Shown here in pieces: positions 1 through 64,000 of a stretch of 64,000 nt of DNA. A program made the translations under genes and the position numbers. How positions within the stretch are numbered: the stretch's first letter is position 1; every line of letters starts with the position of its first letter. The stretch spans positions 9,498-73,497 of the forward strand of contig JAUCBJ010004814.1 in NCBI GenBank assembly GCA_032718475.1. The letters are read 5' to 3'. This DNA comes from Nemertoderma westbladi. Lineage: Eukaryota > Animalia > Xenacoelomorpha. Below the pieces are notes generated by a model that had not been told where the DNA came from, searched no databases, and saw nothing but the letters and a program-made list of their open reading frames with translations.

Positions 1-1089
1 GAATGCTGATGCGGTTGAGTTCTTGGGAGAGTTCTATCCCTACCGCCCGTGTGTTGTTACATACGAAAATAATACCGTAGCATTTCTCCATATGCCGCAT
101 CACCTTGATCTTTATCGGCCCGAACATGTCCACACCGCAATGCATAAATGGCTGGTTGTGCTGTCTTACCCTATTCGCCGGTAGTGGCGCCATCTCCTGT
201 ATGGCTCGATCCTTCTTTGCTCGTCGGCAGGTCTGGCACTGCCCCACTACCGCTTTTACCTTCTTCCTCAACTGCTTGACCCAATAGGTCCTCCTTATCA
301 CCGTGAGGGTTCGGTTGGTGCCCCCATGCAATATCGACTTGTGGGAGTCCCAGATAATCTGGTGGACTATTGGCGATCCTGTAGGGATGATGATGGGCTT
401 CGGTGGTACGATGATACTATTGTTGTAACCCACCCTAGAGTTCATTACTAGAATCCCTCATCATTAAGTTGTGGTGACAGCGTGATCAGCTCGCTGTCCC
501 GTCGAAGATGTTGTTGCTTACCGACGCGTTCCACCTCGTCGCAATAGTTCTTCCGTTGTTCGTAGCGGATGACTGCTTTGGCCGCTCCTTCCAGATCTAT
601 CGTTGCCCCGATCTTCTTGCCTTTGCCAACTCCCGCGAGGAAATTCCCGAAGGCTCTCCAGTACGCCACTAGTTTCTTGGTCTTATACCAACTAGAGCTG
701 TAGCTGAGGAGTTTATCCGTCGGGTTATCGCATAGTTCTTGTTTTGGTTGCACGTCCCTAATCTCCCTCACCATCTGGGAGTATATCTCTTCTCCCTCTG
801 AATCTCCTTCTTCTCCCTCTGACACTACTTCTGAGCCCGGGTCCACCTTTCTCATCGGCGGCCAGGCCTCCTTATCGCTCAGAAATTGTGGCCCATGTTG
901 CCACAATACTTCCTTCTTCAAGAAAGTGTGGCGTACCACGCCCCTCGACAACAAGTCCGCTGGGTTCTCGTCTGTTGGGCAGTAGTGCCACCAGCCTAAC
1001 TCTGTCGTCGCCCTTATTTCGTCCACTCTATTCGCAACGAATATTGGGTATTGCGTTTTCTCATTATGTAGCCAGCCAAGCACTACCAT
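1..1089 (-). pseudogene. pol: pol C-terminal part: end of RNase H, connection, integrase zinc finger and core start (frameshifted near 448)
   Basis: FVANRV, WHYCPTDENPADLLSRG, WQHGPQFL; manual translation of 1-400 gives H...HGG...CQTC, MAPLP.NRV, F.HCGVDMFGP (BEL integrase). Confidence 0.9.
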
Positions 1090-1110
1090 GGAATCCGTCC
1101 AGTAGTGTGT

Positions 1111-2517
1111 CTACACTATGTTTGGTATTGTATCCATTAGGTAGGTCGTGGCCCTAACTCCTAGTCTCGCAGCTGTCAATTCTAGTTTGGGAACCGATGC
1201 CGAATCTGGTGGTGTTGACTTCGCCTTGCTGAAGGCGAGTCTGGGTTTATGAGCCCCCTCTCGTTGTACTAAATAGAGTGCTGCTCCGTATGCCTCTAAT
1301 GACGCATCGGAGAACATATGTAGGTCCAGGCTCGTCATGTTCCCATCCGGGAAATACACTCGCGGTATGCTGTATGTTCCCATCTGCTCCAGGCTCTCTG
1401 TCCACTTATGCCACTGCTTTATAATCTCTTCCAGGACCTCTGCGTCCCACTCATCCTTTAATTTGTATACTCTCTTGAGTATCTGTTTTCCCGTGACTAG
1501 TAATGGGGATGCTAGGCCTAGGGGATCGTATATCCTTGCTATGTACGATACATAGCCCCTCTTTGTGTGGATGTCTGCGCCCTCCTGGCTTAACTGGTAC
1601 ATCAGTTCATCTGTCTCTTTGTCCCACACGATTCCCAGTGCTTTCTGTTGAGACTCTATCCTCTTGTTTGCCATGTCCTGCCCCTTGGTTGTTGTGGGAT
1701 TATCCATGGTCGATTCAGGTCTCCTATCCTCTATCGCCTTGATAAATTCCTCAGAACTGGATTGGAATTTGGTTAGGTTAAAACCGGATCCCTTAAGGAT
1801 GTCACGAACCTCGCGCCCTGTGTCCAGCAGCTCCTTAACCGTATTTCCAGACTCCATCCCGTCGTCTACGTAGAAGCCGCGTCGAATCATGTCGACGGCT
1901 CTAGTGCTGCATTTATCTTCATTTCCCTTCACCGTGTCTCTTAAGGCCATAGTCGTTGTAAATGAAGACGACTTGGCTCCCATGTTCTGCACTATCATCT
2001 TGTACGTCGGTACAATCGACGGTTCTTCATCGCCGTTGTACCATAGGAAGCGTTGACTATCGCTATCTTCTTCCGTTACATGGACTTGGTTGAACATGCC
2101 TTCTATGTCACAGGTGAAGGCGTGTTTCCCATTTCTAAATCTAAGTAGGACCTCTATCCCTGAGTTGTAAATGTTGGGACCCTCTAGCAGATAGTAATTT
2201 AGACACTTTCCGTTGGTCTTTGCCGACGCGTCCACTACCATCCGTAGTTTACCTTTCTTTGGATCTAAGGCCACGTGGAGTGGCAGGTAATAGGTCCTAT
2301 CCGTGTTTGGTTCGTCGACCGGTAACTCAACGGCCCATCCTTTCTCGACGTACTTCTTAATTGTCTTATGGATATACTCATTTTTCTCAGGGCTCCGTTT
2401 TAACGTCTGCTTTAATTTGCGAAGCTTCGTAAGTACCATCCCTCTGTTGTCGGGTAACGGTAGCTTCGGTAGCTTCCAAACCATCCCTATGGTATATCGC
2501 CCCTCATCGCATGTCAT
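1111..2517 (-). pseudogene. pol: pol: reverse transcriptase and RNase H (BEL/Pao)
   Basis: YYLPLH, KLRMVVDASA, DIEGMFNQV, FYVDD, KALGIVW, YDPLG, FSDAS..AYGA, SVPKLEL; in-frame stop at 1111 before HYWTDS. Confidence 0.95.
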
Positions 2518-2521
2518 CGAT

Positions 2522-3406
2522 TCAATCCATGCTTTGTAAAGCCTGCTTGTCTTCTACCGAGGTCCCGACCCCGGTCTCCTTTAGTCCCTCAAAATCTTGC
2601 CTGAGCAGTCTCTTAAGCTGCTCCTCTGCTCTCTCATCACCCATTTCCTGCATGGTTCCCGCGAACATGCATCCTGATGTCTCCGACATCCTAAATGGTA
2701 TCTTGCTCTTGATTGGGCCACTCAGCGTCCACCCGAATGGTGTCAATATCGCCACCGGGTCACACTGCTTGTCTTCGCCGAAGACCGTTTGCATTCTTTC
2801 ATGGGCTGTTGGGCAGTCCATTCCTACTATGATGGATACCTTCCTAACGTCCACTTCTGGGATTGAGAAGTCAATGTTGTCCAGGAATTTATATTGCTCG
2901 ACCTCGATGTTGGTTGGCCGCCTGGCATTGATATTAATTGACTCTATCACTTGGATGGGGTCGATGGTTGCCCCGTAGTCGCATCCCGGTGCCACCGCTG
3001 CAATTGTGCACCATCCAGTCCTCATCTCCAGGATCTCATCTTTACTAGAGATGGTTGTTACCGCCATTCTACTTGGCCTCGTTCTCAATCCTATCTCTTC
3101 GGCCACCCATTCCTCGACTAATGTGAAGGCAGCTCCACTATCAACCAGCATCAGTGTGGTTACTGATTGATTGCCTTCTCCAATCACTCGCACAGGTACT
3201 ACCCCAAGTAGCACTGTTCCTCTCTTCTTCGCCCCTACTGTGCTCGTTGCCATTGTTTGGCCCTTCCTTTGACCGAACTTGACCGGCGTCTCCTTGCATT
3301 GCCTAGCTCTATGTCCACTCATCACGCATCGCGAGCAGATCTCGTTTCTCGCCGCATATTCTACCTGATCTTCTCTAGGTAGCGCTTGCCAGTACCTGCA
3401 GTTCAT
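2522..3406 (-). pseudogene. pol: gag zinc knuckle and aspartic protease
   Basis: CSRCVMSGHRARQC (CCHC), LVDSGA active site, AILTPFGWTLSGP. Confidence 0.9.
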
Positions 3407-3739
3407 GGTTTTATGAAGCGCATTTGTATGTAGCTGGCATTTGCTGTTTTGGTTGTAGCCGTCCTTATACAGTGCATCGCGTATCGCAGCTGTGTTTGTA
3501 CCAAAGTCCCTACTATTCTTATTGCTTGGGTTCGGCCTACTGGACGTACTGGGGTTATATTTATTTGTGTTGTTATTTCTCCCCTGTCCGTTCCATGGTG
3601 TGGTCTTACCTTCGGCTACCTGTGGACTTGCAGTCCCCTGCGTCGCTGCGTATGGCAGTGATTGCCTTAGCTTTGGTAATGCGTTTGACGTGTTGTGCTC
3701 TGGTTTCGGTCTATGATAATCCGTCTTTGGTCCCTTTCC

Positions 3740-6700
3740 CTAGCTATCTTCACTATAGACTGGGTCGGTTATTAGTTCAGCTTCGTAATTCAAGAAGCTT
3801 GACATTTCTTCTAAACCCGGTTCCGCACCCTTTCTATCTCGAGTGGAGAAGGCGATTTTCCTCCACTTGTTGCGCAGCCAGCTCGGTAGTGCCTGCGCTA
3901 TCGTGGTGAAGTTATTGGACGCGTTGAGCTCGTATGGCGCGTCTAGCGTCTTCAGCACGATTAGCGCCTTTTCGACTTTGTTAGCGAACGTCTTAATGCT
4001 AACGGGATTATCCTGTAGGCCACCCGATGTTATGCCTCTCAGTGTCTGTCTGATGATCTTGGCCGGGTGCCCATATTCCCTGTCCAGTGCCCACCATGCT
4101 GTCGTGAAGCCGCCCTCTATGCCTTGATATTGCCTCACGATGTCGTATGCTGGGCCTCCCGTGTATACTTGCAGATATTTTAGGCACTCCGCCTGCGTCA
4201 ACTTCTTTGTTAGTATTTCGTTACTATACATGCGCCGAAACTGTAGATATTCTTCCGGCCTACTCCCATCGAATTTGAATGGTTCCACGGGTGGTAACTC
4301 GATACTCGTTTTCAACGCATCGATCAACGTGGCCATCCCCATCGCCTGCGCTTCCAATGGGTTCGATGGATGCTGTATAGTTTCTCCTGTCTGGTGCGGT
4401 CCGTCCGTCCTATTTTCTGTCTTCCTTTGACTTGGGTATGTCATTGGGGGTAGCGGCCCCCTCCATATTTCTGTGTCGCACGACCTATTTTTATCCACGG
4501 CTCCCGTTGTTCTTGCTCCTATCGGGGTATATTGTTGATATTGTGATGGGGGAATGTCACCCTGCCCCCCCCCCCCCCCACCGGTATGTTCGGTACTGGG
4601 GTTGATGTTAATATATTGGGGCCCATGCACCTATCTGCAATAATTCCCCCCTCCCCTGGGTATATGTTATGTCCCTGCATGCTGTAGTCATACTGCTGCA
4701 CTGGTAACGGTATAGGCCTATCAGCTTCTGGCCTACCCGCCGGTATGTACTCCGCGACTTCCGGGTTTAATCCCGTCGTCCGCGCTATCCTATCGCCTAC
4801 ATTGCCTCTGTCAGCATGGCCTATGGTATGTGCAGTAAGGCCTACAGTATGTCCTACAGTCTGCATGTGTCGCTCGGGATCAAAGTTTATTCTTCTCGAA
4901 TAGTCCTCTCCGCGGCTACCGTATTCTCGATCGGTAGGTATATCCCGTCGGAAAGTTTCTCTTCAACCCCCTATACTGCTCTCATCTTCGTACCGGTACA
5001 TCGCGTACCCCTCCATCGGCGCGTAATGCGCCTCGCCAGGTCGCATCTCTCTGGGGCGACAGCAATCTCCCGAAGTTCGACCCCACTGACTCTCCGTTCT
5101 CATCTCGACTACCGACGGCTCACTATCCGTCCTCGCTCTTCTATCGTTCGCGGCGATACTTCTCCTACTCTCTTCTCCTCTTCTCCCTACAGTGCAATAT
5201 TCCCGTTCATGAGATCTCTCGTCGACCTCCCGGTTAAATTCCACTACTCTTCTTCCCTCTTCTGATCGGGCTCGACGCTTCGTCCGCCCTCTCACAACGT
5301 CAACCTGTCTCTCTCTGCTCGGTCGCCAGCCGTTGGGGATACTCGCAATCCCCCTATCATTCTCCGTCGCTGGGTGTTGCGGTTTACCTATTTCGGCCCG
5401 CGCATTATCCGTTGACGCCTGTGGGGCGCTCTCTACCCCCCCTTTTCGCCGCTAACTCGCTGTAGCCCCCCCCCCCACTCGCCACATCTAACTTCGCTAT
5501 CTCTCACCCTGCTACTATATCCCTCTCTAGTCGACACAATGTTCCTACTGCGGCTGGGTCCATTCATCCCCGCCTCTCTCTCCACCATTATTTGGCCTAC
5601 CGGGCCTACTCTGGGTTGGCTCAACCCCGCCACCTCCTGCCTACTAACTACGTGGCCTACCAGGCCCCCCTCGGGTTGACTCAACCCCACCACCTCCGGC
5701 CTACTAACTACGTGGCCTACCAGGCCCCCCTCGGGTTGACTCAACCCCGCCACCTCCGGCCTACTAACTACGTGGCCTACCAGGCCCATCCCGGGTTGGC
5801 TCAACCCCGCCACCTCCGGCCTACTAACTACGCGGCCTACCAGGCCCATCCCGGGTTGGCCCAACCCCGCCACCTCCGGCCTACTAACTACGCGGCCTAC
5901 CAGGCCCATCCCGGGTTGGCCCAACCCCGCCACCTCCTGCCCACTAACTATGCGGTCCATCAGGCTGGCTTCCTGATTATACATGCCCGATGCGTTCACA
6001 TTAATAGCACCACAGGCACCGCCATTGGTTAAGTCAATTAAATCTTGCACCCCAGTTAAATTATCTTGTGCACCCAAATTAGAAACGGAATTATTTTGTT
6101 CGTTCAAAATAAAGTTTTCCGGATTATTTTGCGCAATTGCGTTACTTAAATTATTTTGTAAGTTCGAATTCGGGTTATTATTTAAATTATTTGGATTATT
6201 TTGTGTAGCTACATTAATATTAGGATTACTTCCTACATTAACATTAGGATTACTCGGGTTTAAATTTAAATTACTGCTACCAGGTAAGATATTTCCTGCA
6301 ATAAAGGTTTGGTTAGAGTTCTCCAATACGGTACTATTAATATTAACGACATCTACTGTAGCATTATTATTACCCCCCCGCCCGTACGGTCACACCAGTT
6401 TTGGGTCTGTCGTGCGGTCCCTGTAAGTGGGGTATTAATAAATGTATCCACGGCCCCTGGCTCCTCGAAAATATTCGAGCCAGTCCCGCTCTCAGACGCC
6501 CCTATCCGCGCCAGTTCCAGTTCGCACGCGCGTCTAACTCCGTACTCTATAAGCACGCTTTGGCGTTTTCCCAATTCTTTTCGCTCACGTTCCTCTCTTT
6601 CCACTCTCTCCCGACACTCCCGTGCGCTCTGCTCAGCCAACTCTGCCACTCTCCTAGCTCCCTCCCATCGCCTCACGCTCCTTACGTTCCTTTTCCTCTC

Positions 6701-7832
6701 TCGCCTCACGTTCCTTACGTTCCGCCTCACGCTCTTTGCATTCCTTTTCCTCTCTCGCCCCACGCTCCTTGCGTTCCTTCTCCTCTCTCACCTCACGCTC
6801 CCTGTGTTCCGCCACACGCTCCTCTTGTTCCTTTCTCTCTATTTCCTCACACTCCCTAAGGATTTTCACGGCCCTTTCGGCCCTCTCTCCTGTTTTTCTA
6901 ATCAGCACCATTTCCTTCTCCAGCAGCATTCTCCCCTCCTCTAACCGTCTATCTACCTCCCTCTGACCTTGCACTATCAGGTCGAGATGGTACGTGGCAT
7001 TTATCTCTCTCACCCGTCTTTCTTTTACGGAGGATGTAGCAGACTTATCGGTTGTGACGGATTCCCTCCGCCCTCCCATCCTACTAATTTCCCCCCTCCT
7101 CCCGGAACTCCCTCCGACCGACGAGGCCGAATCCTCGGGGTTAACCTCGGATTCGCCCTCCTCAGGTCTCCTCCAGCCCACAAATTTTATACCCTGGGCA
7201 TCGACCAAGTATGGCCCTATGTACACTACATTAGGTTGCATACCCCTACACCACCATAAGTCACACAGTTCCTCAGCAACCCCTCTCGCTCTCTCCTTGG
7301 CCAGTTCTCTCTGCCCGAAGCGCATCAGATAATTAAAATGTATATTCGACTCACCTAGTCGTTTCCTCAGTCTCACCTCGTCTATCTTCGCCCCCTCCTT
7401 GGCCTCCTTTAGTAGTTTCCGGGTCGCGTTGTAGGCCCGTCGAAGTTGATCAGAAACCCCGACGTCCTCGTCGCCAACCTCTCTTCCGTCTCTCCGGGTC
7501 CGACGTCGTACCGGCGGCCCCACCGTCGCCGTTCCGGTGGGCCGTCCGTCGCCCTCGGCCTGTGGCGGGCCGGCGACATCGGTACGTTGACCGTCGTCGT
7601 GTGTCGACTTGTCTCCTTCTCCTTCCAACTCACCCTCTCGGTCTCTCAACTCGACTCCCCCTCCTCTCGACTCGACCTCTGGCTCCAGACGGCCCCCCTC
7701 ATCCTGAGCTGCCGGATGACCCGTTACCGATGGGTCCGGCGTCGTGGGCCTGTACCATCTGGTCGCGGCCTCACGGATCGTTAGTTCTTCGTCCGGGGTC
7801 CGCGTCGGTGTCGTCTCTCCCGACTGACTCAT
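3740..7832 (-). pseudogene. gag: long gag, broken into ORFs 6654-7832, 6353-6763, 5433-6326, 4963-5295, 4519-4866, 3740-4630
   Basis: 3740-4630 has KFDGS..EYLQF...LKYLQVYTGG...ALDREYG (DUF1759-like); upstream pieces are E/R coiled-coil, N-rich and repetitive, colinear with element B 39765-43000; joining them into one ORF is inference. Confidence 0.75.
5593..5962. repeat. 60-bp coding tandem repeat, about 6 copies (20-aa unit VAGLSQPGMGLVGHVVSRPE)
   Basis: Successive 60-nt lines nearly identical. Confidence 0.95.
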
Positions 7833-7900
7833 CTCTCTTCTATAGATTGGTGGCTGGTAGTTACTGAGTTCAACTAGGGCGGCAGCTCTTTTTCAATTAC

Positions 7901-8440
7901 TGTGACGGGATCCAGGAAGGATCCCGGTTTATCCGGTTTGTCAGTTCACGCGTCCCCGCCGTGTGTGAAAGATAAAAGAGTTTGCGTTGTTCGTTGTATG
8001 TAATATTGGGATATATAATACAGATATAGATAATGGTGGACAAAAGTTATTATTGTATATGGAAGGTGGGAGATGGTAATTGAAGTCCCAGTACTTCCCT
8101 AGCTAAACTATTTCTACTGTAACACCAATAATACTGAGATAACTGAATGAGATGATTACTGCCAACTGGTTATATTGCACGGGTTGGCCTTGTTGCTCTA
8201 CCTAGCCGATGCCTTTCCCCCCTCTGATTGGTTGATACCCTTGTTGGCGCCCTTTGGAGTGTTCCCGTTCACTCCACCTATTCTCTCTCGGTTAGGGGTT
8301 TGGCCCCTGACCCTCATTGTGTTTCTCCTTCCCATTTTGTTGGGGTGACACGAGTTATTGGTTGCCCAATCTCGTGGCCCCCAATATTGCTTATCGGCTT
8401 ACTTTGTGGGTTTGGGTTAGCGGGATTGAATAAGCTAACA
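7901..8440 (-). repeat. 5' LTR of element A (540 bp)
   Basis: TGT...ACA ends; both ends align with LTRs at 36505-37173 and 43051-43699; TATAA and TCAGTT (initiator-like) on minus strand near 8170 and 8144. Confidence 0.8.
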
Positions 8441-8853
8441 ACCGTATCGGCGCATGCATTTACAAACAGTCTGACAGTTGAAAGGAAAATCTTTGTAAGG
8501 ATTTGCTACATCACAAAGATTAAAGAAATCAAGGGTCAGTCCAAGCAGTAATCACTATTCAAAGACATTTATCAAGCAAGTGAAAACAGCAGAAATCAGC
8601 ATTTGCAATTAACAGAACTAGCAGAATTAACAATTTACAACGACAAAAAGTGTAAGAATAATTAAGAATATTAAGCGAACATTAACGGAGATCAAGAAGT
8701 GAATAAGTGAACCAACTGAACAAAAAATGGGTATGACGCAATGTTTATCTCATTGGTCCAACAAATCCTACTACCATTAAACCAACCTAAATAGATAAAC
8801 CAATGTGAGCGCCGGATTGTGGCCCTGTGCCTCTCAAACTGTACAAGCAGACA

Positions 8854-10147
8854 TCAAACCCAGCAATCCTCGTCCAACTCCAGGTGTTCCTCTAATCGGA
8901 TCAGATTTGGATGGAGTATCAGTAATGTAAGTAATGGATGTGGAATCAAACTGTCCGCCAACACTTCGCTCTCAGAAGTCATCTGAGCTCTCATGGGTTC
9001 AGGTAAAGGGTACCCTGTTCCTCCTCGTGGTTCTCTAGGAAGAGCAACGGTATCTCGGGTAATCCGGATCTGCGATTCGGGTTTTCCTCTTTCCACAATG
9101 TTGATCATCGGCATAACATATTGTCCCACCTTCATCTTTGGGGATTTAAGTATGCGATGTTGAGTGTCCTCTCGAGGATATCGCATCGATGATTCCAATG
9201 GAGTGGCTTTTACTTTGGTTTCCTGTAGAATCTCCTCGGCATCAAGTATACCGGGTTTCACTCGCTTGTTGTAGAATGTGCATCAGTAGGCCCAAGAGAT
9301 AGTATGCCACGCTCCTCTATTGCGTTGTTCTACTCGCAATCTGTCGAACTCTCCAGTGGTAATGTGGTTCACCACAGTCTGGAAATTCCAGGTGTTCTTA
9401 TTGGAAGCAGGACAATTCGGTCCCAGTCAATTAGGTCCGGACAATTCGGTCCCGGACAATTCGGTCCCAGACAATTCGGTCCCATTTATTTAGTGTTTTG
9501 GGACCAAATTGTCAGGGACCAAATTCTGCGGGACCTAATTGTCTGGACCAAATTGCCCGGGACCGAATTGTCCTACATCCATTCTTATTATGGATCTGGC
9601 GAAAGTAATCTTACATGACCACTATCCACTATCCAAAGGTAGAATATCAACAATCTCTAACAGCTCGTCATACTGCGGCATCGCCAATACATATCCCTCC
9701 TTCGACATAACCAAGGGGTTTATGGCCCACAACCCAAGGTGTGCCCTTATTGGGAATCGGCGCCATTGAGTCGATACATGCTCGTCCACTAAATGATCGA
9801 ACAGCTGCCGCATAATCTTTACCGACGTATGTTCGTACGGTACGTCCCGAAATTGGCATTCTGAAGCTCGATGTCCCTTTATGTTACAGCACACTGTGCG
9901 ACGAATCGCCAGAAGGTGTAGAATGTGTGAGATCCATAATCTCCACACCAGTTACAAACTAAGTCCGACGAAGATATGTGTTTGGCTCCACATTTCTTAG
10001 CATGATGTCCTGTAGCTCCACATATTCTACATATAGTATTCGCTGGATTCCAAACGCATTTGTAGACTTAAGTCCCCAATAGGGCGAGCACTATCGTCTA
10101 CCTGATAATCATAATCGTCGGGATCAGTTGGTATATTCGTCTCCATG
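8854..10147 (-). pseudogene. degraded accessory ORF with CCHC zinc knuckles (probably the 3' region of another BEL-like element)
   Basis: Manual translation: CRICGATGHHAKKC, CNWCGDYGSH, (C)TVCCNIKGHRASEC, then FDHLVDEHVSTQWRR...LGLWAIN; aligns with ORF at 37870-39750. Confidence 0.65.
9403..9580. mobile_element. small foldback MITE (MULE-like by TSD length)
   Basis: Arms of repeated GGACAATTCGGTCCC units in inverted orientation; flanks gttcttatt / attcttatt (9-bp TSD, one mismatch). Confidence 0.75.
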
Positions 10148-10959
10148 GGTTGTACAATGTCAGGTCAGGTATTCTAGGTCATTGATCAAGAAAACTTGCC
10201 ACCTCCATGCAGCATAAAGGAGGAGCCACCTGTAGCTGCATAGACCCTCTTACTAGGGCAAATCTGGTCCTGTAACTAGGACCCCATCGTTCTGGGATAA
10301 GGACGCCGTTGGTCCTGGATTAAGGACCCATATACTTGGCTGCAGGGGTATATGGCCTGGCCAGGCAGATGGTGATCTACCAATGGCTGGTCAGGAGTAG
10401 AGTGTTCTCATGTTCAGTCTGAGTGCACTTCACTGCGACCTGCACCTGGCAGCAGGGATACAGGGCATGACCCAGCAGATGAGCTGCACAGCCAATGGTG
10501 GGTCATGTGCGCCAGAGTAGATATGGGTGATGGGCCTCATATCTGACTCCACTGCGACACCTACCCTGTGGAACGGCAAACCAGGGTGTGGTATTTGTGG
10601 CTGAGCTACTAGTATGGGTTGTACACAGACCATAGCATCGTTTCTCTCAAGTGGACGAATCTCGGACAAGCACGCAAAACAGCAGTTTTGCATTTCCACA
10701 AATGATTTTTAACCAGTTTTTCCTGATCAACGAGCGACCTTGAAAATCAGTATAGCTTCAGGATTACCAAAAAAAAGGCAACGTTTTACAGTATATCATT
10801 TTTTGCTATTGAACTTTTCCTTCTGGGACACCAGAATGACACCAATATTGGTTTCGCTTTAACAAAAACATTTATAACTAGTTTCATTGTAATCAGCGAC
10901 AACGAAAACCCGTATACCTTCAGAATTAACAAAGCAAACACAACATTTATTAGATTGAC

Positions 10960-12640
10960 ATTTTTTTACTTGTCTGTGTTGTATTTTCAAAAAAATTGAA
11001 AGGTACAAGATTTTTTTCAATACAGGTTTTCTGGGGCGCCGAATCCATTGGAAAATAATTAAAAATGATGTGATTGCTGTAAATGTCTTCCTAATAGTGA
11101 ATTGTGAATTCCTAATTGTGAAGTTTTCGAGTTATAGCACCATTTTTTAAATTTATTTTGTGCACTTTTTTTAAGCGTTTTTTGAAAATTACATTTCATG
11201 AAATATGATTTGTAATCTCTATTTTTGATTTACACCGGTTTTTTTGGTGTTTGGAATTAGATAGAATTCATATAAATTAATTTAGAAATTCCAAACTTGT
11301 TTTTTCCAACGTGTGCCAAATTTTGGTGCAGAAACCAAATTTTGAGATATGCAATTTTTGTAAATTGATTGTTTGTACCTGTTTTTTGCGCAATAGGGGT
11401 TTTGGGGGAATTGTGCTGGATTACGCAAAAACGGCCACAAAGGGTGAAGATCTGGGATTCACACTTCAAGAACGCAGAAGTAGTAGATATCCGGCAACTA
11501 CAGTCACAGACACCGACTTTGCGGATGACATCGCCCTGCTCTCTAATACGCTAGCAGATGCACAGCTTCTACTAAATAAAGTGGAGAGGGCTGCTAAGGA
11601 GGTTGGATTGCATATAAATGCTACCAAGACCGAATTCATGACCTTTAATGTTGATGGAAACTTGACAACCATTGATAATAATCAACTAAGGCAGGTCGAT
11701 GACTTCCAATACCTTGGATCATGGATAGAGAGTAGCAAAAAGGACATAGAAGTTAGGAAAGCAAAGGCTTGGATAGCTCTATCAAAAATGGATACCATCT
11801 GGAAATCAGATCTCTCCAGGCACCTGAAGACCAAGTTCTTTCGAGCCACAGTGGAAAGTGTATTTTTATACGGGGGTGAGACCTGGACACTGACTAAATC
11901 ACTTGAACAACGAATTGATGGTTGCTACACAAGACTACTAAGGGCAGCCCTAAACATCAGCTGGAGACAACACATGACAAACGCCGAGCTTTAAGGTACA
12001 ATACCACCTGCATCAACCACCCTCCGTGAACGCAGATTAAGATTCAGTGGGCCCTGCTGGCGAAGTAAAGACGAGGTCATACCAGATCTACTTCTCTGGC
12101 AACCAACTCATGGAAAGCGTAGTCGTGGACGACCTGCCATAACATATATAGATCAACTTGAAAGGGATACTGAACTTGGGAGAAACGAAATTGCGACAAC
12201 TATGGAGAATCGGGAAGCCTGGAAGGATCTCATTTCCACTGTCCGAGTTCGCTCGACCTAGTAGTAGTAGGAGTTTTGGGGGGTTCTGGTTTCGATGGAA
12301 TATATAAGAGGTGCATCAGCACGGTGCATGCAACTTGTATTTTTCGGTACTGTGTGCAAAATTTGGTGCCTTCACGAAATTCAGCATTGGACATCTCAAA
12401 CTTGTACTTTTTGGTGATGGGTACGAAATTTTGTGCTAGCACCAAAATTTCCCATACGATGCCGGAAAATGTGAGAACCAATGATCTGGAAAATATGAAA
12501 TGTATTCCGCTAGAATCAGTGCTCATGAGAAATGTGAATTTATAGTGTGATATGTATAAGTCAATTAAATTTTTGTGTTAAGCCTAAAAACTGCTGGTTA
12601 CTTGTTTTTTTCATTTTTTTTGCCTACGTAGAGCACTTTA
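10960..12640. mobile_element. fragment of a relative of the non-autonomous piggyBac family, split by an RTE insertion
   Basis: 11130-11400 and 12270-12630 align with 16275-17790; 11010-11085 resembles the reverse complement of 17810-17890. Confidence 0.7.
11409..12269 (+). mobile_element. 5'-truncated RTE-clade LINE
   Basis: DFADDIALL, FQYLGS, YGGETW; (TAG)n tail; TSD taggggttttggggg / taggagttttggggg; near-identical to 21601-22470 reverse complement. Confidence 0.93.
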
Positions 12641-13294
12641 TCAGTAATTAATGAAAGATTACAAACAATATGAATAACCTTTTAACTTTTTATCAACTAT
12701 TTATTTTCTTGGTCCAATAATTTCAATGTTTGTAATGACAAACTATTCTGAAGAAATTCACTGTCGAATTTTGAGTAATAATCTCTTGAAATTTCCTCAA
12801 AGTTGGCTTGGAATATCGTCAAAGTGTTATTATCTATTATATTAATGTTTATACTTTATAAAGTTTACAGTGAGAAAAATCATACCAACCTTGTAATTGT
12901 TTTTAAACCAGATAACACTATCTTAAACCATGAACCCTCTCCTTCGTAGTCTGTAGCCCAATCTTGCATATTGTCAACGAGTGCACTTTCACATCGCCTT
13001 TTGAGTATAATGTTTTGTTTTTTTAAATATTTCTCCACCGATGATGCAGAACATTGGCCATCAGAAGATACGTCGATGATAGCTAAATATATATTAAATC
13101 AATTTTAAGTTGGTGTGTGTGTTTACAACAATGACAATAATAACACGAGTGGGTCCTTCGTGCTGCAAAAGGTGCAAGCCATCTTAGCGAATAATTATAA
13201 TTATATTTATTTATACATCCGATTTTTATAATTCTATATTTTTAATAAAATTAACGACACTTTATAAATAAAGTAAACAAAATAGTAACACATG

Positions 13295-13920
13295 ATCTCC
13301 TTCGGGAACTCGGATGTTTCAGGGCTGGGGTGGCCCAAGGGTTCGTAGGCTACCAGGTGGAAGAGTCCATGAGTTTCTGGTACTTGCGGATCTTTAGAGT
13401 TTCCGCTTCCTCTGCAGTGCCGCCTCTGGCTCTGGTGGAGATCGTCTGGACGAGGTGGCTGGGCGCTAGTGGGTCCGTCGCCATCGCATCCCATGTGAGG
13501 AACTGCCCGCCGCTCCACGGGACCAGGGTGACGCCATCTACTTTCTTATCGTCCCCTCTACACAAGCCCAGTGGCTCAAGTGTAGCGGGGATGCTACAGC
13601 TGATGGGCAGCCAGCGCAAACTGTCGTTCAACATTGAGTGGCGCGGAAGTCTGCCAAGGCTCCTTGAGCAGAAAAGACCATGGAGATTGGGGGGCATCCA
13701 ACAGAACATGCTTGCCACACCAGCACAGATGTGGGGCTCCGTCAGCCAACACCCAAGACGTGTACCATCCGAGATCCGGAACTGCGAGTCCATCAGCTTC
13801 AGTCCCAGAGAGCTGAAGGTTGTGGTCTGCGTTATCATGTTAGGCTAAAGGATGCACGGGGTGCACTACCATAGAGGAGAGGATTTAGAGCTGCAATGGG
13901 GATCTAGAGATTCATGGCAA
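13295..13920 (-). mobile_element. CRE-like non-LTR retrotransposon fragment (restriction-like endonuclease domain)
   Basis: HGLFC..RH..LND, LEP.GL.R.D.K..DGVTLVPW..G..LTWD...D.LAPS, AE..K..KY. Confidence 0.75.
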
Positions 13921-15189
13921 GTCCGCAAGACACAAAGGGCTTATATCCGGTGTTGGTGTAAGTCAGTGCTACTGGTTATCCCGAAGGGAGGGGGGGGGGG
14001 TGCAATTTGGATTCTGTGTCTACTTCAGCCGTTTTTGGTTTGTAAATCAGTAGGTCGCCTGTCTTCTTTATGCTAAATGCTTTATGGCTGGTGCGAATGC
14101 TTACCACTGAAGCTATCACTACTGGTAATGCTACTGATGACTGATGATTGCACTATTTCTTGTTTCTATTTTCTGTTTCTTATTTGCTAACTTGATGGAT
14201 CATAATTGAAGCAAATTAATACTGTATATTAAGCTAACTCTATGTAAACTATTAGCGTAATAAAAAATTAGGGTTATGAATTCTGTAATACAAAATAATT
14301 AGATAGTTATAGCAAATACTGTATTAATTAATTATCGTAGCTCCATGCATTGGGTAAGTTAGAGACATTTAGGCTACATAGCGGAGAATAGGGCTACTTT
14401 GTTTACGTTTGGAAAACTAATACCGGTGTTTGTTTATTCTAAGCTAAGCGGTTGTCTAAAAAAAGGGGGTTTGCCATTGCTTTTAGAAGTTTTCAGTAAT
14501 ACAACAGGAAGTAAAAGTACTGATTTCCGTAGGTACCCAGGAATAGCCCAGTTTCCAACACAGGCCCACAGCAGGATTCCTAGAAATTAATTTCAAAATT
14601 AAAATATTCTCCAAACGAACATTTTTATTGGTCGTGTTTAGACGTGTTTAGACAATCGTGTTTAGACCCGTGTGTGGGCGATTCCCTAGCCCATTAAATA
14701 AATACCGTATGGCGATATTTATAACCAATGATTCAAGCGAAGCCTTTAATATTAACAGCGTCATGATTAAGTATTGTTGTAAACATAATCTTATAAAGTG
14801 AAAATACGTTCTATATTTATTTTTTTTATTTATTTATTTCTTTCTCCTGGTACCTCAAATTGCACATACTATACAATTTTTTAATTTTTCTATTTAATAC
14901 AATTATATTTAATAACGGTAGCAGTGTGCGCTACTACAGCCGAACAATAGCAAAAGCAATTTACACCATATTCAGCAAATTTTGAGTTGATTCTATTACA
15001 ATATTGAATTACCGTACCTGACTGTGGTGACAAGATTAGCATATAGGAGGCACTATCTGCTATAATGGAATAGATCTATTCTTTATTTACGTTTATTATT
15101 TTTATTGGTGTAAATGGAGGGTGTCTGTCGCATACAGATAAAAAAATAATATTTATTTAATTAATTAGTCCATTGGGTATTTTCCAATA

Positions 15190-15560
15190 GTTTTTAAATT
15201 GTTGTTCCTATGGAGGCTATAATAGCTATATTAATGTCTCTCCAGGGCACCATCTCCATTGATCAATTATAGTGAGATCTAAAATTTAGATCTTTTATTT
15301 GCCTCAAAGGTTTTCAAAGGGAACTGAGTGACCAGGTATGCTAGTACAAGCATAGAATCTGTCCATAATGTTAATGTTAGTGGAAAATATAAGTTGGTGT
15401 TAACCATATCTGTTAACTCAGCTGCCACTGATGCAGCAAGAAGTTCTTTCCGAGGTAATGACAAAAATGTATTTGATTTAATAGTTTCGGATTTTGATGT
15501 TACGAATGCAACATAGATACTCCTGTGGAATTATTTCACTATTAGATAGCTATTTGTAAT
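15190..15560 (-). pseudogene. old BEL/Pao RNase H fragment
   Basis: SLPRKELLAA, WTDSMLVLAYL, FEAN. Confidence 0.75.
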
Positions 15561-15657
15561 TGGTACTACGTAAAAAATTTAAAATCCGACATATTTGCCT
15601 TGCTTTACAGTTTGTTATAAATTCGTATATGCACGTGTTTTGGAACGTGTTACAACT

Positions 15658-15835
15658 GGTCCAGTGGCCCAGTACTACTAGGATCGGCATGCTTCATTGC
15701 AGCTGAATTTTTAAGAATGGTGTGCCGGCTTATCGACAAAATTGCACCGCCACAGTAAGCCCCGTAGGTGGCCCAGTAGGTTAACGCGTGGATCACACTT
15801 GAGATAGGTCGAGTGTTCGAATCTGGGTCGGTAAA
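15658..15835 (+). mobile_element. tRNA-derived SINE head or tRNA-like relic, interrupted by a short RTE 3' end
   Basis: Removing the insert restores GGTCCAGTGGCCCAGTAGGTTAACGCG (A-box-like); B-box GTTCGAATC at about 15815. Confidence 0.55.
15675..15767 (-). mobile_element. very short 3' end of a second RTE family
   Basis: Reverse complement of 39362-39448 including the (TAG)n tail; flanked by direct repeat gtggcccagta. Confidence 0.75.
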
Positions 15836-16101
15836 ATTTACATTTTTGTGCAATTTATTTTCTGTTTCGCTAAATTAGACAAGCCAATGGAGTACGTACA
15901 ACACATGAACAGATTAGTTGGGCCAATCAAAAGGTGTTTGATAATTTATTGGTCCAATGTGAGCCCATGTTAATTAGTTTAGTTTCGATAAATCATTTGT
16001 TATTTACGTTAAAAATATACTGCAAACTCTGAACATGTAGTTTTTAGCTTTTCTATCTTAAACAGCCAAACGCTTTGGAGAATGGCTGCCTAAACCTTTA
16101 A

Positions 16102-18146
16102 CCCTATTAAACCCGGGGGGGGGGGGGGGGGTCAATATGACCCCCCCCCCCCCCCGTGGTTTTTTTATTATAATTCTGAAACAAACGCAGGTGGGAATCT
16201 GAAATTTTTTGACTTTTCCTAAAAATCTATTGTCTTCCTAGTAGTGAAAACCGTTTTCTAAAATATTGGGTAGTTTTCGAGTTATAGCACTATTTTTTAA
16301 CCCTACTTTTGGCACTTTTTTTGAGACGTTTTTTGAAAATTACATTTCATTAAATATTACTTGTAACATCTCTATTTTTGATTTACACCGGTTTTTTGGT
16401 GTTAGCAATTGGATGGAATTCATATAAATTGATTTAGAAATTTCAAAATTGTTTTTTTCGGTGGGTGCCAAATTTTGGTGCTAGCACCAAATTTTGAAAT
16501 ATGTTAATTTTGTTCTTTAACTGTATATACATCCGGTGTTTCCCAACCTCCCGTTTTATATGCCACCCTTCCACTCTATCACTAGTAACATGGACGTTAG
16601 TATAAGTAACTCTGATTACTAAAGGTCGTCCCAAAACTGAAACTATTACACTATTATTAGTATAACCGTCGTCGTATCGCTCCACGTTTAATTCTCCTTC
16701 CTCGTAGTTCAACCAAAATACACGATAACCGCCAATCCAACAATGGATCAATCTTATATCGTTGATGACTATATCGCTTGTTGATAACTAACGCTAAGTT
16801 GATAACTTAACGTTAAGTTATCTCCCTCCTCCACACATGTTCGTGGGGACTTCGCGCAGCACGTAGTCGGCAAGCCTTGGCATACGGTTCATATAGAGCA
16901 AATGGAGCATGTCTAGTTTGGACCCCATATCCCATGCTATAAATGTATTCATTCGATATACAATCATATGTTAATCCGCTAGGTGGTGTCAAATTGTTAC
17001 CGACTACGTGTCTATACGTAAATTGGGGTTTTTTGGGGTTCTGGATTCGATGAAATATATATGAGTAGCACCAAGCGTATCAAACTCGTATTTTTCGGTG
17101 CTGTGTGCAAATTTTGGTGCTAGCACGAAATTTTGAAAATCCATTCAATAGATAAAATTGCTTGTGACAATTTATTTCTTGCGTTTTAGAGGTTTATGGC
17201 TGTTCTGAATTCAATGGAATATATAATTATCAAACTAGGCATCTCAAACTTGTATTTTTCGGATGTGGGTGCAAAATTTGTGTGGGCACCAAATTTTGAA
17301 AACCATCAAATATATCAATTGATTGTGTCACCTTGTTTCTTGCGTTATACGGGTTTGTGATTGTTCTGAATTCAATGGAATCAGTAAAAATTTCTTAATA
17401 GTTCTCAAACTTGTATTTTTCGCCGGTGGGTGAAAATTGTTGTGCCAGCACCAAATTTTGGAAAATATGCAAATTGATCAGTAGATAGTATCACCTTGTT
17501 TCTTGCGTTATACGGGTTTATGAGGGTCCTGAATCCGATGGAATCAATAAAAACAGCACTGGACATCGCAAACTTTGGTGATGGGTACGAAATTTGGTGC
17601 TAGCACCAAAATTTGCCAAATTACGACGAAAAATGCAAGTAGCAATGATCTGGCATAATAGAAATGCATTCCATTAGAATCAGCGCCCTCGAAAACCTGA
17701 AAATGTGAATTTATAGCATCGTATTGGTGAACTAAAAATTTTGTGTTCTAACTGAAAAGTGCTGGTTACTTGTTTTTTTAATTTTTTTCCTGCGCAGAGA
17801 TGACTAAACAGCCATTTATAGTAATCATATCATTTTTAAATATTTTCCAATGTATTTTGCAACCCAGAAAACCTGTATTGAAAAATAATTAGCCGAAAAT
17901 GTAACTTTCAAATTTTTTGAAAATTGTGCATTACTTGTAATTTTGGTGCTGCAATATAACCACCGCAGTACTTTTTTTCGAAAAATTTTTTTTCAGTCGG
18001 ATCCAGACAAGTGATACCTACGTACAAACAAAAAATCAGACGTTTTCGTAAATATTTGTAGATTTTAGAGGGGGGGGGGGGTCAATATGACCCCCCCCCC
18101 CCCCCCCGGTATTTGTACAACATTTTATAGCCCGGTACTAATAGGG
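16102..18146. mobile_element. non-autonomous piggyBac-type element, copy 1
   Basis: TTAA on both sides; TIR CCCTATTAAACCCGGG vs CCCTATTAGTACCGGG; homologous to 47500-53296. Confidence 0.88.
16833..17012 (+). mobile_element. internally deleted Helentron/HINE-like element
   Basis: Near-identical to 25283-25448, joined to the right-end motif ccgactacgtgtc. Confidence 0.6.
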
Positions 18147-19057
18147 TTAAGCCAAAGCAACGCAAGGTGAAGGGATGTCCACGACGCATAAAGGAACCCG
18201 CACCATTTCGCCCATGCCCATTTGGAAAGCATGACCCGATTGCCTGAGAGCGCTTTACGCGCGTAAGACCTTAGATCCGGGGAAAGTGTGACGCCATCCT
18301 GGGACGCTGTAAAGTGTAAGAGCAAAATACTTTAGATTCAGACAGAAACCCCTCGGTTAACCTGTATCTCTTACAGGTGCAAGCCGATGCTGTTTGCTAG
18401 TACGTGCGAGTACACTAGGTGCAAATATCACACTCTATAATTTGGTGACATTGCCATACTAGCGGTACAGCACTGTAGGCCTTGCGGCTTTCAGTGCGTA
18501 TAATTTATGTGCGTACTGTAATCAGTAGGAGGTACTGATATTAAATTAGATAATATCAGTAAACTTACATAATTTAGTTTAGTTTTTGTATTTGACTAGC
18601 TATAGTTAGTTAGTTTGTAACTTATTTTGTCTTAGATCTTTATCTTGTCTTCGAGTCATTGCATCATACGCATCACCGCATTGGCTAGGCTACTGAAAGG
18701 CTGTGAAGGAAGCAGAAAGGCCGAAGGCTGGTGAACTGAGTTTATAGATATAGTTGTTGGTAATATCAGATATAAATCACAATCAGTGTAATATAATAAT
18801 AGCAGTAACAATGACAGCGACGACGGTTAAAAACCGTCTGACTTCTACACTCATTGTAGCCAACTGAAGCACAATTAACAGAGTAACGGTTATATATTAC
18901 ATGGGATACACATTCCTACCTAGGTTTAGCCTACCAGTGAATGTGCGATAATTGATGGAAAGCCGCTCTATCATTGGTTGATCTATTCCCCAGCCAATCC
19001 CTATTTTTCACTGGACCTATGCTAGCTTCCCCCTGAGATGAGCTATTGTGCTGGCAT

Positions 19058-20238
19058 TGTAAAGGCTTTTGCGGAATTAGCTGGTTATTTTCCCCGCAAA
19101 GTACTCTGTAGTTGTTTTAACGGACATAAAAAGCCGTTTCCTTACTGTACCGGTGTTTTAGTGGACATAAAAGTCATTTCTTATGTATGTGTACTTTAGC
19201 GGACATAACTAGTGATTTTATGTCGCAATAAGCCAAATACTCTAAACATCGGAACTCCGATGACGACATCTATCAGCTGTGTCCACGTGTAACTTTTCTT
19301 TGTTCTTTGTTCGTTCTTTGTTCGGTCGACCAATCAGAGCGGTTTTCACTCTGTGTTGGAGATTGTATACAGAAACTCATGCAATTCAGTCAGTGTGTGT
19401 ATCTTTCTAAGCCCATAACACCGGCTTAGGATTCTTCTGTACTTCTGTGGAAGTTTCAGACTTTAGCAAAACATTAGTAGGCTTTGGTCATAGAAACGTA
19501 TAACTGTTATCAAACCACACCGCACCACATATCCTAATCATATTGTCAACTATAAACACCACATTTTTACTGCTATTTACTGTCGGTTATTAATTATATC
19601 AGTTGATGGAATATTGTTATATTTGGATAATATCGATAAATAATCATAAAACCCCCAATCTTCTTGATATACTGAAGGTAAGAGACCGGTTACATATAAC
19701 AATTGCGACTTACATTAAAGTGGTTTTGGAGTGAATCTAATGCTATTTCATAGGCACTACATGAGTCGGTTGCTGTTCTCTTTATATGTGACTAAAATTA
19801 GTGAAGGTTGGCAGATCGGTGTGCAGCATTGTGCGGTAGTGTGCATGATTGTGACTGATAACAAAGCATCTCCTAAAGAATGCGCTTTATACGTGAACCA
19901 ATAGCCATCCCGTTGTGTCTAGTGTAAGTCATAACTCTGTTTACATACTTAGAGCGCCACGTCCTAAAGGAACTGTTAATATTTCCCGAAAGTGAATAAT
20001 ATTGGTTAGAGATTATATATTAACAATCAGTCGAATAATACAGTAGGCCTACACCGCAATAAGGTCAAAGCTTCCGAATCCAGTCTCCCGGGTATATCCA
20101 GCGGGTGAATGGTCGCGCATAGACAGGCTTCGGCTAATGTAGTGTATCAAATACTCGTCATAGGCTAAAGTCGATTTATAATCTAGAAGACATCTAAATT
20201 TGGCAGGTTAAACTGCTAAAGGTCTGAAAGCGCGAACA
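19058..20238 (+). repeat. 5' LTR of element C (1181 bp)
   Basis: TGT...ACA; about 15 substitutions and one 15-bp indel versus the 3' LTR by eye. Confidence 0.97.
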
Positions 20239-20524
20239 ATAACAGTTATTGAGTTCTAATTGCAGTGTAGGCAATAAATACAGTCTAAAGTACCGGTTGA
20301 CCGGTACCCAGTAGGCCTAACTACCTAACTACCCGAACCGGTACTTACAGCAGTACAGGTACAGCAGTATTATTCGATTTTGATAATTATATACCGGTAG
20401 GTCTTAATAAGTAATCGGGGACGCCTGGTTTTTATTGAGATTTTACTTAGGCCTATTTCTGTCAGTTTTATTTATTTGAAAGTTAATATTGAGTAGAAGA
20501 CGTGTAAGCCTGCTCAGATTGTAC

Positions 20525-21104
20525 AGATAATTTGTAGGCTGGACTGTTGTCTGACTGTTGTTAAGTCTAAAGAGATTGTAGTGTGTGTAGAGTGTATGTC
20601 CGATAAAGTACTAGTTAGGAACGTAGGGGCTTCCAGTGCTGTGAGGTTAATCCCCCTGAAAGAATAAGTCGTACTACTCGGTTAGAACGCATACTAACTA
20701 ACCATTTCGGAGTCTGCATATACTGTAGTTTGTTTGGGCTTGATAGTAGTCTGCCAGCGTTTGGTCTGTATTTTGTTTGTGTAGTCTGTACGGGTAGCGT
20801 AATATTTCTTATTTAGATAATTTGTAGGCTGGATTGTTGCCTGGATGTTGTTAGGTCTGAAGAGATTGCGGTATGTGTAGAGTGTATGTCCGATAAATTA
20901 CTAGTTAGGAACGTAGGGGCTTCCAGTGCTGTGAGGTAAATCCCCCTGAAAGAATAAGTCGTACTACTCGGTTAGAACGCATACTAACTAACCATTTCGG
21001 AGTCTACATATACTGTAGTTTGTTTGGGCTTGATAGTAGTCTGCCAGCGTTTGGTCTGTATTTTATTTGAGTAGTCTGTACGCGTAGCGTAATATTTATT
21101 ATTC
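20525..21104. repeat. 290-bp tandem duplication in the leader of element C
   Basis: agataatttgtaggctgg starts at 20525 and 20815 with near-identical continuation. Confidence 0.9.
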
Positions 21105-21600
21105 AGAGTTTATGCGATTATTCGCAACATTCACAACCCCAAGTTTATTCCTACAGTAATTGTGCTTGTTATACATACCGTTATAGTTAACTTAACCCCG
21201 GTACTATATCAGGGCTGCTTGGCGTAGGTAAAGACTGGTGATTTTGTGCCCCGGTCACTCCTGCAGATACCGTGGTTCCTTTAGCTGTACAAGTATTTCT
21301 AACTGCTGATTATTTGTTGTATAAGTACTTGTACCTAATTTAGGGTTTAGTGTACAGTGCTTTCCGAAGGTAATTAGTGTGTAGGCAGTATATTTGTGTT
21401 GTAAAGTGGTTAATAGGCACGTTGGTTCTGGTAGACTGCGGTAATTAACTTCTAGGTAGGAACACTCCGTTATACATAACGTAGTACTTATAGCGTTACG
21501 GCTATAAGTTGTCAGATGGTGGTATTTTTCCTATCTGGACAATGCAGTATATTTACTACTGCTTTGTTATTTTCAAATACCGTAGAATCCTGTCTGTTTG

Positions 21601-23170
21601 TACTACTACTACTAGGTCGAGCGAACTCGGACAGTGGAAATGAGATCCTTCCAGGCTTCCCGATTCTCCATAGTTGTCGCAATTTCGTTTCTCCCAAGTT
21701 CAGTATCCCTTTCAAGTTGATCTATATATGTTATGGCAGGTCGTCCACGACTACGCTTTCCATGAGTTGGTTGCCAGAGAAGTAGATCTGGTATGACCTC
21801 GTCTTTACTTCGCCAGCAGTGCCCACTGAATCTTAATCTGCGTTCGCGGAGGGTGGTTGATACAGGTGGTACTGTACCATAAAGCTCGGCGTTTGTCATG
21901 TGTTGTCTCCAGCTGATGTTTAGGGCTGCCCTTAGTAGTCTTGTGTAGCAACCATCAATTCATTGTTCAAGTGATTTAGTCAGTGTCCAGGTCTCACCCC
22001 CGTATAAAAATACACTTTCCACTGTGGCTCAAAAGAACTTAGTCTACAGGTGCCTGGAGAGATCTGATTTCCAGATGGCATCCATTTTTGATAGAGCTAC
22101 CCAAGCCTTTGCTTTCCTAACTTCTATGTCCTTTTTGCTACTCTCTATCCATGATCCAAGGTACTGGAAGTCATCGACCTTCCTTAGTTGATTATTATCA
22201 ATGGTTGTCAAGTTTCCATCAACATTAAAGGTCATGAATTCGGTCTTGGTAGCATTTATATGCAATCCAACCTCCTTAGCAGCCCTCTCCACTTTATTTA
22301 GTAGAAGCTGTGCATCTGCTAGCGTATTAGAGAGCAGGGCGATGTCATCCGCAAAGTCAGTGTCTGTGACTGTAGTTGCCGGATATCTACTACTTTTGCG
22401 TTCTTGAAGTGTGAATCCCAGATCTTCACCCTTTGTGGCCATCCTCATTGCGTAATCCAGCACAATTACAAATAGTAATGGTGCTAATGTGTCACCTTGC
22501 AGTACGCCAGCAAGGATTGAGAAAAACTCAGTTTCACCATCTGGTGAGAGTACCTGCGCTTCTGTGTCACAATATAGCAATCCAATGCCAGCAACAATTA
22601 CTTCTGGTATTCCATAAGCTCTTAGGATTTCAAGCATTTTACCTCTATGGATGGAGTCGAATACCTTCTTGAAGTCCACAAAAGTCATGACTGCGGGGAG
22701 ATTCTTTGACTTAATTCCTTCAATCAGTCTCCGTAGTGCAAGTATCTGAGCTATTGTTGATCTACTTGGTCGAAATCCGTTTTGGCTCTTACGCAGTAGT
22801 TTCTCTATGTGAGGCCTAATCCTATATAGAATCATTTTATTGTATATTTTGGCAGCTACCACAAGCAGACAGATCCCACGATAGTTTGTTGTTATGCCGA
22901 GGTCTCCTTACTTGGGGAGAGGCTTTAGTTGACCTTTAGTCCAAATTGGTGGTGGCTTTTCCCCTTTTAACATCCGGTTGCAAACATTCAATAATGGTCT
23001 ATTTAGCACTCCGGTTTTCCATACCTCCGCTGGGATTTCATCTAATCCACTCGCTTTATTATTGGACATGCTTTTAATGCTTCTTTGGAGTTCGGCAGGT
23101 GTGAAGTCCCCTGTTTCTATAGGTAGTGTCTTGTCATATATTTTCCTTGTTGGGCTGACCTCGATGATTG
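21601..23170 (-). mobile_element. 5'-truncated RTE LINE inserted in element C
   Basis: Q.GFR, FVDFKK.FDS, GVLQGDTLAP, FADD; (TAG)n tail at 21601; same family as 11409-12269; TSD not clear. Confidence 0.93.
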
Positions 23171-23621
23171 TAATAACCAGATATTCTAACCCTTTGTTAG
23201 GCTGGTTTGTAGACTTCTTGTAAAATTACCCTAAAAATTCGTATGTGTAATTTTTTGTGTTTATTTAGAGATTATAATCTCACCCCAAATTGTACGTAAT
23301 TTGTAGTATTAAGTAACTTAGGTAAATTAGAATTATTTGTTTTAGTGTCCAACAAGTAGCACTTCACTGAGAGCACACAGCTTCTGTGTAGTGACTCCTT
23401 CCGAGAAAAAATAACATTTATTTCAAATATTGACAAAACCCATTATACGGGTATATATATATTATAAATCAACTCAAACCGATTTATAAATAGAAGGCCT
23501 GTCATACAACAATTAGGTCTTAATATCAGTTGGACTACTGCTTAAATAACGGTAATAAGGTAAAGTAAGGTAACCAAGTAACCCCTAAATTTCAGAAATT
23601 CAATTATTCTAAAATAATTGA

Positions 23622-23995
23622 CATACCGGTATTTACGATAGGCTTATTATATTTATTTCTATAAATTTAGGCTGAAATGATATACCGGTATTCTGTAATT
23701 AATTCTAGTCCATAATTATACTTATATATACTATAAGTGTAAGCTGTATACCGGTATTCACGATAGGACTATTATATATTTATATATATTTGTGCTGAAA
23801 TTATATACCGGTATTCTGTGACAAATCTAGTCTGTAATAATTATACTTATATATACTATAAGTGTAAGCTGTATACCGGTATTCACGATAGGCCTATTAT
23901 ATATTTATATATATTTGTGCTGAAATTATATACCGGTATTCTGTGACAAACCTAGTCTGTAATAATACTTATTTATACTATAAGTATATACCAGT
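23622..23995. repeat. about 125-bp AT-rich tandem repeat, about 3 copies
   Basis: ataccggtatt.acgatagg recurs at about 23623, 23748 and 23873. Confidence 0.8.
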
Positions 23996-24133
23996 ACTCT
24001 AATATATTGTATATATATCACGTTACATAGAGTAACGATATCGGTAATTAATTACTAGGCTAACGGTGATACTGAATTACTAGACTTGCTTTAACTGTAA
24101 TATAGCAGTAGGTATTCAACTGTACAAACAAAC

Positions 24134-26265
24134 ATGTATGACACAAAGCAAAACCTGTCAGACAGTCTCTTAGATACAACCATCTGTGACCCAGACAGGA
24201 GTGTTGAACGTGTGAGACCGAAGTTCAATTCACCTCCTACTGTAAGAAAGATCATCCCTCCAGTAGTAGTATCAGACCCTAGGCTAGTCCAACACCGTAG
24301 GTCTATCATAGGCACTCGAGCTCAGGTCAAGCGGGACCAAGAAGCAGCGGAACAGCAGCAACACTCGAGCCGAGAACTTATTTCTCAGCGGCCCGACAGC
24401 TCCAGTAGTGCGGATACTGTAGAGCTGACACCAGAGCGCGGAGCAAAGATGGCAGATGCGGTTTATTCGGATCCCCTTCTCATCCTTCCTGCAGCCGTAC
24501 TCACTAGGGTATTGATTGCAGTGGAGGAACACCAGATTGATTGGGCGAGAAGTAAGCGATCGACCAAGGATATGCGGGATACACAAGGGAGGAACTGAAG
24601 TCTATTGTCGAGTCGCAATGGAACTTCCCCGGACCCGGACTCCCGTTTGACTTATCGGAAGCTGCCTGGGAAGACATACACCGGATGGGAGTGACAAAAG
24701 ACACCAGCGATCCAACTGTATGGAAGAGGTCGGCAGCAGGATACGTACAGGGATTCTTCAGCTCTATGGAGCGATTAGAGGAACAACTGTTTAGACAACC
24801 CCAAGGACCTCAAGAGCTTATCAAGTTAGAGAAAGAATTCTAAGAATCAGACTAATCTTATCGGCCTTCGAGGAAGCTTCAAAAAGAAGACAAGACACGT
24901 CGTTGCAAGTTGCCGTAAAGACTTGGTTTCAATGGGTGAGTCTCCAGGTTCAAGGAACGGCCCAGTGGAAAGCTCAGCTGGCTGAGCGCTCAACCCATGG
25001 AGAATCAACATACGCTACCTTTTCCCAAGTGGAAAGCGAAGCGACAGCAGAGAAACCGCATAAGAGGGATGCTATTGACATCTATCTGTCAGACTATCAA
25101 CGATTTGTAGGTGACAAAGAGTTGAGGAGACGGCTGGATGGACTTCGCCCTAATAGTGAAGGAGCCAAGTTTGTTCTGGACACAATAGATGCGGAAATGT
25201 TAGCTGCGAACCAAGCTAAATTTGATGAAAGCAGCCGCATCGCTGGGTCCATGAAGAACAAGTAAAGAAAAAACGTATAGAAGACACGTTCGTGGGGACT
25301 TTGCGCAGCACGTAGTTGGCAAGCCTTGGCATACGGTTCATATAGAGCAAATGGGGCATGTCTAGTTTGGACCCCATATCCCATGCTATAAATGTATTCA
25401 TTCGATATACAATCATATGTTAATCCGCTAGGTGGTGTCAAATTGTTATTCTGCAATTTCGTACTTACCAGTGCAGCACTGTACAGCAGTACCGTACCGG
25501 TAGGCCTATGTCATTACTTCTGAGTCTCTAGCGGATCCCCAATTAAATGTCTTAACTTTTCAATTTCGTAAAAGATAGACTTCATGATTCTCTACAGGCC
25601 ACCAAAATTTCAGCTCAGGAAAATGAGGCCTTCCCGAGAAATTTAACATTTTCTAAAAACCACATAATCTGTCGTAGCTGACGTCAGACTGCATGATTTT
25701 TGAACAAACTTTACAAACTTTCTAAACTTTCACTCTACTACTTACCTACTAAGTTTGGTTCAATTCCGAACGAGCGATGCCGAGAAATTCGCGTTCAAAC
25801 ATTTACCATACAGACGGACGGACAGACAGACAGACAGACGGACATGCCCCATTTGCCCTATATGAACCGTATGCAAAGGCTCGCCGACTACGTGTCTCGC
25901 CCCACAGAAAGACAGCAGCAGCGGCAATGGCAGCGGCAGAAGCGGAAAGAAAGGCGGCAGAGGCAGTGGCAGAGGCAAAAGCGGCAGCTGCAGCAATAAA
26001 AGCGGCAGCGGCAGAGGCAAAAGCGGCAGCAGCAGAGGCAAAAGCGGCAGCTGCGGCAGTAGAAGCGGAAAGAAAAGCGGCAGCGGCAGAGGCAAAAGCG
26101 GCAGTTGCAGCAGTAGAAGCGGAAAGTAAAGCGGCAGCGGCAGCGGCAGAGGCAAAAGCGGCAGCGGCAGAAGCGGAAAGAAAGATAGCAGTGGCAGAAG
26201 CAGAACGAAGAGCATCTGAAGAGACCACCCAACTAGAGTTACCCAAAGAGGTGAGGTCTCTATAG
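24134..26265 (+). pseudogene. extra ORF upstream of gag in element C, unknown protein with Ala/Glu/Lys-rich tail, disrupted by frameshifts and a HINE insertion
   Basis: ORFs 24134-24598, 24903-25265 and 25777-26265 are colinear; removing about 25257-25907 plausibly joins ...GSMK to KTAAAA... Confidence 0.6.
25257..25907 (+). mobile_element. Helentron-associated (HINE/DINE-1-like) non-autonomous element
   Basis: Starts AACAAG; subterminal inverted repeats 25309-25362 / 25841-25894; (GACA/GACG)n microsatellite at about 25810-25845. Confidence 0.7.
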
Positions 26266-27492
26266 GGGTGACTCTAACAGGCGGTGGCGGACTCGTGAGG
26301 GTCTGGGGGCACGTTAAATTGTTGGTATAGTGCAGGGGAGTTACTGAAGGCCCTCGTGTCTAGCGAACCATGAATCAACATGGTGCCGTGGTACCGTCTA
26401 GTCGGCCTGTTGCCGTACTGCCAGTCCTGTACACAGTAGGGGTGGTGGCTTAGTGTGATCTGTGGTTTATGCGGTCTATGTGGTAGGTCTATGTTTGGTA
26501 TGTATGAGTTGACCAGACTCTTTGCTGTCTCCAATCGGTTGCCGAAACGTGTCTTTTCCCAGGGTAGCACTATTGGAATGGAGGTGTTGCATCGGAATGG
26601 GCAGGATTCTGATGATTCTGTTGGTACTACTATTGGAATGGAGGTAGCACCCGGAATATCCGCTGCAAGGAGGGGATGGTGGTAGTGTGGTCCGAGTGAA
26701 TGATACTCTGGAATCTGTGGTTTGTGTGTGGACGATCAGTGGCAGTTTGCTTGAGCTTTCTGTTGCTGTGGGTACGTGGTATACGTGAGTGTATGTATGG
26801 CCACTGCGAGTGAGTATGGGAACCCTTGCCGGTTGGTCTAGACGCCGCTGGTATTAGTAGGACCCTATCTTTACAGCGCCCCAGCATACTTTGTGCACAC
26901 AAAGTTATTTTGCCCTGACGGCAAAATAAGGTACTCTCGGCTCTTTTAACAGTCGATACAATTTAGTCCCCTCTGATTTTGTCCCCGATTTTGTCTTTCC
27001 CGATTATGTCCTCTGTGTGTGCATGGTATGTGTCAGATTTTGTGTTTACCATAGTGTACTTGATATTTTGAACATCTATTGAGTACACGTGTACAGTGAC
27101 TGGTAAGTGGTTACTTGTTCCTAGCTTTCGAGCTAGTCAGTATTGTTTGCGGAACCGATTTCCCCTCAATACTGCCAGTGAGGCGGGTGAAAACGTGTCA
27201 AAATTCCATGTTGGGTAGCGCAAGCCCACTTGGGACAAGACCGTCGGTTTGGCTCAAGGGCGACCTTGATGCTCGATCGCTATCGACTGGTCCACCCGCC
27301 TGTTGACTCTCTGAGTTGGCTCAATGTACAGTCAGGCCACAGTAAGATGACAGTAGGTGAACTTTGTGCTATTCGGCTACACACGACGAGCTGTGCCGGT
27401 GTGATCGGGGGATTGAAAATTGAACCCGGGAAGCATCGGGCTACCCTCCGGCCCGGTCTGATAAAAACGGAGTCGGACTGGCCCCAAGGGTA

Positions 27493-29860
27493 GTGGAAAA
27501 GCGTCCTCCTCGTGGGTGCGCCTCGGGGAGGAGCCCAGAAGGACATAAGTGGGAAAATCTGCAAGAGAAGCAAGACTACATAGATAAACAGAGAACAGCT
27601 ACTCAGTGGCAGCTGATAAGTCGATCCACTCCCAAACGACAGGGATTTACATCCTCTGATGAAGGCGATACCACCGATCCTGAAGGCGGAGGAAATAGAT
27701 CTCGTCTAAGTAGGCGTAGAAGAATGTCCCACCGTCAGAAATTGCCTGATTTGCCCCCAGCTGTTAGAAGGCAACTAACTAACACAGACTTAGGTAGTAT
27801 AGAACCCATAGACCAAATAATTAAAATAGAAAGACTCCCTACTATAGTAGATGAGCCTGAAATAATTAGGCCTGTTCTCGAAGCCACCCCTTCGGTGATA
27901 GAGACACCTGTACTCCCAGAACCTACCTCTAAATTCCCTTTGCACAGTACTAAACTACCTGTGCCCAGTAGGACTGTTCCCGAGTCCAAACCCGTCCTGG
28001 ACGCCGAGCAAGACATCAAGAATTTATCGCCCGTCGTCTCTCATCTGCCCACTACTACGTTGGCGTCTCCCACTTCAGCAGTCGAGTGGGTGGATGAGGG
28101 GCGGCAAGGGATGAATCTCCTGCTCGGGCAGATGCAGGAGACTGTTCAACAGTTTAAGGGAACAGTAAGGGAAAGTAGGTTAGAGTTGCAAGAAGTGCAG
28201 CAAAGTATCGCGTTAGAACGCGATAAATTAGTAAATACACAAAAGGGTATACCACCACCCCCTATAACAATGTGTCAACCTGTTAGGCCTGAAGTATTTC
28301 ATGCGCAAGGTGTGGAGCTTACACGCATCTATACTGCTAGTGAAGTAGAAACTCCTATAGTAAACCCTATTAAGGGTAATTATAAACCTGTTGACAATGA
28401 TATTCCATATAGACTTGATAATAATCCAAGAAATTTATATACCGATAACTCGATATTAAATAACACGATGGCCCAAGAAAGTTTTACGCATCAAATGGCT
28501 AGAACCGAAGCCCGTCAAGCGGTAAAGGTGGGAGAGATCGTCAAGTTCAATGGAGATGAGATGAAATGGTTACCTTTTAATGAATATTATAAAGATAACA
28601 TACAGAACTCTGTGCTATCTAACGGAGAGAAACTTAGATTCCTCATCGAGTGCTTGGAAGGATCTCCCAAGTTAATGGCGTTAAAGTTTATTGGACATCC
28701 AGATGGATTAAGACAAGTTTGGGATACACTAAACATCAGGTATGGTAATAGGACTAACATAGCTAGGTATTTATATGCGAAATTAATGGTGCCCCGAAAG
28801 TTTCTTAGCAGCGGGATTATAGAGTTTTACAACGAGATTCAAGAGATCTGTAGACAACTAGATTGGTTAGGTAAGTCTCATGAATACCAAAATTCTATGG
28901 TTGTAGGACCCTTAGCGTCAACTTTGCCAAAGGGTGGAGTAGGTACACGCTGGGACAAGAAAGTGTTATATATGATGGAACAACAACGAAGAGAGCCTAC
29001 CATGGCTGATCTCATGTCATTCTTAGATGGAGAGGTAAAATTACAGCTCCTAAAGCAGTCCAGAGAGAAGTCGCCGGAAAATAAGGTAAGTGTGAAAACC
29101 GTTTCTAGGAGAAAGGTAAAACCAGTGTGCTATACAGACGACGGCGAAAGCCAGGCTTCTCGAGAGGAAGACAGCAGGAAAGACACGGAAAGATCTTACT
29201 ATGACAACAAAGCGCCTAAGTAAATTCAAGTCTCGAACCAATGACAGGAGAGAACAGGTAAGAAAAACTCCTCCTACGTCTCCTAAGAGAATTCATGGAA
29301 GAAAGCCCGAGGAAAGAACGAGTGTGCACAACGTTACCCAAAGTAAGGTAAGTAACATCAAACCAAAATGTTTGCTGTGCGACGGGCCGCACCGTTTAAG
29401 TGCGTGTGATGAATTCCTGAGGAAATCACTAAAGGATAGACGTGAAGTCATGTGGGATAAGCGGTTGTGTTATAATTGCCTCAGACGAGGACACCAACAG
29501 CGAACCTGTTACTCCGACGCAAGGTGTGCAAAGTGCGGCGCAAAACATCATATCTTGTTGCACAGTGAATTCGAACGAAACAGCCCGAGTCAGGTAAGTG
29601 AGTCCGAACTACATGTCCAATTCAGTGATGTGAACGACACTGACCAAAGTTCTGAGATGGAAGGATTCTATACGGACGAATTCTCCGATGAAAACGAATC
29701 CTGTTACCTGATAAATACCGCAGTGTATCGAGCACTTATGTATGAAAAGGACACCGACAGTGAGCTCCCCCTAACTACTTCTGTCCGACAACCATCTTGG
29801 AAAGCACCAACTTCCAATGTAGGATTTTCCCGTAGTGCAGTTGAGGGTCCACGGACCTGA
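27493..29860 (+). pseudogene. gag: gag of element C (DUF1759-like capsid plus three zinc knuckles), frameshifted near 29210
   Basis: KFNGD...EKLRFL..CLEG...L..RYG; CLLCDGPHRLSAC, CYNCLRRGHQQRTC, CAKCGAKHHILLH. Confidence 0.92.
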
Positions 29861-31010
29861 AAGGAGTTATATAGTGAACGCCCTCCTTGACTCCGGTAGC
29901 ACAGGAAAATTCATCGACAAAGAACTAGCCGAAGACATCTTTGCTGGACAACCCAAGTTCCGAACTAAGTTAAACATGTCAGGAATTATGCAGGTTTGGA
30001 AATCTACAGTAATAGCAGATTATTATGTAGGTGCGTTGTCCACCCCCCAGGATGAACTAGCAGAACACAGTATAAGGTCAGTAAAGATGGTGGCGATAAA
30101 GAACTTCGCTACCAGCCAAGTAGAACCTTATAACTGGGATGAGGACGATTTCACCCAGCAGCTTAAGATACCTAGATTCAACACAGACTACCCTGGAGTG
30201 CAAATACTCATCGGCCAAAATGCGCATGAAGCGCTTGAGACATTGGAGAAACGGCCTGCTCAACCGCAACCACTACAAGCCTATGCGGGAAGAACTAGAG
30301 TAGGTTGGTACTTTACTGGCCCTTCCCGTAGAACTCTCATGGAAAGGTTACCCAAAGAACGGTTCTACCAAGTAAGTGAATGGGAAGCGGAGAGCAGTGA
30401 GGTGGACGACCCAACTGAGGGAACACCATACTCCTCAGATAATGACGAAATTAACTCCAATATAGATCAATGGAGACATTGCCCCGAGACGATTAATCTA
30501 GTCGACATCGCTTCCAGAGGAGCAACTCCTCAAGAACTGACAGATACTCCAGACTGGTTAGGTGGACCCGACTTCCTAAGTAAAGAAGATGAATGGCCTC
30601 CCCATCGTACCACGGCTGAGATTAGACAAGCCAAGGGAGCGGAGAAAGTCAAACCTAAAACCCGGACGAGTAAATCAAGGTTATTTAAACCCGTGATAGA
30701 TCTGTCTGTACTACACATTGCCAGGGACGACGCTGTGGATCTAAACTCCCCCACCGCGATCCGATCTGTTGTGGAGATCAGAGAGAGAGACTGGAGATCT
30801 GGAACACCAGATGTCTCGCCGGGACTCTCACCTCTCCTGCCGGGAGCGATGGACCACTATAGATCCTGGAATCGGCTTTGTAAGGCCGTCGTGTATTTGA
30901 AGCGATGTTTCTATCGTCACTATTCCAGGACGAAGAGGAAACCTGGAATTGTATTCGAAACATAGCAGCTCAATCGCCCAGTTGGTCGTTTATGTTTACT
31001 GGAAAGAGAA
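29835..31010 (+). pseudogene. pol: internally deleted pol: protease, RNase H tail, last residues of integrase region
   Basis: ALLDSGS, ILIG, TRVGW..TGP, then directly QWRHCP..NLVDIASRG..WLGGPDFL; RPVGRLCLLE at about 30975; no YVDD RT or integrase core. Confidence 0.88.
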
Positions 31011-32741
31011 CTCTCCGGAAACTATGGAAGGCAAGATACTCTTCCCACGACCACCTCCCTAATCCAACAAACATCTAGGGACTCCCCAACGTAACAGCGT
31101 CTGGAGTGGGTGTGTGACTATATTATTTTATATTTGTTTTTATTATTTTATATTTATGTATGTATTATTATGTAATTTTATTATAATCGTTTTCTTTAAT
31201 TTTATTTAGTAGAATGTTATTTTAGCAATTATCTAGTAGATTAGTGCAATATATATTCGCGTTTATTACTTAATTACTTATATATTATATATTTAGTGCG
31301 ACGGCGAGAAATAATTCTTTTTCTCTTTCCTTACTGTCCGTATCATATTATAAATACGTGACTACAGTAAGATGAAATGTCCGTACTTATTAAAGTACAA
31401 TAAAGCTCCTACTATATTCAAGTATTATTAGTAAGTAGAGTATTAGGAATGCAAAGTTCAGATCCTCGTGTCTCGGCTAAACCAATCTCTGGGTAGACCT
31501 TGGAAACGACTTGCCTCTTCTCACTGACATTGCTTCTTGCGATATTGCTCTCATACCGTATATTAAATAATACATATAGTAGCGTGATGTCCCTTTAACA
31601 GTAGCGTAAAACACAAAAATAAATCTGTTGAACCCTTTGACCATCTGTAATTCTAGTCGATTAAGATATCGCGGCACCCACCGATATACTTGAAAGACAA
31701 AATTCTAGAATCAGTGGTTAATGTCCCCAGACATGTTCTGGAATAAACCGGTGCCCATCTTAAATATTAATTATTAATATTTATAAAATCTGTCAAATTT
31801 TATATCCTTTAAAATTCTAGTCTATTAAGATATCGTAGCACTTACCGATATTCTTAAAAAGACCATTTTCCTAGAATCAAGGATCCCAGTCCCCAGACAT
31901 GTTCTGGAATAAAATTGTGTCTATTTTAATATTAAATGATAAAATTTACGGGAATAAATTTAAATTCATATCTTTTAATGAATTTGATAAATTGTCATTT
32001 TTATGCAATTTATAACATTCCCAAAATTCCATTAATTAAGAGATCATGGGAGCGGAGATTCACCTTATTAAGTGTATTAGTGTGCGAGAATCTCCAATAT
32101 ATAGTCAATAGCCGATAAAATTCATAAAATCATGTATAAAGAGGAATATTGACAATTAAAGAATTACTATTAAATAGCATCCCAGATCTGTATGCATGAG
32201 AATTACCCTAATTCTACTGCTAGCTTTCCATAATGTCACCATGGCAACAACCACGCTAGAATTAGAAGTGAGTTAAAAGAACAATAAAGGCTTGCCCTAT
32301 TGAATAGCATAAAGAATAAATAGCACACTGCTAGTATCCAAAGATACCCAATAATAACGTGACATTCTGGAAGGCACTTGACTAACGTACAAATCAAATG
32401 GCCCGAATGTGTGCGGTTTGTGACAGTTATGTGGAATTTGTGTGTTTATAGGTGGATGTTACTACTAAAGTGTGTTTATGGTAGCGAGTCGCAATTGTGA
32501 AAGTAGCCCTAACTCTCCAGTAAGAACCTGAAGTAAATCTAAGCCTTTGGGACGGACGGTGGAGTGACTCGCGCTGGTTGTTGTGGTCGTTGTGCAGCTA
32601 CTACATTGGCGATAGGCACATCGGCGAAAGTACACCAGCGCTGAGGATCTTGCGCTGTCCGGGGGCCGAGAGGGGTAGGCAGCGACGCCTGCTAGCCTAA
32701 TTATAAACTCATTATGATATTGATAAACTCATATAGCAGCT

Positions 32742-34248
32742 ATGACTGAGTTGATAGAAGATGATCTTGGTATCAGGGAGCGATATACTCTACCTTTACA
32801 AGCGTTTGTCGATAGCTTGATACGCGGCGATGCTAGTCCAACTACTACGGAGGACGATGGTCGTTATATCGAACCGCCAATGTCCCAGGAGCAACTTACG
32901 CGTGAATTGGACTATAGAAAATTCACCGCTCGCTATACGCATCGTAATGGTACGTATATGGACTTCTTAACTACTGGCCATCCTATCGATTTACACGATA
33001 CGGATGATGTAGACACCGAAAGGGAAATGGTTTTATTTAAATATCATACCCAGCGGAGTCGGAACGATAAACCAAGAATCGAATGTGAAAATTCTATTCA
33101 AAATCGAATCGAAAGAGAAGACGTTAAAGAACCGGATAAACGCGGTAACTCCAACGTATATTTGGAATTCTTGAGAGAAACATTGTAAAACCGAATAAAT
33201 ATCACCCGCGTTTCCCCTACAAGACGTGCGTCTTTGGTATTATTGCAATGAATGCCCAAGACCCAACCAACAAATGGAAAGACATAAACATCCGTAGAGA
33301 CGTTGCTTTAAACACGGTTTTACTCGCTATATTTACGGGAGTTTCGAGCGAAACTTGTTCGATGTATCACCTACGCTCATTCGATTCAAACGATCCTTAA
33401 ATAAACCTATGATCAGAGTTCCGGAATACTCGGTCAGACCTCCTCATTCCCTAGTTAGACTTCAGACTCTTGATCCTAATAGTGTTACCCGAACAATTAG
33501 TCGGTGGCACTCCGGTTGTGGGCTTCCTCAATATTCGCCCATCTTACCTAGCCGGATTGGGACGCGGACATCTAATATCATCATTCAACCGTATCATCGT
33601 ACCGGTTTAACCCGATACAACCTGTCACCAAGGCGGAGGAGAGAGTTGTACGAAACGTGTTGGACACTATTCTTCAAAAGATCGGAAAAGGAACCTACAA
33701 TTGTTTAGAGAAACGTAAATTGCAGCAACAAGTCCAAGCGGTAAACGAATTAGCTTTATCTCAGTTCGATCAGGAAATCCAGAATCTCTAAGAAGATATC
33801 GAACTTGGACGGCTCTACTTTCTGCAAGCGTTTGGACAAATGTTTTCAACGACAAGCGGAGGAAAATCAGCTCGAGGAGAAGCATATCGATTCCGATAGA
33901 GCCCGAGAACGCGAGTTGGAAAGAATCATCAAACCGAGGAAATTTCTCACTATACACGGTCCACCTACCGCTATCGTTCAGACGACCCGTCAGGGACCAG
34001 TAAGAGCTGCTGTCTCAAAACGCGCTCTCAAGGTTGTTCGACCTCGTTCCACTGAGGTTGATACCGATCAACCAGGTACCTCGACTGGCGGATACACCGA
34101 CCGTAACCCTAAACCTTCTGATGCAATTGTATTGCACCCTTCACCCAAGGGTTATAGCCCTCCTAGTAAAGTGGCTCGCCCCAAAGAGAAAAGGACTCTT
34201 GCTAGCCTCAAAAAACTGCGTAAACGCCGTCCGCGCAAGAAAAACTAA
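32742..34248 (+). pseudogene. accessory ORF(s) between pol and 3' LTR of element C, unknown function
   Basis: Three colinear ORFs 32742-33188, 33355-33708, 33805-34248; basic C-terminus KKLRKRRPRKKN. Confidence 0.55.
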
Positions 34249-34326
34249 CTGTTTAGAGTATTTTTATATTTTAGAAACTGTGATTTTTTATATTTTATAG
34301 AATTAAATCCCATTTTCTGGGAGTGG

Positions 34327-35522
34327 TGTAAAGGCTTTTGCGGAATTAGCTGGTTATTTTCCCCGCAAAGTACTCTGTAGTTGTTTTAACGGACATAAAA
34401 AGCCGTTTCCTTACTGTACCGGTGTTTTAGTGGACATAAAAGCCATTTCTTCTGTATGTGTACTTTAGCGGACATAACTAGCGATTTTATGTCGCAATAA
34501 GCCAAATACTCTAAACATCGGAACTCCGATGACGACATCTATCAGCTGTGTCCACGTGTAACTTTTCTTTGTTCTTTGTTCGTTCTTTGTTCGGTCGACC
34601 AATCAGAGCGGTTTTCACTCTGTGTTGGAGATTGTATACAGAAACTTATGCAATTCAGTCAGTGTGTGTATCTTTCTAAGCCCATAACACCAGCTTAGGA
34701 TTTTTCTGTACTTCTGTGGAAGTTTCAGACTTTAGCAAAACATTAGTAGGCTTTGGTCATAGAAACGTATAACTGTTATCAAACCACACTGCACCACATA
34801 TCCTAATCCTATCAATGCAAATCATATTGTCAACTATAAACACCGCATTTTTACTGCTATTTACTGTCGGTTATTAATTATATCAGTTGATGGAATATTG
34901 TTATATTTGGATAATATTGATAAATAATCATAAAACCCCCAATCTTCTTGATATACTGAAGGTAAGAGACCGGTTACATATAACAATTGCGACTTACATT
35001 AAAGTGGTTTTGGAGTGAATCTAATGCTATTTCATAGGCACTACATGAGTCGGTTGCTGTTCTCTTTATATGTGACTAAAATTAGTGAAGGTCGGCAGAT
35101 CGGTGTGCAGCATTGTGCGGTAGTGTGCATGATTGTGACTGATAACAAAGCATCTCCTAAAGAATGCGCTTTATACGTGAACCAATAGCCATCCCGTTGT
35201 GTCTAGTGTAAGTCATAACTCTGTTTACATACTTAGAGCGCCACGTCCTAAAGGAACTTTTAATATCTCCCGAAAGTGAATAATATTGGTCAAAGATTAT
35301 ATATTAACAATCAGTCGAATAATACAGTAGGCCTACACCGCAATAAGGTCAAAGCTTCCGAATCCAGTCTCCCGGGTATATCCAGCGGGTGAATGGTCGC
35401 GCATAGACTGGCTTCGGCTAATGTAGTGTATCAAATACTCGTCATAGGCTAAAGTCGATTTATAATCTAGAAGACATCTAAATTTGGCAGGTTAAACTGC
35501 TAAAGGTCTGAAAGCGCGAACA
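34327..35522 (+). repeat. 3' LTR of element C (1196 bp)
   Basis: Direct repeat of 19058-20238, preceded by GGGAGTGG. Confidence 0.97.
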
Positions 35523-35769
35523 GGCATCTCTCTCCAGCAGGCTATGTATATTTTCTTGGTACTTTAGTATGCGATATTATATTGGTAATATCGCATATCC
35601 AATCATGATTCGTAAATCATGCGAATTGGAGTGCGCTCCAAATCCACGGAAATTCAATCTAATACTGGATGTGGGGTGGAATTTTTTTCTTGGGGCAAGT
35701 TTTGCGGACTGGCCCGCCCTCTGGGTCTGTTCTCACTATCCACCCTTGGTACATCTGCGAGCTAAGTTG

Positions 35770-36504
35770 TACTGAGGTATCTGGCATCTCTGTTTAGACT
35801 ATCTCCCTTCTTCCTCTCTCGATTTTCTTTTGGGTATTATTGTCCAATCTCTTCACTACCTCGCTTCTTTAGTCCCATAGGACTCATCCACTGCTCAGCT
35901 CTCCACCCTACACATGAATCTTGCGCCCTTCAACTTTCCCCAAACTCTCGCACATCCTCACCATATTCTTCTCATACTCAACTCAACCCCATATTATTCT
36001 CACACTCTACACTCCTGTCAGGTCTCACATATGTGTACACCATGTAATTGAGTCCCGTGATTGTCTCATCCTCTTGTTTCAATCAATTAGTCCCCAGTCC
36101 CAGTAGCTAATTGGAAAAGGTTATATCTGACTATAGTACATATGTGGTGGTTTTACGCTACGATTGAATACTTTATATCTTATTTATATTGTTTATAATT
36201 AGGGCGGGAATATTTTACTTTAGTCTACAATTCCGGCGCTGCCTTCCAGGCATCCTGATACTTTCTCGTCATTAAATGATGTCAGCGAACCACATCCTGA
36301 GTGTCAGTCTAGGATTTTATCCCGTCCTTCCAGTTCATCGTAGTTCATCTCTTTTATCCTTGTCCTGGCTTGGATGCTCCCTGCCATCCCATTTGTTCTT
36401 AGTTGCGGATGTATGGCTTTACTAATCCCTATTATCTGTTCCCTGAGCATGGTTGTTACCGTCTCTTGATAACTCTTCGCTGGTGGTCCCATCAAGTGTC
36501 CCTC
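35770..36504 (-). mobile_element. 3' internal fragment of a relative of element B
   Basis: Shares tccccagtcccagtagcta, gccttccaggcatcc and ggtgg.ccc...ccctc with 37430-38115. Confidence 0.65.
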
Positions 36505-37173
36505 TGTGATGGGATCAAGGATCCCGACTGGACTGTTATAGTACGCGTCACCGTTCCTGCTTGGGGATCGTGCTAATCAGCTTTGGCCGAGGCTGTAGGG
36601 GAAAAACAATAAGAGTTTGCTGTCGTCTTTCGGTATTAATAAATACATGCGGTGATAGCACAATGTTAATAGTAAAGCAGAAATACAGATAATATTGACT
36701 GATGAATAGTTTCCAGTATGGCGGTGTCGTCCAATAACTATAACCGATCTGTCCTAAACTGAATAACACAACTGATGCACTAATCTAACAACCTGAGATA
36801 ATATATGATTGATACATTGAATATTGCTTCACCTCTTACACTACTTTGGCATTCTACCCAATGGATGCTTTCCTGTTCCCTATCACGTGCTTCCCTTCCC
36901 TCTATTGGCTAACATACTACTTGCCACCTTGGCGCTCTCTGGGAGTGTTTCCCCTCCGCTGCTAGCCTCTACTAGCCATATTCCCTCCGAGGTGGTTTGA
37001 CCTCTAACCTCTCTTTCTATGTGGCTTCGGGGCTTGTGTTGCCCCCCCCCCCCCCCCCAATGTTGATTATGATACGAGATTGATATTGGTAATCTCGTAT
37101 CTCCAACATATTGCTGAAAATGCCACTAGTCACATTTTCTGGTGGGTAATGAAGTGAAATGAATCTGCTTACA
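36505..37173 (-). repeat. 3' LTR of element B
   Basis: TGT...ACA; preceded on minus strand by a G-run plus AG (polypurine tract). Confidence 0.88.
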
Positions 37174-37869
37174 CTCCCCCCCCCATGCTATCTTCCCAGT
37201 GAGAGGATAGCATCAACCTCAAGCGCGCTACAATTCCGCTGGAACCCAATCTACTATCGGGTGTGGGGTGGAGTTATTTTCTCAGGGTAGGCTTTCCAGG
37301 CCGCCCCCCTTTGGGTGTGATATTGCTACCCCTCCTTGGTGCAATCGCAACCTATGTTGCACCAAGATATCTGACGTCTCTGTTCGAGACAATTGTGGAC
37401 TCCTCTCAGACAATTTTATAAAACTTTGCTCTAAACTCACTCTATCCTCACTTCACTCTAACCCATATGGACCCTATCGCCCCTTACTCTCTCTCTCTCA
37501 CAGCTCGCTCCCCACATTTGAATTGCACCAGTCTACTTTCTGCGCACGTCAACACCTCTCCGTACCTCCCCCATGCTCCTCCTATACTCAACCCACACTT
37601 GTTTCACCCTACTCACTCCTGACAGGCCTCACCCTACCCTTTTGTGCCATCGCACTAAAGAAGTATGATTCGTCTAGTGTCCCGTCCTCCTGTCATAGTC
37701 AATTGGTCCCCAGTCCCAGTAGCTAGTTGAAAAAAGGGTTATATATGACTATAGTAATTACTCTGATTATATTGATTCTAATTATATTCTATTGATTATT
37801 ACATACGTACATACTAATTGCACTTTATTAATTTTTGCACTTAGGAGTTCGTATTACTTCACATGTGGT

Positions 37870-39750
37870 GCCTTCCAGGCATCCCCACATCTCCCCCTCC
37901 GAGTCCTAGTTCGCTCCTCCTGTCTTCAGGAACCATCTCAGTTCCTTCCCTCTATCATCGTCCTGTCTGGGTCGCTTCCTTCCCTCTGGCTTGTCCTCTT
38001 TGAGACTCCTCATTCTCGCCGTTACCGCCTTGCTAATTCCCGTGGTTGATTCCTTGGGCGCTGGTGTTACTAGCTCCCGATAACGCTTTGCAGGTGGCCC
38101 TTCTGAATGCCCCTCCTGCTTCCCCCTGGTAGCGTCCCACAAGATCATCTTCATGGTTCGCTGCACGTGCTCCACCAGAAAGTCTCTAATCTCTCCTCTA
38201 TCCTCCGGCGTCCATCTATCCAAATACCTCCGCATGTTGATAACTCATCCATACGATGCCATCGTCGCTACCTCTTGGTATGTAAATGGAAGTAAGTCTC
38301 CTCTTAATAATTTCCAGATGGGCCTCCTGATTGATGTTGAAGAAACCCCACCGGAACTCCTGGGCCTTCATTCACTGTCGCGTCATAACACCAACGTCGG
38401 CCCACTCCTCGAAGATCTTAAACTTCTCCTCGTCGTCCATACAGTCGCACTGGCGCCCATAGTGCCCTCGGAAGTTTCAATTTGAGCAGCGGTTGTGCAA
38501 CCTCGGACACGCTCCCATCCTGTGGCTCGACTCGCGGCAGTAGAAGCAGCTCGTCCCCTTCTGGAATCGATACAAATAGCTCTTTTCCTGGTGAGTCAGT
38601 CTCCTGCAGTAATCACAGTCTTTTGCCCCAAGCGGTCTCCTATGTCTGTGGAGCAGTTGGTAAGCAAACTTCTGGACGTTAACGTGCCTGTCCATGTCTA
38701 CATCCTCGGCTCGCCTCGGCATTGTCTCTCCAAACACTACCCTTGGTGCCATTCCTGGTTGCTCGCCCAACCTGATGGTGCTCCCCGCAAAATCCATCAC
38801 AGGCTCCTCGTGCACCCAGGTCCGCTTGCTGGGTTTATCCCAGAAGGCCCTCACCCTGCTGGCCATCACCACTCTCCCACCAACTCAGTCCGTATCTGAG
38901 TGGCCAATCCTCTTGATGGGCGGCATCTCCCCGAACTCGTTGTCATCCTCCTCCCCCGCTGGGACTGGGTCCAGGCCCGGTATCCCGGCAGACCCACTGT
39001 GTCCCTTCCCACCTTGGCTTTTGCCCATAACTTTCCATCCATGACTCTGGATGGCACATTCACAAGAATGCTACGCTGGGTTCATTGTGTCAAGTACAAT
39101 GCACACATCTCCAACCAGACACTATATAACATTGGAGGTGTCTCATTGTTTCCCCCAAGCTTGACACTAGAACAAAATAGCCTCCGCTTTGCAGGACATT
39201 GCTTTCGCCATGAGGTCAAGTCAGTGCATAATCTTGTACTTTGGCAGCCTCATGGAGTGAATAAACATGGTGGACAGCCCATGACTTTCTTGAGACGCAT
39301 CTTAAAAGACACTGGCCTTGAAGATGCGGATGATCTAGCAAATGTCATGGGTGATAGGGAGTTGTGGCAGTGCAATTTTTTTGACAAGCCGGCACAGCAT
39401 TCTTAAAAATGCAGCTGCAATGCAGCATGCCGATCCTAGTAGTAGTAGTTCCATCCTTCCTGTTCTCTCGGTCTCTTCCTCGCGAAATCGCCCTCAGAGC
39501 CCGCTGGCATGGGCATTGCTTGCAATCCTGATGTCAACTGTTTTGGCGATTCTTCTGTAAATCCTAGCTCCTCCCCCAGAAACTCGCCCGAGCTCCCTGA
39601 TCCCCACCTCAGCTCGTCCAAGTTCTGGGCCTCAAACCCATAATCATCTCCCCTAGCCTCCGCCTCTCTTTTGTCTGCCTCCCTCCTTTCTCATCTAGCA
39701 ACTTCTTCCAGTCGATTTTCCTCAAGTCTATCCGCTTCCAGCTTCTCCCA
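37870..39750 (-). pseudogene. 3' accessory ORF with acidic N-part and three zinc-knuckle-like motifs (split by RTE insert)
   Basis: CDYCRRLTHQEKSY, CFYCRESSHRMGAC, CSN*NFRGHYGRQC then FEEWADVGVMTRQ*...WGFFNIN. Confidence 0.7.
39041..39448 (+). mobile_element. 5'-truncated RTE LINE, second family
   Basis: LDGTFTRMLR, LRFAGHCFR, LVLWQP; (TAG)4 tail; TSD ttccatcc at 39033-39040 and 39449-39456. Confidence 0.9.
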
Positions 39751-39764
39751 CTAACTCTATCAGC

Positions 39765-42700
39765 TTCTCTGATATGGTGTATCCAACTCCCTGTCTACTA
39801 GATGCTGGCAGTTGTAGTACACCGACTCGCCATCTTGAGCGTCTTGAGCGCATCGATAAGTGTTGCCATACACATCGCCTGTGCTTCCAATGGGTTCGAC
39901 GGATGCTGTACAGACTCTTCTGTTGGGTGCGGTTCGCCCGTCGGGCCTGTTGATTTTTTCTGTGTGGGATATATCATTGGGGGTAACGGCCCCCTCCATA
40001 TATCCGTGTCGCACGATCTGTTCTAGTCCAGGGGGTTCAATGTTCTTGTCCTCGGTTGAGTATATTGCTGATATTGTAATTTGGGAATGTCACCCCCCCC
40101 CCCCCACCACACCGGTGTTGTGTTTGGTACTGGGGTTGATGTTAATATATTGAGGCCCATACACCTATCGGCAATAACTCCCCCCTCCCCTGGGTATATG
40201 TTATATCCCTGCATAATATAGTCATACTGGTGTGCAGGTACCGGTATAGGCCTATCCACTTACTGGCTACCTACCGGTATGTACGCCGCGGCTTCCGGAT
40301 CTAATCCCGTTGTTTGCGCTACCCTATTGCCTACACTATCTCTTCCAGCATGGCCTATAGTATGTGCAGTAAGACCTACAGTATGTCCTGCAGTCTGCCT
40401 GTGTCCTTCCGGACCGAAGTTTAATCTTCTCGAATATTCCAAGAAGTCCTCCCCACGACCACCGTACTCTCGATCGGCAGCTACATCCCGTTGGGAAGTT
40501 TCTCTTCGATCCCCTCTCCTGTCCTCGTCCTCATGCCGGTACACCTATATACGGCATACCTTCTCCCGGTGTATAGTATATCTCGCCAGGCTGCGTCTCT
40601 CCAGGGCGACGGCAATCTCCTGGAGTTCGACCCCACTGACTCTCTAACTCCATCTCTACTACCGACGGTTCGCTGTCCGTTCTCACTCTCCGGTTGCCCG
40701 CAGCAACACTTCTTCTATTCTCTTCACTTCTTCTCTCTTCAGTGTAGCGTTCCCACTCATGAGATCTCTCTTTGACTTCCCGGTTAAACTCCACTGTTCT
40801 TCTTCCATTTTCCGACTGGGCTCGACGTCTTGTTGCTCGCCCGCTCATGACGCCAACCTCTCTCACTCTAGCAGGTTGGATGCTGCTGGGGATATTCGCA
40901 ATCCCCCTACTATTCCCCGTCGTCGTGTGCTGTGGTTCACCTAACTCGCCCCGCATATTATCCTCCGATGCTTGTGGGGCATTCTCTGCCCCCCCCCCCC
41001 CCCCACTCACCACCTATTACTTCACTACCTCCTACGACCTCCTCGACGCCCTATCTCTACTGCGGCTGGGTCTATTCACCCCTGCCTCTCCCTCTATCAC
41101 TGCGTGCGTGGCCTTGCAGGCTTCCGTCGGGTTGACTCACCACCACTCCTCCCTGCCTAACTACGTGGCCTTGCAGGCTCCCATCAGGGTGACTCACCCC
41201 TGCTACTCCCTGCGTACTAACTACGTGGCCTTGCAGGCTCTCGCTGGTCGGACCACCTACGTTTGCTGCGTTCGTATGAATAGCACCGTCATCAACAATA
41301 TTACCGTCTAAATAATTTGGATTATTTAAATTATTTTGTTCGGAATTCGGATTATTATTTAAATTATTTTGTATATTTAAATTAGAATTATTTGAATTAC
41401 TTTGCATATTTAAATTAAGATTATTTGGATTATTTTGTATATTTGAATTTAAATTATTATTTGAAATATTTTGTGCGTTTAAATTAGGGTTATTATTTTG
41501 TATATTTAAATTAGAATTATTATTTTGTATATTTAAATCAGGATTATTTGGATTTAAATTATTATTACCAGGTAAATTATTTCCTGCAATGAAAGTTTGA
41601 TTAGGGTTGTCTACTACGGTACTATTAATATTAATGCCTTCTAACGTATTATTATTACCCCCCCCCCCCCTTCCATCCCGCCCGTACAGTTACACCAGTC
41701 TTGGGTCTGTCGTTTGGTGCCTGTAAGTGGGGTATTAACAAATGTCTCCATTACTTCTGGCTCCTCGTAAATACTACCCGAGCCAGCCCCACTCTCAGAT
41801 AGTCCCAACTGCGCCAGTTCTAATCGGCGCTTTTGCTTAGCTTGATATTGCATTTTCCCCTTAACTGGGCATGCATATCATCCCGCATACGTTTCCCCGC
41901 TCTCTCTCTCTCTCTCTATCCTCTCGCAGACATTGGTCGGCCAACTCTGCCTCCCTCGCCTCCTGCTCTCTATGCTCATTCTCTACTTTCGCCTCTCGCT
42001 CTCTACGCCCATTCTCTACTTTCGCCTCCCGCTCCTCACGCTCTCTAAATTTTCTCTCAACCCTCTCAGCCCTCTCTTTTTTCTCTCTCGCCAGCTCTCT
42101 CTCTCTCTTTCTCTAATAGTGTGGTTCCCTCATCCAGCTGCCTCTCCAACTCTTTCTGGTCTAGCACCACTATGTCTAGTTGACACGCCAGATCTATCTT
42201 AAACACCCTTCTTGTTTTTGCGGAGGATGTAGCGGACTTATCGTTTGCGACGGACTCCCATCACCTCTCTGTCCTACTAACTTTTCCCCGCTTTCTGGGG
42301 TTCTCGCTAACTGACAAGACCGAATCCTCGGGGTTAACCTCGGGTTCGCCCTCGTGCGGATCCGCCCAACCCACTAACTTAATTCCTATAGCATCCACTA
42401 AGTACGGCCCTACATACACTACTTCAGGCTCCATAACCCCGGATCGCCACAGTTCGAATAGTTCGGTGGTGACTCCCACTCACTCTCTCACTCGCCAGTT
42501 CTCCATGTCCAAAGCGGACTAAATACCAGAAATGTTCGTTAGACTCACCTAGCCTTTGGTGTAATTTAGGCTGGTCTACCGTTCCTCCCTCTCTGGCCTC
42601 CCTCAGTAGTTTCTTGGTGGCTTGTAGGCCCGTCGTAGCCGATTTCTCGTCCCGACGTCCTCTTCACCGATATCTCCTCCTCCTCTTCTCGTTCGGCGTC

Positions 42701-43000
42701 GTACCGGCGGCCCCACTGTCACCATTCCGGTGGGCCGTCCATCGCCCTCGGCATGTGGCTGGCCGGCAACTTCGGTATTCCGACCGCCGTTGTGCATCGA
42801 CTCGTCCCTGTATCTTTCATCCGTCATGGTTGACGGCTGCCCTCTGCTTGGGGTACCGGATCATCCCTCGTCAGCGAATCCGGCTTCGCAGGTCAATACC
42901 GTCTCGTCGCGGCCTCGCGGATTGTTTGGTTGGTGTCATCCGGGGTCCGCGGCGGCATCCTCTCTCCCTCTGATAATCGGGGTTCCCCTTGGCTCATCTT
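39765..43000 (-). pseudogene. gag: degraded gag N-terminal region of element B
   Basis: Homologous to 4070-7832 (YVGPYLVDA.GIK.VGW, EVNPEDS, TFVNTPLTG, N-rich block, GHTVGLTAHTIGHA). Confidence 0.85.
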
Positions 43001-43050
43001 TACTTTACTTTACTGCAGTCACAGTTTAGTAGTTTTAGGCAGTTGTTTAC

Positions 43051-43699
43051 TGTGGCGGGATCGAAGATCCCAACCGGGTTGATGTTTTAGGCATCACCGC
43101 TCTACCACAGGGATGCTGGGATGGTGCTAAATAACTTGGCTGAGGCCGTTGCAGGAAAACAATGAGAGTCCGGTGTTGTCTCTTTGATATCATAAAATAA
43201 CAATAGCACAAAAACTCGTGGTAGAAGTACAGATATGATGTGTACCGTTATGTTGTATCAGTAAACGATGATGGTAAACAACTGATACCAGTCTGCACTA
43301 ACTGAGAAATTAACTAAACTGAGTCACAAACTGGTAGCAGGAGATAATATATGATTGATATACCAATATTGCCACACACCTACGCTACCTTGGCCTGTTA
43401 CCTAACGAATGCTCTCCTTTACCCTAATCTCCCACTTGTCACCCTTTCACCCTCTGGGAGTGTTTCCCCCCTGCTGCTAGCCTCTACTAGCTGTGTCCCC
43501 TCCGAGGTGGTTTGACTTCTAACCTTCCTTTGTGTGTGGCTTCGGGGTTTGTACAGCCCCCCCCCCCCCCCCCCCCCCCCCGAATGTTGGTTGTGATACG
43601 AGATTAATATTCCTAATCTCGTATCTCCAACATATTGCTCAAAAAATGCCACTGCCCTATTTTGTGGTGGGTAAGCAAGCGGAGTTGAATCCGCTTACA
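43051..43699 (-). repeat. 5' LTR of element B
   Basis: TGT...ACA; homologous to 36505-37173 and 7901-8440. Confidence 0.88.
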
Positions 43700-43819
43700 A
43701 TGTCGGCCAGTAATTTCTTTCACGGTGGAAAATCAGTTCAATCAATTTAAAATATAAATTGGGGAAGATAGTAAAATTGAGCATGGCTTAAAATAATATA
43801 TTACATAAATATAATAAAT

Positions 43820-46800
43820 ATAAGTATAGTTGAGAGTTGGAGTAAGGTTTATTCAATGGGAGAGTCAGCAGGACAGTTCCGATAGAGGAGGGCTGAGGAG
43901 GCAGTCCATAGCATGTTAGCGGTTCCTGCAAGGTCCATCGCAGAACTGACAGATACAGCTGTCTGAGAACTCGTGGAATGGGGTTGGGGTGCGACAGAGT
44001 ATGTGATGGAACCCATGAGCCGTTGTCCTGGTAACAAGCGATCTGTTCCTTTGACCAGGCCATTTCCATACGGATGTGGAAAAAGCCGGTCCGCGTAGAA
44101 AACCCTGAGCTTGGAAATTGGCGATTCGTTCGCGACGGTGATCTTTATAAAGTTCTAGAACATCGCTATCGAAAGTTTCTGTTGACCTGGAGTATATATC
44201 TACAACAAATGAGTTCTTACCAACGAGTTTCATAGCTAATGTCGATGATGCCGATATATGTTTCCCTAACATACGCTTTATGAAGGTGGATTTGATTTTA
44301 TCAATTTCTAGCAGATGTGATAATTTCAGATAAGGAGCCATTTCATTCATAGAGTATGTTGCCATAGGTGATATTTTCGATTTGAATATCTCAATTGCAG
44401 TTTCAACAGAGAGGAGATGTAATAGATTAAGTGATCCTATGATACCGTATGATTTTTTCTTTTTGGATTCCATATGTTGTGTGAAGCATAATGATGGCTG
44501 TAATGTAACAAATAGGTATTCATAAGAGTTGGTAATACTGACTTTGTTGCCTCCATAGATAAACTGGTCAGCGTCACATAATTTCCCACCGTTTCAGAAT
44601 TTTAGAATTTTGGTTTTAACTAAGTTTACCTCCATACCATTTTCGATACACCAGGTATATAAAACATTGAGTCCGCGTTGTATATCATTTCTGTTACTGG
44701 AGTAGAATACCAGGTCATCCGCATAGAAAATAAATTTTAGGCAGGATACTAATTGGCGTAGTGCATCTGCTAGATCGGAGATAAATATGATAAAACATGT
44801 AGGCGAGAACGTATCTCCTTGCAGAACTCCTCTTAGTTGCTGTATAATACCAGATAGACTGAGTCCGTCGTAGATACGAATTTGGTTGTGTAGTAAGGCC
44901 CTCACTATATTATATAGCTTCCCCTTTATCCCATGTAGATATAATTTCTGGAGTAGCTTCGCACGGCTCACGAAATCAAAGGCCTCACAAAAATCCACAA
45001 ATGCGGCATATGTTACTCGGTTGTGGGGTGTGTTTGCTTTGAAAGAGTTTGCTATGTCTGAAAGGAGGATTTTGATGGCCTGGGCCGTGGACTTTCCATG
45101 GATGAAACCATATTGCTCTGGTGGGAATTGTCTGGATACGTACTGTCGGACACAGTTATTTATTAGTTTTGTGAAGGTTTTTAAGAGAACACTGAGGAGT
45201 GCAATGCCGTGGTAGTTGTCGGGATTGTTTTCTGAACCTTTTCCCTTGTAAAGTATTATTATAATGCTTTCTAGCCAGGTCGTGGGTAGCTTCGCAACAT
45301 GTAAGCACATATCAATGTGAGTAGAACAAGGATATAAGGTATTGACTGTTTAATGTGCTCATAGTATATTCTGTCTGGTCTGCAGGCCTTTCTGTTTGCA
45401 GCATCGTTAACAGCCGCTCGGACTTCCTCATGGTTCGTTATACCATTCACCATTGTTGCACTCTGTTTCAGCCATGGTGGGTATTTCTCCGCAGTTAGGT
45501 GGGTTGTTGTCGCAACCGAGTAGGTTCTGGAAATTGGATTCCAGATGTTGAGCGGGAATGGGTGCAATGGAAAGTGTATAATCTTTAAATAGGGACCATG
45601 GTGTGATTTCCGCCTGTTTTATCTTTTTAAGTATTGCCTCGTTCTCGTATGTTTCTCTTTTGGACTTGATGAGTTTTTTATATTGTTTACGGGTATTCCA
45701 ATAATATTGAGGTATACCCGTAGTGCTGTATGTGTGCATAGAATCCAATAAGTTCGCCTTCACAATTCTGCACTCATCATCAAACCACGGTTTATGATGT
45801 TTCCTTTTATTTTGTTTCAAAGCTTCAGCGGAGTCTATAATTAGCTTAGTTAGCTTAGTAGTTGCCTAATCAACGTCTTTAAATTTCAAAAGATTATCAA
45901 TTATGACAGTAATTTCACCATATTGATCAAGTTTGCAAATATCTATTTTCCGGTTTAGGGGGGGGGGGGGGGGGGGTGGCCTTTTTAGTATGGCTTGGTG
46001 TGGATTTTCTCGGGAAGTATTAGTCATTGAGATACTCTGGTGCTTTCTAATTGGTTTATATAAAACGTCGATCTGAGGTGGCTCTGTTGGAAGGGGGGTG
46101 GGATACTTGATATAGAATAAATCGATGGTGCTGTTACCCTGGGGCGATATACAGGATATGTGTGGATATCCACCGAGTTTAGAAGAATAAACCCGAGGTT
46201 CTGTAGGTGGTCCGTTAGATCCGTGCCACGATTCCATGCATCAAGCCGACAGTTAAAGTCGCCACCAATAGTTATCGCGATGTTTTTATATGCCATTGTG
46301 AGAGCCTGATTCAGAGTCAGGATAACCTCTTCGATAGGTACATCAAGAGGAAAGTAAAATACGATGTAGTATGACTGCTTCGTTTCCACAATAATAAACT
46401 TAGTAGATTTATTGATTAGTTCTGGTTTTAGTTGGGGTTTGCATAAAATGATTAAACCGCCTTGGGGCCGTCCTCTCTGTGGTTTTACTGCGGGTTGCGA
46501 GTACATGTAGCAGCCGGGGAAGGGTTTATGGTCAGGGGGGTCTGTCACTACCAAAGTTTTAGTTAGCATTACAACATCGCAGTTATCTAGGAGTTCCGAT
46601 CCGTTTCCGTTTATGGTTATGTAGTTCAGCCCTTCCACATTCCACATAGATACCTTTGTGTGTCAGATCTAGGCAGGGTTCGGAGATGCACGTGCGCCTT
46701 GAGCAGGGTTTCATCTACGGAGACCAAACGTCTCTCGTTCCTCATCGGTTAGCGAATAATTCCTAATCATGGTCCCTTCCGGCCACACTGCGGGGTCCAT

Positions 46801-47400
46801 TAAGGATTGCGTGTACGCGAGTCAGGATGGGGTCCTTTCGGGATCACATTTGTAAACTGGATATGGACTTCCTTTAGGTGGTCGCTGACTTCCTCTGCAG
46901 TGACGTACAATTCGAATCGACTGACATGAACATGAGCTTTTCTTGGGTGTTGGCCTGTAGGAGGATTGGTTGGGCGTGGGGCTATACACAGTGATCCACC
47001 CGTCCTGTTTCCTCGGATTGGCTGGTTCTAGGTTCGATTTCGGTTGCTGGTTGGGCGCCGATCCGCCAGTCAAGGCGCCACAGTGTCAGCCCGTGTGGGT
47101 GGGTTGTGTTCCTCCTAAATGGCGTTCCTCCTCTAGATTGATGCTCTTTTTTCCTTTTATTACTCTAAATGTCGATATAATATCATTCTGGATGCGAACA
47201 AAATCTTCTGCTGCCATTATTTAATTATAAATACAAGTACAGCAGTAGGTAGGTAAATCAGTAGTCCAGTGCATATATTAGTGCGCAATGCAAAAAAAAT
47301 GAATTCCAGTAAACATATGTTCTCAACATATTATAGTGTAATAAATAGATATGTAAAGGCATCTCCAATGTCTCGGTTATCACTCATTAATTTGTTTGTT
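43820..47400 (-). mobile_element. near full-length degraded APE-type LINE (RTE-X-like; clade uncertain)
   Basis: WNVEGL, GGDFN, STIDL (APE); KPWFDDEC; AAFVDF..AFD, GVLQGD..SP, YADDLV (RT); C-terminal Cys/His cluster; AATAAA near 43850; ORF1 remnant at about 46660-47220. Confidence 0.88.
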
Positions 47401-49188
47401 TTGGATATCACTCATTAATTTGTTTGTTTTGTTTTGCAGGCAGATGTCGCGCAATTAGTCTGACACCGAGAGACACAGAAAAGACCAGCAAAACCTTTAC
47501 CCTATTAAACCCGGGGGGGGGGGGTCAATATGACCCTTTCGTGGATTTTTATTATACTTCTGAAACAAACGCAGTTGTGAATCTGAAATTTTATGACTTT
47601 TCCTAAAAATCGATTGTCTTCCTAGTAGTGAAAACCGTTTTCAAAAATATTTGGTAGTTTTCGAGTTATAGCACCTTTTTTTAACCCTACTTTTGGCACT
47701 TTTTTGAGACGTTTTTTGAAAATTACATTTGATTAAATATTAATTGTAACACCTCTATTTTTGATTTACACCGGTTTTTTGGTGTTAGCAATTGGATGGA
47801 ATTCATATAAATTGATTTAGAAATTTCAAACTTGTTTTTTTCGGCGGGTGCCAAATTTTGGTGCCAGCACCAAATTTTGAAATATTTCAATTTTGTAAAT
47901 TGATTATTTGAAACTTGTTTTTTCCGCAATTGGTGTTTTTTGGGGTTCTGGTTTCGATGAAATATATACGAGTTGCACCAAACGTATCAAACTTGTATTT
48001 TTCGGTGCTGTGTGCAAATTTTGGTGCTAGCACGAAATTTTGAAAATCCATTCAATAGATAAAATTGCTTGTGACAATTTATTTCTTGCATTTTAAAGGT
48101 TTATGGCTGTTCTGAATTCAATGGAATATATAATTATCAAACTAGACATCTCAAACTTGTATTTTTCGGAAGTGGGTGCAAAATTTGGTGCTAGCACCAA
48201 ATTTTGAAAACCACCAAATCTGTCAATTGATTGTGTCATCTTGTTTCTTGCGTTATACGGGTTTGTTAGGGTTCTGAATTCAATGGAATCAGTAAAAATT
48301 TCATAAGAGTTTTCAAACTTGTATTTTTCGCTGGTGGGTGAAAATTGTTGTTTTGCACCAAATTTTTGAAAATGAGTAAATTGATCAGTAGATAGTATCA
48401 TCTTGTTTCTTGCGTTATACGGGTTTATGAGGGTCCTGAATCCAATGGAAATAATTAAAACAGCACTGGACATCGCAAACTTGTACTTTTTGGTGATGGG
48501 TACGAAATTTGGTGCTACCCTGCAAACCACCAACGTTAATCTAACGTTGGGTTTATGTTAGACATTCGTTAAAAAATGACAGTTAGAATTTAACCATAAA
48601 CCTACGTTAAAATACGTTAGAATTCTGTCAATTTTTAACGTTAATTTTTTACAGTAATTATACGTCAAAAATTTACAAATATCGGACAATACCATATTTT
48701 TTAACGTTACTTTAACGTTAATTTTTAACGTTAATTTTTTACAGTAATTATACGTTAAAAATCAACAGAGATCTGACATTTACAAATTTTTTAACGTTGA
48801 TTTAACGTTAATTTTTAACGTTCATTATTAACGTTAATTTAGCATTAAAATACATCAGATTTTAACGATGATTAGTGAATCACTTAACTGATTCATCAAT
48901 GGATAACATATCTATGTCTAGCTGACCATCCGCTGACTTTGTTCATTTCTTATTTTGTTAAATTTTTATGTTACTTGTGTAATTTTTTAAATATTATTTT
49001 TAAATATTTGCCTTACTAGTCAGCATCTGTGTACCAGTACCAAGCGTACAGTATAAAAGTACAGTAAGTAAGCGTACGGTAGAAAAAGGGTGGAAAGAAG
49101 GATCTAGAAGATGCTAGTGGGGCTGTAGCCGATAGCGAAGATGAATGAATATTATATATCGATACAAACTTGGCCCTAATTACGTTAC

Positions 49189-50420
49189 GGATAACTTTAT
49201 GAAACTGGATGTACGTTTCGGTTAACTTTATGAAAGTGGATGTACGTTTCGGTTAACTTTATGAAACTGGATGTATGTTTCGGTTAACTTTATGAAACTG
49301 GATGTACGTTTCGGTTAACTTTATGAAACTGGATGTACGTTTCGATTAACTTTATGAAAGTGGATGTACGTTTCGGTTAACTTTATGAAACTGGATGTAC
49401 GTTTCGGTTAACTTTATGAAACTGGATGTACGTTTCGGTTAACGTTATGAAACTGGATGTACGTTTCGGTTAACTTTATGAAACTGGATGTACGTTTCGG
49501 TTAGCTTTATGAAACTGGATGTACGTTTCGGTTAACTTTATGAAACTGGATGTACGTTTCGGTTAACTTTATGAAACTGGATGTACGTTTCGGTTAACTT
49601 TATGAAACTGGATGTACGTTTCGGTTAACTTTATGAAACTGGATGTACGTTTCGGTTAACTTTATGAAACTGGATGTACGTTTCGGTTAACTTTATGAAA
49701 CTGGATGTACGTTTCGGTTAACTTTATGAAACTGGATGTACGTTTCGGTTTACTTTATGAAACTGGATGTACGTTTCGGTTAACTTTATGAAACTGGATG
49801 TACGTTTCGGTTAACTTTATGAAACTGGATGTACGTTTCGGTTAACTTTATGAAACTGGATGTACGTTTCGGTTAACTTTATGAAACTGGATGTACGTTT
49901 CGGTTAACTTTATGAAACTGGATGTACGTTTCGGTTAACTTTATGAAACTGGATGTACGTTTCGGTTAACTTTATGAAACTGGATGTACGTTTCGGTTAA
50001 CTTTATGAAACTGGATGTACGTTTCGGTTTACTTTATGAAACTGGATGTACGTTTCGGTTAACTTTATGAAACTGGATGTACGTTTCGGTTAACTTTATG
50101 AAACTGGATGTACGTTTCGGTTAACTTTATTAAAGTGGATATACGTTTCGGTTAACGTTATGAAAGTGGATGTTCGTTTCGGTTAACTTTATGAAACTGA
50201 ATGTACGTTTCGGTTAACTTTATGAAACTGGATGTACGTTTCGGTTAACTTTATGAAAGTGGATGTACGTTTCGGTTAACGTTATGAAAGTGGATGTACG
50301 TTTCGGTTAACTTTATGAAACTGGATGTACGTTTCGGTTAACTTTATGAAACTGGATGTACGTTTCGGTTAACTTTATGAAACTGGATGTACGTTTAGGT
50401 TAACTTTATGAAACGGATGA
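49189..50420. repeat. 31-bp tandem satellite, about 40 copies (GGTTAACTTTATGAAACTGGATGTACGTTTC)
   Basis: Direct inspection; homogeneous centre, diverged edges; no spacers. Confidence 0.98.
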
Positions 50421-50933
50421 GTCCGGTAGCAACCTACGGGTCTCTGAACTATAGATCTAAGCCTAGCCTCCCATTGATTAATAAAAATTCCACACATTTC
50501 CAATTCCGAATTCCAAAAATTTCACATTTCTAAAGCCTACTTTATAGTGTTATAGAAATTAAATTCAGAATTTCATACAAGAAAAAATCATACATAATTA
50601 TTGATTTTTTCATTGATCAATTACACGAGATTATGAATTTAAGCTTCTGGTTTTAACACTTGAATTTGTTCAAAATTACATTTCACTGTATGTAACTGGC
50701 AATTTGAAAATCTATCGTAATGTGATAATAACGTGTATTATATTAATATTATATCTAATACATAATTAAAATGTATACATAATTATTATATGTAATATTG
50801 ATTAATCATAAGTAATGTATTAATTGTGAGTTAATACAATATAATTTTGTCAATATTAAATGGCAAAGTTGTCTTCGGCCGTTAGGCCAGGGAAAACATT
50901 ACGCACAAAGTCTGACGACTTGTTTCCAGATAA

Positions 50934-51439
50934 GTGGGCGTTCATAAAGTATGTCACGCACTAGGGGAGGGGGGGGGGGGGTGGGTAGAGCTTTCGTGAC
51001 ATTTTGTGACAGGTGGTAGGGGGGTGTCGACCTTTGTGACGGTCACGGCGATGTTCTACGGTATGCTTTAATGTTAGAGTGTCTTTGACTAACACATTTG
51101 TAGATGAGTGGGAAACTTAAACAATAAATTCAATAACATTGAATTTAATCCCTAACATTAACAGGACACCCCTGTCTAGTCTGCCTTTTACATGTACAGT
51201 ATTGTAGTTTGAAGCTGCTAAAGTATGTATAGGCTTTTAGTAAGAACTACTTCAGTCAAAATGTTTCACTTTCTATTGTGCTTTCTAACTGTTATTAAAT
51301 TACTGAAATAAAATATTTTTCGTCTGGGGGGGGGGGGGGGGGTTATAAATTTACGAAAATAGGTTTTTGTGACAGAAGGGGGGGGGGGGGGGGGGTCAAA
51401 AAATGGAAAATTTGCGTGACATACTTTATGAACGCCACC
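50934..51439. mobile_element. PIF/Harbinger-type MITE
   Basis: TIR core GGCGTTCATAAAGTATGTCACGC at both ends; TAA TSD. Confidence 0.85.
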
Positions 51440-51469
51440 TAATTTCACCATATTTTTATTCACCAGAGG

Positions 51470-51635
51470 ATACTCCAGTACCCATTAAAGGACGCCCTTG
51501 AGAAATGCGTCCTAGCTCGTCCCTTTAAAGCGTTCGTCCTGAAACGAAAACTCTCCCGACCCCTTTGCGGGGATCGAACCCATGACCTCTGGAGAGATGT
51601 TAATTATAGGCACTGGATTAACACTACACAAACTA
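51470..51635 (-). mobile_element. possible degraded tRNA-derived SINE
   Basis: Minus strand GAGGTCATGGGTTCGATCCCC (T-arm/B-box); A-box poorly preserved. Confidence 0.35.
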
Positions 51636-52321
51636 AAAGGGCGGGAACAACATAAAAAATGTTAGATTTTTGCTTGATCAAATGTGGCGTCGAATGCTGG
51701 ACATTGACATTGACATATAGATTATCTATCATTACTAATATCAATATTAATCATAACAACACATTTTGATGCTAACAAATACAATAGTATTTGTAATTTC
51801 TCTGAATGCTATTTTTAATGCAACCACGGCGACAATAAACCGAGAGGATCATAGATTCGAGCTGAGTTTCAACAGAGTAAGTGCAATACAAACGACTGCA
51901 AGTATTTAAATTTATGCAAAAAAACCGTAAGTCAACAAAAGACTTGCGGTTTTTTGTCATCAGAATTTAATGAGGATTTCACATCTGGAAATGGTTTGGC
52001 GAGATCTGTTGTATGCATTTTCAATAATTACCAGAAGTAGCTCCGATGAGAGAAAGCTTGTAATTAAACTATTGTTATTAATTCCATTAGTCACCTGAGG
52101 TCAACCCACCCTAACCTAACTGTTTAATATGAGAATGCCTTCTTAGGTTGTTTCGAGTTATCAGTGTCTACCGGTCTGACCGTCAAGATGTAAATTTAGA
52201 CAGAGCCAGATAAGATAATAGCAATTGTCTGGAATATGTGATTATTTGACGTTAATTAACGTTAAGGTAATTATGCGTTAATTATTATAATTATGTTTTT
52301 ATCACTGTCAGTTGTTTGTAA

Positions 52322-52602
52322 TTTTTTAACGTTAAATACAATATATTTTGACGATCCAAACTGATTGTCAGTAATATGTCATTTTTTAACGTTAAACATA
52401 CAATATATTTTGACGATCCAAACTGATTGTCAGTAATATGTCATTTTTTAACGTTAAACATACAATATATTTTGACGATCCAAACTGATTGTCAGTAATG
52501 TCATTTTTTAACGTTAAACATTCAATATATTTTGACGATCCAAACTGATTGTCAGTAATATGTCATTTTTTAACGTTAAACATACAATATATTTTGACGA
52601 TC
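52322..52602. repeat. about 61-bp tandem repeat, 4-5 copies, subterminal in the EnSpm-like element
   Basis: ttttaacgttaaacatacaatatattttgacgatccaaactgattgtcagtaatatgtca repeated. Confidence 0.93.
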
Positions 52603-53339
52603 AAAATACCTACCGTTTAAAATTAACGTTAATTTACGTTAATTTTTAACGTTAAAAGGGCGGCCAAACTAACGTTATTTATATGTATTATTAACGTTAA
52701 TAATTAACGTTGGCATTGTCAGAAAATAACGTATAATAATGCATTATTAACGTTAAATTGTTTGCAGGGTAGCACCAAAATTTACCAAATTACGTCGAAA
52801 AATACAAGTAGCAATGATCTGGCATATTTGAAATGTATTCCATTAGAATCAGCGCCCTAGAAAACCTAAAATGAGAATTTATAGCATCGTATATGTGAAT
52901 TAAAAATTTTGTGTTTTAACTGAAAAGTGCTGGTTACTTGTTTTTTTCATTTTTTTCCTACGCATAGAGGACTAAACAGCTATTTATGGTAATCATATCA
53001 TTTTTAAATATTTTCCAATGCATTTTGCCCCCCAGAAAACCTGTATTGAAAAACAATTAGCCGAAAAATGAAACTTTCAAATTTTATGAAAATTGTGCAC
53101 TACTTGTAATTATACCACCCCAGTACATTTTTTCGAAAATTTTTTTTTCGGTCGGATCCAGACTAGTGATACCTACGTACAAACAAAAAATCAGACGTTT
53201 TCGTTAATAGTTGTAGATTTTAGAGGGATGGGTCAATATGACCCCCCCCCCCCCCCCGGTATTTGTATAACATTTTATAGCCCGGTACTAATAGGGTTAA
53301 CATAACTAACTATAGGCCTACTAGACACTATTAACCGCA

Positions 53340-54126
53340 CATGATTAACCGCAATTATTCCTCCGCACAGCACCATGCTTCATGAAACCGGATATCCTCG
53401 CTAAGTTCGACCAAACCATCAGAGATGCTCTCCGTGAGGTTGCAAACTCTGTAATCGACGACCATGAATGGTTACAAGCTGGTCACCCCGCCCGCATCGC
53501 ATAGGTGGTCTCTGCCTCACTAGTGCTATACAGCTCGCACCTTCCGCCTTCCTTTCTTCTGCGGCTGCTAGTGCTGGTCCCAGTGGAAATCGATGGTCCC
53601 AGATGGTGAACCCACTCCATCCCCCGATTCTACCCATCAGAGCGCATGGATGAGGCCCATCTTCGAGGAATCTTGGAACAGACTCCACTCTTCATCCTCC
53701 CCAGTCGACGTCGCCCGTCTAAACTCCTTGAACTCGAGTGTAGCAGGTTGTTGGTTAGATGCAGTCCCAGCCTCTTCCCTTTGGTTGAAACTCAACAACA
53801 CACAAGTCTGGCTCTCCATCGCCACCCACCTGGGATGCATGGTTACAGAACCCCATAACTGTGTAATATGTGGTAGCCAGGTCGGGTCAGACGGTCTGCA
53901 TGGTTTATCCTGCAAGCGTGGCGCAGGCTGAGACATACCATGGTCAACGACATAATTAAAAGATTTCTGGCCAGCAGTTTAGTCCCCTCCCTCTTGGAAC
54001 CACCCGGGCTCTTTAGAGATGGGAGCAGTAAATGGGTGGATGGATGGTGTCACCCTGGTCCCATGGAGTCATGGTCGCCTGCTTGCCTGGGATACCACCA
54101 TATGGGACCCGCTTGCACCCAGTCAC
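53340..54126 (+). mobile_element. CRE-like non-LTR retrotransposon fragment
   Basis: P.RIGGL, A.SAFLSS, AG.WLDAVP...L.LKL, C.ICG...GLHGLSC, LEPPGL.RD, DPLAPSH; homologous to 13295-13920. Confidence 0.78.
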
Positions 54127-54652
54127 TGCAGAAATTACAGAAATACTATTTACAGTTAAAAATGCCGCTAAAAATATAGAAACTTTTAATTTTACTGTTG
54201 TAAAAGTCAGGGGCTTCTGCAAGCAGAGGGTGAAATTGCAAGAAGAGAAGGTAAGGAAAATGAGAAAACAGGCACTTTTATAGCCAGACATTAATAAAAT
54301 ATGCAAATCGGGATCGGAATGCTCTGAATGATGATTGGTCATAGCTCGTCCCTGATTGGTCGGAGCTACTGGTTTGCCAAACAGTTACGTTTCGATCCTG
54401 TTGCACCTATGGGCTGGCGGGGTCAGCAGGTCGATGACATGGGTCATGTGACTTACAAACGTATCAGCATTTGACAACCCAAACGTGGTCCCACTGGAAA
54501 ACCTACACGGTTCGATCTAAAAAGCACAAATAGAAACGTATCGGCGTTGGGCAAACCAAACGTGACACCACAGGTCAGCCTATATACGGTCCTAATTACA
54601 AAACAAATGTGCGTGTGAAAGCAAACGTGATCCCACTGAACAAACATAACCA

Positions 54653-56400
54653 TTTAGGTTATAGTAAACCGTTATTTTTGAGATTATTTCACTTTTAATC
54701 TCTTTAGGTTCAGTCTTAATGTAATGAGCCTTTAATGATACTCTTGTTGGATATGCGGTTCTTATGTAAACCTAAAAACAATACAACGTGGGAGGATCCT
54801 TCATGAGGATTCTCCCACACCGGGCGTAGGCTTTCCAACATTAGTATATAGAAAGTGGAGCTATTTGGAAACTTCTAGCACTAAATGATTAAATTCGGAG
54901 TGAAGGCGACTGAAATCTTCAAATGTTCTCCCGAGACTTTGTGCGAGGATAAATTTGCAAGTTTCATTAAAAAATTTAGTTTTGCCAAATTTGGCCATTT
55001 TGGCCACATTTTAATTTTACCCAAAAATTATCAAAATAGTAAATTTTTACATTGTTTTCTCGCTATCACCAAAGCAGCTTGGCCATTTCTATTGAAACTC
55101 ATACCGAATACATATCCAATACAGTTGTTCATCGGGTCAAAATATTGGCCAAAAATATTTAACAGTATGCCAATAATTTAACTTTTGGCCAATTTTGGGC
55201 CAAATTTGGTTATTTTTGACAATTTTTAAATCGTTATAACTCTGTATCTTTTAATTAGAACGAAACCGTTCCACTTGCGTTATATAGAGGGAAGATGGGA
55301 GTTCCATTACTGTTATTGATATTGTGCGTTGCCTGAATATTAAGGGCCGGAAATTGGGGCCGAAAAATGGTAATTTTGGAAGTTGACAAAATAGGTTTTG
55401 GTAGAAAGTGGTTTTCTCCGAATTGTCTGTTTATATTTTTCTGAAACTTTAACATCACAGATGGATAAGATAGCTCTACATTTTATCCATTTAATGTTAA
55501 TACAAAAAGTCTTTGCTTCTTGTAGTAAATAAGGGCCAAACTTAGGAAATCTGTATTTTCTTGAAATTTAGCCTAAAATTAGGCACTCAAAATGCGATAT
55601 ATCGGCTTAAATTGCATTTTTCCGTAAATCCTTCAAATTAGTTTCTTAGAATTGCTTTGGGCACATCCGTACCAAATTTCATGAAAATCTGAGCAAGTTA
55701 AGTATTTTTGGAAGTTTGGCAAATTTTGGCGAAATTTTTTTTCATTTTTTTTTATTTTAGCCTCAGATTACCTCAAAATATACTATATAGGTACATTTTG
55801 GTGTGCTGAATCCGAATATGAATGCCATTTTCGATTTCAACGTTGTGTGTAGGTATGACAGACAAATAAAAAAAGTCCGTTAAATGACCGTCTTTTTGTA
55901 AGTCTGAGCTTTTGTTTAAGAACTTCCTAGGAATTATATTTTCTAAAACTGTGCTCAATTAAAGAACGTTTTAGGATAAGAAAAATAACACTGGCAACAA
56001 TTTATATGAGTTGGCCCAACCCACCCAATTTTACTCCAAACCGTCAAATTTTCACTGATTTTTAACGAAATTAACCAATTTTCACCATAAAATTACATAT
56101 TTATCAAAAATAAAACAACTTCCTAGGAATTATATTTTTTTTAACTTTGGTCATTTATAGAACATGATAGTAGAACAAAATTGACATATTCCAAAATTTT
56201 CAACAGTTGCACGAACCTGGTCAATTTTGTGGTCAAATCTGGCCTACGTAGCCACAATTTGGCAATTCCCGGCTCTTAAACTCTTATAGTTTAAAAATCA
56301 TACCGATTATAAATATATTGAGTATAGCAATTGCAAACGCATTAATTTCCGTACGTAACAATGACAATTTCATCGAATACGGTCGTGTTGCACCAGAGTT
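54653..56400. mobile_element. AT-rich non-coding DNA-transposon-like relic(s), family unassigned
   Basis: Composition and AAATTT-rich motifs like other MITE bodies here; no termini identified. Confidence 0.3.
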
Positions 56401-56590
56401 ACAGCGATTTTTATAATTGCACATCATATTAAAAATTTCATTATTGTTGTATTATTTGACCATTTTGAAATTCCCTCCATCAATCCATTTGAATATCATA
56501 ACATGATGGCCTACATCAAACACATAGCCAAAGCCAACCAATTGTACAGCTCTAGCCAATAACATATAATTTGTATCCTAGCGATGGCAA

Positions 56591-59394
56591 GAGAGGGCTG
56601 TTGCGCTGTCAGTCAGAGAGGTAACAGCCCTTGTGGTAAGGATTTACCTCTGGGACCTGTATTAGGCAAAATAGCAGTAGCTGTGTAGGCCCACCAGTAC
56701 TGTGCACGGTACAAGACCTAAAATTTAGCCTACATCTGTAAATAATACACGGTTTCGCGGTACAAGACCATATAAATTAGACCACCATCTGTAAAATGCT
56801 CGCGTGAGTTCAGGAGTTGCACAGATGTCAGGATGTGCTGATTATATATCATACACTAGGCCTAACGGATTCTGGTAGCCTGGAACTAGACCACCTGACC
56901 ACTACGAAAACTGATGCGACAGAGCGAGGTGCCGTTAGCCTAACATTTCTCGGAGCCTGGTCCGATAACACTCAACGCATTGTATGGTTGGACATTGACA
57001 TTACCGGTATTGCATTACAGTGTACATTACTGCATTATTACATACGGATTAGTATGGATTGAGAAATTGGATATATTTGACGTCAATGGAGGTTTGGTTT
57101 GAGAAATTAATACAGTAATATCACGTAGGCCTACCTAATCATATCTTTGCGTTAATTATTACTAGATCCACTGTCCCCCAGCCCCAGCCACCTTCAACAA
57201 ACCATCATTGCCGAGGGGCACTCAGCTAAGGGGGCGGAGCGCATTAAAAACTCTAAGTATCGCGACCAAATGGACCGGGGCCATTTATTTCAACCCGTGG
57301 CAGCGTGGCCTTTGGCCGCCCTGGTCCAGAGACACCCACCTTCCTCCGGGAGATCAGGGCTCGTCTCCACAGTGCCACCCACGAACCGCGGTCACACCAG
57401 TTTCTGCTCCAACGCCTGGAGATGGCAATTTTGGTTGGTAATGCAGCCTCACTCATGGGGACAGCAACCACGCCGACCATCGGTCTATTCGGGGACTGAA
57501 GAGCCGAAACCAATCGAAACTGTCGAGACGGCCGAAGATATTCAATATTCAATACTCTATCTTATGCATTATGCAATCTCAAATATTCAATGTTCGATCC
57601 CTAGATGGGGCAGTACTGTTTGGGCACAGTGCTTTAAATGCTGCAGCCTAGCCCAACCCCGGCTGTCATCCTTCAGTGGTCGATTGGGAACCAAGGCAAC
57701 TTGGGAAACAGAGTGGAAGGGTTTACTGTGGAAGATCACCCATGGTGGTGAACAGGCATTCCTTGGCTTAACAAGCCTAAAAGATTCTCCCATTCAAATA
57801 TTCAATTCGGTACTGTACCTTCAATTAAATATTCAATCTTAGTATTATTTCTGTGCTTCGTTATTTAATAATGTGATTAGATAAAAAAAATAAATTAATG
57901 AAATATAATTCATCTGTTAATTACTACAAAAAAAAATCAAACATTATATTAACATTTATATAGTTTTGAATTAAATGTTTCGAAATCAACAGTCATTCAA
58001 TGAACTTATACAGCAGTGTCATATATCGTGTATCCCTTGGCTGCTTGGTTTAATCACTATTCTTTATTCAAGTATAACTGAATCCTGGCCCGGCGCCTTC
58101 ACCCTCCACTGATAATTTAAAATCGTAACTTATTCAATCTTTGACTAAATTATACCAAACTTGGTAAACATGTAATCTTGTCTATCGGCTAAAATAAACA
58201 CAACTTGCTAAAGTTTCCCCTATAATGTTTTTTCCTATAGAACAAGATGCAGTTTTATTTTAGTAGTAAACAAGCTGTTATTTGCGTCGATTTTCACCTG
58301 GAGAGGGAAGAATATTGATTGCCCCCCCCCCCCCCCCCCCCTGCAGTTAAGTAAGTGAAAATATGGCACCATTTAATTTTATTATCACGGTCGCACATCA
58401 AGTAGTCTGTCAAAAGATACAATTCATTATAAACATAACAAAATTAATTATAATAATTCTAAAAATATAAGGCAGATCTTCCTAAAGTTAGCTCTTTAGT
58501 CTTTAGCAATCTTATCCATAAGATTAAAATATATTATTAGGAATTCGAAGAAAGCAAATTGTATTGAGTTAGTATTGGCAAGTTAATCTCACAAACCAGT
58601 CTAGTCTAACTTTAGAGTAGCCTTGTTCGCATTGTTCCAGGTTTAGGCCTATAGATTCCACCGTCTTCGTTCCAGGTTTAATTCTGTAATAGACTCCGTT
58701 ATCCGTCTCGATTGCTTCGCTATGCACCATCTTACTGGGTTTAATAAACTCCATCGCCTTCCTGTCGTTCTCTGTTTTGTAGATTACTTCGCCATCGTCT
58801 GATCGCTTTGGTTGCGTGTTTAATACTGTAATAGACTCCGTTATCCGTCTCGATCGCTTCGCTATGCACATCTTACTGGGTTTAATAAACTCCATCGCCT
58901 TCCTGTCGTTCTGTTTTGTAGATTACTTCACTATCATCTGATCGCTTTGGTTGCGTGTTTAATACTGTAATAGACTCCACCGCCATCGTATCGTTCTGGA
59001 TACATTGAATAGACTCCAGTCCATTGTCCATTGCGATCGTTTCATTGTTACGTTTAATTGACTCCGTCGCCTCCTCGGATTAGGAATCCGACCGGGTTTC
59101 GTAGATTCCGCCATCGTTCAGCAGTTCAGTGTTTTTAATCAAAGCCAGAATTCCGGCACCGGCACCACAATCAACGATTTCGGAAGTAACAGACTCCGTC
59201 AACAACACTCGGGGTTTAAAAAATACAACTATCGGGCAACTTGTAACGGGGCGATCATCAGATCATCTATCTGATAGTTGAAAAAGACTGTCTGACAGTT
59301 GGTATCAGACTATCTGATAGTTAGCGCCCCATGGGTAAATCCTTACCCCATGGGCTGTTACCTCTCTGACTGACAGCACAAAAGGCCCCTATAG
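56591..59394. mobile_element. putative non-autonomous MULE-like element
   Basis: Inverted repeat core 56605-56648 / 59334-59377; outer direct repeat GCGATGGCAA at 56581-56590 and 59395-59404. Confidence 0.55.
57165..57560 (+). mobile_element. 3' end of a CRE-like element
   Basis: DPL.PSHL...AERIKNSKY...FQPVA...FL.QRLEMAILVGNAASLMGT. Confidence 0.75.
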
Positions 59395-60722
59395 GCGATG
59401 GCAACACTTTTTGTAGTGTGAGTCAGGGACAAGGTGCCTTGGGCAAGAATAATGAACTCACAGTTGGCTGTGTAGCAGTTACTGATAGTGTTGGGGATTT
59501 TATATACCGGTCTGCCCCTCCACTGGAACGCCTGCTGCAGTACTGCAGTAGCGTACCACCGCCCTTACTTTCACAGGCCTTTCTACAGTAGGCCTACCTA
59601 CCTACTATACATTTCACTTGTATTCTAGGCTTGTCTGCATGTTATCAGGTTTGGCAGTTTGGTACGGCTGTATGCAGGCAGCAGGTATGGTCTGACGGTT
59701 GTTGTATAATTAAATTTAGGCTTATTTCAGTATTTCATTTATTATTTGTTAATTTTTAGTGAGCCTAATACTGTGATTGTACTAGGCCTAGCATTTTTGT
59801 TTTCTCATGTTCTTTCAGTAACCAATCCACATTCACCCATTTGGCTAATAACCTCAGGATTTTAGTAAACTCATGAGACAATCTGCCTGCATTATACAGT
59901 TATAGGCCTACTGCAGTTCTAAACTTCAAGTTCGGAAGTTGTAATCCTGTAATCCTTATATCCGAGGATCCCTATGAGGTTAGGATCACTTCCCAGTAAA
60001 AAATCCCCATGCGTAACGCATTCGTGCCACATGCAGCATTCGTAAAAGGTGCGTGCAATGTTATTTAAGATTCGTGAAGCCTTCGTCAATGGTTCGTCAG
60101 TCCGAATAATTTAACGAATGCGTATAGTATTCGTATCGCATGTGAGATTTCACTTGTAAATATATTCGTGGCTCATCATTCGTGGCACATGCGATACGAA
60201 TGCTGCCACTCCACTCAAAAATAATTCGCGGTTCATTCGTTCGTGGCACATGCGATACGAATGCTTAGCCACGCCACACTTAAAATTATTCGTGGTCCAT
60301 TCGTGACGCATGCGATAGGCATGCAAAGCACTCTCAATTACAGTAGAGTACCGTACAGACTGTAATACTGGCCAATCACCATTCGGCAAATAACCGAACA
60401 TAGTGTTATTAGTTAGTAGCTCTCCCCCCTTTGTTACCAGTCAGCCAGTCCTATGTACTTTTACTATATATTTATTTAATGGGTTGCGCAGTAATTCTTA
60501 ACTCCCGTTTATTATTTTGGTTCCCCATTATTTTGGTATGTAAACCTGTGTAAACTTTACCAACATGCTTGATATACTGTAATAATGTAAAGATTATGTA
60601 CAGTCATTCTGCCTAATTTGAGACATGGACCCAAACGTGAGACAAATTCAATATCAACTTCAAGGGGCTCCTATAGCCAAATAATTACAGATCTTATGTC
60701 TCAAATAAAGGCTGTAAGAACC

Positions 60723-61056
60723 TAACAAGATTCTCCGTAATTAGCAAGTCGTAGGACTTGATTACTGTAAGAATTGTTGGCTGATTGACTGACTGGCTGG
60801 CTGGCTGACTGATCTACAGCCAAAACTACTCTAACGATTTTGATGAAATTTTCACAGCAGCTAGATACCGCGATTCTAAGGTCCCTGGCATGATCGGCTA
60901 CTCCGTCCATAGCCTCTGGGCTCGAAAAATAGAGATAAACGAAAAAACGCCATAGGCGCAATGGTAAAATAACACCCATGACAGCTTGTTGATGGAATTT
61001 ACATTTGATTGATGACTTCCGACTTGCTTAACGGCGTCTTGACGCCGTCTCTAGTA
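60723..61056 (+). mobile_element. Helitron/Helentron-type non-autonomous element
   Basis: Starts AACAAG; AGCAAGTCG / CGACTTGCT inverted pair; (CTGA/CTGG)n; 3' hairpin ACGGCGTC-TT-GACGCCGT then CTAG. Confidence 0.7.
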
Positions 61057-61321
61057 TTTATGAGGTTATTTCATGTTAGTTATTAAAAAAAATTACAATT
61101 GAATTTCTTGTCTCACATTAGGGAATCGATGCCAAATTTGAGACATGCAACATTTCTTCAAAAATCAGCAACTGGTAGGCGAAATCAACTTTCGAGACCC
61201 GGAAAAATGGATTCTACGCCCCGGGAAACCCCTTATTACATAATTTCTGAGGAAGTCCAGTGTTTACATTTTTACACAGAACCCAACGAAGTTCAAAACC
61301 TGTCTCTTATATGGACCAATG

Positions 61322-61538
61322 ACTGTACTGTAGGCGAGGTGAGATAAATAATGACAACACAAAACTACTGTATTAACTTAAGGAACTACAGTATGTAGGC
61401 ATACTTATAGAGACACTAGGCACTAGGCACCCCCACCCGTAGTTTTAGCCCCTGTCTGTACAGTAGTACTCATTTCCCAAAGTTATTACAGTAGTTTTAT
61501 GTTGTCATTGTTTATCTCACCTGGCCTACAGTACAGTA
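61322..61538. mobile_element. small foldback element (about 50-bp inverted repeats)
   Basis: actgtactgtaggcgaggtgagataaataatgacaac...actactgta mirrored at 61487-61538. Confidence 0.65.
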
Positions 61539-61844
61539 CCAATACATATTATAAAGCATGTGGTATTTTTATTAAATTGTACGTGTGTATGGTGATATTC
61601 TCACACAGTTTCTTAGGCCTCCAGGTCGAATTTGTTTAATTCGCTATAAAACGCCATTAAAAAGTCTACTGATATACTGTAGCAGTTAATTACCGGTAAC
61701 TGCTACAGTAGGCCCTACACTTATTAATGGTAAAAAAATCTTACAGACAAAATACATCAAAGGCATACATTTTATGAGATGCATCAACATAATTTCAATG
61801 TTTTTTTTACTATATTCTAGAATATTAATTCGCTTTTTTTCGAT

Positions 61845-62050
61845 AATAAGTAATAAAATATATATATAATAATAATAATAAAAATATATATAATAATAAA
61901 ATAATATAATACAATAATAAAATAATATAATAATAAAATAATATAATAATAAAATAATATAATAATAAAATAATATAATATAATAATAAAATAAAATAAT
62001 ATAATAATAAAATAATATAATAATAAAATATCATAAAAAATAATAAACCA
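61845..62050. repeat. AT-only low-complexity repeat
   Basis: (AATAATATAATAATAA)n-like run. Confidence 0.9.
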
Positions 62051-64000
62051 TCAATAATAATTAATAAGATTAATTAAAAGCTTGAAATTAATATTCTAGA
62101 TAATAAAATCATCAGAACTATAACGATTTATGTCTGAAATTGCGTGCTCTTGAATTATATCTGAACATTTTTTTGGGGAAATTGACGGAATATCAAGTAT
62201 ATTCAAAAAAATAAAATAAAATGGACACGTTTTAACAGTTGTAAACTGTTAAAACTATGTAAACTGTGCAGTTTACATAGTTTTAACAGTTTACGCAGCG
62301 AAATAATAAAAAAAATAAAAATCCTGCGGTAAACATTCGTATAACACTCGTAAAACATTCGTAACGCATTCGTATAGCGTGGGAAACATTCGTATATAAC
62401 ATGCGGGACGCATTCGTATAGTGTGCGGGAAACATTCGTATAAGATTAGGGGCGCATTCGTAGAATGTGCGGGATTCGAATAAGGTTCGTATTACATTCG
62501 ATATGCGAATAAAGGATGCGTATTTGGTACGGTTTTCGCATTCGTATCGCATGGTTCATCTATGTAACATTTCAGAATGCGTTACGAATGCGTGAAATAT
62601 GCGCCATTCCATGCGTTACGAATGCGGATTTTTTACTGGGTTACAGCTTATCCTAACGAATCGTCTCCTTCTGCATATAGATGACTGCTGATTCTTCAAC
62701 TTTGATGACACAAACTGGCGGACTGGGTGCCAGCACGTTTGCGATAACATTCTCGCATATCTCTGGACGGCCAATGTCGAGAGAGGGTCGTACCGGAACT
62801 CTATCATCTCGACTTCCGGCCCTTCGCCTCGTTTCTCCGACGCAATGCTGAAAGATGCAAAAGTGCACCTACTGGGCAGGCTCGAATCCGGTGGGAAAAA
62901 TACCGGTAGTTCCAATCGCATTGTACGTATACGTAAGCAGGACTTCGCTAAAAGCAAACATGCATGTGAAACTAAAGAGACTTCGTGGTATCGGTACGAT
63001 TACAGCGCATGGTTTATGGAAATTGCAACGTTTAGCCTACCGGATGAAATCTTAGGCTCTAGAATCAGCGGCATGAAATACTGAAATACAAAGTGCAAAC
63101 TTTCGTGGGTCAACTGCGGTAGAGCAATTCAGTGCAACAGCAAGCGATGAGTTATTATGGGTTGCATTCTGGAGCGAGTTGGGATCCCCAGTTTAAATTC
63201 GCGAGTGGTTCGGTGTCTATCAGTCGACCAGACACGCTTTGGTTCGTTGAGTTTTTAACTTTCATGTCTTCGTTTCATCCAAACCGCATCCGGGTAGGGA
63301 TACCACACCACCGCGTTATTTAATGCTTTTTAATTTTGTTATTGTCTATCGATTGACTTATAGATAACCTGTGCCGATATTCAGTTACTGTGTTGACATT
63401 TGTGACGTCGTATTGGTTTAAATGTATGCCCATGTATTCATCTAGTTTGTGGTCCTACGGTATACTGCCATGTGCAGAAATTATTTTATTAATTGACCAA
63501 GTTAAATTCACAATTTAGTATTGAATCTTTAATATATTATACTAAATAATAATAATATGAATTATTATTATGTAAATATATTAATAGTATAAACAGCTAT
63601 AGCTATATACCATATATATATTGTTATATTTCATAATTAAAATTTATTTAATTTATTATTTTGCATTTTGTACAAATACTGATATATCTTTTAGCTGTAT
63701 TTACAAAAGCAAAGAATATAAAAGGTGCTTTTGTGATAATTATGCAAATAAATTTTTCATTTTAATGCAAATACTTACAGTAATATTAACCAAGTATTTT
63801 GTTAAACAGTAAAATTTAGTTTTCATTCTTTGATATATTTTTTTGTTGGTTTTAAATAAAATTTGAAATATTTTTGGTACTAAACAAGATCCCCAATGTC
63901 CCGTCAACACCTTGGGTTGACGAGAGGGACATTGGGGCTAATCTCTAATAAGGAATTCTACCCCCCCCCCCCCCCCCCTTACTTTCGTCCTAACAATTAG

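Follow-up and report, generated by a model that had tools for sequence, protein, structure and literature searches.

Three BEL/Pao retrotransposons (elements A, B and C) in repeat-rich animal DNA of Nemertoderma westbladi lack a tRNA primer site after the 5' LTR; in each of them the first 9 or 11 nt past the LTR are the exact reverse complement of a stretch inside that same LTR. All positions refer to the window, the whole 64,000-nt stretch that we analysed (contig JAUCBJ010004814.1). Judging from the sequences, elements A to C and their relatives in other genomes likely prime reverse transcription with their own RNA, whether the primer is taken from the start of the transcript or from within it. 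That it is taken from an internal LTR site, and not from the transcript start, we regard as the probable form of this priming.

We begin with element C, the only one of the three whose LTR end is fixed by its own LTR pair; the ends in A and B come from their mutual alignment together with a third, related LTR (37173-36505). Element C consists of the following parts:

19058-20238, plus strand: 5' LTR, TGT...ACA, 1181 nt, defined by the LTR pair and the target site duplication (TSD)
19364-19391, plus strand: candidate TATA-like and TCAGTC motifs 5' of the site, weak and with short spacing (motif scan)
19500-19510, plus strand: candidate self-primer site (LTR positions 443-453), followed by CA; exact reverse complement of 20239-20249
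19551-19556, plus strand: canonical TATAAA 3' of the site, a rival promoter (motif scan)
19678-19684, plus strand: consensus-like candidate splice donor 3' of the site, present in both LTRs
20239-20249, plus strand: primer-binding position, ATAACAGTTAT, directly 3' of the 5' LTR and without TGG
27424-30965, plus strand: gag (DUF1759), zinc knuckles and a protease-like stretch fused to post-RNase H sequence
34327-35522, plus strand: 3' LTR, 1196 nt, defined by the LTR pair, with a copy of the self-primer site at 34769-34779

The two LTRs are 97.5% identical across 1196 columns, have TGT at the start and ACA at the end, and are flanked by the TSD GGCAT (19053-19057 and 35523-35527), which fixes the point at which the 5' LTR ends where the initial annotation had put it. 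That annotation had also reported an 11-mer other than TGG directly after the LTR with its exact complement at 19500-19510, and both are confirmed; the candidate self-primer site is identical in the two LTRs. Its caveat of a near-palindrome holds for element C, where the 11-mer and its own reverse complement differ at one position (self-pairing -5.0 kcal/mol), and does not extend to A and B, which are not palindromic. The gag of element C matches PF03564 (DUF1759) with an E value of 9e-12, and RT, RNase H and integrase are absent from the element. Its leader is very long, gag beginning about 7 kb past the LTR as a result of insertions, and contains a 290-nt tandem duplication (94%, 20525-21107); a LINE RT fragment also lies within the element (21603-22907), with 97.6% identity over 865 nt to a copy at 11409-12270. 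Element C itself sits inside the 3' LTR of another A/B-like element (35523-35630 and 18620-19057, minus strand), and this host element adjoins the B-related 3' LTR at 37173-36505; four or more related LTRs are thus nested here.

Contigs of four sequencing runs, aligned to element C, reveal that its family is very abundant and varied. Among the matches listed for C in these runs (40 of 423), none lies at the site or the primer position. A related family whose primer position has another sequence is hinted at by a single loose end in run X5. A 24-nt piece of the LTR end of C was not found in the metagenome contigs.

Elements A and B lie on the minus strand, each with one LTR within the window:

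1-4630, minus strand: gag-protease-RT-RNase H-integrase region of A, interrupted by stops and cut by the window edge (only the start of the integrase is present)
7900-7892, minus strand: primer-binding position of A, without TGG
8084-8076, minus strand: candidate self-primer site of A, 9 nt, followed by CA; exact reverse complement of the primer position
within 7867-8110, minus strand: predicted extended pairing in A, 8110-8098 with 7879-7867 (duplex -31 kcal/mol)
8440-7901, minus strand: 5' LTR of A, 540 nt, with TATA-like at 8175 and TCAGTT at 8146, from the alignment with B and LTR 37173-36505
37173-36505, minus strand: 3' LTR of a B-related element, 74% identical to B, which sets the LTR end of B and serves as a negative control
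43050-43040, minus strand: primer-binding position of B, without TGG
43284-43274, minus strand: candidate self-primer site of B, 11 nt, followed by CA; exact reverse complement of the primer position
43699-43051, minus strand: 5' LTR of B, 649 nt, with TATA-like at 43352 and TCAGTT at 43322 and 43285

The arrangement is thus the same as in element C with other letters, over 9 nt in A and 11 nt in B, as had been claimed for them, and the LTR of C is without similarity to those of A and B (best blastn E 0.27). Element B is truncated in gag and 70-75% identical to A internally. A 412-codon open stretch directly follows the primer position of A (6657-7892, minus strand); it is 49-53% identical to B (42105-42967, minus strand) and has no Pfam match. 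Just upstream of B there is a broken LINE with endonuclease and RT similarity (43900-46700, minus strand). Elsewhere the window contains an isolated BEL/Pao RNase H fragment (15294-15521, minus strand), a tandem array of about 40 copies of a 31-nt unit that are 96-97% alike (49057-50300), and MITE-like small elements with terminal inverted repeats at 50900-51470, 60100-60290 and 25284-25900, the last of which is related to 16835-16999. As the initial annotation had noticed, CA follows the LTR-internal site in all three elements of the window; as a general cleavage signal CA is rejected, being found in only 4 of 16 relatives.

Within the first 60 nt past the LTR, TGG is found in none of A, B and C, and the window contains no tRNA gene. 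Shuffling the LTR rarely reproduces the match (0.1% of 5000 shuffles for C, 0.02% for B and 0.3% for A), and the sequences past two 3' LTRs, taken as controls, give matches of 3 and 4 nt only. An anchored match of at least 11 nt within 800 nt upstream occurs at 8 of the 2274 ACA positions in the window. These eight are C, B and three inverted-repeat elements counted on both strands, and the background outside inverted repeats and elements is 0 of 2266 ACA sites. For a 9-nt anchored match the count is 25 of 2274, which makes A on its own a 1% event. On search, none of A, B and C yielded a spliced match that exceeds its contiguous one in length.

By their proteins the three elements belong to BEL/Pao. 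Element A has the Pao-type RT-RNase H region and the DUF1759 gag (PF03564, E 6e-11), matches Peptidase_A17 (PF05380, E 4e-40), shows integrase similarity, retains the YVDD and RNase H motifs and follows the order gag, protease, RT, RNase H, integrase. Element C has the DUF1759 gag; of this order, only gag, protease and a post-RNase H piece remain in it, and B is assigned through its 69% gag identity to A. The same domain order with a DUF1759 gag, an LTR of 0.2-1.2 kb and TG...CA ends are features of the Belpaoviridae in the available text of the ICTV profile (PMC8742986); the LTRs of C have this form, together with a short TSD of 5 bp. The profile text also describes the family as tRNA-primed from an 18-nt tRNA-Arg or tRNA-Gly site (PMC8742986). 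A, B and C lack this site and are filed as BEL/Pao on their proteins, not as fitting the profile's priming. What they carry is the Tf1-type feature, about 11 nt past the 5' LTR with a complement inside that LTR (11 in B and C, 9 in A). Membership in the Tf1/sushi group, which has a Ty3/gypsy chromovirus polyprotein, is ruled out by the BEL/Pao proteins.

Covariation between the two sites was among the checks that the initial annotation had proposed for its idea, and it is present in relatives from other genomes. A search found 71 homologues, most of them with PF05380. With an alignment of the A RT-RNase H region and five homologues as the query, 95 loci were retrieved, 79 of them from metagenome contigs (confirmation covering the best 80 of 403) and 16 from genome bins. 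The records in which these 16 BEL/Pao loci (L080-L095) stand carry the labels of bacterial or archaeal genomes; the bins contain animal DNA. Of the 14 loci in which a two-sided repeat was examined, three were dropped before scoring (L008, whose repeat is internal and not an LTR, and L046 and L050, whose CA end is unclear) and L093 was added, giving 12 scored loci. The LTR end of L093 was placed by eye before its TGG, the end of L091 was moved back to ACA, and L094 duplicates L027.

All seven families with pair-fixed LTR ends and without a tRNA site pair with their own LTR over at least 11 positions, one of them with a mismatch. The pairing runs across a GT-AG intron of the LTR in L005 (11 nt), L027 with L094 (12 nt), L034 (15 nt), L086 (11 nt), L089 (11 nt) and L081 (10 of 11 positions paired), so that in six of the seven families it exists solely across the GT-AG junction; in L022 there are 11 contiguous nt, in the intron-less 3' LTR. 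In most relatives a predicted GT-AG intron interrupts the complementary stretch, so the pairing there is possible only in RNA. In the tRNA-type loci with a TGG site (L072, L073, L091 and L093), the self-match reaches only 4-5 nt; the site of L072 is the tRNA-Met-type sequence given in the available text of PMC5445492. Cross-pairs reach 11 nt in 0 of 208 cases and 10 nt in one. Fifteen different primer-site sequences pair with their own LTR, while tRNA-type elements and cross-pairs do not, which supports, at the level of sequence, the self-priming that the initial annotation suggested.

The 5' copy of the L022 LTR (1-326) has an acceptor before the site, and the 3' LTR (6694-7103) is intron-less; the difference between the two copies is either an intron loss caught in the act or a chimeric assembly. 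A contiguous 12-nt self-match, also intron-less, is seen in L045 (1-300), starting 6 nt past a guessed LTR end.

A blind scan of 61 upstream regions gives a spliced match of at least 11 nt in 13 of the 61 loci (11 without same-RT copies), always 2.2-3.5 kb before the RT. In the reverse-complement controls a spliced match is the top match in 0 of 61. Contiguous matches, seven in the scan and seven in the controls, carry no weight. No match appears in 41 of the 61 loci, most of which have cut LTRs; for L017 and L064, which have none in the blind scan or under relaxed rules, cut LTRs are not the explanation. The relaxed rules add L009 (10 nt), L012 (13 nt) and L069 (11 nt, by eye). A two-piece scan of contigs with split LTRs, in which cut contig ends made known positives missed, gives 0 of 16 own and 3 of 240 cross matches, and two scans of viral contigs found no relative.

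The self-pairing loci form one group without a tRNA-type member in a FastTree tree of 108 rows, and 13 of them fall within a 21-row branch (SH-aLRT 99) in a quick IQ-TREE run; L069 lies outside this branch. The RT of A, whose best identity is 37%, is a long branch outside the self-pairing clade in all three trees. Forcing it into the clade costs 0.89 log units (AU p 0.46), i.e. this placement is not rejected. A single origin of self-pairing is neither shown nor excluded by the trees.

The length and the position of the helix are nearly constant. Over 19 rows with 15 distinct sequences, 205 of the 209 pairs at positions 1-11 are Watson-Crick, with at most four pair types per column, and pairing then falls to 3 of 19 rows at position 12 and 2 of 19 at position 13; a 10- or 11-nt threshold served to pick 9 of the 19 rows, which in part imposes the lower bound but not the drop past 11. 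The primer position begins with GT in 17 rows and AT in two, position 2 being T in all 19. The helix starts 0-3 nt past the LTR end: at once in A, B, C and the GTAA group, and 2-3 nt past it in L027, L034, L010, L012, L028, L029 and L069. The primer positions of A and B begin with GTAA without offset, as do those of eight relatives. Where extra bases occur at the DNA end, they may be trimmed by integrase, as in retroviruses. The sharp end of the pairing at 11 nt matches the length of the Tf1 primer, which according to the available text of PMC7175516 is 11 bases long and is released by an RNase H cut between bases 11 and 12.

From these features we propose the following course for self-priming from the internal site. 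Transcription would start in the LTR, about 45-115 nt upstream of the site, and the RNA would fold back in its 5' part, with about 11 nt pairing with the sequence directly past the LTR; the RNA would be cut at the 3' edge of the helix, by the element's RNase H if the analogy with Tf1 holds; and the freed 3' end would be extended into the LTR end, and in strong-stop DNA this cut would then mark the beginning of R. In most relatives the 11 nt would be assembled only once the LTR intron has been spliced out, and A, B and C would be intron-less forms with a ready-made stretch, as from the copying of a spliced 3' LTR. This descent of A to C we infer from L022 and from the shared GTAA start. A primer kept on the DNA end, as is reported for Tf1, would be turned by plus-strand copying into the next primer site, and site and primer would stay matched; in Tf1 the primer is reportedly copied into the next primer site in this way, to go by the title of a 2006 paper by Atwood-Moore. 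Element C would need RT, RNase H and integrase from another copy.

The chief competitor is the geometry of Tf1, where the RNA starts at the site and its own first 10-11 nt act as primer, and we consider it unlikely here. The sharp end of the pairing at 11 nt agrees with it, and the paired first-exon pieces in the relatives mostly begin with A, but the first exon in the spliced relatives would then measure only 3-9 nt. A first exon of this size is too short for ordinary splicing. A spliced primer needs a real first exon; in L022 and L034 a TATA stands before about 100-112 nt of exon ahead of the junction. The initial annotation had tentatively placed the site well downstream of the start, and the motifs of A and B favour this: the TATA-like to TCAGTT spacing is a canonical 29-30 nt, at 69 nt (A) and 47 nt (B) before the 3' end of the site, and the B-related LTR repeats the TATA and TCAGTT pair, with a spacing of 29-31 nt across the three LTRs. 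Against it, the second TCAGTT of B (43285) overlaps the start of the site, in line with an RNA start there. The motifs of C are ambiguous, weak upstream of the site and with the canonical TATAAA downstream of it. A further point against a start at the site is that the predicted pairing in A extends about 60 nt upstream of it.

This extended pairing of A goes beyond the core with P 0.012 and 0.007 against shuffles. Extended pairing at P<0.05 is seen in 4 of 18 rows including A, and the combined P of 0.0006 is inflated, as three of these rows are related. B (P 0.70) and C (P 0.55) show none against shuffles. In predicted folds the helix of B has a probability of 0.5-0.97 and that of A 0.2-0.9, being about 0.2 when upstream sequence is included, with -7.3 kcal/mol for the 9-nt core. 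For C the probability is 0.0 in folds of the full 728-nt loop; for it to reach 0.36-0.97 the loop has to lose a hypothetical intron that runs from 19678 to an acceptor at or beyond 20083, and three nearer acceptors fail. As R requires, 11 of 12 relatives have a polyadenylation signal (AATAAA or ATTAAA) 12-80 nt past the predicted cut; A and B have no AATAAA after the site.

The helix may alternatively serve folding, packaging, dimerisation or translation control, while a tRNA fragment or another host RNA displaces it and primes. In favour of this, the available text of the ICTV profile gives the family as tRNA-primed (PMC8742986), and half-tRNA primers exist in Copia (PMC6317226, available text). 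We nevertheless find it quite improbable: each of the 15 mostly AT-rich sequences would need a host RNA plus, separately, a matching LTR stretch, the helix begins 0-3 nt from the LTR end, which is where a primer must end, the pairing length is fixed, and tRNA-type relatives are without the helix. Chance, or in C a locally copied near-palindrome, draws on the form of the C 11-mer and on the 9 nt of A being reached at 1% of ACA sites, but it is hardly credible and for the group as a whole largely refuted, as A and B are not palindromic, the match is present in 3 of 3 5' LTRs and in 0 of 2 3' LTR flanks, no cross-pair reaches 11 nt, and matches across splice junctions cannot stem from DNA duplication.

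To our knowledge, self-priming has been shown only for Tf1 and is predicted for some gypsy and Copia groups. With Tf1 and Tf2 of Schizosaccharomyces pombe, Tj1 of S. japonicus, the Tf1/sushi group and Tcn1 (Ty3/gypsy), the elements described here share the lack of a tRNA site, about 11 nt past the 5' LTR that pair with the own LTR, and a predicted cut at the helix edge (PMC7175516, PMC4600332 and PMC5341516, available text). The Tf1 group is a different superfamily, and its priming was demonstrated by experiment in Tf1, whereas ours is predicted from sequence. In the TAR lineage of plant Ty1/copia (Houba, Osr-1), self-priming is predicted from an LTR match of at least 10 nt past the LTR (PMC6317226); B and C reach this cut-off and A, with 9 nt, would miss it. 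TAR elements are plant Copia, and a splice-built primer is not mentioned in the available text of PMC6317226. The fungal GalEa Copia elements also lack a tRNA site past the LTR, but according to the available text of PMC5445492 their site is conserved and palindromic, pairs downstream and has no LTR complement that was found, while the A-C type is variable and pairs with the LTR. BEL/Pao elements are described as tRNA-primed, with replication poorly understood (PMC8742986, available text). No report of self-priming in BEL/Pao was found in the literature searched; PBS, primer, tRNA and priming give zero matches in the available texts of PMC554778, PMC3118150, PMC6238403, PMC8556966, PMC11117352 and PMC2774666.

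Tentatively, and at somewhat less than even odds for the picture in all its parts, these elements may form a widespread BEL/Pao branch in which tRNA priming has given way to a fixed 11-nt self-primer cut out of the leader's interior, ancestrally assembled by the spliceosome across an LTR intron, so that splicing would license reverse transcription; A to C would have shed the intron in the course of their own replication, and in one of them additional pairing in the leader would imitate a long primer. Each family comes with an exact predicted cut site and start of R. If self-priming holds, tRNA-free priming would extend to a third LTR superfamily, where its geometry would differ from that of Tf1 (an internal site, often splice-built), and this would bear on whether self-priming is ancestral or has arisen repeatedly, a question raised in the available text of PMC3601003. 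It may also be the reason that such elements are overlooked by annotation tools which insist on a tRNA site, and it would place these elements outside control by tRNA fragments.

Follow-up and report, generated by a model that had tools for sequence, protein, structure and literature searches.

A primer-binding position complementary to its own LTR suggests self-priming in a BEL/Pao retrotransposon lineage of Nemertoderma westbladi

In Tf1, the RNA's first 11 bases pair with the site of primer binding (PBS), and a cut by RNase H falls between bases 11 and 12, as described in the portion of PMC7175516 available to us. Self-priming has been described for Tf1/sushi, Tj1, Tcn1, and TAR/Houba elements in the accessible parts of PMC6317226 and PMC4600332. 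As at the locus analyzed here, Tf1 and Tf2 of Schizosaccharomyces pombe, Tj1, and the Tf1/sushi group have no tRNA-type PBS and carry a complement of about 11 nt in their own LTR (PMC7175516 and PMC4600332, each in the part available), although Tf1/sushi elements belong to Ty3/gypsy and the elements described here to BEL/Pao. Tcn1 (Ty3/gypsy) and TAR/Houba/Osr-1 (Ty1/copia) are plant lineages predicted to self-prime from an LTR complement of at least 10 nt to the sequence lying 0 to 5 nt after the LTR, the same criterion that we applied, but these belong to other superfamilies and hosts, and the accessible part of the source mentions no intron in the primers of Tcn1 and TAR/Houba/Osr-1 (PMC6317226).

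BEL/Pao elements are presented in the ICTV profile of the Belpaoviridae as primed by host tRNA through an 18-nt PBS for tRNA-Arg or tRNA-Gly (PMC8742986). The terms PBS, primer binding, tRNA, and priming are absent from the available main text, supplements apart, of two BEL/Pao surveys (PMC554778 and PMC3118150), and the available parts of PMC3601003, PMC8220671, PMC3286476, and PMC11042837 contain nothing on this point. Our literature searches listed no paper on a self-priming BEL/Pao element or on a primer split by an intron, and an earlier note may exist, for example in subscription papers, Repbase Reports, or GyDB.

Element B and its primer-site match

The window, by which we mean the whole 64,000-nt stretch of N. 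westbladi DNA that was analyzed, is eukaryotic, repeat-rich DNA. Fragments of non-LTR (LINE-like) reverse transcriptase and endonuclease occur at 43916-46662 (minus strand), 21603-22907 (minus), and 11281-12270 (plus), and two of these copies (11409-12270 and 21603-22467) lie in opposite orientation and share 98% identity. A repeat family of approximately 162 nt recurs at 12270-12450, 17000-17600, and 47700-48520, and an array of a 31-nt unit occupies 49057-50600. Among the LTR elements of the window, element B has the following features:

43051..43699, minus strand: 5' LTR (TG...CA, 649 nt)
43040..43050, minus strand: PBS position, flush with the LTR end and without TGG, the exact complement of an LTR site
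43274..43284, minus strand: LTR-internal 11-nt complement, predicted 3' end of a self-primer from the sequence match
39840..42990, minus strand: internal part, a fragmented 5' coding region resembling that of element A (49-87% amino acid identity in pieces)
36505..37173, minus strand: distal LTR, preceded by a purine tract and resembling the 5' LTR to only about 74%

On the minus strand, the LTR of element B (43699 to 43051) ends in ...GCCACA and is followed, with a spacer of 0 nt, by GTAAACAACTG (43050-43040). Within the LTR, 223 nt ahead of its end, we observed CAGTTGTTTAC at 43284-43274, followed by CAT. The original prediction of an 11-nt perfect match between the PBS position and an LTR-internal site was confirmed as an exact complement flush with the LTR end. 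Matches of at least 11 nt to the flush sequence arose in 4 of 20,000 dinucleotide shuffles of the LTR, which agrees with the further claim that a chance origin is unlikely. The proposed overlap of the site with a TCAGTT motif was found at 43285-43280, and two further TCAGTT motifs are present at 43322 and 43305.

We analyzed sister copies of element B as DNA contigs aligned to its LTR, for which 40 of 146 rows of variants were seen. Among these 40 rows, many variants surrounded the site and none fell within 43274-43284. One contig spanning both places, from a sister subfamily of B, carried a change in PBS letter 43042, which would still pair as G.U if the LTR site were unaltered. The CAT after the site, present in B as originally noted, did not prove to be general, since 43272 is changed in most of the sister-contig depth (CAT to CGT). 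Two positions of the helix that follows the site, 43272 and 43093, are changed in most of the sister depth (A-U to G-C, unphased); we did not count this as a clean compensatory change, because the depth values of the two contigs spanning both positions give G.U and A.C.

We found no pol in the internal part of element B, which, judged from its sequence, is a broken BEL/Pao LTR retrotransposon; its assignment to BEL/Pao follows from its similarity to element A. The LTR has TG...CA ends, the element has a purine tract, and the coding region stops early in a gag-like ORF. Because the two LTRs are only about 74% alike and no target-site duplication was found at the flanks, B is a defective and probably recombinant copy, and its own match may be a relic since the element is defective. 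The distal LTR has different letters at the site position. When the window was searched for exact matches to the PBS predicted from these letters, the search returned, besides the site itself, one match inside the gag of element A, which is within chance expectation.

An extra coding-like region, Cys/His-rich and broken, lies between the pol position and the 3' LTR of element B at 38400-38800 (minus). A fourth related element, E, persists as a remnant at 18620-19052 and 35523-36500 (minus) with an LTR-like part and is interrupted by element C. The distal LTR of element B abuts the other side of the E remnant, and the whole is a nest of BEL/Pao insertions.

Elements A and C and related BEL/Pao loci

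The layout of element B recurs with other letters in two further elements of the window:

7892..8084, minus strand: element A PBS position (7900-7892) and 9-nt LTR complement (8084-8076); 70 of 20,000 shuffles as good
19500..20249, plus strand: element C LTR site (19500-19510) and PBS position (20239-20249), an 11-nt match; 26 of 20,000 shuffles as good

Elements A, B, and C have three different sequences at the PBS position, each flush with the LTR end and each complementary to the element's own LTR; the match in A is 9 nt only, and that in C is a near-palindrome. TGG, the complement of the tRNA CCA end, is absent at or just after the LTR end in all three elements. They likewise lack the 18-nt host-tRNA PBS of the Belpaoviridae profile, although they are BEL/Pao elements by their proteins. 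An LTR-complementary PBS position without a tRNA site, as in the Tf1/sushi group, is found in its place. Among other features, these elements share with Belpaoviridae LTRs of 0.65-1.2 kb, a purine tract ahead of the 3' LTR, and, in element A, a DUF1759 gag-like domain, protease, RT, and a Pao RNase H-region domain.

Element A, which extends on the minus strand from the window start to about 8450, contains DUF1759, aspartyl protease, RT (weak), and Peptidase_A17 domains, and its translated matches to related loci run beyond Peptidase_A17 to the window edge. Its domains fit the Pao-type gag and pol, for which the order is protease, RT, RNase H, and integrase, and its pol is not that of Ty3/gypsy (Metaviridae), to which the Tf1/sushi group belongs. 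Among the matches listed, the pol of element A was 31-39% identical to Pao-type proteins, the named ones being from marine invertebrates and fish, and PF05380 was present in all 120 of these listed matches. In element A, DUF1759 is preceded by roughly 3 kb of low-complexity coding sequence (4960-7890, minus) that holds 60-nt tandem repeats, gave no Pfam match, and is shared with B.

Element C also carries a DUF1759 ORF, and the gag proteins of A and C are only 24% identical. The LTRs of element C (19058-20238 and 34327-35522) are 97% alike and flanked by a 5-nt target-site duplication. We also observed in element C a 290-nt tandem duplication in the long 5' leader (20525-21104, plus), an extra coding-like region with short ORFs before the 3' LTR (32700-34250, plus), and a strong donor-like site in the long U5 at LTR position 621 (window 19678 onward, plus).

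To place these elements among relatives, we scanned metagenomes with a pol alignment and kept 78 BEL/Pao loci. The test set comprised 27 non-redundant loci whose LTR-end junction had been located, and about 300 decoy PBSs served as the comparison for each; most of the junctions had been picked following an initial scan for matches of this kind, so the set is biased. Outside the 27, we examined separately L010, L028, and L064, which are near-duplicates of tested loci, and L019, whose junction is uncertain. No LTR-end junction was located in 44 of the loci.

Perfect complements of 11-15 nt appeared in 12 of the 27 loci only once a GT-AG intron in the LTR was removed (0-3 decoys as good). Contiguous matches were present in a further seven, at 11 nt in three loci (0-1 decoys as good) and at 8-9 nt in four (3-8 decoys as good); one of the latter, L008, reached 11 nt with a donor outside the strict pattern. 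The predicted introns, which split the PBS complement in L016, L037, L076, L013, L069, L061, L026, L047, L063, L032, L018, L042, and L008, are 76-426 nt long, beginning at a GT donor that is mostly GTAAG or GTATG and ending at a YAG acceptor rich in pyrimidines, and the TCAGT at the site in relatives is the predicted 3' splice site. Matches were missing in 8 of the 27 loci, namely, all 3 with TGG-type sites and L009, L022, L033, L041, and L068, whose junctions were picked by eye or whose LTRs were cut short. Contiguous comparison found no LTR match in L017, L021, and L054, which have guessed junctions and lie outside the 27. In the unbiased subset of 8 loci with the LTR end fixed by the LTR repeat, all 6 without TGG reached at least 11 nt, and both TGG loci were without a match.

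The end of the paired helix lies 0 nt from the LTR end in A, B, and C and 0-4 nt from it in relatives. In several of the intron-bearing loci, 2-4 nt separate the LTR end from the paired PBS. L074, a close sister of L069, lacks precisely the intron predicted there and has a contiguous 11-mer, and it may be an RNA-derived or intron-less copy. From these comparisons, the paired stretch in many relatives would exist only after removal of a predicted spliceosomal intron, and A, B, and C have it ready-made. Element B itself looks intron-less. We rejected a splice-built primer for B, as no donor improves on the contiguous 11 nt and as pyrimidines make up only 40% of the 15 nt before the internal AG, compared with 47-93% (at least 67% in 12 of 13) among relatives that bear introns.

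In a FastTree tree of 77 rows, from which L029 and L030 were omitted as repeats of L027, the matching loci were scattered across a 63-row clade plus L018, and the three TGG loci fell outside the clade. Element A was on a long, unsure branch, and we therefore claim no clade name, ancestry, or order of intron loss. We found no relatives in the viral contigs scanned.

Because the PBS letters differ among A, B, C, and the relatives and each is matched by its own LTR, this covariation gives self-priming good support and is difficult to reconcile with a host tRNA, and element B quite probably belongs to a lineage in which part of the element's own RNA serves as the primer for minus-strand DNA synthesis. 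BEL/Pao elements are described as host-tRNA-primed, yet most relatives that could be read are without a tRNA site and have a match of 9-15 letters to their own LTR, suggesting that the lineage is likely self-priming.

RNA start, leader folding, and a proposed mechanism

Five features of the element B leader bear on how its RNA may begin and fold:

43344..43351, minus strand: TATA-like motif, placed 31 nt ahead of the A in the upstream TCAGTT
43317..43322, minus strand: upstream TCAGTT, an initiator-like motif with a predicted transcription start at 43320, from motif and spacing
43313..43321, minus strand: 9-nt stretch complementary to leader 43030-43022, a possible outer helix; at 212 of 1000 shuffles, not better than shuffles
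43057..43071, minus strand: predicted U5 hairpin beside the LTR end, also in A and the distal LTR with different loops
43263..43273, minus strand: arm immediately 3' of the site, whose predicted pairing with U5 43092-43102 covers 11 bp including G.U (pair probability only about 0.4)

A TATA box lies at a characteristic spacing from the start of transcription. Of the three TCAGTT motifs in element B, only that at 43322-43317 has a TATA-like motif 31 nt upstream. Similar motifs lie 29-32 nt before the upstream TCAGTT in the 5' and distal LTRs of B and in A and E, with a looser spacing of 22-26 nt in C. Because of the TATA-like box before the TCAGTT at 43320, we favor this position over 43283 as the most likely start of element B transcription. 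The original prediction was that the self-primer would be the very 5' end of the RNA, as in Tf1; self-priming is well supported by the covariation, and the 5'-terminal primer is the less likely reading given the TATA-like motif.

The predicted pairing of the element B PBS varied with the assumed RNA start, with probabilities of 0.98-1.0 from the site (43283/43284), 0.55-0.79 from 43320/43322, and 0.15 from 43303. The stable predicted pairing from a start at the site counts in favor of a 5'-terminal primer. Corresponding values were 0.24 for A from its upstream start and 0.0 for unspliced C. A U5 intron in element C is speculative; in folding predictions, its removal would shorten the 728-nt gap and restore pairing in 2 of 8 candidate forms.

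The leader of element B folds better than shuffles (z of -2.6 and -2.7). A U5 stem-loop is reportedly required in Tf1, and a U5 hairpin is likewise predicted here. The distal LTR, A, E, and C are predicted to form duplexes like that of 43263..43273 with U5. Across 14 relatives, the leader past the PBS pairs with the 14 nt lying upstream of the paired part better than cross-pairs do (mean of -6.5 versus -4.9 kcal/mol; 161 of 20,000 permutations). Within the window, this longer upstream pairing was significant in A (4 of 1000 shuffles) and not in B (212 of 1000) or C (594 of 1000). No Rfam match was found at 42800-43800, and a tRNA gene search of the window found none.

By analogy with Tf1, the complementarity, LTR-end register, and covariation that we observed would reflect a sequence of fold-back, cut, and extension. 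Transcription would start in the LTR, most likely at 43320, and fold-back of the RNA would bring 43284-43274 into pairing with the PBS position, beside the U5 hairpin. The RNA would then be cut just 3' of the paired stretch, between 43274 and 43273, probably by the RNase H of the element family as in Tf1, and reverse transcriptase, acting in trans for B, would extend the new 3' end straight into U5. We lean slightly toward a primer consisting of an approximately 47-nt 5' fragment from 43320, paired by its last 11 nt. A 10- to 11-nt 5'-terminal piece from a start at 43283 seems unlikely to be the primer.

This mechanism is likely Tf1-like in its working and BEL/Pao by membership. In contrast to Tf1, in which the first 11 bases pair, the paired stretch here is probably about 36 nt inside the RNA. 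The cut demonstrated in Tf1 is presumed here, and the predicted intron that splits the paired stretch in many relatives is a further difference from Tf1. It is an even call whether a large animal BEL/Pao branch has dropped tRNA priming and builds its primer via the host spliceosome. The intron would be removed from the 5' LTR copy and the 3' copy would remain unspliced so that progeny keep the intron, with A, B, and C being intron-less offshoots that have an internal paired end.

Alternative explanations and implications for BEL/Pao elements

We considered whether the pairing could instead be structural, in that a leader fold for packaging, dimerization, or translation control hides the PBS and another host RNA or a protein primes. 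The helix does lie within a larger predicted fold with the U5 hairpin and flanking helices, but its end lines up with the LTR end, the place required for the 3' end of a primer, and the TGG-type relatives are without a match (0 of 3). In addition, no one host RNA fits PBS letters that vary from family to family, and we regard a purely structural role as improbable.

Priming by the RNA 3' end, in which the site would mark where the 3' LTR copy is cut for poly(A) addition and the end, once de-adenylated, would act as primer, would be consistent with the CA that follows the site in A, B, and C. However, of the 13 relatives checked, 11 have AATAAA or ATTAAA downstream of the site (at 5-30 nt in 8 and at 79-93 nt in 3) and 2 have none, and the LTR of element B has no such hexamer and shows the change of CAT to CGT in most of the sister depth, making this explanation very improbable. 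A host tRNA fragment or small RNA could also prime, the LTR match then being incidental, and half-tRNA priming does occur in Ty1/copia lineages (PMC6317226, in the part available). Such priming would demand a different host RNA for each of more than 10 PBS sequences, each of which would also occur by chance in its own LTR, often across a splice junction, and we give it hardly any credence. Last, scanning a whole window puts many short matches on offer, but a chance match in element B is the least credible explanation of all in view of the rarity of such matches among the LTR shuffles and the repetition of the pattern with other letters in A, C, and relatives.

Self-priming with a piece of the element's own RNA is thus the reading that we prefer for this lineage. 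Element B in the window is a dead copy, and its value lies in the lineage-wide pattern. If true, self-priming would explain BEL/Pao elements without a recognizable PBS and would free them from the host tRNA supply and probably from tRNA-fragment silencing. A splice-built primer, if true, would couple the onset of reverse transcription to host splicing, and we did not find such a point of control described for LTR elements. The replication of BEL/Pao elements is poorly understood according to the ICTV profile (PMC8742986), and self-priming, if true, would make BEL/Pao the third LTR superfamily to use it.
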